The notes under the pieces were generated by a model, which searched no databases, had not been told where the DNA came from, and saw only the letters and a list, made by a program, of their open reading frames with translations. This document shows positions 1-64,000 of a stretch of 64,000 nt of DNA, piece by piece (position 1 is the first letter of the stretch; every line of letters begins with the position of its first letter). The stretch comes from a bacterium. Its GTDB lineage: Bacteria; Patescibacteriota; Saccharimonadia; Saccharimonadales; DATKHC01. The DNA lies in assembly GCA_021781215.1 (NCBI GenBank), contig JAJXXC010000004.1, positions 66,975 through 130,974 on the forward strand, written 5' to 3'. The translations under genes and the position numbers were made by a program.

Positions 1-2050
1 GATAAGAAATTGTTTTCTTTCCATGTTTACCGGCAATAAAATCATCAATCCACTGCATCGGTCCCGGCCTATAGAGCGCGACCATCGCAATAATATCTTC
101 AAACGACGTTGGCTTAAGTTCTTTCAGGTATCTTTTCATCCCAGCTGATTCAAACTGAAATACTCCGACAGTGTTACCATTTTGAAATAATTTCAAAGTG
201 TCCTTATCTTCTAGTGAGATATCGTTTATATCAATTTCTTTACCAAAAACTTTTTTAACAATTCTAAGCGTATTATTAATTGTTGTTAGGTTGCTAAGCC
301 CCAAAAGATCCATTTTAAGTAACCCAAGCTCTTCAATCGGTCCTAATGAATACTGTGTGCTCACTACGCCCTTCTGAGCCATTTCTAGTGGCGTAAATTT
401 AACTATATCGTCCGGAGCTATAACTATTCCCGCAGCGTGAATCCCATGGCTACGTACCGTTCCTTCGAGCTTTACGGCCAAATCCAGCACTCGTCTACTT
501 GTTGGATTTGAGTCATATTCCTCTTTTAGGTAAGGTTCATCTTTGATTGAGTCAGCTAGTGGTCTATGTCTGCCCTGTATCGGCAGGGGCAACATCTTAG
601 CTAGTCTATCGGCTTCAGCGTATGGGACTTCCAAGACCCTGGATACATCTCTAACCGCATTTCTAGCAAACATACGTCCGAAGGTAGCAATGTTTGCAAC
701 CCTCTCAGTACCATATTTTGTGATACAGTATTGAATTACTTCATCTCGTCTGGAGTCTTGAATATCGATATCAATATCCGGCATGCTAATACGATCCGGA
801 TTCAAGAATCGCTCAAACAACAAATCATATTTGATTGGGTCGAGCTCGGTAATTCTCAGGGCGTAAGCAATAATCGAACCGGCAACACTACCCCTCCCAG
901 GGCCAAAAGCAATACCATTGCTTTTACCCCAATTCACGAAATCGGATATGATCAGAAAATAGCCATTGAATCCCATTCTGTCTATGACCCCAAGCTCATA
1001 TTCGGCTCTTTCAAGAATATTCTTGGGGAGTAATTTCTTTAACTCATTTTCAGTTAATTTATCACTGAATTTTGATTTGTTATATCTACCGACTAAGCCT
1101 TGATAGACTTCGAAACTCAGCTGAATTTTTTCAGTCACTCCTTCTGGTAAACTAAATTTCGGAATTAAAATTTTATCGAACTCTAATTCTACCTTGCATC
1201 TCTGAGCCAGCTCACGAGTATTATAAATATAGTCAGGGTTCTGATCACCCCATCTAGCTATAATTTCTGATGGCTTAGTTACATGTAGCGGAAAGTCTTT
1301 TAACGACATTCTATTTGTCTGATCTAAATAGCTACCAGTTCCAACACATAACAATACCTCATGAGCTTCTTGATCTTCATGGGTTAGATAATGAGCATCG
1401 CAGGTAACCACAACCTTAATATCTAATTCACCAGCTATTTTAATTACCTGCTTATTTATTCGTCCCTGCTCTTTGTTATACATTGGGTTAGACGGATGAC
1501 CATGGTCTTGGACCTCAAGGTAATAGCGGTCACCAAATAGATTCTTGTAAAACTTTGCGATTTCTACAGCCTGTTTATACTGACCTTCCTTTAGCGCGCT
1601 ACCAATTTCACCACCCATACAGCCACTCAGACAAATTATGCCTTCATTATATTTTTCTAATAAATCGTGGTCTATCCTCGGAAAATAATAAAAACCATCA
1701 ACATTAGCAATTGATGAAAGTTGCATTAGATTTTGATAACCCTTATTGTTCATGGCAATAAGTACTAAGTGAAATCGGATTTTGTCTTTAGAGACTTCTT
1801 TGTCGGTATGCTTTCTTGCTGCAACGTAAGTTTCAATACCAATCAGGGGATTTATATTATTTTTTTTAGCGGCTTTATAAAAATCGACAACACCCGACAT
1901 AGTTCCGTGATCAGTTATGGCAACTGATTTCATGCCCTCAGACTTAACAAAATCAATTAACGGATCAATTTTAGTTAAACCATCGAGAACGCTATATTCG
2001 GTGTGATTATGTAAATGAACATAATCCTGTGTTGTTAACCCCTTCTCCAT
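1..2050 (-). CDS. dnaE: DNA polymerase III alpha subunit, N-terminal part (partial, runs off the window start)
   Basis: Not in the ORF track. Manual minus-strand translation from the ATG at 2050-2048 gives MEKGLTTQDYVHLHNHTEYSVLDG (PHP domain start). Near pos 60-140 it reads ...IIAMVALYRPGPMQWIDDFI (LYRPGPM polymerase motif). The frame stays open to position 1. Confidence 0.85.
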   Translation of the reverse strand, partial: MEKGLTTQDYVHLHNHTEYSVLDGLTKIDPLIDFVKSEGMKSVAITDHGTMSGVVDFYKAAKKNNINPLIGIETYVAARKHTDKEVSKDKIRFHLVLIAMNNKGYQNLMQLSSIANVDGFYYFPRIDHDLLEKYNEGIICLSGCMGGEIGSALKEGQYKQAVEIAKFYKNLFGDRYYLEVQDHGHPSNPMYNKEQGRINKQVIKIAGELDIKVVVTCDAHYLTHEDQEAHEVLLCVGTGSYLDQTNRMSLKDFPLHVTKPSEIIARWGDQNPDYIYNTRELAQRCKVELEFDKILIPKFSLPEGVTEKIQLSFEVYQGLVGRYNKSKFSDKLTENELKKLLPKNILERAEYELGVIDRMGFNGYFLIISDFVNWGKSNGIAFGPGRGSVAGSIIAYALRITELDPIKYDLLFERFLNPDRISMPDIDIDIQDSRRDEVIQYCITKYGTERVANIATFGRMFARNAVRDVSRVLEVPYAEADRLAKMLPLPIQGRHRPLADSIKDEPYLKEEYDSNPTSRRVLDLAVKLEGTVRSHGIHAAGIVIAPDDIVKFTPLEMAQKGVVSTQYSLGPIEELGLLKMDLLGLSNLTTINNTLRIVKKVFGKEIDINDISLEDKDTLKLFQNGNTVGVFQFESAGMKRYLKELKPTSFEDIIAMVALYRPGPMQWIDDFIAGKHGKKTISY

Positions 2051-2144
2051 ACAATAAGATTATCCCTCAATATTGTTTATACTATATCTCTAGTATAGAA
2101 GCCTTTTGCTAATTTTAGATACAAAATATGTTGTTATTTTAAAA

Positions 2145-3596
2145 TTAAAGCTTAAGTTCTTGTCTAATGAGTTTACTAGAAATTTCTGGATCAGCTTTGC
2201 CACTAGATAATTTCATCACCTGACCAACCAAATAGCCAATAGCCTTGTCTTTGCCAGCTACTAAATCAGCGACGGCATCGGGATTCTCGGATATAACTTT
2301 CTGGATTATTGGCAACAAGTCGTCTGAGCCCGATAGCTGGACTAGCTTAAGCTTGTTGGCAATGTCAACTGGTTTTTCTCCATTTAACAGCATTTCTTTC
2401 AGAATTAGTTTAGCTGACGTTGAAGATATAGTATTATCTTCAGTTAACTTTGCTAGTTCAACCATCGATGACTCATTTAGTTTAACTTGGTCCCAAGTAA
2501 ATACTCGATCCGCTACATATCCCTGTACGTCTGATGACAACCAATTGGCAATTTTCTTAGCTGTATGGACAGAATATTTATTAACAATCTCATACATAAA
2601 ATTACCGACCTTTATCTCGCTTAAAAGTGTATCTATGGCCGAATCCTCAATACCGATAGTGCTTAATTTATTACGAATTAATGAAACTGTTATTGGCATT
2701 TCGGATTTAATTTTATTAATTAGTTCCTGATCAAGAATAACTGGCGGAACATCTGGCTCTGGAAAATATCTATAGTCATGAGCATCTTCTTTTGATCTTT
2801 GAGAAAAAGTTCTTTGTTTAGCATCGTCCCAGCCTCTGGTTTCTTGGACTATTTGTTTACCAGATTCCAGCAATTCAATCTGTCTCTTTATTTCATATTC
2901 AACTGCTTTCTCAACACTTTTAAACGAGTTAAGATTTTTAGTTTCAGTCCTAGTGCCAAGTTTTGATTGATCTTTCGATACGCTAACATTTACGTCAAAT
3001 CGCATATTGCCTAGATACATATCTGCATTCGATACGTCGGCATAACGCATAATAAGATTTAATTCCTGGGCATAAGCTCTTGCATCTTCAGCAGTATGAA
3101 TTTCAGGTTCTGAGACAATCTCAAGTAGCGGTACACCTGCTCGATTTAAATCAACTAAACTATAGTCCTTACCAGGTGGATGGATTATTTTACCGGCATC
3201 TTCTTCAATATGAGCTCTAGTTATATTGATAATCTTATTTTCTCCATTGGTTTTGATGCCTACGGATCCGCCCAATATTATTGGCTGACTAAACTGAGTA
3301 ATCTGATAACCTTTTGGAAGATCTGGGTAAAAATAATGTTTTCTGTCGAACTTGGAAAATATTTGCGGCTTTGTGTTTAAGGCAAAGGCAGCTTTTATGC
3401 CAAGATAAATTGCCCTCTCATTCAACACCGGAAGCGCTCCTGGCATACCAAAACAAATATGCGAAGTAGCAATGTTGGGGCGAATGTCACCCTCAGAAAT
3501 TTTTACTGCAGCAAATAGTTTAGTCTTAGTCTTAAGCTGGACATGGCATTCAATACCGATTGTTGGGAAATAGTTGGATGAGTTATTTTTTTTCAT
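2145..3596 (-). CDS. gatB: Asp/Glu-tRNA amidotransferase subunit B
   Basis: 483 aa with an IGIECHVQL N-terminus, a full-length GatB-like sequence and a C-terminal YqeY-like tail; lies in the gatC-gatA-x-gatB operon. Confidence 0.95.
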   Translation of the reverse strand: MKKNNSSNYFPTIGIECHVQLKTKTKLFAAVKISEGDIRPNIATSHICFGMPGALPVLNERAIYLGIKAAFALNTKPQIFSKFDRKHYFYPDLPKGYQITQFSQPIILGGSVGIKTNGENKIINITRAHIEEDAGKIIHPPGKDYSLVDLNRAGVPLLEIVSEPEIHTAEDARAYAQELNLIMRYADVSNADMYLGNMRFDVNVSVSKDQSKLGTRTETKNLNSFKSVEKAVEYEIKRQIELLESGKQIVQETRGWDDAKQRTFSQRSKEDAHDYRYFPEPDVPPVILDQELINKIKSEMPITVSLIRNKLSTIGIEDSAIDTLLSEIKVGNFMYEIVNKYSVHTAKKIANWLSSDVQGYVADRVFTWDQVKLNESSMVELAKLTEDNTISSTSAKLILKEMLLNGEKPVDIANKLKLVQLSGSDDLLPIIQKVISENPDAVADLVAGKDKAIGYLVGQVMKLSSGKADPEISSKLIRQELKL

Positions 3597-4011
3597 CTGA
3601 TGGTAACGCTCCCAAATCTCTTAATGCTTGTCTAAATCCTAGCAATGCTTTCTTAACATCAGTTTCAGTTAGTACTACCTTCTTGCTGCTATCAATCTTT
3701 TTAAATATCTTATAGCTTACCCATAGACTATCATTATCTGAAAATGTCCTCTGTCCATTAGTTAATTTTTCGCCCATATTTTTGCCTTTAAATTTTCGTC
3801 TGACAACTGCTTTTTTAAGTAAAAGCTCTGATTCAACTATAGCTTTTGACCATGACTCTTTGTTTGAGCATAAGGACTGAATATAAATCCATTTTTTAAT
3901 AAATTTCTTATTATTCAGTTTCTTTGGGAAATATTTATATATCAAAATACATACAAATAAAAAGAATGTAAGCGATAAAGCTATTGAAGTATTGCCGTTT
4001 AAGCTCATCAT
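3583..4011 (-). CDS. hypothetical small membrane-anchored protein inserted between gatA and gatB
   Basis: 142 aa with one N-terminal hydrophobic helix (ALSLTFFLFVCILIY). Its start overlaps the gatA stop (ATGA) and its end overlaps the gatB start by 14 nt. Confidence 0.5.
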   Translation of the reverse strand: MMSLNGNTSIALSLTFFLFVCILIYKYFPKKLNNKKFIKKWIYIQSLCSNKESWSKAIVESELLLKKAVVRRKFKGKNMGEKLTNGQRTFSDNDSLWVSYKIFKKIDSSKKVVLTETDVKKALLGFRQALRDLGALPSDEKK

Positions 4012-5432
4012 ATACTTCCCTCTAAGGCGTTGGCAAAATTAATTAGATCAGCATCGTGCTTTTGGTCAGCCATGATTTGAATACCAATCGGCAAACTATT
4101 GCCTACGTTAGCCGGAATACTGATTGCGGGAATCCCAACCAGACTGGCCCCAACAGTTAAAACATCGGTTAAGTACATCTTCATACTGTCATCAACGTTT
4201 TCACCGATTGCAAATGCAACATCGGGTGCCGTAGGTGTAATAATAAAATCACATTTTTTAAATGCCTGGTTATATTCTTCAATTAATTTAGTTCTTAGTT
4301 TTTGAGCTTGATTATAATATGCGTCATAATAGCCACTACTTAGCACATAGGTGCCAAGCATAATCCGACGTTTGGCTTCCCTTCCGAAACCCAAACTTCT
4401 GGTTTTATTATATGACTCTTCTAAAGTAGTAGCTTTGGAATCTGAAAAACCATACCTAGTTCCATCATACCTGCTAAGATTACTGCTAATCTCTGCTGGA
4501 GCAATAATATAGTAACAAGCCAGAGAATACTCAATTAACGGAAAAGAGACCTCAATAACGTTAGCACCAAGTGATTTTAGGGTTTCAATAGTTTGTCCAA
4601 ATTTTGTTTGAACAGGTTTAGATATATCCGAACCTTCAAATTCTTTAACCACACCAATGGTTTTACCCTTTAGACTATATTTATCTGGGATAAAGTCGTA
4701 AGAATCTAATTTAATAGTAGTGCTGTCTAGTGTATCTTGACCAGCAATTACTTCCATTACAATAGCGGTATCTCTAACATTTTTAGTTATCGGACCGATT
4801 ACGTCAGTACTGCTTGCCATAGCAATAACTCCGTTTCGTGAGACCAAACCATAGGTTGGTTTAAATCCAACCGCGCCGCAAAAAGATGCTGGCAAACGAA
4901 TCGAACCACCAGTATCGGTGCCAAGAGCAAACGGAGCCATATCCAAAATGACAGCGGCAGCTGAACCACCGCTACTTCCACCTGGTACTAATTTTTTGTT
5001 ATGTGGGTTTTTAGTAACCATAAAATCACTATTTTCAGTGCTAGATCCATGGGCAAATGCATCCAAGTTAGCCTTAGCTACACAAATAGCCCCCTCGGCT
5101 TCTAGTCTCTCGATAACTGTTGCCTGATACGGAGCTACAAAACCTTTTAATATATTACTAGCGGCTGTTGTGGCTGACCCAAATGTAAGCATATTATCCT
5201 TAGCAATAAATGGAACGCCTGCCAGTCTGCCAACTTTTTCACCCTTAACAATTCTTGCATCAATCGACTTAGCTCTTTCGATAGCCCTGTCTTTAATTAC
5301 CGAAATAATTGCATCATAGTCACTCTTGTCCTCAATCGTTGCTAAGGATTTCTCTACCAAAGATAGCGCAGTAGTTTTACCTGAGTTCACCTCATTAGCA
5401 ATAAGATCTATATCTTTCCATTGACTCATCAT
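4008..5432 (-). CDS. gatA: Glu-tRNA(Gln) amidotransferase subunit A
   Basis: 474 aa carrying the amidase signature GGSSGGSAAAV and GTDTGGSIRLPA. Confidence 0.95.
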   Translation of the reverse strand: MMSQWKDIDLIANEVNSGKTTALSLVEKSLATIEDKSDYDAIISVIKDRAIERAKSIDARIVKGEKVGRLAGVPFIAKDNMLTFGSATTAASNILKGFVAPYQATVIERLEAEGAICVAKANLDAFAHGSSTENSDFMVTKNPHNKKLVPGGSSGGSAAAVILDMAPFALGTDTGGSIRLPASFCGAVGFKPTYGLVSRNGVIAMASSTDVIGPITKNVRDTAIVMEVIAGQDTLDSTTIKLDSYDFIPDKYSLKGKTIGVVKEFEGSDISKPVQTKFGQTIETLKSLGANVIEVSFPLIEYSLACYYIIAPAEISSNLSRYDGTRYGFSDSKATTLEESYNKTRSLGFGREAKRRIMLGTYVLSSGYYDAYYNQAQKLRTKLIEEYNQAFKKCDFIITPTAPDVAFAIGENVDDSMKMYLTDVLTVGASLVGIPAISIPANVGNSLPIGIQIMADQKHDADLINFANALEGSI

Positions 5433-5719
5433 AAAACTCGTTTTACCTTAATATAATTATTTTCAACATCAGGCACATTCTTCATTAAGTCTTCAGTTGA
5501 AATTCTATAATCAATCTCCTCGTCAGGCCTCATAACGTTAGAAAGACCTGTAACCTGATAAGTCGGCTCAGTATTTGCAAGATTTAGTGCCTGCAACTGG
5601 CTAACATAATTTAGGATTACTTCAATTTCTCCAACCAAACTTTTCACATCGGATTCTGTAACCAAAATATTGGAAAGTTTAGCCAATTTAAATATATCGT
5701 CCTTAGTCAGTTTAGTCAT
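5429..5719 (-). CDS. gatC: Asp/Glu-tRNA amidotransferase subunit C
   Basis: 96 aa GatC-like sequence (LAKLSNI...SVGEI..IL.YV) with a 4-nt overlap onto gatA. Confidence 0.9.
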   Translation of the reverse strand: MTKLTKDDIFKLAKLSNILVTESDVKSLVGEIEVILNYVSQLQALNLANTEPTYQVTGLSNVMRPDEEIDYRISTEDLMKNVPDVENNYIKVKRVL

Positions 5720-5767
5720 TTACGAAAATTATACACTTAACAGTAGTCATATTCAATTAAACGACCA

Positions 5768-7732
5768 CTAAATCTTAGATTTAAGGTCATTAATCATATC
5801 TCTAAATTCAGCAGCTTGTTCAAACTGAAGATTAGCCGATGCTAATTCCATCTGTAGAGTAAGCTCTTTTATTAAATGCCCGTACTCGTCTTTTGGAATT
5901 TTCTTCAAATCAAGCTTCGGTTTATCTTTGTTGATTTCCAAATTTTTTCTCATAGTCTCATCGATTGCACGAGTAATACCGATAGGAGTTATGTGGTGTT
6001 TTTTATTATATTCAGTTTGCAATTCTCTTCTAGAATTTGTTTTATCAATTGTTGCCTGCATACTCTTGGTAATCTTATCTCCGTACATGATAACCCTACC
6101 ATCAATATGTCTAGCAGCACGGCCGACTGTTTGAATCAATGCTTGTTCACTACGTAAGAAACCTTCTTTGTCAGCATCTAAGATTGCCACTAAACTAACC
6201 TCAGGAAGATCTAAGCCTTCCCTAAGTAAGTTAATACCAACCACAACATCGTAAACCCCCATACGTAAGTCTCGCAAGATGTCGGTACGATCCATTGTAT
6301 CTACGTCACTATGTATATATGTGACCTTAATACCTATCTCCTTCAAATAATCGGTTAGGTCTTCGGCCATTCTTTTAGTAAGAGTAGTGACCAATACTCT
6401 TTGGTGTTTCTTTATGGTGATATTTATCTCAGATATAAGGTCATCAACCTGATGGGTGGTTGGCTTGACATTAATGATAGGATCGATGAGTCCAGTAGGT
6501 CTAATTAGCTGTTCTACTACCGCCTCACTTCTGCTTAATTCATATTCAGCCGGTGTGGCACTAACATAGACTACTTTGTTCATATGTTTTTCAAATTCTA
6601 TAAATGTTAGTGGTCGATTATCTAGGGCACTGGGTAACCTAAAACCATATTCAACCAGAGATTCTTTCCTCGCCCTATCGCCGTTATACATACCACGGAT
6701 TTGAGGTATGGTCATATGCGACTCATCAATAATTAATAAATAATCATCTGGGAAATAATCCAATAAGGTTGCAGGCTGTTCGCCTGGCTCACGGTTAGTT
6801 AAATATCTACTATAATTTTCTATGCCTTTTACAAACCCTGTCTCTTCCATCATTTCCAAGTCAAAATTAGTTCTTTGCTCTATTCTCTGAGCTTCAATTA
6901 GTTTAGACTCTTTTTGAAACTGCAATACTCGCTGATCCAACTCTTGTCTTATCTGTGATAAAGATTTCTTTAGTTTTGATTCAGCAGTGACATAATGGCT
7001 GCTAGGAAAAATTACCAGTTGATTAATTTTTGCTATAACTTCACCAGTTAAGGGATTAATTTTAGTAATGCCATCAATATGGTCTCCAAAGAAATCTATT
7101 CTATATGCAAGTTCTTCGGCAGCTGGAAAAATATCCACGACGTCACCCTTGACTCTGAATACTCCTCGATGGAAATCAATATCATTTCTTTGATACTGAA
7201 TATCGGTCAATTGCCTCAACAGTTTATCCCGATTACGAATTTCATTGATTTCAACTCTAACGGCCAAGGAGTCATAATCTTCAACTGAACCAATGCCATA
7301 AATACATGAGACTGATGCAACGATAATTACATCCTTCTTAGTCAATAAAGCATCCGTGGCTGCATGCCTTAAGCGATCAATCTCTTCATTTATTTGACTA
7401 TCTTTTTCAATGTAAGTATCAGTTCTAGGTATGTAGGCCTCTGGTTGATAATAATCAAAGTAACTAACAAAATAGTGTACCGAGTTGTCGGGAAAAAAAT
7501 TCTTAAACTCATTGTATAGTTGAGCCGCAAGAGTTTTGTTATGACTGATTACTAATGTGGGTTTTTGGATATTCTGAATTACATTAGCTATCGTATATGT
7601 CTTGCCCGACCCAGTAACACCGAGTAACACCTGTTGCTTAACGTCATGCTTCAAATTATCAGTCAATGCCTTAATCGCCTCGGGTTGGTCTCCTGCAGGT
7701 TTATAATCGGAATTTAATTTAAACTCATCCAT
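5768..7732 (-). CDS. uvrB: excinuclease ABC subunit B
   Basis: 654 aa with Walker A GVTGSGKT, helicase motifs (DESH), and a C-terminal UVR domain (FEQAAEFRD). Confidence 0.95.
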
Positions 7733-7775
7733 AGCTACTTAGTTTAGACGAATTCAAAGGCAAAGAACAGCTACA

Positions 7776-8426
7776 CTAACCAGCGTGCAAACTATTTCGG
7801 TCCTTTTCGTTAAGATACCAAAACTGATCGTGGTTTTTCAGATGTTCTTTAAGGTCACTATATTTTTCGTCCAGTTTTTTGATTATCATATCGACTAGTT
7901 CTTTTGGGTCATGGCTATATAAAACCAAGTCTCTATGAGGAGGCTCTAAGCTATCCATAAGTTTTGGTATCCAGTCAGCAGTACCACCACTCCCAAGCAA
8001 TACACCACAGGGTTTATTATTTTCTAACGCAGAAGTAAATTCATGTAATGAGCCGAATCTACCACCAACGGTAATAACGGCATCACTTGATTGAACTAAA
8101 TATAAATCTCTGCCGACATAATGCATGCCAGTAAAATTGATAAAATCATAACACTCAAACGGAAGCCTATACTTACGCAAATGCTCTCTTAAGGATACTG
8201 CTGGCGAGAAACCAATACTTTTACCACCCATTTTGGTAGCAGCTACAGCGGCAAAAAAAGGTAAGCCGACAGTTGCACCAGTAGTTAGAGTCTGGCCCCT
8301 GGCAGCAATTTCACTGCCCAACTCCGCGGCTTTTCTTTTAGAATATTCAATAGTTGGGCCATATGCAGCACCGGAAACGCATATAGAATAGACTATTTCT
8401 AATTTCTTTTTGTCTTTTGGAATCAT
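7776..8426 (-). CDS. LOG/SLOG-fold (TIGR00725-like) Rossmann protein
   Basis: 216 aa with TTGATVGLP and VGGRFGSLHEF motifs typical of the LOG/DprA-like SLOG fold. Assignment is by motif recognition only. Confidence 0.6.
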   Translation of the reverse strand: MIPKDKKKLEIVYSICVSGAAYGPTIEYSKRKAAELGSEIAARGQTLTTGATVGLPFFAAVAATKMGGKSIGFSPAVSLREHLRKYRLPFECYDFINFTGMHYVGRDLYLVQSSDAVITVGGRFGSLHEFTSALENNKPCGVLLGSGGTADWIPKLMDSLEPPHRDLVLYSHDPKELVDMIIKKLDEKYSDLKEHLKNHDQFWYLNEKDRNSLHAG

Positions 8427-9685
8427 GAATATACAACCCTATTTTTAAAAATTTGTAAAGATTCGTTACCTTCTAATTTACCTGATATTTGTTTTGAAAG
8501 CTGATTGCTGCATTCACCAGATTCAAAATATTTAGCAATTAAAGCACTGCTAACGGCTTCCTGCATGAAAAGATTACTACTATCTTTCAGCGACAACCGA
8601 TTATAGCCGTTATAGCAGACGTCTAAAAGATTAAAAGAAACTGTCTCGTCATTATCAATGTAGCCCAATTTATCAGTATCAAACCAAAAATGAAGAGCTG
8701 GCTCAATGTTCATTAATATTTTATTTAACTGGTTGTCATTAGATGGACTTTGTTGCAAAATAATATCTTCTCGTTCATCCTCGGATAATGTACTTAGTTG
8801 TTTGGTGAAATCGGCGATAGAATCCCACGAGAAACCGTACTTTGAAACATAGAAATCAATTAGCTCCGTATTCTTAAAAAGCGTGGAAATTGTTGCACCT
8901 AGATGTGAATTAAACTGTTGATTTTGAATAAACTTACTAAATCTAACCATTAATTTTAATTGGTGAATAATATATGCATAAGTAAGTATAGAGAATCCAA
9001 TTGTGAGCCTAGAATTTAAGGGAATAATTAAAATCTGTCCTATATTCTCGAGCGAGATAACACTATGTTTATTTAACTTGAGAATAGCCTTTGAAATCTT
9101 TTGAAATTTTGGATTGTTTAAAACTATCAGTTCTATTTTTTTATACTCAAAGTCACTAATCGACAATTCCTTTAATAGGTCGAGATAACTTCTTTTCCAT
9201 TCTTCTGATTCAATATAATAAGCTACGGATAGTACAATTCTTGGATTCTCATTTTTTAACATTGAACTAAGTGATCTATGTCCCAAAAGCACAGACGTTT
9301 TAAGTGGTTGATTTTTAGCCAATATCTTTCTGATAACACTAGGCTTAAGGCTAAATACACTTTGAGCATTAACTGGCTGGTTAAATGTTGCAACGATTTT
9401 ATCCAATGTATCGGATAGTGGTGATTCATACTTAAGATTATTTTTTTTAACTATAAAATTATCGTGTAGTATGAATAAATTATTCAAGGCATGGTATAGC
9501 TCTGGAGCCGTAGTATCGCTTGGGTTAAGACCTAGAGATTTGATTTTATGATTAGTCGCTATTTTAATATCTGATAGTAATTTCAAATCATTGGATTTAT
9601 GACCCGAAACAAACTCCATGTCTTCAATAAATTTTTTAAAACCGCTTGTTTCTTTTGATAATAAATTCGCTAAGAATGTCGACAT
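8423..9685 (-). CDS. hypothetical protein (420 aa), translationally coupled to the SLOG-fold gene
   Basis: Long uninterrupted ORF with a 4-nt overlap onto the downstream gene; no recognisable motif. Confidence 0.5.
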   Translation of the reverse strand: MSTFLANLLSKETSGFKKFIEDMEFVSGHKSNDLKLLSDIKIATNHKIKSLGLNPSDTTAPELYHALNNLFILHDNFIVKKNNLKYESPLSDTLDKIVATFNQPVNAQSVFSLKPSVIRKILAKNQPLKTSVLLGHRSLSSMLKNENPRIVLSVAYYIESEEWKRSYLDLLKELSISDFEYKKIELIVLNNPKFQKISKAILKLNKHSVISLENIGQILIIPLNSRLTIGFSILTYAYIIHQLKLMVRFSKFIQNQQFNSHLGATISTLFKNTELIDFYVSKYGFSWDSIADFTKQLSTLSEDEREDIILQQSPSNDNQLNKILMNIEPALHFWFDTDKLGYIDNDETVSFNLLDVCYNGYNRLSLKDSSNLFMQEAVSSALIAKYFESGECSNQLSKQISGKLEGNESLQIFKNRVVYS

Positions 9686-9728
9686 ATTACTATAAGCATA
9701 ACATGTTTAACTCTGTATTTGTCTATAA

Positions 9729-10730
9729 TTAAAAGCTTTCGATTCTATAATCAGCAGGAGCTTTTTTAAGTAATTCGGCAAGTTCGTTTTCATTTAATAG
9801 ACCTTCTTGGGCTCCAATATGTTGAACTACATTCATGGAACTAATTGGTGCAAGCTGCAATGCGGCTTCAAGATCATACCCCTTGATAAGTGCTGCCACT
9901 AGAGTAGATGCAAATGCATCGCCTGCCCCGGTTCGCTCATAAGGCGGTTTGGGGTCTGGATACACCGGCACTTTTAATCTTTTTTTACCATCACTCGCAT
10001 AAGCACCTGCAGGGCCGTCAGTAATAACTGCCGTTTTAGGCCCATAGCTGTGTAGAGTATCTAGTAATCCATGAAGGTTATCATAGCTTCCACCGGTTAA
10101 TTGCACTGCCTCTTCTCGATTCAAGACCAGCACCTCGGTATTCTTATATAGTGCCTTTAGTCTTTCGTAACCTGCTTCCAGCTGAAAGGTACCTGGCTGT
10201 AGGGCAAGCTTAACCATCTTATTGTCTTCCAGCCAGTCGGCGAGTTGATCATTGTATTCAAGAGCACTACCTGCAACCGAACTAAAATATATCCATTTAG
10301 GAATCTCTGTTTCTCTCAAATGAGGCCAATGATATTCGTATGTCTCGTGCTTAATCAATATCGTTCGTTCTTCTTTGTACCATAAGACATAGTGATAATT
10401 GCTTAACTTATCGGGGCTAATGCTGACGAACCTAGTGTCCACCTTATTTTTAGCCAAGGCATTTATAATGTCTCTTCCGAACTGGTCACCCCCAACGTTA
10501 CTAACAAATCCAGTAACTAGACCAAATTTAGCAAAATTTACAGCAGCATTACTAGCATTACCTACAGCCTCAACAATATAAGCATGGTCATATGGTATTT
10601 TTGTCCCATATGCTACAGCTAGCCATTTACCTTTCTCGTCCTGAAACGAGCGAGCACCATCATCAAATAATTTAATAAATGCGTCTGTGACAACATCGCC
10701 TACAGCCAATACATCAAATCTACCTGGCAT
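9729..10730 (-). CDS. PfkB-family carbohydrate kinase
   Basis: 333 aa with the C-terminal TGAGDAF motif of the ribokinase/PfkB family; adjacent to the aldolase gene. Confidence 0.85.
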   Translation of the reverse strand: MPGRFDVLAVGDVVTDAFIKLFDDGARSFQDEKGKWLAVAYGTKIPYDHAYIVEAVGNASNAAVNFAKFGLVTGFVSNVGGDQFGRDIINALAKNKVDTRFVSISPDKLSNYHYVLWYKEERTILIKHETYEYHWPHLRETEIPKWIYFSSVAGSALEYNDQLADWLEDNKMVKLALQPGTFQLEAGYERLKALYKNTEVLVLNREEAVQLTGGSYDNLHGLLDTLHSYGPKTAVITDGPAGAYASDGKKRLKVPVYPDPKPPYERTGAGDAFASTLVAALIKGYDLEAALQLAPISSMNVVQHIGAQEGLLNENELAELLKKAPADYRIESF

Positions 10731-11653
10731 TAGACTAAGTTAGCCTTTCCCGCGGAATTAAACATATCAATTTTTGACTCAACTACAGTCTGAACAGCAG
10801 TAATAACTTTATCCATTAATTTAATAACCGCATATTCGGAAGGATTGTCTCTCAAGACTTCTTCTAAAGTTTTTCGATAAGCCACTCTCATATCAGAATT
10901 AATATTAACCTTTGACACTCCTATCTTAACTGCCTCTTCAAAATAATGACCCGGCGTGCCACTTCCACCATGTAAGGAAATATTACAATCTATTGATTCT
11001 CTAATTTGTTTTAATAGTTCGAGATCGAGCTGTTTGGGGACTGGATATTGACCGTGCAAATTTCCGATAGCTGCTGCAAAAGTATCAATTCCAGATGCTT
11101 GAACAAATTGCTGCGCACCGTCAGGAGTTGAAAAAGTTTTTTTGATTTCCTCATAATTAATAACTTCTGTGTGTAAATTAGAACTTCCACCAAAATAATG
11201 CGGCTCGCTTTCAACCAATGCGCCGGTAAATTTAGCATATTCAACGACTTTCTTTGTATCAGCAATTATCTGATCCTCCGTAGCATCATGCTGTGCCTGA
11301 CTGATGTCAATGTGAATGAACTCAAATCCGGCATCTATTCCAGCCTTCGCTGCCTCCACGCTAGGTGAATGATCCAAGTTAATATACATCTCTACGCCAT
11401 ACTTGCGTTTATAATTTGTCACCATATCCCTAACATTATCAAGTCCAATTGAGTCAACTTCACCCTGACTAACCTCAATTAATACTGGGGCTTTCTTTTT
11501 AACGGCAGCTTGCAGTACGGCCCTAAGAGTTTCTTGATTATCCATGTTAAAAGCACCAAATGCAAAATGCTCATTTCTAGCTCTCGTCATGGCTTGACGA
11601 GCTAGATTGCAGTTGTTTCTGATTTCATAAATTGTAAGCGACATTACTATCAA
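10730..11653 (-). CDS. fba: class II fructose-bisphosphate aldolase
   Basis: 307 aa with the LDHS, HIDIS and SLHGGSG motifs. Confidence 0.9.
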   Translation of the reverse strand: MIVMSLTIYEIRNNCNLARQAMTRARNEHFAFGAFNMDNQETLRAVLQAAVKKKAPVLIEVSQGEVDSIGLDNVRDMVTNYKRKYGVEMYINLDHSPSVEAAKAGIDAGFEFIHIDISQAQHDATEDQIIADTKKVVEYAKFTGALVESEPHYFGGSSNLHTEVINYEEIKKTFSTPDGAQQFVQASGIDTFAAAIGNLHGQYPVPKQLDLELLKQIRESIDCNISLHGGSGTPGHYFEEAVKIGVSKVNINSDMRVAYRKTLEEVLRDNPSEYAVIKLMDKVITAVQTVVESKIDMFNSAGKANLV

Positions 11654-11684
11654 TTATATAAGCATTAGTGTTTTTAGGCTAATT

Positions 11685-12656
11685 TTATTGAGCTAATAAT
11701 TCTTTTGCACTTGCAACTATAGAGCCACTGTCTAAATGAAAGTGTTTGATTAGCTCACTGGCCTCACCCGACTCACCAAACCTATCTTGCATGCCAATAC
11801 GGTGCATTCTAGTAGGCAAGTGTTCGGATAATAATTCACTAATTGCTCCGCCCAAGCCACCATTTATCTGAGCCTCTTCTGCCGTTATCACTAGCCTGGT
11901 TTTAGAAACACTTGAAAGTATGGTTTTTTGATCCAAGGGTTTGATAGTTGCTACATTAACTACTTCCACGCTGATTCCCTCAGATTCCAATACTTCGGCT
12001 GCCACTAAGCTTTCATACACAAGGCTTCCACAGGCAAAAATTGTAAGATCTCTACCTTCACGATAAACATAGCTTTTACCTATTTCAAATGGAGTCTGCT
12101 CATTAGTAATTACGGCAGTGGCTTCTCTGGCTAAACGTAAATAGTTAGGACGTTTATCATTTGCCATAGCGAGAGTAGCTTTCTCTGCCTGCAGCGAATC
12201 ACACGGAACAATAACTACCATGTTAGGCAGAACTCGCATTAATGCGATATCCTCAAGCATCTGATGAGTTGCACCATCAGGACCAACGCTAACACCGGCA
12301 TGTGATCCGACTATTTTAACCGGTCGATCATTCAAACAAATTGTAGTTCTGATTTGTTCCCAGTTTCTCCCAGGGCTAAAGGCAGCATAGCTACTAACAA
12401 ATGGTATCTTACCCATTGCGGCTAATCCCGAACCGACTGTCACTAAATTTTGTTCTGCTACTCCAATTTCAAAAAATCTATCTGGAAATTCAGCCTTGAA
12501 TAAACCCATCTTGGTTGAATCCGTTAAATCTGCGCAAGCTGCAACCACTTGAGAATTAACTTTACCCGCGCTAACTAAACCCTTGCCAAAACCTTCTCGA
12601 ATTGGTTCAAATTTCATATCTGGACCTAGTTTTTTAATTGATCTAAAGATGCTCAT
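11685..12656 (-). CDS. transketolase, C-terminal (pyrimidine-binding) subunit
   Basis: 323 aa with FEIGVAEQN and GPDGATHQ motifs; forms a split-tkt pair with the upstream gene. Confidence 0.9.
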   Translation of the reverse strand: MSIFRSIKKLGPDMKFEPIREGFGKGLVSAGKVNSQVVAACADLTDSTKMGLFKAEFPDRFFEIGVAEQNLVTVGSGLAAMGKIPFVSSYAAFSPGRNWEQIRTTICLNDRPVKIVGSHAGVSVGPDGATHQMLEDIALMRVLPNMVVIVPCDSLQAEKATLAMANDKRPNYLRLAREATAVITNEQTPFEIGKSYVYREGRDLTIFACGSLVYESLVAAEVLESEGISVEVVNVATIKPLDQKTILSSVSKTRLVITAEEAQINGGLGGAISELLSEHLPTRMHRIGMQDRFGESGEASELIKHFHLDSGSIVASAKELLAQ

Positions 12657-13504
12657 TCAGATTCACTCCGTATTTTTCCTCTAAGTGTCCTAAGCTCCTT
12701 TAGGGCAATCTTGGCCTGTTGGGCATTAGGTGGCGTACCGTGCCAATGATAATCATTTTCCATAAAATCAACGCCCTTACCGGGTATAGTATGCGCAATC
12801 AAGATAACTGGTGAATTTTCAATTGACTTTGCAAAATTAAGAGCATTAATAACTTCTTCTATGTTATTACCATCCGTCTCTAAAACCTTCCAACCAAAGC
12901 TCTGCCACTTCGCGACTACATTTTCTAATGGCATGACTTCTTCCGTTGGACCGTCGATTTGTATATTATTTCTATCTAGAATCGCAATTATATTACTTAG
13001 CTTGTACTTGCTAGCCAACATAGCTGCTTCCCATATATTCCCTTCGTCTGTTTCCCCGTCTCCCATAACCACATAAATATATCGATCCTTTATTTTATCC
13101 AGTCGCATAGCCAAAGACATACCGGCCGCCTGACTTAATCCACAGCCCAGAGGGCCTGAAGTATTTTCTAGTCCTGGAAGGCGTAACCTTTCGGGGTGAC
13201 CCTGCAATCTAGAACCCAGCTGTCTTAGCGTCATTAATTCTTTAGTATCAAAATATCCCGCATGAGCCATGGTCGCATATCTAACAGGAACGCAATGGCC
13301 ATTACTCAATAACAAAATATCCCGCTCATCCCAATCAGGATTTTTAGGATCATGTTTTAAGACGTTGAAATAGAGTGCTGTAAAAATATCTGTTAGCCCA
13401 AGCGGGCCGGCACTATGCCCACTACCAGCATGCTCTAACATTTTAATAATATCCTGCCTAATTGAATCGGCCTTGAGCTTAAGGTTTTCGATATATAAAC
13501 TCAC
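12653..13504 (-). CDS. transketolase, N-terminal (TPP-binding) subunit
   Basis: 283 aa with SGHSAGPLG and GDGETDEGNIWEA motifs; 4-nt overlap with the C-terminal subunit gene. Confidence 0.9.
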   Translation of the reverse strand: MSLYIENLKLKADSIRQDIIKMLEHAGSGHSAGPLGLTDIFTALYFNVLKHDPKNPDWDERDILLLSNGHCVPVRYATMAHAGYFDTKELMTLRQLGSRLQGHPERLRLPGLENTSGPLGCGLSQAAGMSLAMRLDKIKDRYIYVVMGDGETDEGNIWEAAMLASKYKLSNIIAILDRNNIQIDGPTEEVMPLENVVAKWQSFGWKVLETDGNNIEEVINALNFAKSIENSPVILIAHTIPGKGVDFMENDYHWHGTPPNAQQAKIALKELRTLRGKIRSESE

Positions 13505-14133
13505 GCCACTACCTCCAGTGACTTACATAAGGCATCATAGGCTTGCAACGGATTCTTAGATTTATGTATATAGCCGCCAACATTTAAAACATCGACTTTA
13601 TTGTCAGATAATATCTTTGCATTAGAAAGATTAATTCCACCATCCCAGCCAACTTCAATATTTGAATTCAACTCCTTAACCATACTGGCTTTTGACACCA
13701 ATTCCATATCGGCATGTCCACCAAAAAATCCTAAATTGCCTGAAAAAATTAATACATGATCAAGAACATCTCTAAACTGTTTAAGTAAGCTGACATTAGT
13801 CTGTTGCAACACTGCAATGCCTAGTCTAATCCCATTACTCTTAACAACATCCGCAATTTCACTGATATTCATTTCTGATTCATAGTGGACAATGATTAGG
13901 TGCGGTTTCAAACTCACTAACTGCTTAATAATTGGGCCAGGTGTCTCGTACATCACATGGATATCGGTCGTGACTTTGGGCAGCCAGATTTTCTTAACAT
14001 CTAAAAGTTTTGGGGCAAATATATCATCGGCGATATCTAAATGTAGCCGTTTCGCAAACTGCGAAACTACAGCTATCTGATTATTGAATTGAGCAAGACT
14101 CGTGGCTGTTATTGTCGGGCAAATTATTGACAT
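13501..14133 (-). CDS. ribulose-phosphate 3-epimerase-like TIM-barrel protein
   Basis: 210 aa, divergent from canonical Rpe (HLDIADDIFAP, WDGGIN). Position between tkt and rpiB supports the call. Confidence 0.6.
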   Translation of the reverse strand: MSIICPTITATSLAQFNNQIAVVSQFAKRLHLDIADDIFAPKLLDVKKIWLPKVTTDIHVMYETPGPIIKQLVSLKPHLIIVHYESEMNISEIADVVKSNGIRLGIAVLQQTNVSLLKQFRDVLDHVLIFSGNLGFFGGHADMELVSKASMVKELNSNIEVGWDGGINLSNAKILSDNKVDVLNVGGYIHKSKNPLQAYDALCKSLEVVA

Positions 14134-14135
14134 AA

Positions 14136-14582
14136 TTAATTCATCTCATCTAATTCTCTGATTCTTCTACTATGCCTAGGGGCGCCAGAAAACGGAGATT
14201 CTAGCCATTGGTTAATAATATCTAAGGCTTCCTGAGTATCTAAAATTTGTGCCGGTAAACACAATACATTACTATTTTCATCATTTCGAGAATCCCTAAC
14301 CGACTTTATATCCCAACCCAAGCAGGCTCTAATGCCCTTGAACCTATTAGCAGCAATTACCATGCCCTGACCGCTGCCACATAGCAAAATCCCTCTTGGC
14401 TCCTTATCATCGCTTGCCAGGACATCATTTACCACTCTCTGGGCAAAAACTGGATAATCATCGTCGGGGTCGAGTTTATGGTCACCTAAATCATCTACGA
14501 TATAATTATTTTTAACCAAAAAATCTCTGACTTTATTTCTTGCGTAAAAGCCCTGATGATCTGATCCTAAATAAATTTTCAT
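14136..14582 (-). CDS. rpiB: ribose 5-phosphate isomerase B
   Basis: 148 aa with GSDHQG and LCGSGQGM motifs. Confidence 0.9.
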   Translation of the reverse strand: MKIYLGSDHQGFYARNKVRDFLVKNNYIVDDLGDHKLDPDDDYPVFAQRVVNDVLASDDKEPRGILLCGSGQGMVIAANRFKGIRACLGWDIKSVRDSRNDENSNVLCLPAQILDTQEALDIINQWLESPFSGAPRHSRRIRELDEMN

Positions 14583-14599
14583 CGTAATACAATCTCCGA

Positions 14600-15625
14600 C
14601 TATTGGTTATTACCAGCTTGGAGTATTCTTCCAGTATCAGCGACTACTTCAACCAGTCTATTAGAATATCCCCACTCATTATCATACCAAGCTACAACCT
14701 TAAGCATATTACCAGCAACTACAGCGGTTAATTTCAAATCAACGATTGCTGAATGGCTATTACCTATAAAATCACTACTAACTAGCTCTTCCTCTGTTAC
14801 GTCTAGTATCCCTTGATAAAAAGGCTCCTTGGCTGCTTTCTTAAACACTTCATTAACTAGCTCAACCGTAACTGGTTTCTTGGTAATAATTACAAAATCA
14901 CTTAGCGATACTACTGGAGTAGGTACCCTGACCGACATACCCCCAAATATACCTTCTAAACTAGGCAAGGCTTTAGCTGCCGCAATAGATGCGCCGGTTG
15001 TCGTTGGAACTATATTTTCAGCCGCGCTTCTGGCCTCACGTAAATCTTTGGCAGGTGCGTCTTGTAATCTTTGGCTGGATGTATAGCTATGAACGGTGGT
15101 CATCATGGCTTTTTCGATACCGAATGCACCTTCAATTACCGCAGCTACTGGGGTAATACAATTTGTTGTACACGAAGCATTACTAATAATGTCTTGCGCG
15201 CTATTCAGCTTATCTTCATTAACACCTAAAACTATGGTGGTAGCACCTTCGCCTTTAGCGGGAGCTGATAAAACAACTCTCTTAGCACCAGCAGTAATAT
15301 GAGCCTGAGCTTTAGCTGGATCAACAAAAAAACCAGTACATTCAATTACTACATCAACAGCCAAATCTTTCCATGGCAGTGTTAATGGGTCTTTTTGAGC
15401 TAGGACTTTTATATTCTGATCGTTAATAATCAGACTATCATCACTGAAACCAACCTTATTTTTATATAGACCATAATTAGTATCATGCATCAATAAATGA
15501 GCTAAAGTTTTTGTGTCAGTTAGGTCATTTATAGCAACAATTTCTAAATCGTCTCTATCAAATGCTATTTTGAATGCATTTCTTCCAATTCGGCCAAAAC
15601 CATTTATCGCAATCCGTGTTTTCAT
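14600..15625 (-). CDS. gap: type I glyceraldehyde-3-phosphate dehydrogenase
   Basis: 341 aa with NGFGRIGR, the SCTTNC active site, and WYDNEWGYS. Confidence 0.95.
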   Translation of the reverse strand: MKTRIAINGFGRIGRNAFKIAFDRDDLEIVAINDLTDTKTLAHLLMHDTNYGLYKNKVGFSDDSLIINDQNIKVLAQKDPLTLPWKDLAVDVVIECTGFFVDPAKAQAHITAGAKRVVLSAPAKGEGATTIVLGVNEDKLNSAQDIISNASCTTNCITPVAAVIEGAFGIEKAMMTTVHSYTSSQRLQDAPAKDLREARSAAENIVPTTTGASIAAAKALPSLEGIFGGMSVRVPTPVVSLSDFVIITKKPVTVELVNEVFKKAAKEPFYQGILDVTEEELVSSDFIGNSHSAIVDLKLTAVVAGNMLKVVAWYDNEWGYSNRLVEVVADTGRILQAGNNQ

Positions 15626-15709
15626 TGTCCCTCCCTAGAATATTTATTACCTATTATTGTAGAGAAGCACGAGCTTTATGGCAATACAGGAAAAGTGACT
15701 GCAGGTTTT

Positions 15710-16237
15710 TTAAGACTCGGTTTTGTATTTTTCTACACAGCCACGAATAATTTTCCAGGCAGCATTAGCGTCACCCCAACCCTTAACATTGGTTGTTCCA
15801 ACTTGCTTTAGATCTTTATAGTGATTAAAGTGATATTCTATTTGTTGTTTCCATTGCTCAGTCAAATCACCCAAGTTGTTGATATGCTTTCCGGAATGTC
15901 GATCATCTTCTGGAACACAAATTATTTTATAATCATTCTCATCACCATCGACAAAATCCAATACCCCTATAACCCTAGACTTAACTACTATCCCAGTCCC
16001 AATTGGCTCATCGGAAATCAGTAAGGTATCTAACGGGTCATTATCTTCATCCGTAGTAGCTGGTATAAAACCATAATTAACTGGTTTTTTAAATATTGAG
16101 GGCTCAACCCTATCTAGAACAAAGGCTTTCTTGTCTCTATCGAATTCAATTTTATGCGAAGAATTCTTAGGAATTTCAACAACGGTATAAATATATTTAC
16201 CATCTTCACCAAAACCAAAAAGTTTATCAAAATCCAA
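15710..16237 (-). CDS. ppa: inorganic pyrophosphatase (family I)
   Basis: 175 aa with VVEIPKNS..K.E.D and DNDPLD motifs. Confidence 0.9.
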   Translation of the reverse strand: MDFDKLFGFGEDGKYIYTVVEIPKNSSHKIEFDRDKKAFVLDRVEPSIFKKPVNYGFIPATTDEDNDPLDTLLISDEPIGTGIVVKSRVIGVLDFVDGDENDYKIICVPEDDRHSGKHINNLGDLTEQWKQQIEYHFNHYKDLKQVGTTNVKGWGDANAAWKIIRGCVEKYKTES

Positions 16238-16313
16238 AATAGCTTCTCCTTTATTTTACTTAATATATTGTATCAATAACACTCTAAATAGTTAAGAAAT
16301 AGAGTCTGTAAAC

Positions 16314-17252
16314 CTATTTCCTAGCTAAGCTATTTAGATATTCACGAATCTCAAGCGCAGCCTTAGCTCCCTCACCAACCGCACTGGCAATTTGCATAGT
16401 TGCAGCCTGGCGGACATCACCGGCAGCAAAGATACCGTCTATATTTGTTTTAAGATCATCGTCGGTAATAATTTGGCCAACCTCGTTCAAGGCAACCGGG
16501 CTATTCTTTAAAAATCCAGTATTTGGATTTAGACCTATAAAAATAAAGACGCCATCGGTAATATAGTCTACCGGTTCATTGGTTACCGTATTTGTCGCCG
16601 CTACCTTAGTAACTTTATTATTCTCACCGACTATTTCATTTGGAGTTACGTTGAAATGAATTTTTATCTTAGGGTTTTTCTTTAACTCTTCAATTAAAAT
16701 TTCTGAGGCCTTTAGTTTATCGCCCCTAACTAAAATATCTATACTGCTAGCAAATCTGGTTAAGAATAGTGATTCTTGAGCCGCTGAATTGCCGCCGCCA
16801 ATAACAACTAGTTTTTTATCTCGGTAAAATGCTCCGTCACAAGTTGCGCAGTAGTGGACTCCTCTTGATAAATATTCTACCTCGCCTTTAATCCCTAGTT
16901 TCTTATAGTCACAACCGGTAGCCAAGAGAACTGATTTGGCGTAGATATCACCATCTGTTGTGACTAATTTTAATAGACCGTCTTCGGGTATGATAGAAGA
17001 TACTTCCCCGAGTCTAATTTCAGTACCAAAGCGCTCAGCATGCTTTCTTAGATTATCGGCTAATTCTAACCCGCTAATTCCATCAGCAAAACCCGGATAA
17101 TTATCAATAACATCAGTTACTGCAGCAAGCCCACCAATGACGCCTTTTTCATACAATACAGTTTCGATGTCTTCTCTTGTGGTATAAATAGCAGCCGACA
17201 ATGCAGCTGGTCCTGCGCCAATAGCAACAAAGTCAATTATTTTTTTAGTCAT
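16314..17252 (-). CDS. trxB: thioredoxin-disulfide reductase
   Basis: 312 aa with GAGPAAL, the redox CATCDG motif, and GGGNSA. Confidence 0.9.
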   Translation of the reverse strand: MTKKIIDFVAIGAGPAALSAAIYTTREDIETVLYEKGVIGGLAAVTDVIDNYPGFADGISGLELADNLRKHAERFGTEIRLGEVSSIIPEDGLLKLVTTDGDIYAKSVLLATGCDYKKLGIKGEVEYLSRGVHYCATCDGAFYRDKKLVVIGGGNSAAQESLFLTRFASSIDILVRGDKLKASEILIEELKKNPKIKIHFNVTPNEIVGENNKVTKVAATNTVTNEPVDYITDGVFIFIGLNPNTGFLKNSPVALNEVGQIITDDDLKTNIDGIFAAGDVRQAATMQIASAVGEGAKAALEIREYLNSLARK

Positions 17253-17271
17253 TTAAATATCTCCCCTAGTT

Positions 17272-17520
17272 TTAAGAAATGGCTGGGACTAATTGAGCCA
17301 GATTATAGCCAACCACTACCTGTTTAGAATCATCGGATTTGGTAATCAATGTTATTGGAACAGTCAGCTGACCGCTAAGTTCAAAAGCTTCTTTTTGTTT
17401 TTCGGGTTCATTGTCTAGATTAACCTCATCATAGCTAAAGCCTTTATTAGTTAAGAATTGTTTGACCATTTTGCAGTATGCACAGGTATTTGTAGTAAAA
17501 ATAGTTATATTCTTGACCAT
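17272..17520 (-). CDS. glutaredoxin/NrdH-like small redoxin
   Basis: 82 aa with a CAYC motif, directly upstream of trxB. Confidence 0.7.
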   Translation of the reverse strand: MVKNITIFTTNTCAYCKMVKQFLTNKGFSYDEVNLDNEPEKQKEAFELSGQLTVPITLITKSDDSKQVVVGYNLAQLVPAIS

Positions 17521-17607
17521 TCTTTGCTCCTTTTTTTGTATCTTGTTTGTTATTTAAAATTATATATAGCGGTTAATATTTATGCAATACACCATATGTT
17601 GTGTTTA

Positions 17608-18147
17608 TCACTTCACGGCCAATAAAGTCACATCAAAGACTAGGGCTGCGTTAGCTGGTATACCAGATCCAGACGGAGGGTTGGCGCCGTAAGCTTCAGC
17701 GGCAGGAATAAGCAATCGTCTCTCACCACCAACTTTCATGCCAGGTATGCCTTGCTGCCAACCTAAAATTACCTGATTTAAGGCTAGGGTAATCGGCTGA
17801 GGTCCATTATCTAGTGAACTCTGAAAGATTATGCCGGTATCAGCTACTGCGCCAGTATAAATCACACTGACCGTCGATGATGCCGTAGCTACTGCTCCGG
17901 TACCGACCTTAAGATCGGTTATTTGTAAGCTTGTAACGTTATTATTTACTGGGGTAAAACCCGATAAACAGGTACCCGCTAATTTCTTTGTATTCACGCT
18001 CGTCTCCTTACAAGGCACAGCCTTATTACTATTATTAGAATTGATCATTGACCAAATCACTACTCCACTGGTAGCTAGCGCAGTAAACAGGAATAAGCCT
18101 GCCATAATTAGCGCAAAACTTCGGTCCCTAAGACTAGTTTTAGCCAT
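17608..18147 (-). CDS. FKBP-type peptidyl-prolyl isomerase, membrane-anchored
   Basis: 179 aa with an N-terminal TM helix and an FKBP core (VIYTGA...FQSS...VILGWQQGIPGMKVGGERRLLIP). Confidence 0.8.
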   Translation of the reverse strand: MAKTSLRDRSFALIMAGLFLFTALATSGVVIWSMINSNNSNKAVPCKETSVNTKKLAGTCLSGFTPVNNNVTSLQITDLKVGTGAVATASSTVSVIYTGAVADTGIIFQSSLDNGPQPITLALNQVILGWQQGIPGMKVGGERRLLIPAAEAYGANPPSGSGIPANAALVFDVTLLAVK

Positions 18148-18220
18148 TTTTATTTTCCCCTCTTTAATAACTCAATTCATCAATCATTATATAAATAATC
18201 GCTAAATTTGCAAAGCAAGA

Positions 18221-20716
18221 TTATATGATATCGCCAGAAAAATCTTCTATGGTTCGAGCCTTAAGATTACTCATCAGACTCCTTAAATCAGAGCTCTTTA
18301 GAGTCTTAGAATAGGAGTTTAAAGAGACTCTTAGGGTAATCTGTTTATATTCTGAGGATTCACCCTGGAATATATCAACTGGGCTTAAGTTAAAATAAGC
18401 GTCTTCGAAAGATTCAGCAATTAATTTTTTGGTCATATTATATAAATCTGAGTATTTAGTAGTTGTTGGAACCCTGAAACAGACGTCTTGCTCAATCTTA
18501 GGATAATGTGATAATTGGCTATAGATTTGTCCATTCGATACTTCTAAAAGCTTGGCTAGATCGAGCTCGATTATTGATACGAAATCTGGCAACTTCATGA
18601 TTTTTTTTATCGACTGGGTGGGCTCACCAATAATTCCTAAGAAAACATCTCCGACGTAGATAAGGCCCGATCGTATTGGCTCAAAAATCTTTGATGTTTG
18701 AACGAATTTAGCATCTATATGCTGCTGGTCGTATGACATTAATTTTATTTCTATGCCTAGCTGAGTCATCAAATAGCCTAGATAAGTTTTTGCCTGATAG
18801 TAGGCTGCCGATGAGGCCAGGGTATTATCGGTCAGCACCATAGCTATTCTATATTGTTCCTCTGGAAGAGTTGGTTCTTTATGATCCTTAAAACTGTTCT
18901 CTACTATTTTAGACATTTCATATAATACAAACTTAGAATAACCAGTCTTAACGTTTGAGTGAATCTTTTCCAGAAGGCTAGGTGCTAAACTAAGTCGATA
19001 ATATTGAATATCCGGACTGAGCGCATTGGATAGCTTATAGGCTAGGTCTGGATTTTGATTGACATTCTCGATTAGATTTCCATGCACAAAGTTATAAGTC
19101 ACAGCTTCATTAGCTCCAGCCCGTAGCATCAACTCCCTAATCTTCTGCCTAAATTCAAATAGCTTATTTTTAGCTACTGGTTTTGATGATCTTACCGGAA
19201 GAATTTGCCTAAGCCTATCATAACCATATAGCCTGCCAACTTCTTCAATTACGTCTTCCCTAATCTCTAAATCTGTTCTCCAAAATGGTGGCTTAATCAT
19301 CATTTGATCATTGTCGCCCGAAACATCTATCTCAACATTGGTTAACAGTTTGATCATTTCATCCATCTCAATATCTAGTCCTAGTAAATTGTTAACTGCT
19401 TTCACTTCCACCGGAAAAGATGTTTGTTTGCTTGGATTTTTATTAGCAGTCAATACACTACCCTCAATTTGACCACCAGCAACACCAACAATAGCCTGGC
19501 TAACTATTGGCAATATATGAATATTCTGTAGGCTCGATTGTCCCTTATTAAATCTAGTTACTGCTTCACTAAAAATTCCGTTCTCCATCGATGTTCGTCG
19601 AATTGTGTACATATCAAAAGTTGCGCATTCAAGTACGATATTCTTGGTAGAGTTATCAATTTCAGTGCTCGAACCACCCATAACACCACCTAAACCAATG
19701 GCCTTAGAACCTGTAGTAATTAGGATAGTAGCCTGGCTAGGAGTAACTCGCTTGCCATTCAATAAATCAACTTGTTCATCGGGATTAGGTTTTCTAATAA
19801 CAATTTTAGGGGCATCAACTGATGATTCAATAGATTTTAGCTTATCGTAATCATAGGCATGTAGCGGCTGGCCAGTAATCAACATATAGAAATTAGTTTG
19901 ATCCACTACGTTATTAATTGGCCTGATTCCCGATCGGCTTAAGAATGATTGAGTCTGTACATCACTAGGCTTTATTTCTATTCCACTGATTATCTGTACT
20001 AAAAACTCTGCCACTAATTCGGGTATTTTATTTTCAACCTGTATAAGATTATTGGTCTGAAAATCGATTGGCTCTTGATATTCAGACGTATACCAATCTG
20101 GAGATTTAAATTGTTCTCCAGTTATGCCAGCTATTTCTCTAGCAATACCAAGTACACCAAAACAATCTGGTCGATGAGTTAACATCTTATTCTCAATGTC
20201 GATGATTACGTCATTGAGTTCATAAACTTCTGCAAATTCTTGTCCAATTTTAGCCGGTTTATCTAATTCAAGTATCCCGTGATGCTCGTCGCTCAAACCC
20301 AGCTCTTTACTGCTGGCTAACATACCCTGGCTGACAATACCCCTAAGTTCTTTTGGTTCAAGGATCAGTGAGTCCTTGCCAAAAGTACTGGGAACGATTG
20401 AACCAGGTTTTAACCAAACAGCTAGCATATCTTTCCTAACATTTGGGGCGCCACAAACAACTTGAATTAAACCATGCTCATCTCGCTCGATATTTTTAGT
20501 AACTTGCCCGTCATCAATTTTACAGACAGATAGTTTATCGGCATTAGGGTGTCGATCAGATTCAACAACCCTAACGATCAAAGCACCCTGATATCTTTGT
20601 CCGAGATCAATAACCTCTTCTATGGCACCTAATTTACTACCAATCAAATCAATTAATTCCAAGGTCGGCACAGAGACTTTAGTAAATTTTTTAACTAAGT
20701 TAAGACTTACTTTCAT
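18221..20716 (-). CDS. pheT: phenylalanine--tRNA ligase beta subunit
   Basis: 831 aa with tRNA-binding, B3/4, B5 and FDX-ACB regions; overlaps pheS by 4 nt. Confidence 0.95.
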   Translation of the reverse strand: MKVSLNLVKKFTKVSVPTLELIDLIGSKLGAIEEVIDLGQRYQGALIVRVVESDRHPNADKLSVCKIDDGQVTKNIERDEHGLIQVVCGAPNVRKDMLAVWLKPGSIVPSTFGKDSLILEPKELRGIVSQGMLASSKELGLSDEHHGILELDKPAKIGQEFAEVYELNDVIIDIENKMLTHRPDCFGVLGIAREIAGITGEQFKSPDWYTSEYQEPIDFQTNNLIQVENKIPELVAEFLVQIISGIEIKPSDVQTQSFLSRSGIRPINNVVDQTNFYMLITGQPLHAYDYDKLKSIESSVDAPKIVIRKPNPDEQVDLLNGKRVTPSQATILITTGSKAIGLGGVMGGSSTEIDNSTKNIVLECATFDMYTIRRTSMENGIFSEAVTRFNKGQSSLQNIHILPIVSQAIVGVAGGQIEGSVLTANKNPSKQTSFPVEVKAVNNLLGLDIEMDEMIKLLTNVEIDVSGDNDQMMIKPPFWRTDLEIREDVIEEVGRLYGYDRLRQILPVRSSKPVAKNKLFEFRQKIRELMLRAGANEAVTYNFVHGNLIENVNQNPDLAYKLSNALSPDIQYYRLSLAPSLLEKIHSNVKTGYSKFVLYEMSKIVENSFKDHKEPTLPEEQYRIAMVLTDNTLASSAAYYQAKTYLGYLMTQLGIEIKLMSYDQQHIDAKFVQTSKIFEPIRSGLIYVGDVFLGIIGEPTQSIKKIMKLPDFVSIIELDLAKLLEVSNGQIYSQLSHYPKIEQDVCFRVPTTTKYSDLYNMTKKLIAESFEDAYFNLSPVDIFQGESSEYKQITLRVSLNSYSKTLKSSDLRSLMSNLKARTIEDFSGDII

Positions 20717-21741
20717 GAAAATTGCCTCAAAAATTCAAGTTTTGATGATTTCAAATTACGAACATCTTCAATGTCATATTTCATCATGACTAATCTATCT
20801 AGGCCAAAACCAAAAGCAAAACCAGAATATACATCTGGATCAATTTCAGCCTGAGTTAATACATTGGGGTGAATCATGCCGCAGCCGAGTAACTCTATGA
20901 ATCCAGAATAGCTACAGACCGAACAGCCTTTCTTATCACAAAATGGACAGGACAATGCAAACTCAAAGCTTGGTTCAGTAAAAGGAAAGTAGAATGGCTG
21001 TGATTTAATATCTAGCTGACGGCCGAAATACTCTTCAAGAAAAGTTCTAAGCGTCGCCATTAAATTGCCAGCATTTATGTTTTTGCCTACATATACTCCC
21101 TCGACCTGATAAAAAGTATGATCATGCCTGGAATCTACATCTTCGTTTCTAAAAACTACACCAGGTATTACACAGGCTATCGCCTTTCCATGCTCCAACT
21201 CGGATTTATTTTGTTGGATAACTCGGTTTTGCATTGATGAAGTATGAGCCGGAGCAATCAATTTATCTTTAGTCATAAAAGTATCGTAATCATCTCTGGC
21301 GGGGTGACCTTCTGGAAAGTTTAAAGATCCAAACATATGAAAATCATCATCTATAATCCGAGATTCAATTGCAGAAAAACCCATTCTATAAAAAATATCC
21401 AAGACTATATCTAGCTCTCTCATTAGCGGATGTTGACTACCATTATCAGATGTTAAAAGCTGATTGGCATTGGTCAAATTCTGATTAATATCAAACGGTG
21501 CAGTAATATCAATTGGTTCAGGTACTTCAAGTTTTTGTTGATGCTTTTCAACTAACTCTTTTAGTTTAAGGGTAAGTTCATTAACCTTCTTGCCAAATAT
21601 AGCTCGCTCAGCTTCAGGTAGTGAGGGTATGATGCTATATAAAGTTTTTAGTTCCCTAGATTTTAAAATATCAGCTTTGTTATCAAGGCCATCAAACCTA
21701 CTCAAAAGAACTTCTGATATATTTTCTACGTCAATATTCAT
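20713..21741 (-). CDS. pheS: phenylalanine--tRNA ligase alpha subunit
   Basis: 342 aa with class II motifs (HPARD, FRNE, GFAFGFGLDRL). Confidence 0.95.
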   Translation of the reverse strand: MNIDVENISEVLLSRFDGLDNKADILKSRELKTLYSIIPSLPEAERAIFGKKVNELTLKLKELVEKHQQKLEVPEPIDITAPFDINQNLTNANQLLTSDNGSQHPLMRELDIVLDIFYRMGFSAIESRIIDDDFHMFGSLNFPEGHPARDDYDTFMTKDKLIAPAHTSSMQNRVIQQNKSELEHGKAIACVIPGVVFRNEDVDSRHDHTFYQVEGVYVGKNINAGNLMATLRTFLEEYFGRQLDIKSQPFYFPFTEPSFEFALSCPFCDKKGCSVCSYSGFIELLGCGMIHPNVLTQAEIDPDVYSGFAFGFGLDRLVMMKYDIEDVRNLKSSKLEFLRQFS

Positions 21742-21842
21742 AATTAATATATGAAGTATAACATCTCAAGTTATTAAAATTAACGACGGTATTAACTTAA
21801 GCATTAAAATTATATAATTACTGTTAATATATAAGTACAATT

Positions 21843-23165
21843 ATGGACTATTATTTTAAATTAATCGAAGACTGCGAGACGGTTCTAAAAGAAAACGATT
21901 TCGGTAAATATACAGTTCCGTCTAAAGAGATATATCCGCATCAATGGCTTTGGGATAGTAGTTTTGTAGCCATAGGCCTAGCCAACACAAACATCGACCG
22001 AGCTAAACAAGAAGTTATCTCAATCTTTGAAGGCCAATGGTCAGACGGTATGCTACCTCACATGATATTCAGGGCTAAGGAAACCCATAATGATGACCGG
22101 GAATTCTGGGCTAGTTGGAGAAATCCAAAATCACCATCAATTCCAACCAGTGGTATCACTCAACCACCAATCGTAGCTGAAGCTATTATTAGAATTGGCA
22201 AAAAACTTCCTAAGTCTGAACGCCTGTCGTGGTACAAGTTAATGCTGCCTAAACTAATTGACTATCACGAATGGATTTATCGTGAACGTGATCCGTCCAA
22301 TAGTGGCCTAGCGATTATCATTCACCCATGGGAATCGGGCTTAGATAACAGTCCACCACTACTAAAGGCTTTAAAAGAAAAAAACTATACCCCAATTTGG
22401 TTAAAAATATTAATCGCATTAGGCGTTATAAGGATATTGGATAGTTTTAGAGCCGATACTAAACATATACCCAAAGATCAAAGAGCTACAACTTCTGACT
22501 TAATCATCTTGAATCTGCTTAGAAGTAGAATTAAAAAGAATTCTTACAAAATAAAGAAAATTCTATCCAAGAAATCATTTGCAGTCGAAGACTTAACTTT
22601 TAATTGCATATTAAACCGAGCCAACGCCCATGTTATTGAGATGGCTAAATTTATTAAATATGATCTCGACGAAAAATTAATAGAAAAATTTACTAAAACA
22701 GAAAAAGCTCTTGAAACATTATGGGATCCCTATAAATCACAGTATTTTTCAAGAGATTATTTTACCGGCAATCTAATAAAAGAGCCTTCAATTGCCTCAC
22801 TTATGCCGCTATATGCTGGCAATTTAGATAAATCTAAATTAAAAATTATCGTTGAGAGCCTAGAAAACAAAGATTTGTATGCCAGTAATTTCCCAGTGCC
22901 CTCAGTGCCGCTAAATTCTCCGTGGTTTAAAGAAACCGAATACTGGCAAGGACCGTCATGGATAAATACAAATTGGTTTATCATTGACGGTCTGAAAAGA
23001 TCTAAATATCTAGACCATTATGAAGCCCTAAAAGAGACAACTCTTGAGATGGTTGAAAATGGCGGAATATTTGAATACTACAATCCTAATAATGGCCACG
23101 GCCAAGGTATTGAAAATTTTTCATGGACAGCAGCTCTTTGCCTAGACATGACTAAAAAAGATTAG
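21843..23165 (+). CDS. (alpha/alpha)6-barrel glycoside hydrolase (GH63/MGH1-like)
   Basis: 440 aa with QWLWDSSF, HPWESGLDNSP and WQGPSWINTNW motifs typical of GH63-type hydrolases. Substrate is unknown. Confidence 0.65.
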   Translation: MDYYFKLIEDCETVLKENDFGKYTVPSKEIYPHQWLWDSSFVAIGLANTNIDRAKQEVISIFEGQWSDGMLPHMIFRAKETHNDDREFWASWRNPKSPSIPTSGITQPPIVAEAIIRIGKKLPKSERLSWYKLMLPKLIDYHEWIYRERDPSNSGLAIIIHPWESGLDNSPPLLKALKEKNYTPIWLKILIALGVIRILDSFRADTKHIPKDQRATTSDLIILNLLRSRIKKNSYKIKKILSKKSFAVEDLTFNCILNRANAHVIEMAKFIKYDLDEKLIEKFTKTEKALETLWDPYKSQYFSRDYFTGNLIKEPSIASLMPLYAGNLDKSKLKIIVESLENKDLYASNFPVPSVPLNSPWFKETEYWQGPSWINTNWFIIDGLKRSKYLDHYEALKETTLEMVENGGIFEYYNPNNGHGQGIENFSWTAALCLDMTKKD

Positions 23166-23173
23166 TATTACTC

Positions 23174-24238
23174 CTAATCTGGTTTATCTAATAGCAATGG
23201 ATCAACTACTGGTTTTGAACTAGTAATCTTAATAATGTTTTTATCGACCTTTTTAAGCTCGCTATGTGCGTGATTATAGTGATTCACCGTAGCGCCCAAG
23301 CTATTACCGAGTTTTTGCATATATTGCTCAAACCCTGAGATATGTTTACCCAGCTGTCCGACTCGCACGTAGATATCTTTTGCCTGTTCTTCAATTTGCA
23401 AAGATCTAAGCCCCTGCATCACAGTTTGTAGATAAGCCATAAAGCTAGTTGGGCTAACAATAATTACGTGCTTATCTCTGAAGGCATATTCGATTAAGTC
23501 CCGTGAGCTAGTACCCGTAGAACCCACTTTGGTAATTAATAGCTCATAATATATTGCCTCACTTGGAATAAACATAAAAGCGAAGTCCATTGTTTTCTCA
23601 GATGGTCTAATATATTTCGCAGTTTCATCAATCCGAGACTTTAGGTCAGCTTTAAATAATTTAATCCAAGCGTCTTTTTGAGTCTTATCAGATTCGTTAA
23701 TCAGTCGATTGTAATTCTCTAATGAAAACTTTGAATCAATGGGCAATATTTTATTTTTTTCTAATAATATGACAGCATCAACCGTTTCGCCGTCCTTAAA
23801 CTTATATTGCATCTTAAATCTATCTGGTGGCAGTACATTTTGAAGTAGGGTTTCTAAATAATATTCACCGAGTACACCTCGCTGTTTCGGATTTTGTAGT
23901 ACATTTTGCAAAGTTTTAAGTTCTGAGGCTACATCAACCACTCTTTTATTAGTCTCATCTAATTTAGTAAGTTTTTCGGTGACTTCAGTAATTAATTTCG
24001 AACTAGCAGAAAACTGTTTATACATCGAGTCCTTCATCGACGCTTCATTCTTATCCAATCTGTCGGTTAGCTGATTTTGCAAGCCCTCTTTAAGTAAATT
24101 GATGGTCTGATTTAATTGGCTTAAATCTTCTTTTATGAGTAGCGCATTATCGGTAGTTCCGACAGATTTTTTAGACAATAGAATATAGATAACTAAGCCG
24201 ACTACTACGATCCCCAAAACTATTAAAGCCCCAATCAT
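23174..24238 (-). CDS. rmuC: DNA recombination protein RmuC
   Basis: 354 aa with an N-terminal TM helix, a coiled coil, and a RmuC nuclease-like C-terminus (VDAVI..PIDSKF, FMFIPSE). Confidence 0.85.
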   Translation of the reverse strand: MIGALIVLGIVVVGLVIYILLSKKSVGTTDNALLIKEDLSQLNQTINLLKEGLQNQLTDRLDKNEASMKDSMYKQFSASSKLITEVTEKLTKLDETNKRVVDVASELKTLQNVLQNPKQRGVLGEYYLETLLQNVLPPDRFKMQYKFKDGETVDAVILLEKNKILPIDSKFSLENYNRLINESDKTQKDAWIKLFKADLKSRIDETAKYIRPSEKTMDFAFMFIPSEAIYYELLITKVGSTGTSSRDLIEYAFRDKHVIIVSPTSFMAYLQTVMQGLRSLQIEEQAKDIYVRVGQLGKHISGFEQYMQKLGNSLGATVNHYNHAHSELKKVDKNIIKITSSKPVVDPLLLDKPD

Positions 24239-24275
24239 AAGTAGTATTATAACAGTTTCCCGCAGTTAGTGATGG

Positions 24276-25394
24276 CTATTTAGGACTAGCTATTTTCTCC
24301 CACGGGAGTTGGCTTTTACCGAAATGACCATACGCTGAAGTATCCGAATATATCGGTTTTCTCAAATCCAATTGTTTAATTATTCCACTTACAGACGGAT
24401 CTATAAGATCATCAACAAATTTATATATCGACTCAAGTGATGTTAGCTCAGTTCCAAAAGTATCAATGTTTAACATTACAGGGCTCTTAGCACCTATATA
24501 GTAAGCAAGTCCTACTTCGACTTTTGACGCTAATTTTGAAGCAACTATATTTTTAGCAATATATCTAGCGGCATAAGCACCAGACCGATCAACTTTGCTA
24601 GGATCCTTACCACTAAAGGCACCACCTCCAACCCGAGCAAAGCCTCCATAACTATCAACTACAATCTTTCTACCAGTTAACCCACAATCAGAACTCGGGC
24701 CAGGAATATTCCAAATGCCAGTTCCATTTACAATCACCCGGTCTCTGTTAACGCTATAATTAAACTCAGCTAATATTGGGCTAATAATTTTGGTATATAC
24801 GTCCTCAAATATTTGTTCTGAAGTTACCTCTTCGCTATGAGGAACCGCAATAGTTACATGAGACACAAATTTCGGTTTATCGTCCTCGTAAGCAATGACT
24901 ACCTGAGCCTTACCATCAGGACGCAAGAATGACAACTCGCCAGACTCTCTTACTGAATCTATCTTTTTAGTTAATCTGTGTGCAATTGTTATTGGAGTTG
25001 GCATTAGTTCCTTAGTCTCATCACAAGCGAAGCCAAACATCATTCCCTGATCACCTGCTCCTTCAGCGTCAACTCCGACTGCAATTTCAGGAGACTGTTG
25101 ATGGATAAAATTATCGAGCTTTGATTCGTAGCTAAAACCCCAGTCATTATTTATATAACCGAGTTGTTTAATTTTATTTCTGGCAATTTCTTCAAAATTA
25201 ATTTTAGCAGTAGTGGTAACCTCACCCGCTAAAACAATGTGGTTGTCTGCAACCAGAGCCTCGACGGCAACTCTTCCGTTTGGATCTTCGGCTAGAACTG
25301 CATCAAGGATGGCATCGCTAATCCCATCACAAACCTTATCCGGATGACCGGCACAAACAGATTCACTGGCGAAATATGATATATTTTTTGACAT
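24276..25394 (-). CDS. metK: S-adenosylmethionine synthetase
   Basis: 372 aa with GHPDK, GAGDQGMMFG and GGGAFSGKDPSKVDRS motifs. Confidence 0.95.
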   Translation of the reverse strand: MSKNISYFASESVCAGHPDKVCDGISDAILDAVLAEDPNGRVAVEALVADNHIVLAGEVTTTAKINFEEIARNKIKQLGYINNDWGFSYESKLDNFIHQQSPEIAVGVDAEGAGDQGMMFGFACDETKELMPTPITIAHRLTKKIDSVRESGELSFLRPDGKAQVVIAYEDDKPKFVSHVTIAVPHSEEVTSEQIFEDVYTKIISPILAEFNYSVNRDRVIVNGTGIWNIPGPSSDCGLTGRKIVVDSYGGFARVGGGAFSGKDPSKVDRSGAYAARYIAKNIVASKLASKVEVGLAYYIGAKSPVMLNIDTFGTELTSLESIYKFVDDLIDPSVSGIIKQLDLRKPIYSDTSAYGHFGKSQLPWEKIASPK

Positions 25395-25395
25395 T

Positions 25396-25556
25396 AAAAA
25401 ATCCTTTCTATGATTAGTTTTTTAGCTAACTAACGAGAAAGGACTGCAATTCAATGCAAAATATCTTCCCCATTAGTTAGACTAATTGGGCTAGATTTAG
25501 CACCTTACACTAATTGCAGGTTGCTGGCGTGTCATCGAGCTAGGTCTCTATTCGCA
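25396..25556 (-). promoter_or_regulatory. SAM riboswitch (SAM-I clan, reduced P2) with a terminator/SD-sequestering hairpin, in the metK leader
   Basis: The minus strand reads GCGAAUAGAG..GAUGACACGCCAGCAACC..AAGGUGCUAAAUC..CCCAAUUAGUCUAACUAAUGGG..GAAGAUAUUUUGC. This contains the conserved GCAACC/GGUGCUAA core, a P4 hairpin, and P1 closure. It is followed by the stem UCCUUUCU(25443-25436)/AGAAAGGA(25409-25402), U6, then the metK ATG. Confidence 0.65.
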
Positions 25557-25695
25557 CTCTTTATATTTAAATTTTAAATTAAACGTACGTGTCATTAATT
25601 AGTGACAATACGGTTATTCTAGCATTAACATTTTAATAATTCCACTTTTTATATTTCTTAATAAAATATAACAAGATATAATCAGTAGTTACTGT

Positions 25696-25769
25696 TGGGA
25701 GTTGGCCAAGCGGTAAGGCACTGGGTTCTGGTCCCAGGATCGGGGGTTCGAATCCCTCACTCCCAGCCA
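25696..25769 (+). tRNA. tRNA-Gln (anticodon CUG), CCA encoded
   Basis: Manual cloverleaf: acceptor TGGGAGT/ACTCCCA (U1:A72), D arm GCCA-AGCGGTA-AGGC, anticodon arm CTGGG-TTCTGGT-CCCAG, T arm GGGGG-TTCGAAT-CCCTC, discriminator G plus CCA. Total 74 nt. Confidence 0.9.
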
Positions 25770-27334
25770 AGAGATAATTTTTCGTCTTTCAACAAGGTAT
25801 AGAATGGCTCTGCTAAGGAGTAATCAACTATTTTTATTCCATCAAAATGTAGGTTCAAAAACACATTGCGTATAATTATGTCTCGTTGAACCATTGTTCC
25901 ATTGTTGAACCTTTTAGCCATAGTTTGAACCAGTGTATTAAACTCTTCTGTCGTGAAAGCTTGTATTGACACTTTTTCTAGCTTTAGATTGTTATCTTCA
26001 ATCTTAGCTGTTTGGCTTGTTATTGTTCGCATATTTTCAGATATAGAGATCTGTATTTCTTCTTTCATTTTTGTATCTCTTATTACCAGTAATTGCTTAC
26101 CAAAATCTTTATTGTCGGTTCTCAACCTTGTTATATAGGCTTGCAAGCTTATATTCTCACCCCTAAGAGCTTGTTTGCGACTAGCTGATAACTCCTTATT
26201 TTCAGCCAAATATTTCTTATATACCTTTCCTGTGAGTTTAGACGAGACTTCTTTAAGAACTTTACTGGCTGCATCAGACACCACGATTGCCCTAACGTCT
26301 TTGGGCTTACGAGGGCAGTCAGTATTTTTGCATTTTGTATAAACATAATACTTGCCGCTTCTACTCTTAGAGCGATAGACAATCAGTGGCCGTTTATCGT
26401 GGCAAGTCTCACAAAACAAGATGTCTCTAAACGGCAAGAAATACTCTAACTTTTTGCCACTCCCACGTTTTCGCTTATAGTTTACCTCTTGAACTTTTGC
26501 ATAAGTAGCTTCATCAGTTAATGGCACAAAATCAGGTAGTAGTTCACGCAAATCTGCCGTACCGTCTGCCTGAACTGCTATGCCGTAATAAAAACTGCTA
26601 TGTTTGCCACTAAACATTCTAGTCAAGTCATTGGTTTTTATTATTCTAATCTTTCGTTCAGCTTTTATGATTTGAGAAAAGTTGTTTGTATTTAGATATT
26701 CAATAATTTCGTCGTGTTTAGCTCCTCTGGCTCTCATTTGCCATGCTTCTTGTATAAGCCCAAAGTTGTTGTTTTCTGTATCTGGTTTGTAGTAACCATT
26801 TTCTTGAATATATCCTAATCTTGGGTAACCTCCTAAACCGCCTTCTCCAAACTTTTTTCTTACCCCTCTTGTAGCTTTTTGCGATAATTCATCAGAATAA
26901 TGAGTTGCCAGCACAAACATTAAACCTAACATCATTCGGCCAGCAGGGTCATTCGAAAATGGCAATGAGAAAAATCTTAAGTCTTTCAACTGACCATTGT
27001 TTATCATATCTAAGATAATGCTGGCTTCAACCATATTACGAGCCAGTCGGTCAGGATGCCATGAAATAATTCCGTCAATCTCACCGCTTTTAACGCGTTT
27101 AATAAGATTTCTGAACTCTGGTCGTTTTTTGGCTATTTTTGCCGATTTACGTTCTTCGATTGGCTTACCGACTAACTTTAAGCAATCTCGCTTAACCAAT
27201 AACATACAGTCGTCTATTTGGTCGTTTATCGATCTGTATTGTCGCTCCAATCCTTCAGTACTCTTACGAGCGTATATAACGTATTTATAGGCTGTTTGGG
27301 GCTGACTTGTTGTGTTGTTAATGTCAGGGTTCAT
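25757..27334 (-). CDS. large serine recombinase (integrase)
   Basis: 525 aa with an N-terminal resolvase catalytic region (YARKSTEGLERQ), a recombinase domain, a Zn-ribbon (CETCHDK...CKNTDCP), and a C-terminal coiled coil. The last 4 codons and the TGA stop lie within the tRNA-Gln 3' end. Confidence 0.85.
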   Translation of the reverse strand: MNPDINNTTSQPQTAYKYVIYARKSTEGLERQYRSINDQIDDCMLLVKRDCLKLVGKPIEERKSAKIAKKRPEFRNLIKRVKSGEIDGIISWHPDRLARNMVEASIILDMINNGQLKDLRFFSLPFSNDPAGRMMLGLMFVLATHYSDELSQKATRGVRKKFGEGGLGGYPRLGYIQENGYYKPDTENNNFGLIQEAWQMRARGAKHDEIIEYLNTNNFSQIIKAERKIRIIKTNDLTRMFSGKHSSFYYGIAVQADGTADLRELLPDFVPLTDEATYAKVQEVNYKRKRGSGKKLEYFLPFRDILFCETCHDKRPLIVYRSKSRSGKYYVYTKCKNTDCPRKPKDVRAIVVSDAASKVLKEVSSKLTGKVYKKYLAENKELSASRKQALRGENISLQAYITRLRTDNKDFGKQLLVIRDTKMKEEIQISISENMRTITSQTAKIEDNNLKLEKVSIQAFTTEEFNTLVQTMAKRFNNGTMVQRDIIIRNVFLNLHFDGIKIVDYSLAEPFYTLLKDEKLSLGWE

Positions 27335-27494
27335 TTATTGCTACTAGTATTACTATACTGCTTTATTTTAGCAAATTTCTAAAGGTATACACATACTTTT
27401 GAACTCTTGCAATTGAACTACTTAGCTTACAAGTTTAGTTTGTCTAGCATTAGCAATACTCTATAAGGTAGATCAGGTGTAAAATTAAATACAT

Positions 27495-29738
27495 ATGAGC
27501 AATTTTAAGAAAAACTCTGATGAACCGATTGTCTCACTCAAAGAAGATAGATTTGGAAGAGAAAACTTTTCTCACACCCTAGCGGATGCGTTGATAAAAG
27601 TGCCAAATAATCAGTCCATGACGGTTGGCTTATATGGTACCTGGGGAAGCGGTAAAACATCAATAATCAACATTGCCAAAGAATATCTAAATAGTAAGTA
27701 CGAAAATGATGTAATTATTGTTGAGTTCAATCCCTGGATTTTCTCATCAGTAGAAAGTCTGCATATGGCTTTTTTTAATTCATTAGCTGTAAAACTTCAC
27801 AAAAAATTAAAAACAAGGGGTCAAGAAGTAGGTGAAGCTATACAAAAATATGGTCAACTTACAGACCCTATTGGTAGTGCAGTAGGAATGTTACAGCCAC
27901 AAGTAAAATCTTTAGCAAAAATAATCGGTCAGGTCATTAGCGTATTTGGCTCTGCCTTAAATAAAACGGAAGATATTAACGCTATCAGAGTTAAGGTCAA
28001 TACAATTCTGGCTTCGTCTGGCAAAAGAGTTGTCGTAGTAATAGATGATATAGATAGGCTAGACAAAGATGAAGTGCATCAGGTGTTTAAGCTAGTCAAA
28101 AACGTAGCCCACTTCAAAAACGTTTCTTATTTACTATCATTTGACCGTGTTGTGGTAGCCGAAGCCTTATCAGAAAGGTATCCAAATAGTCCAAGTTTTG
28201 GCGGTAGCTTTATCGATAAAATAGTCCAGCTACCTCTTTTCGTGCCTAGCGTTGACCAGTTATTACTAAATAGATTTCTTACAGACGACCTTGATAGAAT
28301 CATCTCACAAAACAAACTAGATATAACAGAGAAAGATATGTCTCGCTTCCAGTCTGTTTTCTTCGCTCGAGATGCAGACAAGTTATTTGATACTCCCAGA
28401 AAGGTGGTACGTTATCTAAACACTGTTGACTTCTCTACAGAAAGTCTAGGTATTGAAACTTGCTTTACTGATACTGCCTTAATTGATTTAATTCGTAACT
28501 TCTACCCTGACCTTTATGAAAGTATTGCTTCCAATAAACTATTACTTTTGAATGGGATGCATGGCGATAGAGAAATCGAGAACGAGAAAGCTGCAGCCAG
28601 AAAGGCTGTATTTGGAACTGACAAGCCGTTTGCTATGGAAGCCATGCTTATTCGTGAATTATTCCCTAGTTTTGAATGGGCTTTAGGTGGGTCATCATAT
28701 TCTGGTGATTTTCTAAAAATCTGGGAAGACGAAAAAAGAGTTTGCTCAGAGAAATACTTTAATCGCTTTTTTGCTTATGACATACCAGTAGGTGATGTGG
28801 CAGACGCTAAAATAGATAGCTTCTTATTAACTCTTAGCTCACCAAAAACAACTATACCTATAGCCGAAAAAGCTTTTAAGGATATGAGTAAAAATAGCGA
28901 TCAGGCGTTATTGCTGTCTAAACTAAGAAGAAAAGAAGACGATCTCACTGAGACTGTCAGTAAAAAGCTTTCTCAGGTTATGGTTAATGTTGGCTTTAGC
29001 TTATCGAGACAAAGACAGGCTTTGGTGGGTGATATGTATTCACCATATGTACAATCGGCTATTCTAGCGATAAGACTAACTCGCAACATACAAAATCCAT
29101 ATAAGACACTAGAAAAGTACATAAAAAGCAGCCCAATTGATTATGCTGCTCAACTTTTTAATTGGATTAGAGTAAACACCGAGAAAGACAAAACTACTCA
29201 AGAAGACTTTGAGCCGTTAATTACACTTGATGAACTCGACAATTTAGGCAAGCTGATTGCTAATAGAATTAAGACTTATACCAATACGAAATATATCCAA
29301 ACTGACTTAACGCAAGATGTACCTTTCTTGATGTGGATTTGGCAAAAGTGGGGTAATAAGTCCGACATAAACAACTATTTTGCTAAAAGCTTTAAGAACA
29401 ATCCTGAAAGAGCTGTAGACTTTTTGATGACTTATGTAGGTGATGCTTGGGAGATAGGTACAGGCATAAAAACTCGATCTGAGTTCAGGAGAGAAGCCTA
29501 TGATCAAGTAGCCAAAGTTGTTGACCCTGAAGTTTTTATTAAACCGTTAATGACGCTATACGGTAAGGAAGTAAACGAGGGTGGGTTCAGCGATAGTCGG
29601 TTTGATAAAACTAAAGATTACAAGTTTCAGGTAGCTCAACAGTTCCTGTACATTAACCGTAATAAAGATAAAGTGGATAGTAATAAAGCAGCAGGAACTG
29701 AAGCTATCGAAGGTGAGGTCGTAGATACCGCAATATAA
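27495..29738 (+). CDS. KAP-family P-loop NTPase
   Basis: 747 aa with Walker A GLYGTWGSGKTS, Walker B/KAP motif VVVVIDDIDRLDKDE, and a long helical C-terminal half. Confidence 0.8.
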   Translation: MSNFKKNSDEPIVSLKEDRFGRENFSHTLADALIKVPNNQSMTVGLYGTWGSGKTSIINIAKEYLNSKYENDVIIVEFNPWIFSSVESLHMAFFNSLAVKLHKKLKTRGQEVGEAIQKYGQLTDPIGSAVGMLQPQVKSLAKIIGQVISVFGSALNKTEDINAIRVKVNTILASSGKRVVVVIDDIDRLDKDEVHQVFKLVKNVAHFKNVSYLLSFDRVVVAEALSERYPNSPSFGGSFIDKIVQLPLFVPSVDQLLLNRFLTDDLDRIISQNKLDITEKDMSRFQSVFFARDADKLFDTPRKVVRYLNTVDFSTESLGIETCFTDTALIDLIRNFYPDLYESIASNKLLLLNGMHGDREIENEKAAARKAVFGTDKPFAMEAMLIRELFPSFEWALGGSSYSGDFLKIWEDEKRVCSEKYFNRFFAYDIPVGDVADAKIDSFLLTLSSPKTTIPIAEKAFKDMSKNSDQALLLSKLRRKEDDLTETVSKKLSQVMVNVGFSLSRQRQALVGDMYSPYVQSAILAIRLTRNIQNPYKTLEKYIKSSPIDYAAQLFNWIRVNTEKDKTTQEDFEPLITLDELDNLGKLIANRIKTYTNTKYIQTDLTQDVPFLMWIWQKWGNKSDINNYFAKSFKNNPERAVDFLMTYVGDAWEIGTGIKTRSEFRREAYDQVAKVVDPEVFIKPLMTLYGKEVNEGGFSDSRFDKTKDYKFQVAQQFLYINRNKDKVDSNKAAGTEAIEGEVVDTAI

Positions 29739-29743
29739 GATAT

Positions 29744-30195
29744 TTAATCTGTCGAGGTATCAATCTCAAGCTCAATAGCTTCTGTTTCTTGATAGGTTTT
29801 TGCTTTAGTAACTATTAGCTTCTTAACAAACCTAAACTCTTTAGCTCTCTGTGCGTTACGCTTTTGTCTATCTTGACGGTCTTGCCACCACATGGCTACA
29901 TTTATATCTCCCCAATGTAGTGCTCAATTATGCTCGTAGCTCGGTTTGTAATTGTGTCTTGAGTGGCGGTTGTTTTGTCTCGAAACTCCACATTTTTTCA
30001 TCTCAGTATAAAAGACCGAGCGAGGCACACCAGACTTCACGCAACCCAATGATACGCCGACAGTACATCTACTTCATCACGACTTATCTTTGAGAGCTTG
30101 TCAGTAATGTGCATGCCTTGCAACACCTGAGCCTGTGGGTTGAACTTCTAAACTAGCTCGGCTGTCTTCTCCTCGTAATACTTGCCTTTCTTCAT
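29744..30195 (-). pseudogene. decayed paralog of the HTH gene at 31219..31653
   Basis: Manual translation gives fragments in three frames, interrupted by in-frame stops. MKKGKYYEEKTAELV* is followed by ..KISRDEVDVLSAYHWVA*, then GVPRSVFYTEMKK.., then ..MWWQDRQDRQKRNAQRAKEFRFVKKLIVTKAKTYQETEAIELE. These are colinear with GVSTSTYYKELAS...SRWWIDRQDKLERSAQRAKEYRLIKRLIITKTYQETQSVKLE. DNA similarity is visible between 29770-29890 and 31225-31345. Confidence 0.6.
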
Positions 30196-30282
30196 ATATA
30201 CATTTTACCCCACGTTGAGGTGTAAGATAGGCAGTTAGTATAGTCACGTTATGGACTAGGCTAGGCAACCTTGGATTATATA

Positions 30283-30879
30283 TCAGGGAACTAGCCACTC
30301 GCCAGTGCTTTGCAACAAACCACTTTGGGTTTGGAATTGTATCTTAGCGGCCTTGACGGCATCAGGAACTTGAAATACTACACATCCAGTAGTGCTTTCG
30401 CCGGGAGCTAATGTGTACTGTCCACTATTGAAATTAGTACATTCAGACACACTACTAAAGTCAGCTGTATAACTTTGGTTGTCTGTTCCTATTAGGGTGA
30501 CGTCACTGTTAGCGTCATCATTAAACGCAGCTGTGCCATTATTAACAATTTTTACATCTACTGCGACAAACCTTTTCCCAGCATCAGCAGTAGTATACTG
30601 GTCAACTCCGCTTGCAGGGTCAATCACCTGATTTAGCGTTACTGCTAAGCCTTTGCTTCCACCGACATCTACCGTTGAGCCAACGTGAGCCGTTGAATTT
30701 AATGGACTAGAACTAGGTTTATTGCTACTTGAACTCGTACCAGCCTTGCTTGCAGTTGTAGTTACGGTGGTTTTGTTACCACCAGCAGAAATTGAACCAA
30801 TAATTATTAAGGCCACTATCACACCAATTATACTCGACACTTTATGACGTCTAAAAAAACTTTTTTCCTTACTGCTCAT
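30283..30879 (-). CDS. DUF4352-like secreted/membrane-anchored Ig-fold protein
   Basis: 198 aa with an N-terminal TM helix, an S/T-rich linker, and a C-terminal domain (KRFVAVDVKIVNNG...TLAPGESTTGCVVFQVP) resembling DUF4352. GC content is visibly higher than in the neighbours. Confidence 0.65.
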   Translation of the reverse strand: MSSKEKSFFRRHKVSSIIGVIVALIIIGSISAGGNKTTVTTTASKAGTSSSSNKPSSSPLNSTAHVGSTVDVGGSKGLAVTLNQVIDPASGVDQYTTADAGKRFVAVDVKIVNNGTAAFNDDANSDVTLIGTDNQSYTADFSSVSECTNFNSGQYTLAPGESTTGCVVFQVPDAVKAAKIQFQTQSGLLQSTGEWLVP

Positions 30880-30985
30880 TTGTAAACTCCTAGCTTAACT
30901 TATATCTGTAAAGATAGCACATTAAATAACAAAAATAAACAACTAGTTTATGTAACTATCTGTTTATAATTCTTACCCTAAGTGT

Positions 30986-31213
30986 ATGAGCAATGCACAA
31001 GAACAAAAGTTGATGAAAGCCTTTGGTAAACGAATTTCTGAGGTTCGTAAAAGTCGTGGTGTTACACAACAACAGCTAGCTGAACATATAAATATGAGTG
31101 TTGTTGCTATCGCCTATATTGAAACTGGCAAGCGTTGGGCACGACTTGGAACGTTGAATAAGATAGCCAAAAGCCTGAAAGTAACTGTAGCTAACTTATT
31201 TGAAGGAATATAA
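30986..31213 (+). CDS. XRE-family helix-turn-helix regulator
   Basis: 75 aa with a typical Cro/CI HTH (RGVTQQQLAEHINMSVVAIAYIETGKR). Confidence 0.8.
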   Translation: MSNAQEQKLMKAFGKRISEVRKSRGVTQQQLAEHINMSVVAIAYIETGKRWARLGTLNKIAKSLKVTVANLFEGI

Positions 31214-31218
31214 ATTCC

Positions 31219-31653
31219 CTATTTTGTAAACATGTCTGTTTCAAGCTTAACGCTTTGTGTTTCTTGATAAGTTTTAGTGATGATAAGCCGTTTGATGAGC
31301 CGATATTCTTTGGCTCTCTGTGCACTTCTTTCAAGTTTGTCTTGACGATCAATCCACCAACGAGATGTTTGAACATCGTGTTGCTTTTCAATAGCATCCT
31401 TAACAACTAAGTTGGCAAAGATTGTGGTTTCATTCTGGGCAATAGTCATTTTGTCCGAAAATCTTTTATTACTAGCAAGTTCCTTGTAGTAAGTTGAAGT
31501 ACTGACACCAGATAGGACACAGGCACCACTAACGTTCATACCTTTCCTAAAACAATCAACTAGTTCTCGGACAACCACTGGCGTTATTGCTTTGGGTCGT
31601 CCAACGCTTTTACTAGGATTGTTTATCGCGAGTTGTTGTGACTGATTTATCAT
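31219..31653 (-). CDS. HTH protein resembling a phage terminase small subunit or excisionase-type DNA-binding protein
   Basis: 144 aa with an N-terminal GRPKAITP..HTH (GACVLSGVSTSTYYK) and a C-terminal SRWWIDRQ motif, as in small-terminase-like HTH proteins. Function is not proven. Confidence 0.5.
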   Translation of the reverse strand: MINQSQQLAINNPSKSVGRPKAITPVVVRELVDCFRKGMNVSGACVLSGVSTSTYYKELASNKRFSDKMTIAQNETTIFANLVVKDAIEKQHDVQTSRWWIDRQDKLERSAQRAKEYRLIKRLIITKTYQETQSVKLETDMFTK

Positions 31654-31706
31654 AGTCTTATTGTAACAAGATTCGCTGGTATGATGTAGTATTGGCTAAA
31701 GCTATA

Positions 31707-33290
31707 CTACCTAGCAGGCTGATCATTGACTTCTTTTTCAATGATCAGCATCTTGTTAAAGCTTCTCTCGACACTCTCAATAAATGTGTCTATTACTATG
31801 GGGAAGTCATCTTGTTTAACTACAGCACCGTCGTATATTTGTTCCATTATTATAGTTCTATTTTGGTTAGGAAAAGATATTTTTGTATATTCAATTTTTT
31901 TCTTGCGTGAAGCAGTATAATATGGTTTATTTGCCATCGCCACTCCAAAGCCAAAGTCCATTATTATCTTTGCCATCTTGACACTGTGTATCCTGAGAGT
32001 TCTATCATCGGGCTTATCCAAAGCCATAACCTCTACCTTTATAGCCTCAAGCTTTGATTTGTATTCTCTATTCAGAAGCAAGGTAAGTAGAGTGCCGGGT
32101 TTTGGGAACTCTTTTTCATCAAAGCTAATGTCTTTTCCATAAAGTAAAACCCCGTCCGACCAAATAATAAACCGGTCTTTTTTATAAATTTCTGAGAACA
32201 GATCAGCCTCATTAATAAAGGTTGCATCTACCGGGTATTCTCCAAAAGTTTTTGAATAGCCATTAGTAATTATATAAAAGTTTATATCTGATATATGAGC
32301 CTTAAACTCATTTCTAGCAGCACTTCCCACTAGATAGATCGATACCACAATATTGCCTAGTTCTTTTTCTGCAAACTCAACCATTGGATAGACCATAAGG
32401 TCAAGGGGCGACTTAATTTTGTCCTTACTCGCCTTATTCTCAATGTTCATAGAACCCAAAAACTCAGTATACTTAACCATAATTTTGGCTAACTCAATTG
32501 GATTAGTTTCAATTTTGAAATGCTTAATCAGTGCATCGGCCATCCTTTCGACGGTATATTCAATTTCAGTTATAGTTTTTTGCTGTTTTTTAACTAACTC
32601 TGATCTCAATTTATCATAGGCATCCTTACCTAGCTTCTCCATTCTAGTCTTACCATCCTCTGTTAGTTGCTGAGTAGGTGTTGGTTGAAGCATAATTTTA
32701 GACATTCTTATCTTTTGATAATCACTATTGAGAGCTAGTCTACTTGCAAAGTGATGATGCTGTGTTCTTCTTTTTAGTACAACACCTATTGGGTTATCAG
32801 ATTGTTCCAGCTTCTTTAGCAGTTCGTATACACCTATTTCCCCTAACTTGTCTTTATTCTTTTTGAGAAAACTAGCAAGCCTCATATTTTCTGGTTCAGA
32901 ATAAGCTTTCGGGAAAGGAGGCTCGGCAAACATAAGGTCTAGTAGTCTTAATAATTTGTCTTTGAACTGATGAACGAGATCAAGGAATATGCCATTGTAG
33001 TAGTTAATTAAGTCTTCTGGTTCATGAGTCTTGTGTTTAGTAGTAAGTTTTTCGTTGACGTTTGCAATTAGTTCGGATGTTAGTTTAAGTTCATTCAAAA
33101 CCCTTTCAATTTCACCAGCATATATATACCGATTCTCAAAGACCTTACGCTCAAAGGTTATTCTTTCAATAGCAGCATAGCCCGGTTCATCCATCTCTTT
33201 CTGAAGGTTGAGCATAAGTAAGCTCTGCCTTAACTTGGAGAACTCAGTATCTGGTACTCTTCTACTATTGACTGATACTTCTTCACCCAT
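31707..33290 (-). CDS. nucleotidyltransferase-fold protein with a long helical N-terminal region (possible HEPN-NTase-HEPN architecture)
   Basis: 527 aa with a minimal-NTase signature at aa 319-340, YLVGSAARNEFKAHISDINFYI (GS-x11-D-I-N). Rx4H motifs occur at aa 174-180 (RRTQHHH) and aa 430-435 (RTLRIH). Domain calls rest on motifs only. Confidence 0.55.
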   Translation of the reverse strand: MGEEVSVNSRRVPDTEFSKLRQSLLMLNLQKEMDEPGYAAIERITFERKVFENRYIYAGEIERVLNELKLTSELIANVNEKLTTKHKTHEPEDLINYYNGIFLDLVHQFKDKLLRLLDLMFAEPPFPKAYSEPENMRLASFLKKNKDKLGEIGVYELLKKLEQSDNPIGVVLKRRTQHHHFASRLALNSDYQKIRMSKIMLQPTPTQQLTEDGKTRMEKLGKDAYDKLRSELVKKQQKTITEIEYTVERMADALIKHFKIETNPIELAKIMVKYTEFLGSMNIENKASKDKIKSPLDLMVYPMVEFAEKELGNIVVSIYLVGSAARNEFKAHISDINFYIITNGYSKTFGEYPVDATFINEADLFSEIYKKDRFIIWSDGVLLYGKDISFDEKEFPKPGTLLTLLLNREYKSKLEAIKVEVMALDKPDDRTLRIHSVKMAKIIMDFGFGVAMANKPYYTASRKKKIEYTKISFPNQNRTIIMEQIYDGAVVKQDDFPIVIDTFIESVERSFNKMLIIEKEVNDQPAR

Positions 33291-33305
33291 AAACTTAGCT
33301 CTTTA

Positions 33306-33647
33306 TTATTTCTGTTTCTTTAACACAAGCCTTATTTTGTTTGGCTTTTTCTTCACTAGCCTGATAATGGCTTTATCTTGACTAAAGACGTTTTGCATTG
33401 CCCTGCTTATTACCACATCTAGGTTCAATCTTGCATTGGTTACTGATATTCTTTCAATATATAGGTTGTTACGCCCTTTGTCTGTGGCTAAACTTAGTGT
33501 CATTACTGAGCCATCATCTAATACAATCTCACCATTGTTACCGCTAGCGTCACCAATTTCAATCTCACTTAAGACAGATAATAAATCAGTGATACTCTTT
33601 AGCATTGTTTTTTGTTTACTGGACACTAATGTTTTGTTATAACTCAT
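33306..33647 (-). CDS. hypothetical 113-aa protein, first gene of the NTase operon
   Basis: ORF lies 15 nt upstream of the 527-aa gene on the same strand and has a lysine-rich C-terminus. No recognisable motif. Confidence 0.45.
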   Translation of the reverse strand: MSYNKTLVSSKQKTMLKSITDLLSVLSEIEIGDASGNNGEIVLDDGSVMTLSLATDKGRNNLYIERISVTNARLNLDVVISRAMQNVFSQDKAIIRLVKKKPNKIRLVLKKQK

Positions 33648-33805
33648 AGATTACCCCTCGTTGATACCTATATTTTATAATACTTGCGTTATTGCCGCTA
33701 ATTAAGTCATTTAGCATTTGCCCAAACTTATGCAAGCCAGCCATAACATCAGCACATGTGATATGCTCGGCATTACTAGGTACTGGTTCAAATTGAGTTT
33801 CATTT

Positions 33806-33822
33806 TCCCAGCCACAAGAGAT
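33806..33822 (+). repeat. att-like copy of the tRNA-Gln 3' terminus (candidate attR)
   Basis: TCCCAGCCAcaAGAGAT compared with TCCCAGCCAAGAGAT at 25761-25775. Confidence 0.45.
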
Positions 33823-34045
33823 TCGATCTTAAGCCAAATATCTAGTCACGACATCGTAAAACGTCCTCGACCGTCACCCACAGCAATCATGGATTCGAAC
33901 GTAAGTCAAACATGTAGTATGGTAAATGTATTTTTAGATCTAGTTACTCCGCAGAAATTTTACTTGTTAAAAATTATACGGAAGTTCAATTCCCTAGACT
34001 CCAAAATTTAATATCTATACTATTGGAGTAAACTAGGAGAATAAT

Positions 34046-34756
34046 ATGAGTCACGAGGCAAAAATTCACGAAGCACAGACAAAAATTTTACGAGAACTTT
34101 TATTCTTACCCAAAGCAAATTTCGCATTACTCCAAAAGGCCACAGGTCTAGAGGGTGACCATGCCAAATTCCATATTAAGCGATTAGTTGAGCTTGAATA
34201 TCTTAGCAAATCAAATGGCACCTATTCGCTCAGTATACGTGGTAAGGAATATGCAAATAAGCTTGATACTGACGTCAACACTATAGAACGCCAACCAAAA
34301 AGTACTACAATTTTGATAATTTGTCGTACGAAAAATGGCAAAAAAGAATACATCGCCCAAGAACGTCTAAAAAATCCATACTTTGGTTTTTGGGGTTTCC
34401 CAAGCGGTAAGATTCGCTGGGGTGAATCAATTTACGAAACTGCTGAACGTGAAATGACTGAAGAAACTGGATTATCTGGTGGTAAATGGGAGCATCGCGG
34501 AATTTATCACGAGAGAGTTCGTCACACAAACACAAAAGAAATTATAGAAGATAAGATTTTTCACATTATGTACACCGAGCACATATCAGGTGAATTAATT
34601 GAAAAATTTGAGGGTGGTAGAAATAAATGGATGGAACTAGAAGATATAAAGAAAAATCCTAAACATTACAAAAGCTTTGATATCGAAGCAGAGTTCGCTA
34701 TGCACCCTATCCCATTCATCGAAGCTCTTGACGAATACGACGACGGACAATTTTAA
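34046..34756 (+). CDS. NUDIX hydrolase with an N-terminal winged-helix domain
   Basis: 236 aa with a Nudix box GKIRWGESIYETAEREMTEETGL (GX5EX7REUXEEXGU) and an N-terminal wHTH-like region. Confidence 0.85.
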   Translation: MSHEAKIHEAQTKILRELLFLPKANFALLQKATGLEGDHAKFHIKRLVELEYLSKSNGTYSLSIRGKEYANKLDTDVNTIERQPKSTTILIICRTKNGKKEYIAQERLKNPYFGFWGFPSGKIRWGESIYETAEREMTEETGLSGGKWEHRGIYHERVRHTNTKEIIEDKIFHIMYTEHISGELIEKFEGGRNKWMELEDIKKNPKHYKSFDIEAEFAMHPIPFIEALDEYDDGQF

Positions 34757-34771
34757 TAACACTGTTGGAAT

Positions 34772-34878
34772 CTTATGCTATGCAAAAAAATCTAGACCGA
34801 CATACTCAGCCAATTTGGTAATATATAATCGCAATAACTTCTTAGTCTGAGCGGAAAACTACACCCAAGAGCCTTAGT
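34772..34878 (+). repeat. intergenic mosaic repeat, copy C (3' part of the unit plus the restart AGAGCCTTAGT)
   Basis: CTTATGCTA..AAATCTAGACCGACATACTCAGCCAATTTGGTAATATATAATCGCAATAACTTCTTAG aligns to copy A. AGAGCCTTAGT at 34868-34878 matches 37819-37829. Confidence 0.7.
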
Positions 34879-34892
34879 GTTACAATTTATAT

Positions 34893-35231
34893 ATGGCAAC
34901 GAATAAAACAAAAACATGGAAACCGACAGCAGCAGGAATTATGAGCCTAATAGTCGGCACTTTTACTGTTTACTATCACACGTTTGGCACTTTTACCAAT
35001 CACTGGCACATCCTTAATCTGATCATTCCCGACATCATAGGTCTTATTGCGTTAGTCGGTGGATTTTATGCTATTAAGCGGCACAGATGGGTAGTGGCAG
35101 TAGCCGGTGCAGTTTGTACTATGTATCCACCCCATCCATGGGGCAGTTTAGTATGGACTCCTGTTCTAGGCGTTATTGGTATCGTTCTTCTGATGCAATC
35201 TAAAAAAGAGTTTTCTGATGAAGAACAATAA
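34893..35231 (+). CDS. hypothetical small membrane protein (3 predicted TM helices)
   Basis: 112 aa with hydrophobic segments; no recognisable motif. Confidence 0.5.
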   Translation: MATNKTKTWKPTAAGIMSLIVGTFTVYYHTFGTFTNHWHILNLIIPDIIGLIALVGGFYAIKRHRWVVAVAGAVCTMYPPHPWGSLVWTPVLGVIGIVLLMQSKKEFSDEEQ

Positions 35232-35433
35232 ATTACTCGGTATCCCGACAGTTATATGGCTCCTTCAGCTGTTATATGTTGCTTTAGCACTTGGGTTATT
35301 TGCAATCCTATCACTCAAGCTACATAAGCAGGTACATCAACTGGCGTTTCAGCTTGAGTATGTCTTCATTATGGTCGTTATCAACATTGCTTGGCGTGTG
35401 ATTATCAAAATGAAAAATCCGGATTGGTTTTAA
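35218..35433 (+). CDS. hypothetical small membrane protein
   Basis: 71 aa with two hydrophobic segments; overlaps the upstream ORF by 14 nt. Confidence 0.4.
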   Translation: MKNNKLLGIPTVIWLLQLLYVALALGLFAILSLKLHKQVHQLAFQLEYVFIMVVINIAWRVIIKMKNPDWF

Positions 35434-35436
35434 ACA

Positions 35437-35565
35437 CTTATGCTAACAGAGCTTTCACACTCGCCATCGACACAGGGTCTACAATAAGAGTCAAAGTTCT
35501 GAAATCCGACCATGGTCCCAACCAATTTGGTAATATACAACCACGGTAACTTCTTAGCCCCAAGC
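35437..35565 (+). repeat. intergenic mosaic repeat, copy A (most complete unit)
   Basis: The 5' and middle parts (AGAGCTTTCACACTCGCCATCGA..GTCAAAGTTCTGAAATCCGACCATGGTCCCAACCA) share sequence with copy B. The flank and 3' part (CTTATGCTA, ..CCAATTTGGTAATATACAACCACGGTAACTTCTTAG) share sequence with copy C. Confidence 0.7.
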
Positions 35566-35635
35566 TGTCTTTTGTCTCATACTAATATGGTTTCCCATAT
35601 TTGATAAAACTTGTATTATTAGCAAAGAGAAATAC

Positions 35636-35992
35636 ATGGCAGACATCACAATTGAAAATGACGAATTGATTTTGAAGCTTTCAGCAGTAGAAAAAGCTGA
35701 AGCAGTACACGGCGACCTTCGTGTCCCACTTTCGGAGGTTCAAAAAGTCGAAGTAATAGATGATGCTCTAGAGATGACTCGCATCAAAACAGGATTCAAG
35801 GTCGGAATGAGGGCGCCTGGTTATGCAAGCGTAGCCGTTATCCGTCGTCCAAGATATAAAGCCTTTGTTGCAGTACACCATGATACACCTAAAGCAATTC
35901 GTGTTACCTTAGCAAGTGATTCATATAACGAATGGGTAGTAGGTGTTGCTAACCCAGAGTCAGTACTAGCCAGCCTAAATCTAAAAAAGTAA
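35636..35992 (+). CDS. hypothetical 118-aa soluble protein
   Basis: Clean ORF with locally higher GC and no firm motif. Confidence 0.5.
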   Translation: MADITIENDELILKLSAVEKAEAVHGDLRVPLSEVQKVEVIDDALEMTRIKTGFKVGMRAPGYASVAVIRRPRYKAFVAVHHDTPKAIRVTLASDSYNEWVVGVANPESVLASLNLKK

Positions 35993-36008
35993 CTAATAGT
36001 TAAGATTA

Positions 36009-36094
36009 GGCCAGAAGAGCCTTCACTCTCACCATTGATTCTGAGTCAATAGTAAGGGTCAAAGTTCGAAAATCCGACCTTGGTCTCAGCCAAG
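36009..36094 (+). repeat. intergenic mosaic repeat, copy B; tRNA-Gln-like relic
   Basis: Contains a 5-bp stem with a 7-nt loop, ATTGA-TTCTGAG-TCAAT (36034-36050), with CTG at the anticodon position. Downstream come GTTCGAAAATCC (T-loop-like) and TCTCAGCCAAG (36084-36094), compared with the tRNA TCCCAGCCAAG. The 5' edge GGCCAGA is nearly complementary to the 3' edge TCTCAGCC. Confidence 0.6.
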
Positions 36095-36281
36095 CATAAA
36101 CATTTAGAACACGCTAATGGCATTTAAGCGTTCACGGAACAAAGCATATGTAATGATAACAAAACCTCTACCTTTAAATAGGACAGCAGTCTTCCTTTAA
36201 CTTATATGCACCCCTATTACATCGGCTCAAATATATAACTTTTTACCACGTACACAAGTTTTTTTGGTATGATTTAGCTAA

Positions 36282-37007
36282 ATGACATCGGCAGTAAAAA
36301 TAAATAATCTATCTGTGGTTCTAGGGGGTCAAGTTAATGCCCTAAAGCATATCAACCTAGAAGTCCCCGAAGGTAAGATTACTGGTTTTATCGGACCATC
36401 GGGAGCGGGCAAGACTACTTTAATAAGATGTATAGTCGGCAGACTAGCAATACCCAAGGGATCAGTAGAGGTTTTTGGGTTGACGTCCGGTTCACCGAAA
36501 CTTCGTAGTAGGGTTTCGTATATGACCCAGGAATTATCGGTATATACGGACTTGACTGTAATTGAAAATCTTACATATTTTTCTAGAATGATTGGTCAAT
36601 CTAGGCGTGAAACAATCGACACCGTGAAAGATATTCTACAAACTATTAATATGTCTGATAAGGCGACTACATTGGTCGGTTGCTTATCTGGAGGACAAAA
36701 GCAAAGAGTGTCTTTAGCGATAGCTCTTATCGGTAAGCCAAAGTTAATGGTATTGGACGAGCCTACAATTGGTCTCGATCCGGCTCTTAGAGAAAATCTA
36801 TGGCAGCTTTTTTACAAAATTGCTGCAAGTGGTACGACACTCATAATCTCGAGTCACTCCATGGACGAAGCTAGAAGATGCGACGAATTGGTTTTGCTCC
36901 GTGAAGGAAAAGTAATCGCTTACGATTCCCCAAAAGAGCTACTTCACAAGACAGAAACTAAATCCGTAGAAGAGGCATTTTTAAAGCTAGTAAGTGAGAA
37001 ATCATGA
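36282..37007 (+). CDS. ABC transporter ATP-binding protein (ABC-2/DrrA-like)
   Basis: 241 aa with Walker A GPSGAGKTT, signature LSGGQKQR, and Walker B MVLDEP. Confidence 0.9.
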   Translation: MTSAVKINNLSVVLGGQVNALKHINLEVPEGKITGFIGPSGAGKTTLIRCIVGRLAIPKGSVEVFGLTSGSPKLRSRVSYMTQELSVYTDLTVIENLTYFSRMIGQSRRETIDTVKDILQTINMSDKATTLVGCLSGGQKQRVSLAIALIGKPKLMVLDEPTIGLDPALRENLWQLFYKIAASGTTLIISSHSMDEARRCDELVLLREGKVIAYDSPKELLHKTETKSVEEAFLKLVSEKS

Positions 37008-37744
37008 CTCTGATCAAAACATTCAGTACGGCCGGACGAGTATTACGTCAGCTTAAACACGACCCACGCACATTGTTTTTGTTATTTATTGTGCCCTCCG
37101 TCTTAATTATTGTTCTAAAATATGTATTTAACTCTAGAGCAGAGTCATTCAATTCCATTGCACCAATGCTTCTCGGAATCTTTCCTATGGTTATGATGTT
37201 TTTGATAACCTCAATAGCTACACTGAGAGAACGCCGAAGTGGGACGCTCGACAGACTTATGACAATGCCTATATCAAAGCTCGATTTCGTCCTGGGCTAC
37301 GCCATCGCCTTTTCGACCGTAGCCTTGCTCCAGGCGATAATTACAACCACAGTTATGCTAGGACTCTTACACGTACCGGTTATGGGCGGTACTTTTGCTA
37401 CTATTGTCGGTGCTGTATTTGCTGCTCTGCTGGGGACGGCTCTCGGTTTATTCTCCAGTGCTTTCGCAATGACCGAATTTCAAGCCATTCAGTTTATGCC
37501 AGCTTTCATCTTTCCCCAATTGCTCGTTTGTGGACTATTTGTAGCAAGAGATCAAATGACTAAAGTACTGCAATGGTTTGCCGATATTGTTCCCCTAACT
37601 TACAGCGTAGATGCCATGAAACAAGTAACAACTCAATCCAATTGGACTTATATACATACCAAAGATTTAATTATAGTAGCCTGTTTTACTATTGCAGCCC
37701 TCGTTCTCGGATCGATTACTATTCGTCGTCAATCAAAACCTTGA
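37004..37744 (+). CDS. ABC-2 type transporter permease
   Basis: 246 aa with about 6 TM segments; 4-nt overlap with the ATPase gene. Confidence 0.8.
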   Translation: MTLIKTFSTAGRVLRQLKHDPRTLFLLFIVPSVLIIVLKYVFNSRAESFNSIAPMLLGIFPMVMMFLITSIATLRERRSGTLDRLMTMPISKLDFVLGYAIAFSTVALLQAIITTTVMLGLLHVPVMGGTFATIVGAVFAALLGTALGLFSSAFAMTEFQAIQFMPAFIFPQLLVCGLFVARDQMTKVLQWFADIVPLTYSVDAMKQVTTQSNWTYIHTKDLIIVACFTIAALVLGSITIRRQSKP

Positions 37745-37806
37745 GTACGTTATAGTCATTACTGACATGGTACTAAAACTAGAATACTCATAAAATAGTA
37801 ATACAC

Positions 37807-37829
37807 GGCCAGACCAGTAGAGCCTTAGT
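37807..37829 (+). repeat. intergenic mosaic repeat, copy D (5' edge only)
   Basis: GGCCAGAccagtAGAGCCTTAGT matches the copy B 5' edge (GGCCAGAAGAGCCTT) and the copy C restart (AGAGCCTTAGT). Confidence 0.5.
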
Positions 37830-37900
37830 TTAACTGCTGCATAGATACTTCTGTCTATCTGATCACAGACATGCCGGTATAACCAATATACACTGAGTGT

Positions 37901-38293
37901 ATGAAATATTTTGTTAATAATATAAGCGAACTAACCAACGAAAATTCCGATTATCGACGGGTTATTTATACTACCAACTACACTCAACTTGTTCTAATGA
38001 GTTTGTCACCTGGAATAGAAATTGGTAATGAGATTCACGGACTCGATCAATTTATAAGGATTGAGAGCGGTAAAGCAAAAGTTGTATTAAACAATGGAGA
38101 GAACGAATACGAGCTAAAAGATGATTGGGCGATTATCATTCCCGCAGGAACCTACCATAATCTTACCAATATAGGCGATAGTGAACTAAAACTCTATACT
38201 CTTTATTCACCCCCTAATCATCTTAAAGACACTATTCAGCCTACAAAAGCCGATGAAGTAGAAGATAAATTTGATGGCAAAATTACGATATAA
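37901..38293 (+). CDS. cupin domain protein
   Basis: 130 aa with a cupin-like pattern (G.EIGNEIHGLDQFIRIESG ... IIPAGTYHNLTNIG). Confidence 0.75.
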   Translation: MKYFVNNISELTNENSDYRRVIYTTNYTQLVLMSLSPGIEIGNEIHGLDQFIRIESGKAKVVLNNGENEYELKDDWAIIIPAGTYHNLTNIGDSELKLYTLYSPPNHLKDTIQPTKADEVEDKFDGKITI

Positions 38294-38419
38294 GTAGGTC
38301 TAAGATAATTTCGAACAAAGTGCCAAATAATTCAAACTGGCATGTTTATCAAGGGTTTACATAACAGAAACTATCAACTAAGATTTTACACTCTTAGTCC
38401 GTGATATTTTTCCCCACTA

Positions 38420-38587
38420 TTAACGACGCATCATGAACGCAACGTATAAAACTACATACACTAGAACAATTATAATATTAGCTATTAATCTTCCCCAGAA
38501 TCGATGCCTAAAGAAAAGAATATCTACAGCAACTACAGTAGCCACCATGGCCAAAACATAAACTACAGTTATCGCATTTTTATTCAT
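38420..38587 (-). CDS. possible 55-aa membrane peptide (below the ORF-track cutoff)
   Basis: Manual translation gives MNKNAITVVYVLAMVATVVAVDILFFRHRFWGRLIANIIIVLVYVVLYVAFMMRR*, with two hydrophobic helices. There is no homology evidence. Confidence 0.3.
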   Translation of the reverse strand: MNKNAITVVYVLAMVATVVAVDILFFRHRFWGRLIANIIIVLVYVVLYVAFMMRR

Positions 38588-38706
38588 TCTTTTATTATAC
38601 TCTTCAAAAAAAAAGAATGATATGTATTGCTAAAAAATTCGTAACAGTATGCTCAACCGGGTGATATTTCAGTGTATGATAGAAACATGGAACAAAGATT
38701 AAAATT

Positions 38707-39954
38707 ATGACAAAAAACCTATTTCGATTCAAAAAAAGTGACAAAATATCACTAAGCAGTGATAACGTTAGGGCTGCGAGAGATTACATCAAAAACTACT
38801 GGAATACGCTGGAACGTTTTAGCCCGGAAGAAAATGATAGTCTGATAGGCCTACCGAAACCCTATTTAGTACCCGCCTATGAGAAGAGTCATAGTTTTGA
38901 TTTCAACGAACTATACTACTGGGATAGTTATTTTATGGTGCAAGGAATACTGGATGATGACCATAAAGAATTAGTTATGGGTATACTGGAGGATTTAATA
39001 AGTTTATTTAAGCGCTATAACGTTATTCCCAACGCATCTAGAACCTACTTAACTGGGCACTCTCAGCCGCCCCTATTAACTAGTTTTATTTGGGATGTTT
39101 ATGACGCTTACAAACTTAACAACGAATGGTTAAGGGAAAAAATTGAAATAGCTAAGGCAGAGTATAGGACCGTATGGATGGGTACCAAAAAACCAAATGA
39201 AAGGTTGATATATAAGAATCTTTCGCGATACTACGACATTAATCACATAGACGATTTAGCAGAAACTGAAAGTGGCTGGGATATGACTCCACGATTCAAT
39301 CACCGTGCGCTAAATTATCTTCCCATTGATTTAAATAGTCTGCTCTATAAATATGAGGCTGATTTTGCTAAAACAGCTGATGCCCTTGGTGATGAACAAG
39401 AGGCGAGGCTATGGAGAAAAGCCATGGATCAAAGAGCCAATACTATAAATGAACTCATGTGGGACAAGGGCAATAATCTATATTACGACTATAATTTTAC
39501 CAAGCATAAACTTAGTCATGTTGGATCACTAGCTAGTTTCTATCCGTTATGGAGTGGTATGGCTAATGAGTATCAGGCAAAGAAACTAGTAAAAAGTTTG
39601 GCGCGTTTTGAATACAAGGGTGGCCTATCGGCTACCGACAACTCAACATTTAGTCGATTCATGCCCTACTCAATTAACATGCAGTGGGCTTATCCAAATG
39701 GCTGGGCGCCACTGCATTTTATGATAGTTTATGGTTTACAGCGTTATGGCTACCACGAAGATGCGCGTCGAGTTGCAATGAAATGGCTCAAAACTAACTT
39801 AGACTGGTTCAATAAACATGGCGTTTTCTTAGAAAAATACAATGTAGTTCAACCCGAAGAACCGCCAGCAAAAGGACTCTACCCTTCTCAAACTGGTTTT
39901 GGCTGGACAAATGCGGTTTTTGAACGATTCTGCCAGGACTTCATAGACAAATAA
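38707..39954 (+). CDS. alpha,alpha-trehalase (GH37)
   Basis: 415 aa with trehalase signatures: ELYYWDSYFMVQG (signature-1-like) and QWAYPNGWAPLHF (signature-2-like). Confidence 0.85.
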   Translation: MTKNLFRFKKSDKISLSSDNVRAARDYIKNYWNTLERFSPEENDSLIGLPKPYLVPAYEKSHSFDFNELYYWDSYFMVQGILDDDHKELVMGILEDLISLFKRYNVIPNASRTYLTGHSQPPLLTSFIWDVYDAYKLNNEWLREKIEIAKAEYRTVWMGTKKPNERLIYKNLSRYYDINHIDDLAETESGWDMTPRFNHRALNYLPIDLNSLLYKYEADFAKTADALGDEQEARLWRKAMDQRANTINELMWDKGNNLYYDYNFTKHKLSHVGSLASFYPLWSGMANEYQAKKLVKSLARFEYKGGLSATDNSTFSRFMPYSINMQWAYPNGWAPLHFMIVYGLQRYGYHEDARRVAMKWLKTNLDWFNKHGVFLEKYNVVQPEEPPAKGLYPSQTGFGWTNAVFERFCQDFIDK

Positions 39955-40022
39955 TCTTCTGGAGCTAGTTAACGCATAATCATAAGCCCTGCTTGCTACA
40001 CTATAATTTTTTGCTTATAGTA

Positions 40023-40940
40023 ATGCTTATGGATAGCGTATTAGTTACTACCAAACTTTCTAAAAAATATCCAAACGCAAATGTATATGCACTTAAGAAC
40101 CTGACACTTAATGTTGGACCTGGCGAAGTCTACGGTTTTTTAGGACCAAATGGCGCCGGTAAATCAACGGCAATTAGGACGCTGATGAATTTTATTCAGC
40201 CAACAAGCGGTAGCGCAACAATCTTAGGCCGCGATATTATTAAAGATTCTGTAAAAATTAAACAAGAAATTGGTTATCTTGCCGGGGACGGCGCAGTCTA
40301 TAACAAAATGACCGGTCGTCAGTATTTAGAGTATCTAGGCGAGCTGCAACCACCATCCTCCAAGACATACCAGCAAGAACTCACAAAACGTCTCCAGGCC
40401 ACTTTAAATAAACCCCTAGGGTCACTTTCGCGTGGTAATCGACAAAAGATTTCTATCATCCAAGCATTTATGCACCAACCTAAGCTACTTATTTTAGATG
40501 AGCCGAGTAGTGGACTAGATCCATTGATGCAAGAAGTGTTCTATGAACTGATTGCCGAATCAAAAGCTCGTGGAGCTGCAGTTTTTATGAGTAGTCATAT
40601 TTTGAGTGAAGTTCAAAAAATATGTGATCGAGTCGGAATTATTCGTAATGGAGAGCTAGTGACCGAACGAAATATCGCCGAAATGGCTGAAGAGGCTGCT
40701 CAGACTTTTGACTTAACTTTTAAAGATAACCTACCTGTTAGTAAATTAAAAAATCTTGCTTGCGTACAGAAGCTAGTCGAGAATAGTCCTCATAGCGTTA
40801 CCTTACAAGTCAGAGGTGAGCTTGCACCTTTATTCTCGATATTAGCTCAATACACCGTTACCAATATTGATACTCGTACGCTCGATTTAGAAGAAGCCTT
40901 TATGCATTACTATCAGCCCCGAGAGGACAGACATGTTTAG
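40023..40940 (+). CDS. ABC transporter ATP-binding protein
   Basis: Walker A GPNGAGKST, signature LSRGNRQK, Walker B LILDEP. Start set at the in-frame ATG at 40023; the track ORF begins at a TTG at 39993. Confidence 0.85.
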   Translation: MLMDSVLVTTKLSKKYPNANVYALKNLTLNVGPGEVYGFLGPNGAGKSTAIRTLMNFIQPTSGSATILGRDIIKDSVKIKQEIGYLAGDGAVYNKMTGRQYLEYLGELQPPSSKTYQQELTKRLQATLNKPLGSLSRGNRQKISIIQAFMHQPKLLILDEPSSGLDPLMQEVFYELIAESKARGAAVFMSSHILSEVQKICDRVGIIRNGELVTERNIAEMAEEAAQTFDLTFKDNLPVSKLKNLACVQKLVENSPHSVTLQVRGELAPLFSILAQYTVTNIDTRTLDLEEAFMHYYQPREDRHV

Positions 40941-41724
40941 TGTTTTTAAATGGACTTTGTGGCAACGCCGTTGGAGTACGTTATGGTGGAGCTTGGGTAT
41001 AGTCAGTTTAATAACCCTGACTTTATCGTTTTATCCAACCATCCATAATCAGGCCGCTCAACTCAATAAAAGTTTTGGCAGTTTAAATAATAGTACACTT
41101 GCCTTATTTGGTGGCACGGATTTTTTTTCACCAGTCGGTTATCTTAATAGCCAATTAATATATTTAATGCTACCCTTGTTATTAATAATTTTGGGCGTTG
41201 GCCTAGGTAGTAGCTTAATAGGCCGCGAGGAATCCGAGGGAACGATAGAGCTACTACTTGCTCGACCCATATCACGTCCTCGCCTTATCTTGGCAAAGGC
41301 TTTAGCGGGAGCTTTTATAATATTTTTAGTAACTACAATTGGCTCGTTAGTCACCATCGGCTTAGCTAAGGTAGTAAACATGGGCATCCCACTCACAAAC
41401 ATTGCGATGGCGTGCCTAGCATGTTTTATGTTAGTACTAACCTTCAGCGCCATCGCCTTTTTGCTGTCCTCTACCGGTAGGGGTCGAGCTTCAGCTCTCG
41501 GAATTACTATAGTTTATACCCTTGGTGGTTACATTATTGGCTCGCTCGCTAATACCGTACACGGGCTCCGAATTCCTAGTATGCTCTTCCCGTATCATTA
41601 CTACCAATCGGCCGACATCTTGCGAGGCACATTTAATTGGAGTTCGATTACATTTTTTGGAATCTTCATAGGTGTGTGTTTAATACTTGCCCTACTAAGC
41701 TTCAGGCGTCGAGACCTTGGATAA
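40933..41724 (+). CDS. ABC-2 family permease
   Basis: 263 aa with about 6 TM segments; 8-nt overlap with the ATPase gene. Confidence 0.7.
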   Translation: MFSVFKWTLWQRRWSTLWWSLGIVSLITLTLSFYPTIHNQAAQLNKSFGSLNNSTLALFGGTDFFSPVGYLNSQLIYLMLPLLLIILGVGLGSSLIGREESEGTIELLLARPISRPRLILAKALAGAFIIFLVTTIGSLVTIGLAKVVNMGIPLTNIAMACLACFMLVLTFSAIAFLLSSTGRGRASALGITIVYTLGGYIIGSLANTVHGLRIPSMLFPYHYYQSADILRGTFNWSSITFFGIFIGVCLILALLSFRRRDLG

Positions 41725-41794
41725 AAGATTATCTATTGAATTTTTAAGCAATAGTACTATAGTCACTAAATAGGAGATTCAATTAAAACAAAAA

Positions 41795-43006
41795 ATGAGA
41801 ATCGCATCTGAACAGAAGGAGTTAGTTAGAGCCCAGATAGATAGAGGTGAGGTGGTAACCTTATTGGGGAACACTGTTTTGGATAGTATCTCAAACGATC
41901 AAATATTCAATCCTGCAATAACAAGTCAAGAAATTATTTTGGAACCTATGCTACCCCAATTAGCCCGACGCTTAGAGCAAACACCAACTTTAGGGATCCA
42001 TGAGGTTAAAGGTAGCGAAGGACTTTTTAACGTAACGGTACTAGACAATGGTGGGGTTAAATATTTATTTGGCCGAAAGGTGCAGGAAGCTGCTGAACAG
42101 GGTCAACCAGATTTTGGTTCCTTGGTTATGGCCGAGCTTGGGCCGGATAATAACATTATATCCATGGATGAGGTGTGGAACCCCAAAGGACAAGATATTT
42201 TAATTGAAGACCCTCGAGCTCATCAAACTATTGATGGCAAAACTATTATTGGAGTTACCGCCGTTAGGCAATCGGAGGAGAACAAGACATATCCAGCCTT
42301 TATAAAACTGGACTCTCCGGATCGGTTGTTGACACACCCCTTCCCCAAGCTACACATTATTGAAAAGTTTGGAAATGGTAGTCAAGCTACGCCATTAGGT
42401 GAAACAACTAAGGGTAAAAATGCCACAACAGTCGATGCAACGCATATTATGTATAGACCCGATGGGCTGAATCACGCCCTGCAAGTATTTGAGTATATAA
42501 ATAATGACGCTAATCACGTAGGTTTTATAGATTTCCCGAAAGATATCCCTGGAGCAACATATAAAATCGGGACAACCACCCCTCCCGAATGGATCAATGA
42601 TCATGAAGCATTTTTCATATTTCATGGGATTGATAAAACTATAGACGGCAAAGTCGTGGATCCCGACACAATAGATGATCGAGTTATCTATCACTACTCA
42701 ATCCATACAGCAAGACTCTTGAAATCAATTAACGATCAAGGGGAAACATTGTTTTCGGTAGACAATATTAGTCGGGCGCCGATAATAACTCCCGATTCAT
42801 TTCCTAGACTAAATGATAGTCGTCAAATTGAACTTCACCCTGAGATAAGACGAGTGACATATAGCTGCGGCGGAACAGCTATTAAAAATCCAGAGGGGCA
42901 ATTAATTCAAGAAAAACTTTTTGTAAATCAAGGTGATAAACGTACTTGGGTAGTAATTATTGATGCAGTCGCAATAATCTCCAGTTGGGATCGTAGACTT
43001 AAGTAA
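41795..43006 (+). CDS. hypothetical 403-aa protein
   Basis: Long clean ORF with no motif I can name; lies between the ABC-2 exporter and the PQ-loop gene. Confidence 0.5.
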   Translation: MRIASEQKELVRAQIDRGEVVTLLGNTVLDSISNDQIFNPAITSQEIILEPMLPQLARRLEQTPTLGIHEVKGSEGLFNVTVLDNGGVKYLFGRKVQEAAEQGQPDFGSLVMAELGPDNNIISMDEVWNPKGQDILIEDPRAHQTIDGKTIIGVTAVRQSEENKTYPAFIKLDSPDRLLTHPFPKLHIIEKFGNGSQATPLGETTKGKNATTVDATHIMYRPDGLNHALQVFEYINNDANHVGFIDFPKDIPGATYKIGTTTPPEWINDHEAFFIFHGIDKTIDGKVVDPDTIDDRVIYHYSIHTARLLKSINDQGETLFSVDNISRAPIITPDSFPRLNDSRQIELHPEIRRVTYSCGGTAIKNPEGQLIQEKLFVNQGDKRTWVVIIDAVAIISSWDRRLK

Positions 43007-43078
43007 TTAGCAGCAGAAATCGAACATACCTAAACTTTGGTCTATTTCTGAATTCTATTGCTCTGATAAAAGATAGTC

Positions 43079-43420
43079 GTGATAAAATTAGGTATGCATT
43101 ATCTCGGGTTGCGTCATAAACATGAACGTACAATAGCACACAAAAAACACAATAAAACATCGTATAAAATATGGCTAGATAAGGTCACGTTTGTCGCTGG
43201 AATAGTTGGACCTTTTACCGTTCTGCCACAAATTTATAGTATATTCACCACAAAATCTGCGGCAGGCGTTTCGCTGCTAACCTGGGCTCTTATATTCATC
43301 GTAACCTTCCCATGGATTTTATATGGTATAGCTCACAGAGAAAAGAGTATAATCGTAAGCTTTATCTTATGGGAAATTGCCAACCTTTTAGTTGTTATTG
43401 GGGTGCTGTTATATCACTAA
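43079..43420 (+). CDS. PQ-loop / SemiSWEET-like 3-TM membrane protein
   Basis: Three hydrophobic helices with an LPQ motif (GPFTVLPQIYSIF). The start codon is uncertain because the basic N-terminal extension may not be translated. Confidence 0.5.
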   Translation: MIKLGMHYLGLRHKHERTIAHKKHNKTSYKIWLDKVTFVAGIVGPFTVLPQIYSIFTTKSAAGVSLLTWALIFIVTFPWILYGIAHREKSIIVSFILWEIANLLVVIGVLLYH

Positions 43421-43436
43421 GAACACGTTATTAGTG

Positions 43437-43691
43437 TTACGCCTTAAGCCCAAACATGCTAGCTAGCTGACTATTGCTTGGTTCCACAAGTATTTCACCG
43501 TTTGAAAAGACAATGGTTGGAATACTTTTAAGGCCGTTATTAATTTCACTAACCTCATCTGCTGCACTTGCAACCTTATCGATATCAATATAGTTATATG
43601 GAATGCCCATAGTGTCTAAAAACTCACGGCTGCGTTTACAGTCGGCACACCAATCGGCTCCATAAAATTTAGTGATTGATATGTTTGTCAT
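43437..43691 (-). CDS. glutaredoxin/mycoredoxin-like small redoxin
   Basis: 84 aa with a CADC motif in a YGADWCADCKR context and an IPTIVF motif. Confidence 0.7.
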   Translation of the reverse strand: MTNISITKFYGADWCADCKRSREFLDTMGIPYNYIDIDKVASAADEVSEINNGLKSIPTIVFSNGEILVEPSNSQLASMFGLKA

Positions 43692-43803
43692 TTATATTAA
43701 TTATAGCAAACGATTATTTATTAAATATTAATCCTGGAGCTTGGTGATAACGGGGCTAGAATATAATTTTAATCGAAGAGCCTCTGTCTACAGATAGATA
43801 AAT

Positions 43804-45912
43804 TTATTTATATTTTTTGATATTAGGCCACCAGATTTTTCTACCAATATCATAAGAGATAGCTGGAACGAATAATGACCTAATTATCAAGGTATCTAGT
43901 AAGACACCGAAGGAAACTATAAATGCTAGTTCCGCTAAAAATAATATCGGAATGACTCCAAGGGCAGCGAAAGTTGCAGACAATACAATGCCGGCGGAAG
44001 TTATAACACTTCCAGTCACACTTAGACCCTTTAAGATCCCATATCTAGTTGAAGTCTTAAGCGACTCTTCCCTGATCCTAGTCATTAAGAAAATGTTATA
44101 GTCAACGCCAAGAGCTACTAAAAATATAAAGCCAAACAATGGCACGGATGGGTCAGCTCCCGGAAAATGAAATACATGGTTAAAAATGATAGCGGAGATT
44201 GCCAGGGTTGCTGCATAGCTTATGATAACTGAAATAATTAGAATGACTGGGGCCAATATAGACCTGAGTAGTAATATAAGGATTACCAAAATAATAGCTA
44301 GAACCACTGGAATAATGATCTTTAAATCGTGTTTTGCTGCATTATTAGTATCTAGTTGGATGGCAGAATTTCCACCGACAAGCACATTTTTATCAAATAC
44401 TTTGAGTGATGTTCGAAGTTGACTAACTAGACTTTCAGCTTGTGGCGACTGCCCTTGGTAATTGGTTACCACATTAATCAGAACTTTATTATCAGCTACT
44501 ATAGGTATACTTGATTTGGTAATTGGATTGTTGTCCGAGAGAATAGTAGCCGAGCTTATGCCATTAGTTTGGTTAAGCGACTTAACGATAGCTTCGGAGC
44601 TTGATTGAGATGCTATGATCTGCATTGGATTGCCCGAACCGGCTGGGAAATATTTACCTAAGAGATTCTGGCCAGTTATTGCTTCTGACTTTCCGGTAAT
44701 ATTTTGCGCCTGTGATACCCCGCTAGCCTTAAGTGTCGGTAGGCCTATAATAATGATTGCCAACAAGCTGACACCAAGTACAATCCAAATCATTCGGAAT
44801 CTGTTCTCAACAAATCTAGCAATTTTATTCCAAAAATTAGAATACAGGTTAAATTTCGATGGTTCGTTTTTGGATGATGTTTCGGCATCATAGGTCACCT
44901 TAAGTGGCCAAAACGATTTTCTACCAAATAATAACAATAAAGCTGGGAAGAAAGTCATGGCGGTGAAATAAGACATTATTATCCCAGTTGCAGCAACCGG
45001 TCCAAGACTACGATTCGAATTAAGTTCTGAGAATAATAGACTGAACAGACCGGCGATTACGGTAAGAGCAGCTGCCGTAATTGGCTCCCAAGTAGACAGT
45101 AGTGATTGCCTGATTGCATCAAATTTATTATCAAACTGATGAAGTTTTTCTTTAAATCTTGATATAAATAGAATTGAATAGTCCGTTGTTGCGCCTATGA
45201 CTAAAATTGATAAAATTCCCTGTCCTTCGCCATTGAGCTGAATTACGTTATGTTTGGCCAGAAAGTAGACTACGAGTATTGATCCACTAAGGGCAAAAAC
45301 AGAACTCAATAAAACTAGTATCGGTAAAAATATCGACCGATATACAACCAATAAAATTACTAGAACGGCAATAATAGCTACATAAGTCAGTATCCCGTTG
45401 ATACCATTAAAGGCATTGGAAAAAGCATTTATAATACCGGCTGGTCCGGTTACATATGTTGATAAATATTTTGGTTTATTATTGGCCAAAATATTGTGCA
45501 GACCATTAATGGTTGGGTTGTTATTAGTTGTGGCTGTAGTTGGAACGATTATCTCGGCCGCCATTTTATTTTCTGAAATTATTGGACCGACTATGAAAGT
45601 ATTTTTAGATAGATAAACTCCGGTGACATCTTTAAACTGTTTTGGCAGATTAGATATGTAGCTTAAATCATTATTTGTAAATTTATTAGGTGATTGGATA
45701 AAGATGATAGCCGGGAACGAGTTGGTCTGTTCAAATTTTGATATCTGATTTTGGACTTGTGTTGATTGGGCCGATTTTGGTAAATATGATCCTTCGTTAT
45801 TATTAGCTACGGAGTTAATTTTGGCGAAAGTTGGACCTCCGACAGAAGCTATAACTAACCAAACTAATAATGTTACGGTTGAAATCAAATAGTATTTTGT
45901 TCGTTTTTGCAT
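43804..45912 (-). CDS. MMPL-family (RND superfamily) transporter
   Basis: 702 aa with 12 predicted TM segments in two 6-TM blocks plus large loops, and motifs GATTDYSILFISRFKE and GVDYNIFLMTRIRE. Confidence 0.85.
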   Translation of the reverse strand: MQKRTKYYLISTVTLLVWLVIASVGGPTFAKINSVANNNEGSYLPKSAQSTQVQNQISKFEQTNSFPAIIFIQSPNKFTNNDLSYISNLPKQFKDVTGVYLSKNTFIVGPIISENKMAAEIIVPTTATTNNNPTINGLHNILANNKPKYLSTYVTGPAGIINAFSNAFNGINGILTYVAIIAVLVILLVVYRSIFLPILVLLSSVFALSGSILVVYFLAKHNVIQLNGEGQGILSILVIGATTDYSILFISRFKEKLHQFDNKFDAIRQSLLSTWEPITAAALTVIAGLFSLLFSELNSNRSLGPVAATGIIMSYFTAMTFFPALLLLFGRKSFWPLKVTYDAETSSKNEPSKFNLYSNFWNKIARFVENRFRMIWIVLGVSLLAIIIIGLPTLKASGVSQAQNITGKSEAITGQNLLGKYFPAGSGNPMQIIASQSSSEAIVKSLNQTNGISSATILSDNNPITKSSIPIVADNKVLINVVTNYQGQSPQAESLVSQLRTSLKVFDKNVLVGGNSAIQLDTNNAAKHDLKIIIPVVLAIILVILILLLRSILAPVILIISVIISYAATLAISAIIFNHVFHFPGADPSVPLFGFIFLVALGVDYNIFLMTRIREESLKTSTRYGILKGLSVTGSVITSAGIVLSATFAALGVIPILFLAELAFIVSFGVLLDTLIIRSLFVPAISYDIGRKIWWPNIKKYK

Positions 45913-46009
45913 GCCGGTTAATTATACTATTTATAAACAATAATTGACACTTTGTGAAAGTCGATTAATCAGACGATATGCCCCTATGTCTCGCTTTCTA
46001 TAGATAGAA

Positions 46010-47038
46010 TTAAGCTAAGCTGTTTGGCACAAAATTATTGCTCTTTATATCTCGCAAGAATGCTAGTTCAACTATTTTAAATATCATCGACCTAAAACCT
46101 ATCTTCTCATTTAAATAACAAGCTTTGGGAAATGAGCCATATCCTTCAATTAAACTAGGTATTAGATTTGCTTCTAAGAATTGTGGAGTCCCCTGATCAT
46201 CTATTCGAATATCTATTCTCCCGAAATCACGTCCACCCAATGCCGTAAAAGCACTCAATGCCAAACTACAGATTGCAATTCTAAGCTCACTTTCATCCAG
46301 GGATAAAGCACTTTCTTCATTAGCCGACTTAACGCCACTACCCAATATACGATTGCCAAATTCATCCGGAGAAGTTATTAACTCCAAAGGCATTGTATAT
46401 ATAGAGTCGTTATCGGTTTGATTAAAAACCCCTACGCTAAATTCACGTCCCGTAAGATATCTCTCGATAATTGAGTCTGACCCAAAATTATAAGAAATGT
46501 CATAAACTTTGGCCTTTAACTCAACTAAGTTATTAACCACAGACTTGTTATTAATACCTAGCCCACCTCCCCGATTATTAGGTTTAACAAATAGTGGAAA
46601 TGTAAAATCTTTTGGTATCTCAATTGCTGAATTTAAATCATCTTTGTTGATTAGTAAATACGGTGAGGTATCTACTCCAGCATTCAATATGCATTTTTTA
46701 GCTAAAGATTTATCGACTGATTGTTCATGAGCTATTTTGTTTGATCCGGTATAAGTAATTCCAAATCTGTCGAGATATTCCGATATCCAAATTTTCCTAG
46801 ATAATTCAACACCAGGTGCCATATCATTGTTGATAAACTTCATACCCAAAAAAACTAAATCTGGGTTAAGTTTAACTAATGAATTGAGATCGCTAAGATT
46901 ATCGACTATAGTGATGCCAACTCTAGAATACTTACTTCTTAGAGCAAGAAGAATTGCATCACCGGAATCACGGCTCATTGAACTGAACCGAGTTTTCGAA
47001 GAACGAACAATCTCGATGTGTTTATCTATCATTATCAT
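46010..47038 (-). CDS. ATP-grasp protein (D-Ala-D-Ala ligase-like)
   Basis: 342 aa with FPLFVKPNNRGGGLGI and EANLIPS motifs. The N-terminus differs from canonical Ddl. Confidence 0.6.
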   Translation of the reverse strand: MIMIDKHIEIVRSSKTRFSSMSRDSGDAILLALRSKYSRVGITIVDNLSDLNSLVKLNPDLVFLGMKFINNDMAPGVELSRKIWISEYLDRFGITYTGSNKIAHEQSVDKSLAKKCILNAGVDTSPYLLINKDDLNSAIEIPKDFTFPLFVKPNNRGGGLGINNKSVVNNLVELKAKVYDISYNFGSDSIIERYLTGREFSVGVFNQTDNDSIYTMPLELITSPDEFGNRILGSGVKSANEESALSLDESELRIAICSLALSAFTALGGRDFGRIDIRIDDQGTPQFLEANLIPSLIEGYGSFPKACYLNEKIGFRSMIFKIVELAFLRDIKSNNFVPNSLA

Positions 47039-47104
47039 TAAATTTTACAAATCTTCTCAAGATCTTCTTAAGGCGTCGTACAAGTCTTGATTTAAAAAGC
47101 TTAT

Positions 47105-47395
47105 CTAGTATGACTTACGAAAGTCATTGCCACCAGAACGTCTATCTTCCTGTGGACGAGCTTCGTTAACAACTATTTCTCGGCCACTTAGGCTTTTGCC
47201 ATTCAAATTCTTAATTGCGTTTTGAGCTTCTGTGTTGTCTGACATCTCTACGAAGCCAAAACCCTTAGATTGACCACTATCTCGGTCTTTAATGACTGCC
47301 GCGCTAACAACTTGACCTTGTTCAGCAAAAAAATCTTCTAATTCTTTTTCGGTTACGCTATAGGCTAATCCGCCTACATATAGTTTCATTGACAT
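47105..47395 (-). CDS. RRM-type RNA-binding protein
   Basis: 96 aa with RNP-2 LYVGGL and RNP-1 KGFGFVEM motifs. Confidence 0.9.
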   Translation of the reverse strand: MSMKLYVGGLAYSVTEKELEDFFAEQGQVVSAAVIKDRDSGQSKGFGFVEMSDNTEAQNAIKNLNGKSLSGREIVVNEARPQEDRRSGGNDFRKSY

Positions 47396-47572
47396 TTTAA
47401 TATCTTTCTTTTTAGTTAATATGGCAGGCTTAATATTTCACCCGAGATAATATTAAGTTTTTTTAAGAACGAACTATGAAGACGGAGAGGTTATATAACC
47501 ACTTGCTATAAGTATTGTAGCACAATAAATATATATTCCGTAATAGTTTTTATAATTTGTAAAATAGTTTAA

Positions 47573-48469
47573 TCAAGCCACGTCCTGAATTTGTTTTTCG
47601 TTCCTTAAGCTATTTTTTTCCTGATTTTGCTTAGACCGTTCATGTAGAAATATAATATGATTATCGATTTGGTCACGAGCCTGTTCCGCTTCCGGATTTA
47701 ATCCTTCAAGCTTATCCAGGCCTAGCTTATCAATGGTTGGTTGAAATACTAAATCAACGAGCTCTGTTATACCAAAAATTCCAGCTTTTCTAATTTCCAC
47801 TGAATGTCTATTAAAATTCGGTATGCCGGTACCAGGCATTTTAAATCCAACTAGTTGATTAAGGCTAGCTATCACCATAGCCGAAGGATCAATCTTAAAA
47901 GCTGCAGTGGCTAGACCAAAATAGAAATCATGGTGACGTCCCTCGTCACCGGCAACGTAACCCATTATTTTTGGGCCACCTCTTTCTTTATCTAGCATTC
48001 TCCCAGTATTTCGGTGTGAGACTTGAGTAGCCAATTCTTGGAAACTGGTATAAATCAATAATTCTGCTAAATTAGGTGGTTCAGGAACTACTCCACCCTT
48101 CATCTGTATCATTCTGGAATTTTCCAGCTCTACAGGATCTATTGCATGAGTAGCCAAAACCCAATCGCGTATTACCGCCGAATGCCGCCATTCTTCAGCC
48201 GTCCATTGTCGAGTCCAGGCGGAAAATGGATGGTCTCCACCCAAGCGATTTAATAAAGTATGGCTATAATATGGTAGATTGTCTTCAGTTAGTAAATTAA
48301 CCAATATGGCGCTTCTTACCCCTTGGGTCAGTGGATATTCATGTTCATCCCAAACATAATCACTGTCAAAATTTGTCGCTAGATCATACGGCACTAGCTC
48401 GTGTGGATACCAAGTTTTCTCAGTTATTTTCAGATGATAATTGAGTAACTTCTCGGCTGGCTCCGCCAA
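47573..48469 (-). CDS. acyl-ACP desaturase (soluble di-iron, DesA-like)
   Basis: 298 aa with di-iron ligand motifs WTAEEWRH and GDEGRHHDF. The TTG start is uncertain because the frame stays open a further 26 codons upstream. Confidence 0.8.
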   Translation of the reverse strand: MAEPAEKLLNYHLKITEKTWYPHELVPYDLATNFDSDYVWDEHEYPLTQGVRSAILVNLLTEDNLPYYSHTLLNRLGGDHPFSAWTRQWTAEEWRHSAVIRDWVLATHAIDPVELENSRMIQMKGGVVPEPPNLAELLIYTSFQELATQVSHRNTGRMLDKERGGPKIMGYVAGDEGRHHDFYFGLATAAFKIDPSAMVIASLNQLVGFKMPGTGIPNFNRHSVEIRKAGIFGITELVDLVFQPTIDKLGLDKLEGLNPEAEQARDQIDNHIIFLHERSKQNQEKNSLRNEKQIQDVA

Positions 48470-48635
48470 TTCATTAATCAGTACTCGATCGACTTTTGCG
48501 CCAGCTTCAAAATTACTAATAATAGACCTCGGTAATTCTTTATTATTACCTTAAATAATAGTCCTTTTTTAAGCAAAACTAAATAGGCCTTAACCTAAAC
48601 TATATTAACTACGAACATCCCTAGGGATGGATAAT

Positions 48636-48923
48636 CTATCTAGTAACTTCTCCACCTAAATTAATCCAGCTAGACAGTCCACCTATGTTAGTGGCAGTAA
48701 AACCTTGGCTCTTCAGTAGGCTCTCAGCAGTGCCTGCACGACCTCCCGAGGCACAATAAATGTATATCGGTAAATCCGGGTTTAAATCTCCAGTATAACC
48801 AGTTAACAGATTATTGATTGAGATATGTATAGCGCCCTTTGCATGTCCATCTCTCCACTCATCTTTAGTTCGTACGTCAAGTAATTGGGCCTTACCTAAC
48901 TTTATATCTTCTACTATATTCAT
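48636..48923 (-). CDS. single-domain rhodanese sulfurtransferase
   Basis: 95 aa with the active-site loop YCASGGRAG. Confidence 0.85.
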   Translation of the reverse strand: MNIVEDIKLGKAQLLDVRTKDEWRDGHAKGAIHISINNLLTGYTGDLNPDLPIYIYCASGGRAGTAESLLKSQGFTATNIGGLSSWINLGGEVTR

Positions 48924-48941
48924 TATTTGCTCCTTTAAAAT

Positions 48942-50285
48942 TTAAATTGTTAATCCTGCTTTCACGGCCCTAGTGTAATTGTCATCAATTAGGACCACTT
49001 TTTTACCAGCACTGTCTAGAATACTTGTCGCAATGCTAGCCCTAAAACCACCCGCACAGTGTACCCATATCTGTTTGTCATTAGGCAGTTTGTCTATATT
49101 CACTTTGAGTTCATGCAAGGGAATATGCATAGCACCTTTTATATGTCCTTTTTGCCATTCACCGTTTCGCCGAACGTCTAAAACCACTACGGATGTACTA
49201 TCATCTAACTGGTGTAAATCGTCAAAGTTTTTGACCGGATAATTAGAGTTACTCTTTACATCAGTTAAAATTGTTTCCGGCGTTGAATAGCCGGCTAACA
49301 TTTCCCTGCCAATTAACGATAATTGCTCCTGGGCTATTTGCACGTCTTCTGCTCTCGAACCAATAATCACTAGAGGAGTATTCCATTCAATCAACCACCC
49401 TGCATATGTTGTGAAATCATTACTGAGCTCAATATTGTAAGTACCAACTAAATGCTCATTGGCATAAACAGTTCTTGACCGCATATCAATAATCGCTGAG
49501 CCGTCATGAATGGCTCGCATAACTGCTTCACGAGTCAACTTATCGGGTAAATTCAATGCCGCCTGCTTCGGACCTTTTAGATTTTCAGGAGCCATATAGG
49601 CGTAATATGAGGGATATACGTCCAGATTATCTACTAATTCTTTTACGAATATCTCTAAATTACCGGAAGTATATACATGATTGGTTTGAATCTGCTGCGA
49701 TAGCGTACTAACACTAATCGCTTCAGTCGGAGTTGCGGCACAAAAACTACCAAAACCATGAGTTGGATATATTACTGTTTCCGGATCTAAAATATTAATA
49801 AAGTCTTGAGCTGTCTGATACTGTGCCTTGGCTAATTTAGGAGTTGCCTCAGCCGAAATCAGATCCGGTCGACCAACCGCTCCATAAAGTAGCGATCCAC
49901 CGGTAAATAACATAGGGGTTTGCCCTGATTGTTCGACTAAATAACTTAAATGACTAAAAGTATGACCTGGCGAAGCTAGAGCAGTTATGCTTAAATTACC
50001 GACCAATACTTTTTGTTTATCTTTAATCTCTGACCTTTCAAAGGTCACCTGGTCGTCGGCCGAAACGTAATAAGACGCTCCTAATTTGGTCGCCAAGGCA
50101 TAGCCACCAGTTACATAGTCGTTATGTATGTGCGTTTCAAAAATTGCTTTTATTTCCAAGCCTTTTGACCGTTTTATAATTTCATCAATTCGACGGCTTG
50201 GATCGATAACAACTGCTCTAGCGCCATCATGGACTATATAGCTTCTATTACCTAAATCAGGTACATCAACAACAATAACTTTCAT
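48942..50285 (-). CDS. MBL-fold (persulfide dioxygenase-like) protein fused to two rhodanese domains
   Basis: 447 aa with an N-terminal metallo-beta-lactamase motif ETHIHNDYVTGG and a C-terminal rhodanese domain with HCAGGFRAS. Confidence 0.8.
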   Translation of the reverse strand: MKVIVVDVPDLGNRSYIVHDGARAVVIDPSRRIDEIIKRSKGLEIKAIFETHIHNDYVTGGYALATKLGASYYVSADDQVTFERSEIKDKQKVLVGNLSITALASPGHTFSHLSYLVEQSGQTPMLFTGGSLLYGAVGRPDLISAEATPKLAKAQYQTAQDFINILDPETVIYPTHGFGSFCAATPTEAISVSTLSQQIQTNHVYTSGNLEIFVKELVDNLDVYPSYYAYMAPENLKGPKQAALNLPDKLTREAVMRAIHDGSAIIDMRSRTVYANEHLVGTYNIELSNDFTTYAGWLIEWNTPLVIIGSRAEDVQIAQEQLSLIGREMLAGYSTPETILTDVKSNSNYPVKNFDDLHQLDDSTSVVVLDVRRNGEWQKGHIKGAMHIPLHELKVNIDKLPNDKQIWVHCAGGFRASIATSILDSAGKKVVLIDDNYTRAVKAGLTI

Positions 50286-50313
50286 CAGTTAATTACCTTT
50301 TTAAAATTTTTCA

Positions 50314-50565
50314 TTAATTAACGCCAAGGGCTACTTTAAATCTTGGCACATCAAAACCTAATATTTTTTCGATAGATCCATCATCGCCCTCTATAGTAGT
50401 AAACGGTACTCCCATTTGACCACTTAAATTCACCATCGATTGAGCGGCTATTGGATTTAAATCTACCTTATATTCTGAGAACTTAATATTTTTCTCATTC
50501 AGCCACCGTGATAACATCACACAATATGGACATGTCGTAGTACTATATACTGTTATTTTTTTCAT
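50314..50565 (-). CDS. NrdH/glutaredoxin-like redoxin
   Basis: 83 aa with a CPYC motif. Confidence 0.75.
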   Translation of the reverse strand: MKKITVYSTTTCPYCVMLSRWLNEKNIKFSEYKVDLNPIAAQSMVNLSGQMGVPFTTIEGDDGSIEKILGFDVPRFKVALGVN

Positions 50566-50574
50566 ATATCCTCC

Positions 50575-50943
50575 TTATTTTGTTACAGCGCCACCCATGC
50601 TGCGCCACTTACTTAAGCCACCTAAATTCACAACCTTATTAAATCCACTACGGCGCAAAATTGAACTAGCCCTAGAGGCCCGGGCGCCACTATGACAATA
50701 GATGTAGATTGTTTTTTGTTTGTCTTGAGACGGTAATGTGCCCGATTGAATGGATTGTAGTGATATATTCTTGGCACCCTTAGCATGACCACCACTAAAC
50801 TCGGCCGATGACCTAACGTCAATTAACAATGCACCATTATCTAAATCAGTTTGCACCGCTTCTAAAGACGGAGTATTCCCTCGTAATCTAGAAAACACAA
50901 ATACAACCACAAGCACCGCAATTACAATTAATATATAACTCAT
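50575..50943 (-). CDS. membrane-anchored rhodanese
   Basis: Start set at the ATG at 50943-50941, which overlaps the Fur-like gene's TGA (ATGA coupling); the track ORF starts 24 nt earlier. Has a TM helix plus the active-site loop YCHSGARAS. Confidence 0.8.
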   Translation of the reverse strand: MSYILIVIAVLVVVFVFSRLRGNTPSLEAVQTDLDNGALLIDVRSSAEFSGGHAKGAKNISLQSIQSGTLPSQDKQKTIYIYCHSGARASRASSILRRSGFNKVVNLGGLSKWRSMGGAVTK

Positions 50944-51335
50944 ACTCCACTCTCCTTTTTTAAACATTTAGCACATGAACCCTGAACCGTTAATCCTCCA
51001 TTTAATTTGCAATCACCAAGTTTCTCTTGGATAACATTAAATAGGTCTGACGGTAATTCGACATCTCTTAACCTATCGCAACTAACACACTGAAAATGAT
51101 CATGGGTTTTTAGATTAAAATCGAAACGAGATAGTTTGTTGGATGTAGGCGGAGCACATAAAAGATCTCCACGTTCCAGCATCCTAGTAGTAATACGATG
51201 GACCGTAGTTGCACTTAAATCAGGGTAAGTTATGTGTAGATACTCCAGGATCTGCCCGTTTGTTGCGTGTTTAGCTGACTTCATATAAGTCTTAACAGCA
51301 TCTGTATATTTTGTTGTGCGTTCGGCAATCATCAT
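50940..51335 (-). CDS. Fur-family transcriptional regulator
   Basis: 131 aa with a wHTH N-terminus, HDHFQCVSCDR, and a C-terminal CAKC (structural Zn site). Confidence 0.8.
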   Translation of the reverse strand: MMIAERTTKYTDAVKTYMKSAKHATNGQILEYLHITYPDLSATTVHRITTRMLERGDLLCAPPTSNKLSRFDFNLKTHDHFQCVSCDRLRDVELPSDLFNVIQEKLGDCKLNGGLTVQGSCAKCLKKESGV

Positions 51336-51363
51336 ACTAATGTAAATGATTTACATTAGTATG
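51333..51363. promoter_or_regulatory. perfect 15-1-15 palindrome, candidate Fur-family operator
   Basis: CATACTAATGTAAAT-G-ATTTACATTAGTATG. The left arm includes the regulator's start codon (51335-51333). The site lies in the divergent intergenic region. Confidence 0.6.
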
Positions 51364-51412
51364 TCAATAGTTATGATCAAATTTATTAAAATAACGTATA
51401 ATAATACTCATT

Positions 51413-51811
51413 ATGGCGATAACTAAAATAAAGTTGTCTATACCGGCTTGGACCGCATCGGTCTATATAATACTGTCACTAATACTCCTGCCCTGGGCCG
51501 TATATCTTGGTGCAACCCTGCCAACTCATCACCTCTCTGCTCACTGGGATATAAGCTGGACTGGTCTTGATGTAGCATTATTCATAACCATGCTTACAAC
51601 TGGTATATTGGCATACCTTAAATCTCACTGGGTAATAATTTCATCGTCAACGGTAGGTAGCTTGCTAATAGTCGACGCCTGGTTCGATACTATGAGTCAA
51701 CGAAAAACACTTCAGCTCCACGAAGCAATAATCTTAGCTATTTTCATTGAACTTCCTTTAGCTTTTATTAGCTACTTCATAGCATTTAAGGCGCTTAGGC
51801 ATAATATTTAA
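51413..51811 (+). CDS. hypothetical 4-TM membrane protein
   Basis: 132 aa and hydrophobic; divergent from the Fur-family gene. Confidence 0.5.
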   Translation: MAITKIKLSIPAWTASVYIILSLILLPWAVYLGATLPTHHLSAHWDISWTGLDVALFITMLTTGILAYLKSHWVIISSSTVGSLLIVDAWFDTMSQRKTLQLHEAIILAIFIELPLAFISYFIAFKALRHNI

Positions 51812-51929
51812 CTTCGGCTCGAAATCAGTCTTCCACAGCTAATTAAAAATTGAAAATAAAAATGCTTATTTTTAAAACTTATCGCTGTATAATAAAAGAC
51901 AAAATTACAGAACGGGTTTTGATTAGATT

Positions 51930-54029
51930 TTGAAATACAAGATTACTGAAAACAAAGGCAACTTTCAACACCGAAAACTTATTTTTATAATAGGTTGTTT
52001 TTTAATTTTACTGCTAATAGTTGGTGCCTTTTTCGGATTTTTAATCTTTAAACATCGTCAAAATCATAAAACAGTAATACTGACTACTAAACAAATTATA
52101 AAACCAAAGCCAGTAGCTACATTTGCAGCTGCTGAGTCTGGCCTTTTGCCATGGCACCTAACAACAGCCCTAAGCAGAATGGTGGTTTTTACAAATAATA
52201 ACCAGGCAATAGTTGCGGGTGGGCTTACGGCGCAAGGAACTACTAATAACGTTTATTCATTGGATATCACGAATGGGAATCAAACAGTTACTTCCCACTT
52301 AACGGAAAACGTTCATGATGCATCTGGCTCTGTGATAAATGGAAATATGGAAATATTTGGAGGCGGATCGTCAAATTCAAGCAGTTCAGTACAGACACTG
52401 TCTTCAATCAGCAGCATTCCGTCTTCAATTACTAGCCATCTGCCACAGCTAAGATCAGATTCAACCGCCATCACAATAAATAAAACAACTTTTATTATTG
52501 GTGGTTATAATGGCACCCAGGCAGACTCTCAGATACTAACAACTACCGACGGTAAAACTTTTAGCGACTTCGGCGCATTACCAATTCCAGTTAGATACAC
52601 CACTGCCACATACATCAATGGTTTAATCTACGTCTTTGGTGGCATGGCAATTAATGGATCTAACGCTGGAAATCCCATTAGTTCGGTTCAAATTATTAAT
52701 CCAGTCAGTCATCAAATAACTGTTGCCAAATGGCAACTCCCAGAACCACTAGAAGCCGCAACAGCCATGAATCTTAATAATGAAATATTCTTAGCTGGTG
52801 GCCAGACTAACAGCGTTCAGCCAATTAATATTGGCATGGGAACAACCCAAATCAGTGGAATTGCGACTACTAACTCCGACACTTCTGGAACTATTTGGGC
52901 TGTCGACACGGTGAATGGTAGATTCCTTAAAGCCGGGGTTTTACAAGCGCCCGTTTCTAACGCCGGGCTAGCGATTATTGGTTCAACTGCGTGGCTGATT
53001 GGCGGTGAGAACAACCATAATATTGTCTCGACGGTTCAAATCATAAAACCTAATATACAGTTCGGTATTGCTGGTACTCCTGGTGCAGGATCTCCCTATT
53101 ACGGTGATAAATTATTAATTGCCGACAGGGGCAACAATCGTCTATTGGTACTAAATGATCAGATGAACACAATCTGGACATATCCATCGGCAACAACTTC
53201 AGCCAGCACGCAATTTTACTATCCCGATGATGCATTCTTTATAAATAACGGAACCGAGATTATATCTAATCAAGAAGACAATAATACTATTGTTAAAATT
53301 TCTTATCCGTCTGGAAAAATTATCTGGTCCTATGGCCATCCTTTGATACCCGGATATGGCAATGGATATCTTCATTCACCTGATGATGCATATCAACTAA
53401 AAAATGGACAAATCGTCGTAGCGGATATTAGAAATTGTAGGATACTATTCATTAATCAGGACGGATCAATCGCCCATCAAATTGGCACTAATGGGGTTTG
53501 TAGACATAATCCCCCTAATTCACTGGGCTCTCCCAATGGTAGCACTCCTCTATACGACGGTAATATACTAGTATCCGAAATTAACGGCTCATGGGTGAGT
53601 GAATATACGCCTACTGGCAAGTTGGTTTGGACTACCCATTTAGCAATAAGCTACCCATCGGACCCACAACAAATTGGTGCCAGCCCAACTAGCAACCCAA
53701 ACCTTTATTTAATTGCAGACTACAAAATGCCTGGAGCAATTCTTACATTTAATAGAGCTGGACAAATACTAAGCATGTATCGTCCTACTTCTGGTCCAGG
53801 AATGTTAAGCTACCCCTCGTTAGTTGAACTAATACCTAGTGGAGTTTATATGGCTAACGATGATCTTCGAAACCGAATAGTAGCGATAGACCCATCAACC
53901 GGAGCCCTGGTGTGGCAATACGGAACAAACGATATTCCGGGTACTAAACCAGGCATGCTAAATACCGTAGATGGTTTTGATCTCTTACAATCAAACGGCG
54001 CAACGCCCACTCACGGCGCTACTTATTAA
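51930..54029 (+). CDS. membrane-anchored protein with a Kelch-like and a second beta-propeller-like region
   Basis: 699 aa with a TTG start and an N-terminal TM helix. Repeated GG-containing blades occur (VAGGLT, IFGGGSS, IIGGYNG, VFGGMAI, LAGGQTN, LIGGENN). NHL/ASST-like repeats follow (IADRGNNRLLVLN, VADIRNCRILFIN, NDDLRNRIVAID). Confidence 0.55.
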   Translation: MKYKITENKGNFQHRKLIFIIGCFLILLLIVGAFFGFLIFKHRQNHKTVILTTKQIIKPKPVATFAAAESGLLPWHLTTALSRMVVFTNNNQAIVAGGLTAQGTTNNVYSLDITNGNQTVTSHLTENVHDASGSVINGNMEIFGGGSSNSSSSVQTLSSISSIPSSITSHLPQLRSDSTAITINKTTFIIGGYNGTQADSQILTTTDGKTFSDFGALPIPVRYTTATYINGLIYVFGGMAINGSNAGNPISSVQIINPVSHQITVAKWQLPEPLEAATAMNLNNEIFLAGGQTNSVQPINIGMGTTQISGIATTNSDTSGTIWAVDTVNGRFLKAGVLQAPVSNAGLAIIGSTAWLIGGENNHNIVSTVQIIKPNIQFGIAGTPGAGSPYYGDKLLIADRGNNRLLVLNDQMNTIWTYPSATTSASTQFYYPDDAFFINNGTEIISNQEDNNTIVKISYPSGKIIWSYGHPLIPGYGNGYLHSPDDAYQLKNGQIVVADIRNCRILFINQDGSIAHQIGTNGVCRHNPPNSLGSPNGSTPLYDGNILVSEINGSWVSEYTPTGKLVWTTHLAISYPSDPQQIGASPTSNPNLYLIADYKMPGAILTFNRAGQILSMYRPTSGPGMLSYPSLVELIPSGVYMANDDLRNRIVAIDPSTGALVWQYGTNDIPGTKPGMLNTVDGFDLLQSNGATPTHGATY

Positions 54030-54141
54030 TATTCATTCAGGAGCTACCTACTAAGCTAGATAATAATTTCAAATTAACTATTCTTGATGTTTACTGAATA
54101 AATGCCACTTCCATAATAATTTAATCTGATATTATATATCA

Positions 54142-55272
54142 ATGCCAATTAACCAGTTGCTAAAACTAAAAGACCTAAACATAAATGCCAGGCTCGAGAA
54201 CCTAACATCAACTGTCGTCAATAATGATTTATTGCTATCAATTTTAGTATCGTTGATATTGATAATAGTTGGGGTAACTTTCGGCTATGAAAATAATCAA
54301 AAAGTGCCAATCACCCACTCAAAAAGTGTTTTGTACCGTCTAGAGCCAAAAAATAGTCTAAGTTTTATGTCTAATTGGGACGGCCCAATATATATCAATA
54401 TCGCTAAACATGGATATAGCCAAAAAAGCTCAGCCAATTTTTTTCCACTATACCCAGTCTTAATCAGTATTGTTAATAAAGTAATTTCATCGCCGCTATA
54501 TAGCGCCCTGATTGTAGCCTGGGCAAGCGTTGTCGGAGCAATATATTTTTATCTCAGAGTCGTTAAAAGTTTTTTTAAGATTAAAGATAATATTACTGCC
54601 ACCAAAGCCTTATTATTATTTATCCTGTTTCCAAGTGCGGTTTTTTTACTCGCAACCTTAACTGAGAGTTTATTCGCGTTTCTATCACTAGCCGCAATCT
54701 ATTTTGCTATGAAAAATAGATACATTCTAGCAGGAGTATTTAGCATGTTCGCCACGTCAACTAAGCCGACCGGTATATTTATATTAATCCTACTTGGATT
54801 AATTTTAATTGAGAACAGGCTGAAGCTCACTAAAGTTTTCTTGTCTATGTTAATTGGTTCTGTAGGTATCCTAGGCTATATGGCCTACTTGTATATAAAA
54901 TATGCTAACCCATTTGAGTTTATCGTAACCCAAAATCATCATGGTTGGTTTCAGCATTTATTAATAGCTCAATCAAGAAATTTGAGCCCGATGAATATAA
55001 TATTTTTAATACCCATAGTCATTTCAGTTTTTTATTGGTGGAAACGTAAAAAAAGCTTTTCTATCTACTCAATTTTATTTATCTTAATTCCCCTACTAGG
55101 CGGCCAGTTTGGTGGTTTTGTAAGATACGCTCTTATGGCATTCCCAGTATTTTTAATGTTCTACGACTATTTACGAAACAGAAAACTACTCTACATAATA
55201 GTATTGATGTTGTCGACTATTGGCTGGTCATATATCCTTCTGCAATACGCAGGTGGTTATATTGGAGGCTAG
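54142..55272 (+). CDS. PIG-V-like GT-C mannosyltransferase family membrane protein
   Basis: 376 aa, polytopic, with the WDGPIYINIAKHGY motif (WD..Y..IA..GY of the PIG-V family). Paralog of 58254..59372. Confidence 0.6.
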   Translation: MPINQLLKLKDLNINARLENLTSTVVNNDLLLSILVSLILIIVGVTFGYENNQKVPITHSKSVLYRLEPKNSLSFMSNWDGPIYINIAKHGYSQKSSANFFPLYPVLISIVNKVISSPLYSALIVAWASVVGAIYFYLRVVKSFFKIKDNITATKALLLFILFPSAVFLLATLTESLFAFLSLAAIYFAMKNRYILAGVFSMFATSTKPTGIFILILLGLILIENRLKLTKVFLSMLIGSVGILGYMAYLYIKYANPFEFIVTQNHHGWFQHLLIAQSRNLSPMNIIFLIPIVISVFYWWKRKKSFSIYSILFILIPLLGGQFGGFVRYALMAFPVFLMFYDYLRNRKLLYIIVLMLSTIGWSYILLQYAGGYIGG

Positions 55273-55275
55273 ACC

Positions 55276-56088
55276 TTACGCAGCTCGTCGGTAATTATAT
55301 ACCGAGCTATAGTCACCGCTTCCGGAATGAGATGGTAGTACTGAATGAACTATATCAACTTCATTTGCTCTTTGGAGTCGCGCAATGTGTTCTGCTGTAT
55401 CAGTTATAGATTGGTCGCTAATTTTAGTATCGGCAGTGAACGGTGGCGCTGCATTCCTAGCATTACCGTGACGATCAATATCCATACCATCCCCAGGGAA
55501 TAAATCAAATGCTTTACTACCATCATTTTTTCCGACTAAATACCCCGTACTACCGCTAGTATGACCAGGCATGTCCATAGCATGCATATTTACATTACCA
55601 ACTGTCTCTTTATAGCCATGGCTAATTATGACCGGATTAATTGAGGCATAGGTATTGGCCCTTTGGTGTTTGGTAAATTTATCAAACAACTTTGGAAAAA
55701 ATCCTTCATAGGGCAGCTCACCTCTCAGTACCCTAGATTCATGCTCGCTCATATATACTGGAACATTTTTCAAGGCCTGCAACCCTCTTATATGGTCTGG
55801 GTGACTATGGGTTATATATACTCTCTTAACAGCGCTCAAATCTAAACCAAGCTTTCCTAGGTGTCTTCTAATTTTTCTAGCGTGCTTATCCATACCGGCG
55901 TCAATTAGAATAAACTCAGTATTTTCCTTATTGATAGGAATTAAATTAACCGAACCATGTCTAATTGCTAAACTAGTAGCACCACTTGCAGGATGATACT
56001 GCCCATCTTTCAGCGGAGACAATCTAGCCATTTTTGTGACTATTGGCGAAATTATATTAGGTCGACGGATCTTAGATAGAGTTTCCAT
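55276..56088 (-). CDS. MBL-fold metallo-hydrolase
   Basis: 270 aa with the THSHPDHIRG motif. Confidence 0.8.
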   Translation of the reverse strand: METLSKIRRPNIISPIVTKMARLSPLKDGQYHPASGATSLAIRHGSVNLIPINKENTEFILIDAGMDKHARKIRRHLGKLGLDLSAVKRVYITHSHPDHIRGLQALKNVPVYMSEHESRVLRGELPYEGFFPKLFDKFTKHQRANTYASINPVIISHGYKETVGNVNMHAMDMPGHTSGSTGYLVGKNDGSKAFDLFPGDGMDIDRHGNARNAAPPFTADTKISDQSITDTAEHIARLQRANEVDIVHSVLPSHSGSGDYSSVYNYRRAA

Positions 56089-56257
56089 TCAAATAGTATA
56101 ACCTGTGCTATCTAAATTATGGTAGGCACATTATAATTTTCAGTATAGCCAACTTAAAATATTTCTATGTATTCCCTTGTGTTTATAGATATTGTTCATA
56201 TAATTGAAGATATTATTAAAGATATATAGGGACAGATATTTGTTCTAAGCTTTGTAT

Positions 56258-57724
56258 ATGAATAACGAAATCGACATTAAAGAGTCTTTATTAAAAGACG
56301 TGAAAGATCACTTACCAGAGATCAATAACCAAGACTTATCGCAAATTGAACGCGCCTATAATTACGCAAAGATAGCTCATGCAGAACAATTACGCGCCAA
56401 TGGTAAGCCCTATTTCGAAGAACACTGTGTTGCAGTTGCTAAACACATAATCGAGCTCGATATGGACCCCACCCTGATTTGTGCCGCATTATTGCATGAT
56501 ACGATTGAAGACACACCGATTACTATTAGTGATTTGCAAAAAGAATTTGGCGAAGATATTGCTTTTCTAGTCGAGGGCGTCAGTAAATTAGGAAATATTA
56601 AATACCGAGGCAATGAACGACACGTTGAAAGTCTAAGGAAATTCTTCGTTTCAGTTGCCAAAGATATTCGAATCGTTATTTTGAAGCTTGCAGATCGGTG
56701 GCATAACCTTGAAACCTTAGAATTTCTGCCCGAAGAAAAACAGCAACGAATCGCCATAGAAAGTATTATGATTCATGCTCCACTAGCCTCTCGCATGGGT
56801 ATGGGTAAGCTAGTCAGTATTATTAATGATCTTTCTTTTCCCTATGCATTTCCAGAAGAATACAAGAGAACTAAAAAAATCATGGATAGTTTGGTTAAAA
56901 ACGCCGACGATACAGTTAAAAAAATGCACCGAGATCTAAGTGCCGATCTTTTTAATTCACTGAAGTATTTACCGAAAATCGATGAGCGAATTAAGGGTAC
57001 CTATAGTCTATACAAGAAACTTTCTAGAAAAAAATGGAATGTAGATGAAATATACGACCTGATTGCAATTCGAGCTATCGTCAATTCAGTCGCGGACTGT
57101 TATCAGGCTCTTGGCGCAATTCACCATCACTGGCGACCAGTCCCAGGACGCGTCAAGGATTATATAGCAGTGCCAAAACCTAATGGATACCAGAGCCTAC
57201 ATACTGCCGTTTTCAGTGGTGATGGACGTATTATAGAAATTCAAATTCGAACCCAAGCAATGCATGAATCTAACGAATACGGCTTGGCATCTCATCACAA
57301 CTACAAAAACTTTCATTCACAAAAAGGTACCGAAAAAGAAAGTTTCGCTTGGATAGAACAATTACGTGAATTGCAAAAATCTAACCTACCATCATATGAT
57401 TACTATTCACAACTTAAAACTGACCTTTTCCAAGATCGGATATTTGTATTTACACCGAAGGGCGATGTGGTTGATTTACCAGTCGGAGCCACAATTCTAG
57501 ATTTTGCATACTCGGTTCATACAAAAATTGGAGAACATGCGGGTGGTGGAAGAATTAATGGTAAATTTATGGCTCTTAAAACACCTATTAAAAGTGAGCA
57601 AATAGTTGAGATTATTACCAACTCTAAAGCAAGGCCAAGTGATAAATGGCTCGAGATGTGTATCACTAATGTAGCTTTAAGTAGTATCCGAAAATCATTA
57701 AAAACGCAAAGAAAACTAACATAG
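56258..57724 (+). CDS. bifunctional (p)ppGpp synthetase/hydrolase (RelA/SpoT homolog; HD-Synth-TGS, no ACT)
   Basis: HD motif LLHDTIEDT, synthetase motifs (DLIAIRAIV, PKPNGYQSLHT, EIQIRT), and TGS (IFVFTPKGDVVDLP). Start set at the ATG at 56258; the track ORF uses a TTG at 56252. Confidence 0.9.
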   Translation: MNNEIDIKESLLKDVKDHLPEINNQDLSQIERAYNYAKIAHAEQLRANGKPYFEEHCVAVAKHIIELDMDPTLICAALLHDTIEDTPITISDLQKEFGEDIAFLVEGVSKLGNIKYRGNERHVESLRKFFVSVAKDIRIVILKLADRWHNLETLEFLPEEKQQRIAIESIMIHAPLASRMGMGKLVSIINDLSFPYAFPEEYKRTKKIMDSLVKNADDTVKKMHRDLSADLFNSLKYLPKIDERIKGTYSLYKKLSRKKWNVDEIYDLIAIRAIVNSVADCYQALGAIHHHWRPVPGRVKDYIAVPKPNGYQSLHTAVFSGDGRIIEIQIRTQAMHESNEYGLASHHNYKNFHSQKGTEKESFAWIEQLRELQKSNLPSYDYYSQLKTDLFQDRIFVFTPKGDVVDLPVGATILDFAYSVHTKIGEHAGGGRINGKFMALKTPIKSEQIVEIITNSKARPSDKWLEMCITNVALSSIRKSLKTQRKLT

Positions 57725-57874
57725 GATAACAATAAATAATATAAGCATAACCAGTGTTAATATTGATGACTAAACTACAACACCTTTCTATTGACGCGAA
57801 GGATGGATGGTAGTAAATTAAGCGTACTACCATCGTGAGGTGGTACGTAATAACTTCATCGTTATTACGAAAAA

Positions 57875-57899
57875 GGAACCCCTAAAAAGGTTCCTTTTT
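57875..57899 (+). terminator. rho-independent terminator (A-tract upstream, so possibly bidirectional)
   Basis: Stem GGAACC(57875-80), loop cctaaaaa, stem GGTTCC(57889-94), then TTTTT. Confidence 0.6.
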
Positions 57900-57933
57900 C
57901 ATTTATACATATTTACATTATTTGGAGCATATT

Positions 57934-58185
57934 TTGATTTCTAGAGAATGGGCACTACAAGGTGAATGCCGCGGGGTTGATCCCGACATATTCTTTCCCA
58001 GCATTAACATTTCTGAGAATACAAGGGTAGCTAAGGATATCTGCGCTAGATGTGTTGTAGCATATGAATGCTTAGATTATGCCCTTGCTATTAATGGAAC
58101 CGAGGGGATATGGGGCGACACGACCGAAGATGAAAGAAGAGTAATAGGCCGACGTAGACAAAATAGAATAAACGATTCCAGATGA
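57934..58185 (+). CDS. WhiB-like (Wbl) Fe-S transcription factor
   Basis: Four Cys in Wbl spacing (C-x24-C-x2-C-x5-C: GECRGVDPD...CARCVVAYEC), a GIWGD turn, and a basic tail RRVIGRRRQ. The likely start is a TTG at 57934, 6 nt after GGAG; the track ORF starts at 57922. Confidence 0.8.
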   Translation: MISREWALQGECRGVDPDIFFPSINISENTRVAKDICARCVVAYECLDYALAINGTEGIWGDTTEDERRVIGRRRQNRINDSR

Positions 58186-58253
58186 ATAAAACAGCCAGTC
58201 GCATTTAAATATCTTATTAACTTTCTTTTAGAACCCGACTATACTTACATATA

Positions 58254-59372
58254 ATGAAGATCGGCTTACAGAGAGACAAAATTACTACTAAGATCTTAGC
58301 TATGTATAAATTCATTATAAACCGTGAATGGCTCCTAGCGGTGTTGTTGACCCTAGTAATAGTTACAGTGGGATCAATTATTGGCATAGAAAATAATAAG
58401 ATTGCCTTATTCAACCCATCTCCAGTGTCTCGTTATGTTACAGAACCAACTAATAAATTGAGTTTTTTAGCTAACTGGGATGGTGTCGATTATATAAATA
58501 TTGCTAAGCACGGATATAGCTCGCCAAGCCTGACGAATTTCTTCTTGCTCTATCCAATAATACTCAACTTAGTAAACAAGATTATTAGCTCACCCCTGAT
58601 TAGTGGTCTAATTATTTCTTGGACATTTATGGTTGGAGCTATCTATTATTATCTAAAAGTTATTAAGCTATTTTTTCAGGTTGAAGATAACCTCGAAGCC
58701 GTAAAGGCAGTTTTTCTATTTATTCTTTTTCCAAGTTCAGTCTACTTAATGGCAGTATATACCGAGAGTCTATTCGCATTTCTATCTCTTGGAGCAATTT
58801 ATTACGCACTACAAAGAAGATATTTCATAGCTTCCTTTTTAACCACGCTTGCGTGCGTTACTCATGTCAATGGAGTGTTTTTACTCATACTGGTCGGACT
58901 AATATTAATTGAACAGAAGGAAAAATTGCGTAATGTATTCATAGGTTTAGTTATTGGCAGTATCGGCATGATTAGCTACATGGGCTACTTATGGGCTCAC
59001 TACCATAATCCATTTGAATTTATATCAGCCCAACATAATCATGGATGGCTTCGTCACTCTTTATTCAGTCACTTAAATAGCTTTAGTGGAGTAGATTTTA
59101 TATTTGCACTAGTTACTATAGCTGCTGTTATCTATTGGTGGAAACGTAGAAAAAGTTTTGCAATATACTCCTTCTTATACCTGCTTATTCCTCTTATAGG
59201 TGGGCAATTCGGTGGCTTCCCAAGATATACTCTAATGATTTTTCCCCTGCAGTTTATGTTTTATGATTATTTTCGTAATAAGAAACTTGGTTACCAAATA
59301 GTTTTAATTTTATTTAGTATCGGTTGGACTTATATATTATTGCAATTTGCGGCCGGCTATATTGTTAGCTAG
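58254..59372 (+). CDS. PIG-V-like GT-C mannosyltransferase family membrane protein (paralog)
   Basis: 372 aa, colinear with 54142..55272 (SFLANWDGVDYINIAKHGY..., YWWKRRKSF, GGQFGGFPRY). The start may instead be the ATG at 58302. Confidence 0.6.
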   Translation: MKIGLQRDKITTKILAMYKFIINREWLLAVLLTLVIVTVGSIIGIENNKIALFNPSPVSRYVTEPTNKLSFLANWDGVDYINIAKHGYSSPSLTNFFLLYPIILNLVNKIISSPLISGLIISWTFMVGAIYYYLKVIKLFFQVEDNLEAVKAVFLFILFPSSVYLMAVYTESLFAFLSLGAIYYALQRRYFIASFLTTLACVTHVNGVFLLILVGLILIEQKEKLRNVFIGLVIGSIGMISYMGYLWAHYHNPFEFISAQHNHGWLRHSLFSHLNSFSGVDFIFALVTIAAVIYWWKRRKSFAIYSFLYLLIPLIGGQFGGFPRYTLMIFPLQFMFYDYFRNKKLGYQIVLILFSIGWTYILLQFAAGYIVS

Positions 59373-59376
59373 ATTT

Positions 59377-60351
59377 CTATAATAATTTAGAAATTTGCTT
59401 AGCTATTCTATGAGCATGATATTTCAATGGCGATATCGGTAATTCCCAAGTTCCTGAATAAAATACTTCCTGGCCACCAAAACTGCGTTTAAATTCACTA
59501 AATCCTGCCCATGGATGATTAGGCCCTGCCCCATTAGGAGCAATTCCCCAAAGATCAAAACGTTCAAAACCTTCAGCTTTAGAATCAGTAATCATTTTCC
59601 AAACCAAAGGCGCTGTAGCTCTCAAATTCCTAGCGTTAGGATCGTTGCCGGTATACGAATAGGCACGAGTCTGTAAATAATCCATACAAAGAGTTGCAGA
59701 CACTACCTTCCCTTGATGCTCGGCAATAAAGAATTTAATATTGCCGGTTGGCAGCAATGTTTCGACCAAAGTTTTATAATATGAATCTGGATATGAATGA
59801 AAGTGACGAGTGTCAGCCGTCGCATGTATTAAATTTAAAAATGGCTCAAGATTGCTTATGTCAGTACTTGATCTGAGTATTAACCCACGGCGCTCAGCTC
59901 CATTAATCGTATTACGGTGCGATGAACTTAGCTTAGATTTAAGGACTTCGGGTGTTTGCTTGAGGTCAATTATTAATGATTCTTGTGGCTGAACCGATTT
60001 AGTTCTACGCATACCACTACTTGCGATAGTTTTCATGGAAACACCAATTGGCTCGCAACGTATAAAATCCAAGCTTAGAGCTTTAGCAGCTGTCTTTAAA
60101 CTCAATAAAGCCTCATTTAGACTATCTGGATTAGATATGGTTGGACCATACGGTACATAAAGATAGCGCACACCCTTACCGTTAATAATTACCGCCATCC
60201 AGCTCCAATCAGGGTTATCTGCCCAGATTACTGGATGCCCAAGAGCTTGTTGAAATAATGCCCATGGTCTACCCTGTAGCATATGAGCATTACGTACTTT
60301 TTGCTGCTCATCCCATGTTATAGCGGGTAGGCCTTGATTGAACTGATTCAT
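59377..60351 (-). CDS. FemAB/FemX-family peptidoglycan interpeptide-bridge aminoacyltransferase
   Basis: Colinear with FemX-type proteins (LQGRPWALFQQALG, YLYVPYGP, RFDLWG). Start set at the internal ATG (MNQFNQ...); the track ORF extends to 60486 and would overlap the divergent MFS gene. Confidence 0.7.
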   Translation of the reverse strand: MNQFNQGLPAITWDEQQKVRNAHMLQGRPWALFQQALGHPVIWADNPDWSWMAVIINGKGVRYLYVPYGPTISNPDSLNEALLSLKTAAKALSLDFIRCEPIGVSMKTIASSGMRRTKSVQPQESLIIDLKQTPEVLKSKLSSSHRNTINGAERRGLILRSSTDISNLEPFLNLIHATADTRHFHSYPDSYYKTLVETLLPTGNIKFFIAEHQGKVVSATLCMDYLQTRAYSYTGNDPNARNLRATAPLVWKMITDSKAEGFERFDLWGIAPNGAGPNHPWAGFSEFKRSFGGQEVFYSGTWELPISPLKYHAHRIAKQISKLL

Positions 60352-60432
60352 ACAAGTAATTGTAGATAATTTTAAAGTCATAGTACAGTTCATAATTTTT
60401 AAAATTACTCCTGGACATGCTATCATTTTATA

Positions 60433-61989
60433 ATGACCGGGGAGATTGTAAACAAAAAGACTGATAGTTTTATCGAAAAAAGCCATGAAGAGATTATGGT
60501 GATTATTTTTGCATTGATGCTCGCAATGCTACTAGGGTCCCTGGACCAAACCATAGTAGCAACTGCCCTCCCCAAAATTGCAACCGACCTACATGGACTG
60601 AATAAATTATCTTGGGTTGCTACTGCTTATCTATTAACCTCAGCTATCTCCACGCCTCTATATGGTAAAATTGGTGACCAGTTTGGAAGAAAAAAAATCT
60701 TTCAGTTCTCAATTGTCCTGTTCTTAATTGGTTCAGCTTTTTGTGGTATATCCCAAAATATGGACCAATTAGTTGCCTTCAGAGCCCTGCAAGGTATAGG
60801 CGCGGGAGGGCTGATGTCGTTGTCTATGACCATAGTCGGAGACGTTGTTTCACCTCGTCAAAGGGGAAAATATTTAGGCTATTTTGGCGCTGTATTTGCA
60901 ATTTCAAGTGTCGCTGGCCCATTGCTTGGTGGCTTCTTTACCGATAGCCTATCTTGGAGATGGGTATTTTATATCAACATACCACTAGGTATCATTGCAC
61001 TTTTAGTAATAGCCGCCAGACTTCACCTGCCAGTTAAAAAAACCGTTCACAAAATAGACTACTTGGGCAGCGGCCTGTTAATTGCCACGGCAACACCAAT
61101 AATTTTAGCAACAGTTTGGGGCGGCATAACTCATCCATGGGGGTCCTCGACAATCATCGGACTTTATGCCTTTGGAATATTTGCGATGATTCTGTTTATT
61201 CTATGGGAAAGAAGAGCTAAAGAAGCTATTTTGCCAACCCACTTATTCAAAAACGATATCTTCACTATGTCGATGATCCTATCAGTACTCGTCGGCATGG
61301 CAATGTTTGCAGCGATTTTATTTATTCCAGAATACCAGCAAATTGTTCGAGGCTATTCGGCAATAAAATCCGGGTTACTGTTACTGCCATTGGTTGCTGG
61401 AATGTTAATCACATTGGTTACTTCTGGTAGGCTGATCACTAAGTATGGTCACTACCGACCATTTCCAATCCTAGGAGCGATAATCACCACAATCGGGATG
61501 TGGTTGTTCTCTGGCCTAACACTTAAAACCACTCAGCTTCAATTATCAATTTGGATGGTCGTCTTAGGAATCGGTCTGGGCATGTTTATGCAGGTGATGA
61601 CATTAGCGGTTCAAAATGCAGTAGATCATTCTGAGATTGGCGTAGCAACAGCATCAGCTACATTTTTTAGAAGTATTGGTAGCTCTCTGGGAGGTGCTAT
61701 ATTTGGCGCTATTTTAACAAATCGGCTAGCATTTCACTTAAAACAATTACTCCCTATAGCCAGCGACAAAGTTAATAGCCTAACGACAAGTATCCAAAAT
61801 GGCATCTCAGCAGCCGATATCAATCAGATGCCACCGAATGTATCACATGCTATTTTCAAGGCTTTCGTATTATCTTTTCACGATATGTTTTTACTAGGAA
61901 TACCAATATTGATTCTAGCCCTCATTGCCGCCCTATTCCTGAGAGAGACACCACTAAGAACAACTGTCAAAACACCAGAAGTAATCTAG
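60433..61989 (+). CDS. MFS transporter, DHA2 (EmrB/QacA-like, 14 TM)
   Basis: 518 aa with LDQTIVATALPKI and GKIGDQFGRKK motifs. The start could instead be 60496. Confidence 0.85.
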   Translation: MTGEIVNKKTDSFIEKSHEEIMVIIFALMLAMLLGSLDQTIVATALPKIATDLHGLNKLSWVATAYLLTSAISTPLYGKIGDQFGRKKIFQFSIVLFLIGSAFCGISQNMDQLVAFRALQGIGAGGLMSLSMTIVGDVVSPRQRGKYLGYFGAVFAISSVAGPLLGGFFTDSLSWRWVFYINIPLGIIALLVIAARLHLPVKKTVHKIDYLGSGLLIATATPIILATVWGGITHPWGSSTIIGLYAFGIFAMILFILWERRAKEAILPTHLFKNDIFTMSMILSVLVGMAMFAAILFIPEYQQIVRGYSAIKSGLLLLPLVAGMLITLVTSGRLITKYGHYRPFPILGAIITTIGMWLFSGLTLKTTQLQLSIWMVVLGIGLGMFMQVMTLAVQNAVDHSEIGVATASATFFRSIGSSLGGAIFGAILTNRLAFHLKQLLPIASDKVNSLTTSIQNGISAADINQMPPNVSHAIFKAFVLSFHDMFLLGIPILILALIAALFLRETPLRTTVKTPEVI

Positions 61990-62459
61990 AAAACACTAGC
62001 CTGCAATAGAGCTACTCTGCCAAGATCAACGAATTCTTTCTGTCGCATAAGGTTGTCGAGCAAAAGGCTAGCTTCATCCACTTGCCTTTGGGTAACTTCT
62101 CTTTCTAGCTCTAAGTTAGCTAAATTATCCAAATAGATAATAGTATTCTCCAGTATCACGCTATTAGCTAGATGTTTGGTATTCACGTCACTAAGTATGA
62201 GTCTCATTAAATCTTCATGGGGCTTAATTGGTGGCTCAATATTTTTATGTATCTCTTGATGTAAATCCAACCTCATTACATCCACGAAGCCCGGAAAAAT
62301 CCTATACGCCTCGTACAGTTCTTTATACTCATGGCTCCTAAAAGCAGGACCGTGATAAAACTTCTTATCAAATATCATACGATGTCGCTCTACCTGTTTA
62401 TTACCAGATAAACGATTGCCTGCTTGATCTATATATATTCGTTTGGATTTCTTAGTCAC
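61986..62459 (-). CDS. hypothetical 157-aa protein
   Basis: Clean ORF with no recognisable motif. Confidence 0.45.
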   Translation of the reverse strand: MTKKSKRIYIDQAGNRLSGNKQVERHRMIFDKKFYHGPAFRSHEYKELYEAYRIFPGFVDVMRLDLHQEIHKNIEPPIKPHEDLMRLILSDVNTKHLANSVILENTIIYLDNLANLELEREVTQRQVDEASLLLDNLMRQKEFVDLGRVALLQASVF

Positions 62460-62566
62460 AAAATCACTCTATTACTTTTGAATTTTATATAAATAAATTA
62501 AATCATTTATAAACTAATTCTTGCAAGCATTAGCACATCTAAGTCAAATATAACCTTCACAATTTA

Positions 62567-63604
62567 CTAGTTAGGTGACAAATAATACATTAATTGACCC
62601 GTAGAATTCCCCATAATAGTGTTTGTCTCCATTTGTCCATTACCAGTTGTTGGATCTATAGTAGCAGAATCACCATAAATAAAGGTCGGCTGCTTGCCTC
62701 CAGCAATGACTATCTCGACATGACCACCATTATAACTAAAATAGGCTACATCGCCAGGCCTAGGAATATAACCAGACAGGGCAGAATGTAATGTAAGTCC
62801 CATATACTGGATATTATTGGCGTTATTCTCATCCCAGCCATTGGCTGACCCTTGGGTAAACGGAAAGCCCGCCTCTTTATATACGTAGCTAACAAAGTCC
62901 GCACACCATTCTTCATTCGGAGACCCGTCGGTATAGCTTGATAAGAGAGCCATGTGATTAATGCTCCCGGATTGCCAAGTAGTCCATTCTTTCTCGGCAC
63001 TGCAAGCAATTAGCGCACCCTCACTAGTTAAGCCAGAGCAGCTTGTATTTAGAATTTTAGTCGAGCCGGTGAATGCAACTGGTGACCAAATCTCAACCGA
63101 TTTATTTAAATTTTTACATGAGTCAATGAATAGCGACTGTTCAGGGTTATTAATAGAGGCCGATAAACACAGTGTGCTATTAGGATTTCTATATCCACCC
63201 CTATCCCTAAGCCAAATTTGCCCCGGCGATCCATCACATGGGTTCATAACAACTTTAGATCCTCTGCTTTTGGCATTATTGGCTACGCTAAGGCAGTACT
63301 TATTATCATGAACAATATTTATGCCCCTTACGGTCCATATTTGCGCCTGACTGCTATTGCAGCCCCAAGCTTCAACTAAATTAGAGTTTGATAATTTGTT
63401 CTGATAATCGTCCATACAATAACCACTGGAAGCTAATTTGATGTTTGGGTTATCACTATACCTATAATGTAAATGGTGTTGAATACTGAAAAAGCCAATT
63501 ATAATTAAAAAAACACCCAAGATAACTTTCGGTATAATGTTAGTTGATTTATTTTTAGGCTTAGCCTGAACGCCTCGTCTAGAATAACTATTTGGTCTTT
63601 GCAT
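62567..63604 (-). CDS. membrane-anchored ricin-B-lectin plus CHAP-domain peptidoglycan hydrolase
   Basis: 345 aa with an N-terminal TM helix and QxW repeats (AQIWTV, GQIWLR, VEIWSP). The CHAP catalytic Cys sits in the context EWCADFVSYVYKEAG, and the His in GGHVEIVI. Confidence 0.7.
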   Translation of the reverse strand: MQRPNSYSRRGVQAKPKNKSTNIIPKVILGVFLIIIGFFSIQHHLHYRYSDNPNIKLASSGYCMDDYQNKLSNSNLVEAWGCNSSQAQIWTVRGINIVHDNKYCLSVANNAKSRGSKVVMNPCDGSPGQIWLRDRGGYRNPNSTLCLSASINNPEQSLFIDSCKNLNKSVEIWSPVAFTGSTKILNTSCSGLTSEGALIACSAEKEWTTWQSGSINHMALLSSYTDGSPNEEWCADFVSYVYKEAGFPFTQGSANGWDENNANNIQYMGLTLHSALSGYIPRPGDVAYFSYNGGHVEIVIAGGKQPTFIYGDSATIDPTTGNGQMETNTIMGNSTGQLMYYLSPN

Positions 63605-63748
63605 AACACTTTTTTGTTTTATTGATTAACTCAAATTATAGTATAAAAAACCATTACTAGCCATTATACCGACAAGATTAATAACGCCTCAAATCAAGAT
63701 AACCAAATCCGATATCAGTTATTACAGATAAGCTGTTATAATAAGTAA

Positions 63749-64000
63749 ATGCAGAAGCTAAAAGAAGACGAAATAACAGAATCCTTCAATAAGCTTGATG
63801 GTTGGAAAATAGAAAACAATACCTTAACTAAAGATTTTGGTTTCAAAGGTTTTTCAACTGCGCTCAGTTTCATGAACCAATTAGCGCCATTGGCCGAAAA
63901 ATTAAATCATCACCCGGATTGGTCTAATTCATATAATCGAGTATCTGTTAAGCTAACCACTCACCAGGCTCATGGTCTAACTAAAAATGACTTTGTATTC
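63749..64000 (+). CDS. pterin-4-alpha-carbinolamine dehydratase (partial, runs off the window end)
   Basis: Manual translation gives MQKLKEDEITESFNKLDGWKIENNTLTKDFGFKGFSTALSFMNQLAPLAEKLNHHPDWSNSYNRVSVKLTTH, containing the PCD/DCoH HHPDW motif. Confidence 0.8.
   Translation, partial: MQKLKEDEITESFNKLDGWKIENNTLTKDFGFKGFSTALSFMNQLAPLAEKLNHHPDWSNSYNRVSVKLTTHQAHGLTKNDFVF

Follow-up and report, generated by a model that had tools for sequence, protein, structure and literature searches.

A tRNA-like intergenic repeat as a probable att junction in a tandem array of integrated elements at tRNA-Gln in a Saccharibacteria-like genome

Analysis of a 64,000-nt stretch of DNA from a Saccharibacteria-like genome (hereafter, the window) indicates that copy B, a tRNA-like intergenic repeat, is probably the attR-type junction at the outer end of a series of integrated pieces lined up in tandem at tRNA-Gln. 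Comparison of the window with metagenome contigs shows apparent recombination at an 8-nt core, CCCAGCCA, which constitutes the last 8 nt of the tRNA, and shows that tRNA-Gln-type cores are occupied by large serine recombinase (LSR) elements of a Patescibacterial family. An initial reading made from the sequence alone had described copy B as the relic of a tRNA-Gln, left by an old integration or forming a tRNA-derived repeat element. The results presented here support that reading in part, in that copy B is best seen as an integration scar, as opposed to a decayed or displaced whole tRNA-Gln gene.

Repeats and cassettes downstream of tRNA-Gln(CTG)

The sequence described in the sequence-only reading lies exactly at positions 36009-36094 of the window, and its assignment to a repeat family holds. 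Copy B (36006-36093) and copy A (35438-35525) form an ungapped 88-nt alignment of 76% identity (E 1e-13), and additional copies are present in metagenomes. A shorter repeat pair (34807-34845 and 35519-35557) shares 39 nt at 85% identity. Within the 64-kb window, the repeat copies are found only as a cluster in which three repeat sites are chained, with the structures W-core-Y (~34785-34845), X-core-Y (35438-35557) and X-core-Z (36006-36135), where X designates the 88-nt module represented by copies A and B. The core common to these three sites and to the last 8 nt of the tRNA has the form C(C/T)CA(G/A)CCA. Each of copies A and B shares 85% identity with the family consensus, and the cores of the cassettes that they close are mutated (CCCAACCA in copy A, CTCAGCCA in copy B), suggesting that these cassettes are fixed and may no longer recombine.

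The tRNA-Gln(CTG) gene at 25696-25769 is the sole tRNA identified in the window by ARAGORN and Rfam. From the arrangement of the features downstream of this gene (Table 1), and by analogy with related loci, we infer the window order to be tRNA, LSR element, NUDIX cassette, o112/o71 cassette, o118 cassette and B'. Copy B would hence close, as an attR-type junction, the outermost and presumably oldest piece of the array downstream of tRNA-Gln(CTG).

Table 1. Features of the tRNA-Gln locus, in window coordinates; att designations are putative.
Feature	Position	Strand	Evidence or remark
Intact tRNA-Gln(CTG)	25696..25769	+	ARAGORN; Rfam tRNA, 61.1 bits; custom model, 105 bits
Recombination core, tRNA 3' end CCCAGCCA	25762-25769	+	B arm of attL
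LSR gene, integrated truncated form, 525 aa	25757..27334	-	Pfam Resolvase, 1.1e-22
Integrated LSR element, ~8 kb	25770..33814	.	Pfam; far-end genes homologous to L115
P arm of LSR element (attR), ending at core CCCAGCCA (33807-33814)	33637..33814	-	
NUDIX cassette, opening with CAAGAGATTCG at 33815	33815..34812	.	Pfam NUDIX
W, diverged X-like arm, followed by core CTCAGCCA	~34785-34804 (arm); 34805-34812 (core)		End of NUDIX cassette
Y arm, first copy (ATTTGGTAATATATAATCGCAATAACTTCTTAG)	34813..34845	+	85% identical to 35525-35557
Cassette 1: Y, ORFs 34893-35231 and 35218-35433 (small membrane-like proteins), X copy A	34813..35524	.	
X copy A (88-nt module), core CCCAACCA at 35517-35524	35438..35524	+	nhmmer, 86 bits
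ORF through copy A and Y, 41 aa	35438-35563	-	
Y arm, second copy; X-core-Y junction attP-like in arrangement	35525..35557	+	
Cassette 2: Y, ORF 35636-35992 (118 aa, no assigned function), X copy B	35525..36092	.	
X copy B, hairpin 36015-36069, core CTCAGCCA at 36085-36092	36006..36092	+	
tRNA-like tail of copy B, TTCGAAAATCCGACCTTGGTCTCAGCCA	36065-36092	+	
B'-like right arm (AGCATAAAC...)	36093..36135	+	Opening AGCATAAGC closes arrays at six other loci

Recombination at the core and the split recombinase

A metagenome scan with the 20-base repeat pattern GTCAAAGTTCNNAAATCCGACC identified 13 loci, each harboring an X module of ~88 nt with unrelated flanks on both sides. In an alignment of 19 distinct X copies (A2), conservation stops exactly at ...CCCAGCCA, the tRNA-Gln 3' end. 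A tRNA-Gln gene is found upstream of X on the same strand in the window and in five independent loci (L089/L093, L090, L097, L098 and L105), and tRNA-3'-like cores are enriched ~9-fold in the X loci (59 vs. 6.7 in shuffles). These cores form same-strand arrays, with four cores in 1.5 kb of L092 and five in L096, and in the longer loci all X copies sit in such arrays. Over the stretches covered, the 64 kb of the window and these longer loci, the copies thus do not show the genome-wide scatter of a REP/MITE-type repeat. The spacing from TTCGAA to CCA is 23 nt in cores of the tRNA type and 28 nt in those of the X type. In L089 the Y motif comes after a genuine tRNA-Gln, and in L090, L091, L092, L100 and L105 it comes after X cores. 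The cargo adjoining X encodes APH, amidohydrolase, PIN, Fic, ABC ATPase and Vgb lyase products, and the genes neighboring X, whether upstream or cargo, lie on either strand depending on the locus. The X pattern had no match in viral contigs, and blastn searches against INPHARED and PLSDB likewise produced no match; a phage or plasmid origin was rejected on these grounds.

Across these loci, left arms (tRNA, plain relic, X and others) and right arms (Y, B', LSR gene ends and others) are found in numerous combinations, always switching at the core, as expected of site-specific recombination. The tRNA-core-Y combination is seen in L089, X-core-Y in window copy A, L091 and L092, X-core-B' in window copy B, L094 and L105, X-core-LSR in L100, L101 and L110, and tRNA-core-LSR in the window, L112 and L113. 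The contigs L091 and L100 are 99.8% identical over the 4344 nt leading to the core and show random-level identity right after it, where L100 continues into an LSR gene. Similarly, L092 and L099, which originate from one metagenome, diverge exactly after the core. The divergence of both pairs at this position indicates that the core is a live breakpoint, polymorphic in natural populations. Furthermore, tRNA-core-Y and X-core-B' are the products that recombination between X-core-Y and tRNA-core-B' would yield.

For the species represented by the window, no excision product, circle or empty site was seen, and all eight contigs with o118, as well as all contigs with the same MetK, present an identical arrangement. 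Three states of the window's LSR lineage were encountered: integrated in the window, as an attP form in L115, and linked to X in L110. Taken together, the window and its relatives show what is expected of an att junction: a same-strand partial copy of the tRNA 3' end, a recombinase at the junction and, in the L091/L100 and L092/L099 pairs and in this LSR lineage, states that differ at the core. The coincidence of the breakpoint core with the tRNA 3' end and the presence of LSR genes abutting cores also lend support to the earlier proposal that copy B was left by an old integration at tRNA-Gln.

The LSR gene of the window (525 aa, minus strand) overlaps the tRNA 3' end, and its last four codons (LGWE*) are the antisense of this end. 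The element that it belongs to encodes the LSR, a KAP NTPase, DUF4352 and HTH proteins, o144, a 527-aa nucleotidyltransferase-like protein and o113, followed by the P arm. Joining in silico the segments 27334->25770 and 33814->33637 generates a continuous 580-aa ORF, and its product shares 81% identity with P0009 (580 aa) over the entire length. P0009 is encoded in an un-integrated contig (L115), where the recombinase directly precedes homologs of window o113 and o144. The restoration of a 580-aa ORF matching P0009 upon rejoining of the ends indicates that integration truncates the recombinase and leaves its tail segment orphaned at attR, and region 33637-33814 carries orphaned coding sequence for the last ~55-58 recombinase residues. 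At the level of sequence comparison, these results show a predicted 8-kb LSR element spanning 25770-33814, the integration of which apparently cut the recombinase from 580 to 525 aa.

Homologs 70-85% identical to the window LSR have ...SLGW in common, followed by tails that depend on context: G* or E* (tRNA antisense), GGGIRTPE... (through the tRNA), GYGRIFEL... (into X) and ENVTQFEP... (P0009), with the last of these identifying P0009 as the free form. Four divergent LSR genes each end at a core, and the cores at which LSR genes end comprise a plain relic (L089), X (L100, L101 and L110) and the tRNA (L112 and L113). In Pfam searches, Resolvase is the only domain matched by the window LSR, but homologs of this protein bear PF07508 and PF13408; the L089 LSR has all three domains, Resolvase, Recombinase and zinc ribbon. 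The P-type arm at 33730-33814 shares ~88% identity with L110 as far as the core, beyond which the two diverge. Copy C (34785-34812) was at first taken for the right-hand end of the LSR element, an assignment since replaced, the true P arm being at 33730-33814. Two further assignments were rejected: X as the tail of the window LSR, because it is in the wrong reading frame, and X-core-LSR as the default attP form, because in L110 this arrangement lies inside an array.

Coding signature, hairpin and tRNA likeness of the X module

Variation among X copies has a period of 3, and the minus strand reads WLGLWSDFRTLTLTIDPASMARVKALLA* over 28 codons. In this frame, codon differences from the consensus comprise 103 synonymous and 54 non-synonymous changes; four of the other frames yield 7-29 synonymous vs. 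121-137 non-synonymous changes, and the plus-strand frame that shares the wobble positions yields 78 vs. 70. Swaps between Arg codons (CGA/AGA) and between Leu codons (TTR/CTR) occur among copies, and the stop codon (TAA/TGA) falls exactly at the 5' edge of conservation. When each of the 63 unique variants is counted once, no stops are observed, 30 of the 63 fall at wobble positions (p=0.013), and 28 are synonymous vs. 35 non-synonymous, with an expected synonymous fraction of 0.27. Counted in this manner, the coding signal is weakened but still there, and we consider it of moderate strength; the plus-strand frame with the common wobble positions is raised as well.

The X frame carries on into Y (…LRSYRGCILPN/WLG…), a reading that corresponds in the window to the minus-strand ORF of copy A and Y, and the minus strand of the W arm codes for WLSMSV*, in frame with Y. 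Most genomic X copies do not have an upstream start codon, which points to their being orphans. L100 and L101 contain small ATG-initiated ORFs that overlap the LSR stop codon and extend into X. No X-encoded tail was found in large proteins among 5.8 billion clusters, where only two small ORFs with it were retrieved, and the tail matched no Pfam family. One of these two, P0002 (named 'HicB'), was rejected as a spurious ORF across a terminator. By analogy with the split recombinase, the ~60 nt of X that precede its tail are best read as a putative orphaned 3' coding end, on the minus strand, that would once have spanned attP in an element of another lineage.

The X module also contains a 23-bp imperfect hairpin, 85% paired in the 19 copies vs. 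27-40% when the partners are slid, a degree of pairing that may leave room for a DNA- or RNA-level function. This hairpin, the folding of the copy B minus strand (z=-2.9) and the position of X in the window, 5-14 nt past the stop codon of the upstream ORF, would suit a structured non-coding element acting in place as a terminator or stabilizer hairpin or as a small RNA. We regard this explanation as unlikely, since the mismatches in the hairpin fall at wobble positions, at every third base, and are uncompensated, while covariation is no better than in shuffles. There is no U-tract in X, no consensus call was obtained for a terminator in X or a promoter in Y, and no known RNA family in Rfam corresponds to X. 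Moreover, the genes upstream lie on either strand across loci, and both the exact end of X at the tRNA core and the breakpoint polymorphisms would go unexplained.

The tRNA resemblance of copy B had been described over its whole length, as an anticodon arm, ATTGA/TTCTGAG/TCAAT (36034-36050), with CTG at 36041-36043, followed by GTTCGAAAATCC (36064-36075) and TCTCAGCCAAG (36084-36094), with GGCCAGA (36009-36015) closing against the 3' edge in the manner of an acceptor stem. The counterpart of TCTCAGCCAAG in the tRNA is TCCCAGCCAAG, at 25761-25771, and 10 of 11 nt of the 3' end match. Together with the 7-nt loop bearing CTG and closed by 5 bp, this match could be taken to indicate that a complete tRNA-Gln gene has decayed here while keeping its anticodon arm, T arm and acceptor end in the order of a tRNA, but the evidence renders such an origin highly improbable. 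A custom covariance model, built from three Saccharibacteria tRNA-Gln genes, aligned over its full length to 36006-36092 as its second-best match in the window, yet the score, 9.8 bits (E~2.3), lies beside those of chance matches (9.1, 8.1 and 7.5 bits) and essentially refutes the whole-tRNA reading. Plain tRNA 3' relics in the same loci score 13-15 bits with the tRNA model, and other X copies have no match to it at E<=10. Rfam returned no match over 35900-36300 even at E<=10, and ARAGORN calls copy B ('tRNA-???') only at 80% thresholds, a noise level at which the window gives 27 'tRNAs'. The Smith-Waterman score of copy B against the resident tRNA is 11 (p~0.055 vs. shuffles), a score reached by 93 of 6373 other window segments, and p-values for the alignment of copy B with the window tRNA range over ~0.06-0.23. 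Judged from the window by itself, the likeness to a tRNA does not exceed chance.

The letters of the anticodon arm are present, but they form the tip of the 23-bp imperfect hairpin, the loop of which is GCAGG, not TTCTGAG, in the 19 family members, so that the CTG 'anticodon' is private to copy B. The acceptor closure is also specific to copy B, as the corresponding positions are paired in 37% of family cells, the level seen in shuffles. The period-3 variation, in turn, argues for coding ancestry rather than descent from a tRNA. What endures of the resemblance is the last ~28 nt. Over the 3' 24 nt only, the family consensus matches the tRNA-Gln of L097 at 23 of 24 positions with two gaps (p=0.0017; GTTCG--AATCCtACCA---TCCCAGCCA). 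This final segment of X is either related to the T-loop-to-CCA segment of tRNA-Gln or mimics it.

Integron arrays share with these loci short cassettes in arrays, diverse and often resistance-type cargo (here APH, Vgb lyase, Arr and MFS) and a conserved imperfect palindrome beside the crossover, present here at each cassette end. An integron-like system in which X were an attC-type folded site, acted upon by a tyrosine recombinase with the tRNA end as attI, has nonetheless very little to recommend it. No IntI or other Phage_integrase-type gene adjoins the tRNA or the arrays in the window and in L088-L100, and it is LSRs that abut the cores. There is no attI, Pc or attC box at these loci, and neither R''/L''/L'/R' boxes nor a GTTRRRY motif appear in A2. 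Furthermore, the crossover core (after CCCAGCCA) lies ~16 nt 3' of the hairpin foot, outside the hairpin, cargo genes are found in both orientations, and the site is tied to the tRNA 3' end. Plain local duplication by unequal crossing-over, independent of the tRNA and of any site-specific recombination, is scarcely credible. The window does have just two full copies and a partial one, near each other and in the same orientation, but the ORFs between copies are unrelated, X occurs in at least 13 other loci with different neighbors, and junction partners switch exactly at the 8-nt core.

Proposed mechanism, known systems and implications

In the mechanism that we propose for copy B as an attR-type junction, the X module would be the equivalent of the orphaned recombinase end, derived from another element lineage, as suggested by analogy and by sequence statistics. 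The 33-nt Y would be the in-frame stretch lying across the core from X, giving X-core-Y the character of an attP-like site. A circular Y-cargo-X molecule recombining with tRNA-core-B' would then produce tRNA-core-Y and X-core-B', and repeated insertions would stack cassettes with the oldest outermost, leaving X-core-Y inside the array. The tRNA-like tail of X could act as a recombinase half-site beside the crossover. The two small cassettes without a recombinase might be either decayed elements or pieces mobilized in trans.

A broader scheme, which we put forward tentatively and with more doubt than conviction, is that Patescibacterial LSRs might use the tRNA-Gln 3' end as a gene-capture platform, with an attP-spanning gene sensing integration and miniature Y-cargo-X units being mobilized in trans, in an integron-like cassette system that would stock Saccharibacteria with resistance and defense genes. 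If true, the swap or loss of the recombinase tail on integration could set directionality or stability.

Among known systems, the nearest parallel is provided by the tycheposons of Prochlorococcus, tRNA-linked islands formed by successive integrations, in which elements accrete at tRNA genes beside partial tRNA repeats (bioRxiv 10.1101/2020.12.28.424599). Tycheposons resemble the array described here in their integration at tRNA genes, in the partial tRNA copies that flank them and in the outward displacement of older elements by newcomers, as well as in their degenerate remnants, extra partial tRNAs and streamlined host, and a minority of their elements carry an LSR (10.1101/2020.12.28.424599). 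In contrast, the host here is Saccharibacteria-like (CPR), the recombinase gene spans attP, and the repeat is an 88-nt arm with a coding-like body and a tRNA-like tail that is 5 nt longer. Many of the units, moreover, are tiny (0.57-1 kb) and have no recombinase.

With characterized LSR systems (A118/LI, phiC31 and Bxb1; PMC3783163) the loci share the Resolvase, Recombinase and zinc-ribbon domains and a short core between unrelated arms. In the P-type arms (X and the arm at 33814), TTCRAA lies 28 nt from the core end, compared to 23 nt in the tRNA. This 5-bp offset recalls the shift in zinc-ribbon motif between attP and attB (PMC3783163), a parallel that is only suggestive, though, as X is also used as a target arm. 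Unlike those systems, the att sites described here, which are putative, present weak dyad symmetry, and X, a P-type arm, also serves as a target arm in L110. Canonical LSRs recombine attP only with attB, a selectivity that, if strict, would not lead one to expect tandem stacking; neither insertion at an attL-type site nor the role of X as target in L110 is easily reconciled with it.

In mycobacteriophage BPs, which with its relatives shows integration-dependent immunity, attP lies within the repressor gene, and integration shortens its product from 136 to 103 aa (PMC4557955). As in the case of the recombinase described here (580 to 525 aa), the integrated form encodes a protein with a shorter C-terminus, but the gene split in BPs is the repressor and its integrase is of the tyrosine type, whereas here it is the serine recombinase itself that is split. 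The literature searched contained no attP-spanning, integration-truncated serine recombinase in CPR bacteria and no account of such a system in Saccharibacteria. CIMEs and accretion at the attachment sites of ICEs in streptococci involve units without a recombinase, bounded by att sites, that are stacked in tandem with a recombinase-bearing element at a single chromosomal site and are potentially mobilizable in trans. The array described here differs from CIMEs in recombinase class, host and target, and no conjugation genes are present.

Among GTDB representatives, the nearest MetK (66% identical) is that of an uncultured Ca. Saccharibacteria genome (L008), in which the metK/tRNA-Gln synteny is kept and two clear 3'-end relics of this same tRNA lie downstream of it. 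Accessory genes are found beside tRNA-Gln in L008 (Arr and MFS) and in L009 (AbiGi). A compositional island was rejected in the window, where GC content is flat (0.34-0.41) across 20-42 kb. The cargo comprises NUDIX, membrane proteins, a KAP NTPase and a nucleotidyltransferase in the window, and APH, Arr, Vgb lyase, MFS, PIN and Fic in its relatives.

These observations bear on the annotation of intergenic regions, where 'tRNA-like' repeats beside tRNA genes should be read as att arms and conserved 'non-coding' arms can be orphaned gene ends. The cutting of a recombinase by its own integration suggests the testable idea that no separate factor might be needed to control the directionality or turnover of a serine integrase. 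How Saccharibacteria and other CPR bacteria, with their tiny genomes, acquire genes is little understood. The locus described here gives a concrete route for such acquisition, a tRNA-Gln hotspot that gathers both recombinase-bearing elements and very small cassettes without a recombinase.

The recombinase gene end in the window and its relatives

In the window, the coding segment for the tail of the large serine recombinase (LSR) lies 8 kb away from the remaining gene, and rejoining the two in silico yields a 580-aa protein, the same length as P0009, an LSR homologue in its un-integrated form. At positions 9990-10020 of the related locus L101, a 59-aa ORF begins with an ATG that overlaps the stop codon of the LSR gene (AAA TAA C); this ORF passes a Q/N-rich linker and then enters the tail of X, the 88-nt repeat module ending at the tRNA-3'-like core. 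As read from the sequence, a +1 shift at this stop would produce a recombinase-linker-tail fusion. The same overlap arrangement is common to four independent samples (L101-L104). More distant LSR homologues (P0017-P0044) carry C-terminal tRNA-antisense peptides (…EIRTPAPG…, …ETRTRDL…), so in Patescibacteria the family apparently occupies the 3' ends of several distinct tRNA genes, the ORF spanning the junction.

Arm variants and surroundings of tRNA-Gln

In relative L094, X is reduced to its 3'-terminal 47 nt, directly downstream of an IS110-family transposase gene, and this truncation suggests that an IS110-family element inserted into the X hairpin; hairpin-type sites are known targets of IS110/IS1111 elements. 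The L092 unit contains neither cargo nor hairpin between X-core-Y (Y being the 33-nt arm across the core) and the following core, and the 28 nt common to full X and the bare L092 tail may constitute the minimal functional arm. In W, the diverged X-like arm, the hairpin and T-run would terminate a minus-strand gene crossing the NUDIX-cassette core.

The SAM-I riboswitch and metK are oriented divergently from tRNA-Gln in the window, and the metK/tRNA-Gln synteny is retained in L008, a 66%-identical relative. Separately, with its thresholds relaxed a little, to 95% and 90%, ARAGORN reported tRNA-Pro-like structures on the minus strand at window positions 859-930 and 4887-4982; absent from the ARAGORN default run and from Rfam, these could be spurious calls or else degenerate tRNAs.

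Coordinates of features in the window and in related loci
Locus	Position	Strand	Feature	Detail
Window	24276-25394		metK	preceded by SAM-I riboswitch
Window	25458-25569	-	SAM-I riboswitch	precedes metK; 56.4 bits
Window	27495-33290		LSR element cargo	KAP-family P-loop NTPase, nucleotidyltransferase-like protein, HTH regulators, DUF4352 protein
Window	33637-33814	-	Orphaned coding segment	last ~58 residues of serine recombinase
Window	34795-34811	-	Terminator-like hairpin and T-run	within W arm of NUDIX cassette
L008	5971-6396, 6632-7831		Antibiotic-modifying or efflux-type cassette genes	
L088	7999-8901		Antibiotic-modifying or efflux-type cassette gene	
L091	1946-3340		Antibiotic-modifying or efflux-type cassette gene	
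L092	1318-1407		'Empty' unit	X-core-Y, then bare 28-nt X tail and core
L094	1205-1251, 1595-2599		Truncated X and IS110-family transposase gene	

Cassette cargo

Judged by its gene content, the cargo of the window LSR element looks defence-like; its KAP-family NTPase comprises 747 aa, and the nucleotidyltransferase match of its 527-aa protein is weak. The tRNA-Gln cassettes of relatives L008, L088 and L091 carry genes for an Arr rifampin ADP-ribosyltransferase, MFS, APH and Vgb lyase, an antibiotic-modifying or efflux-type cargo that is noteworthy in epibionts living on antibiotic-producing Actinobacteria.
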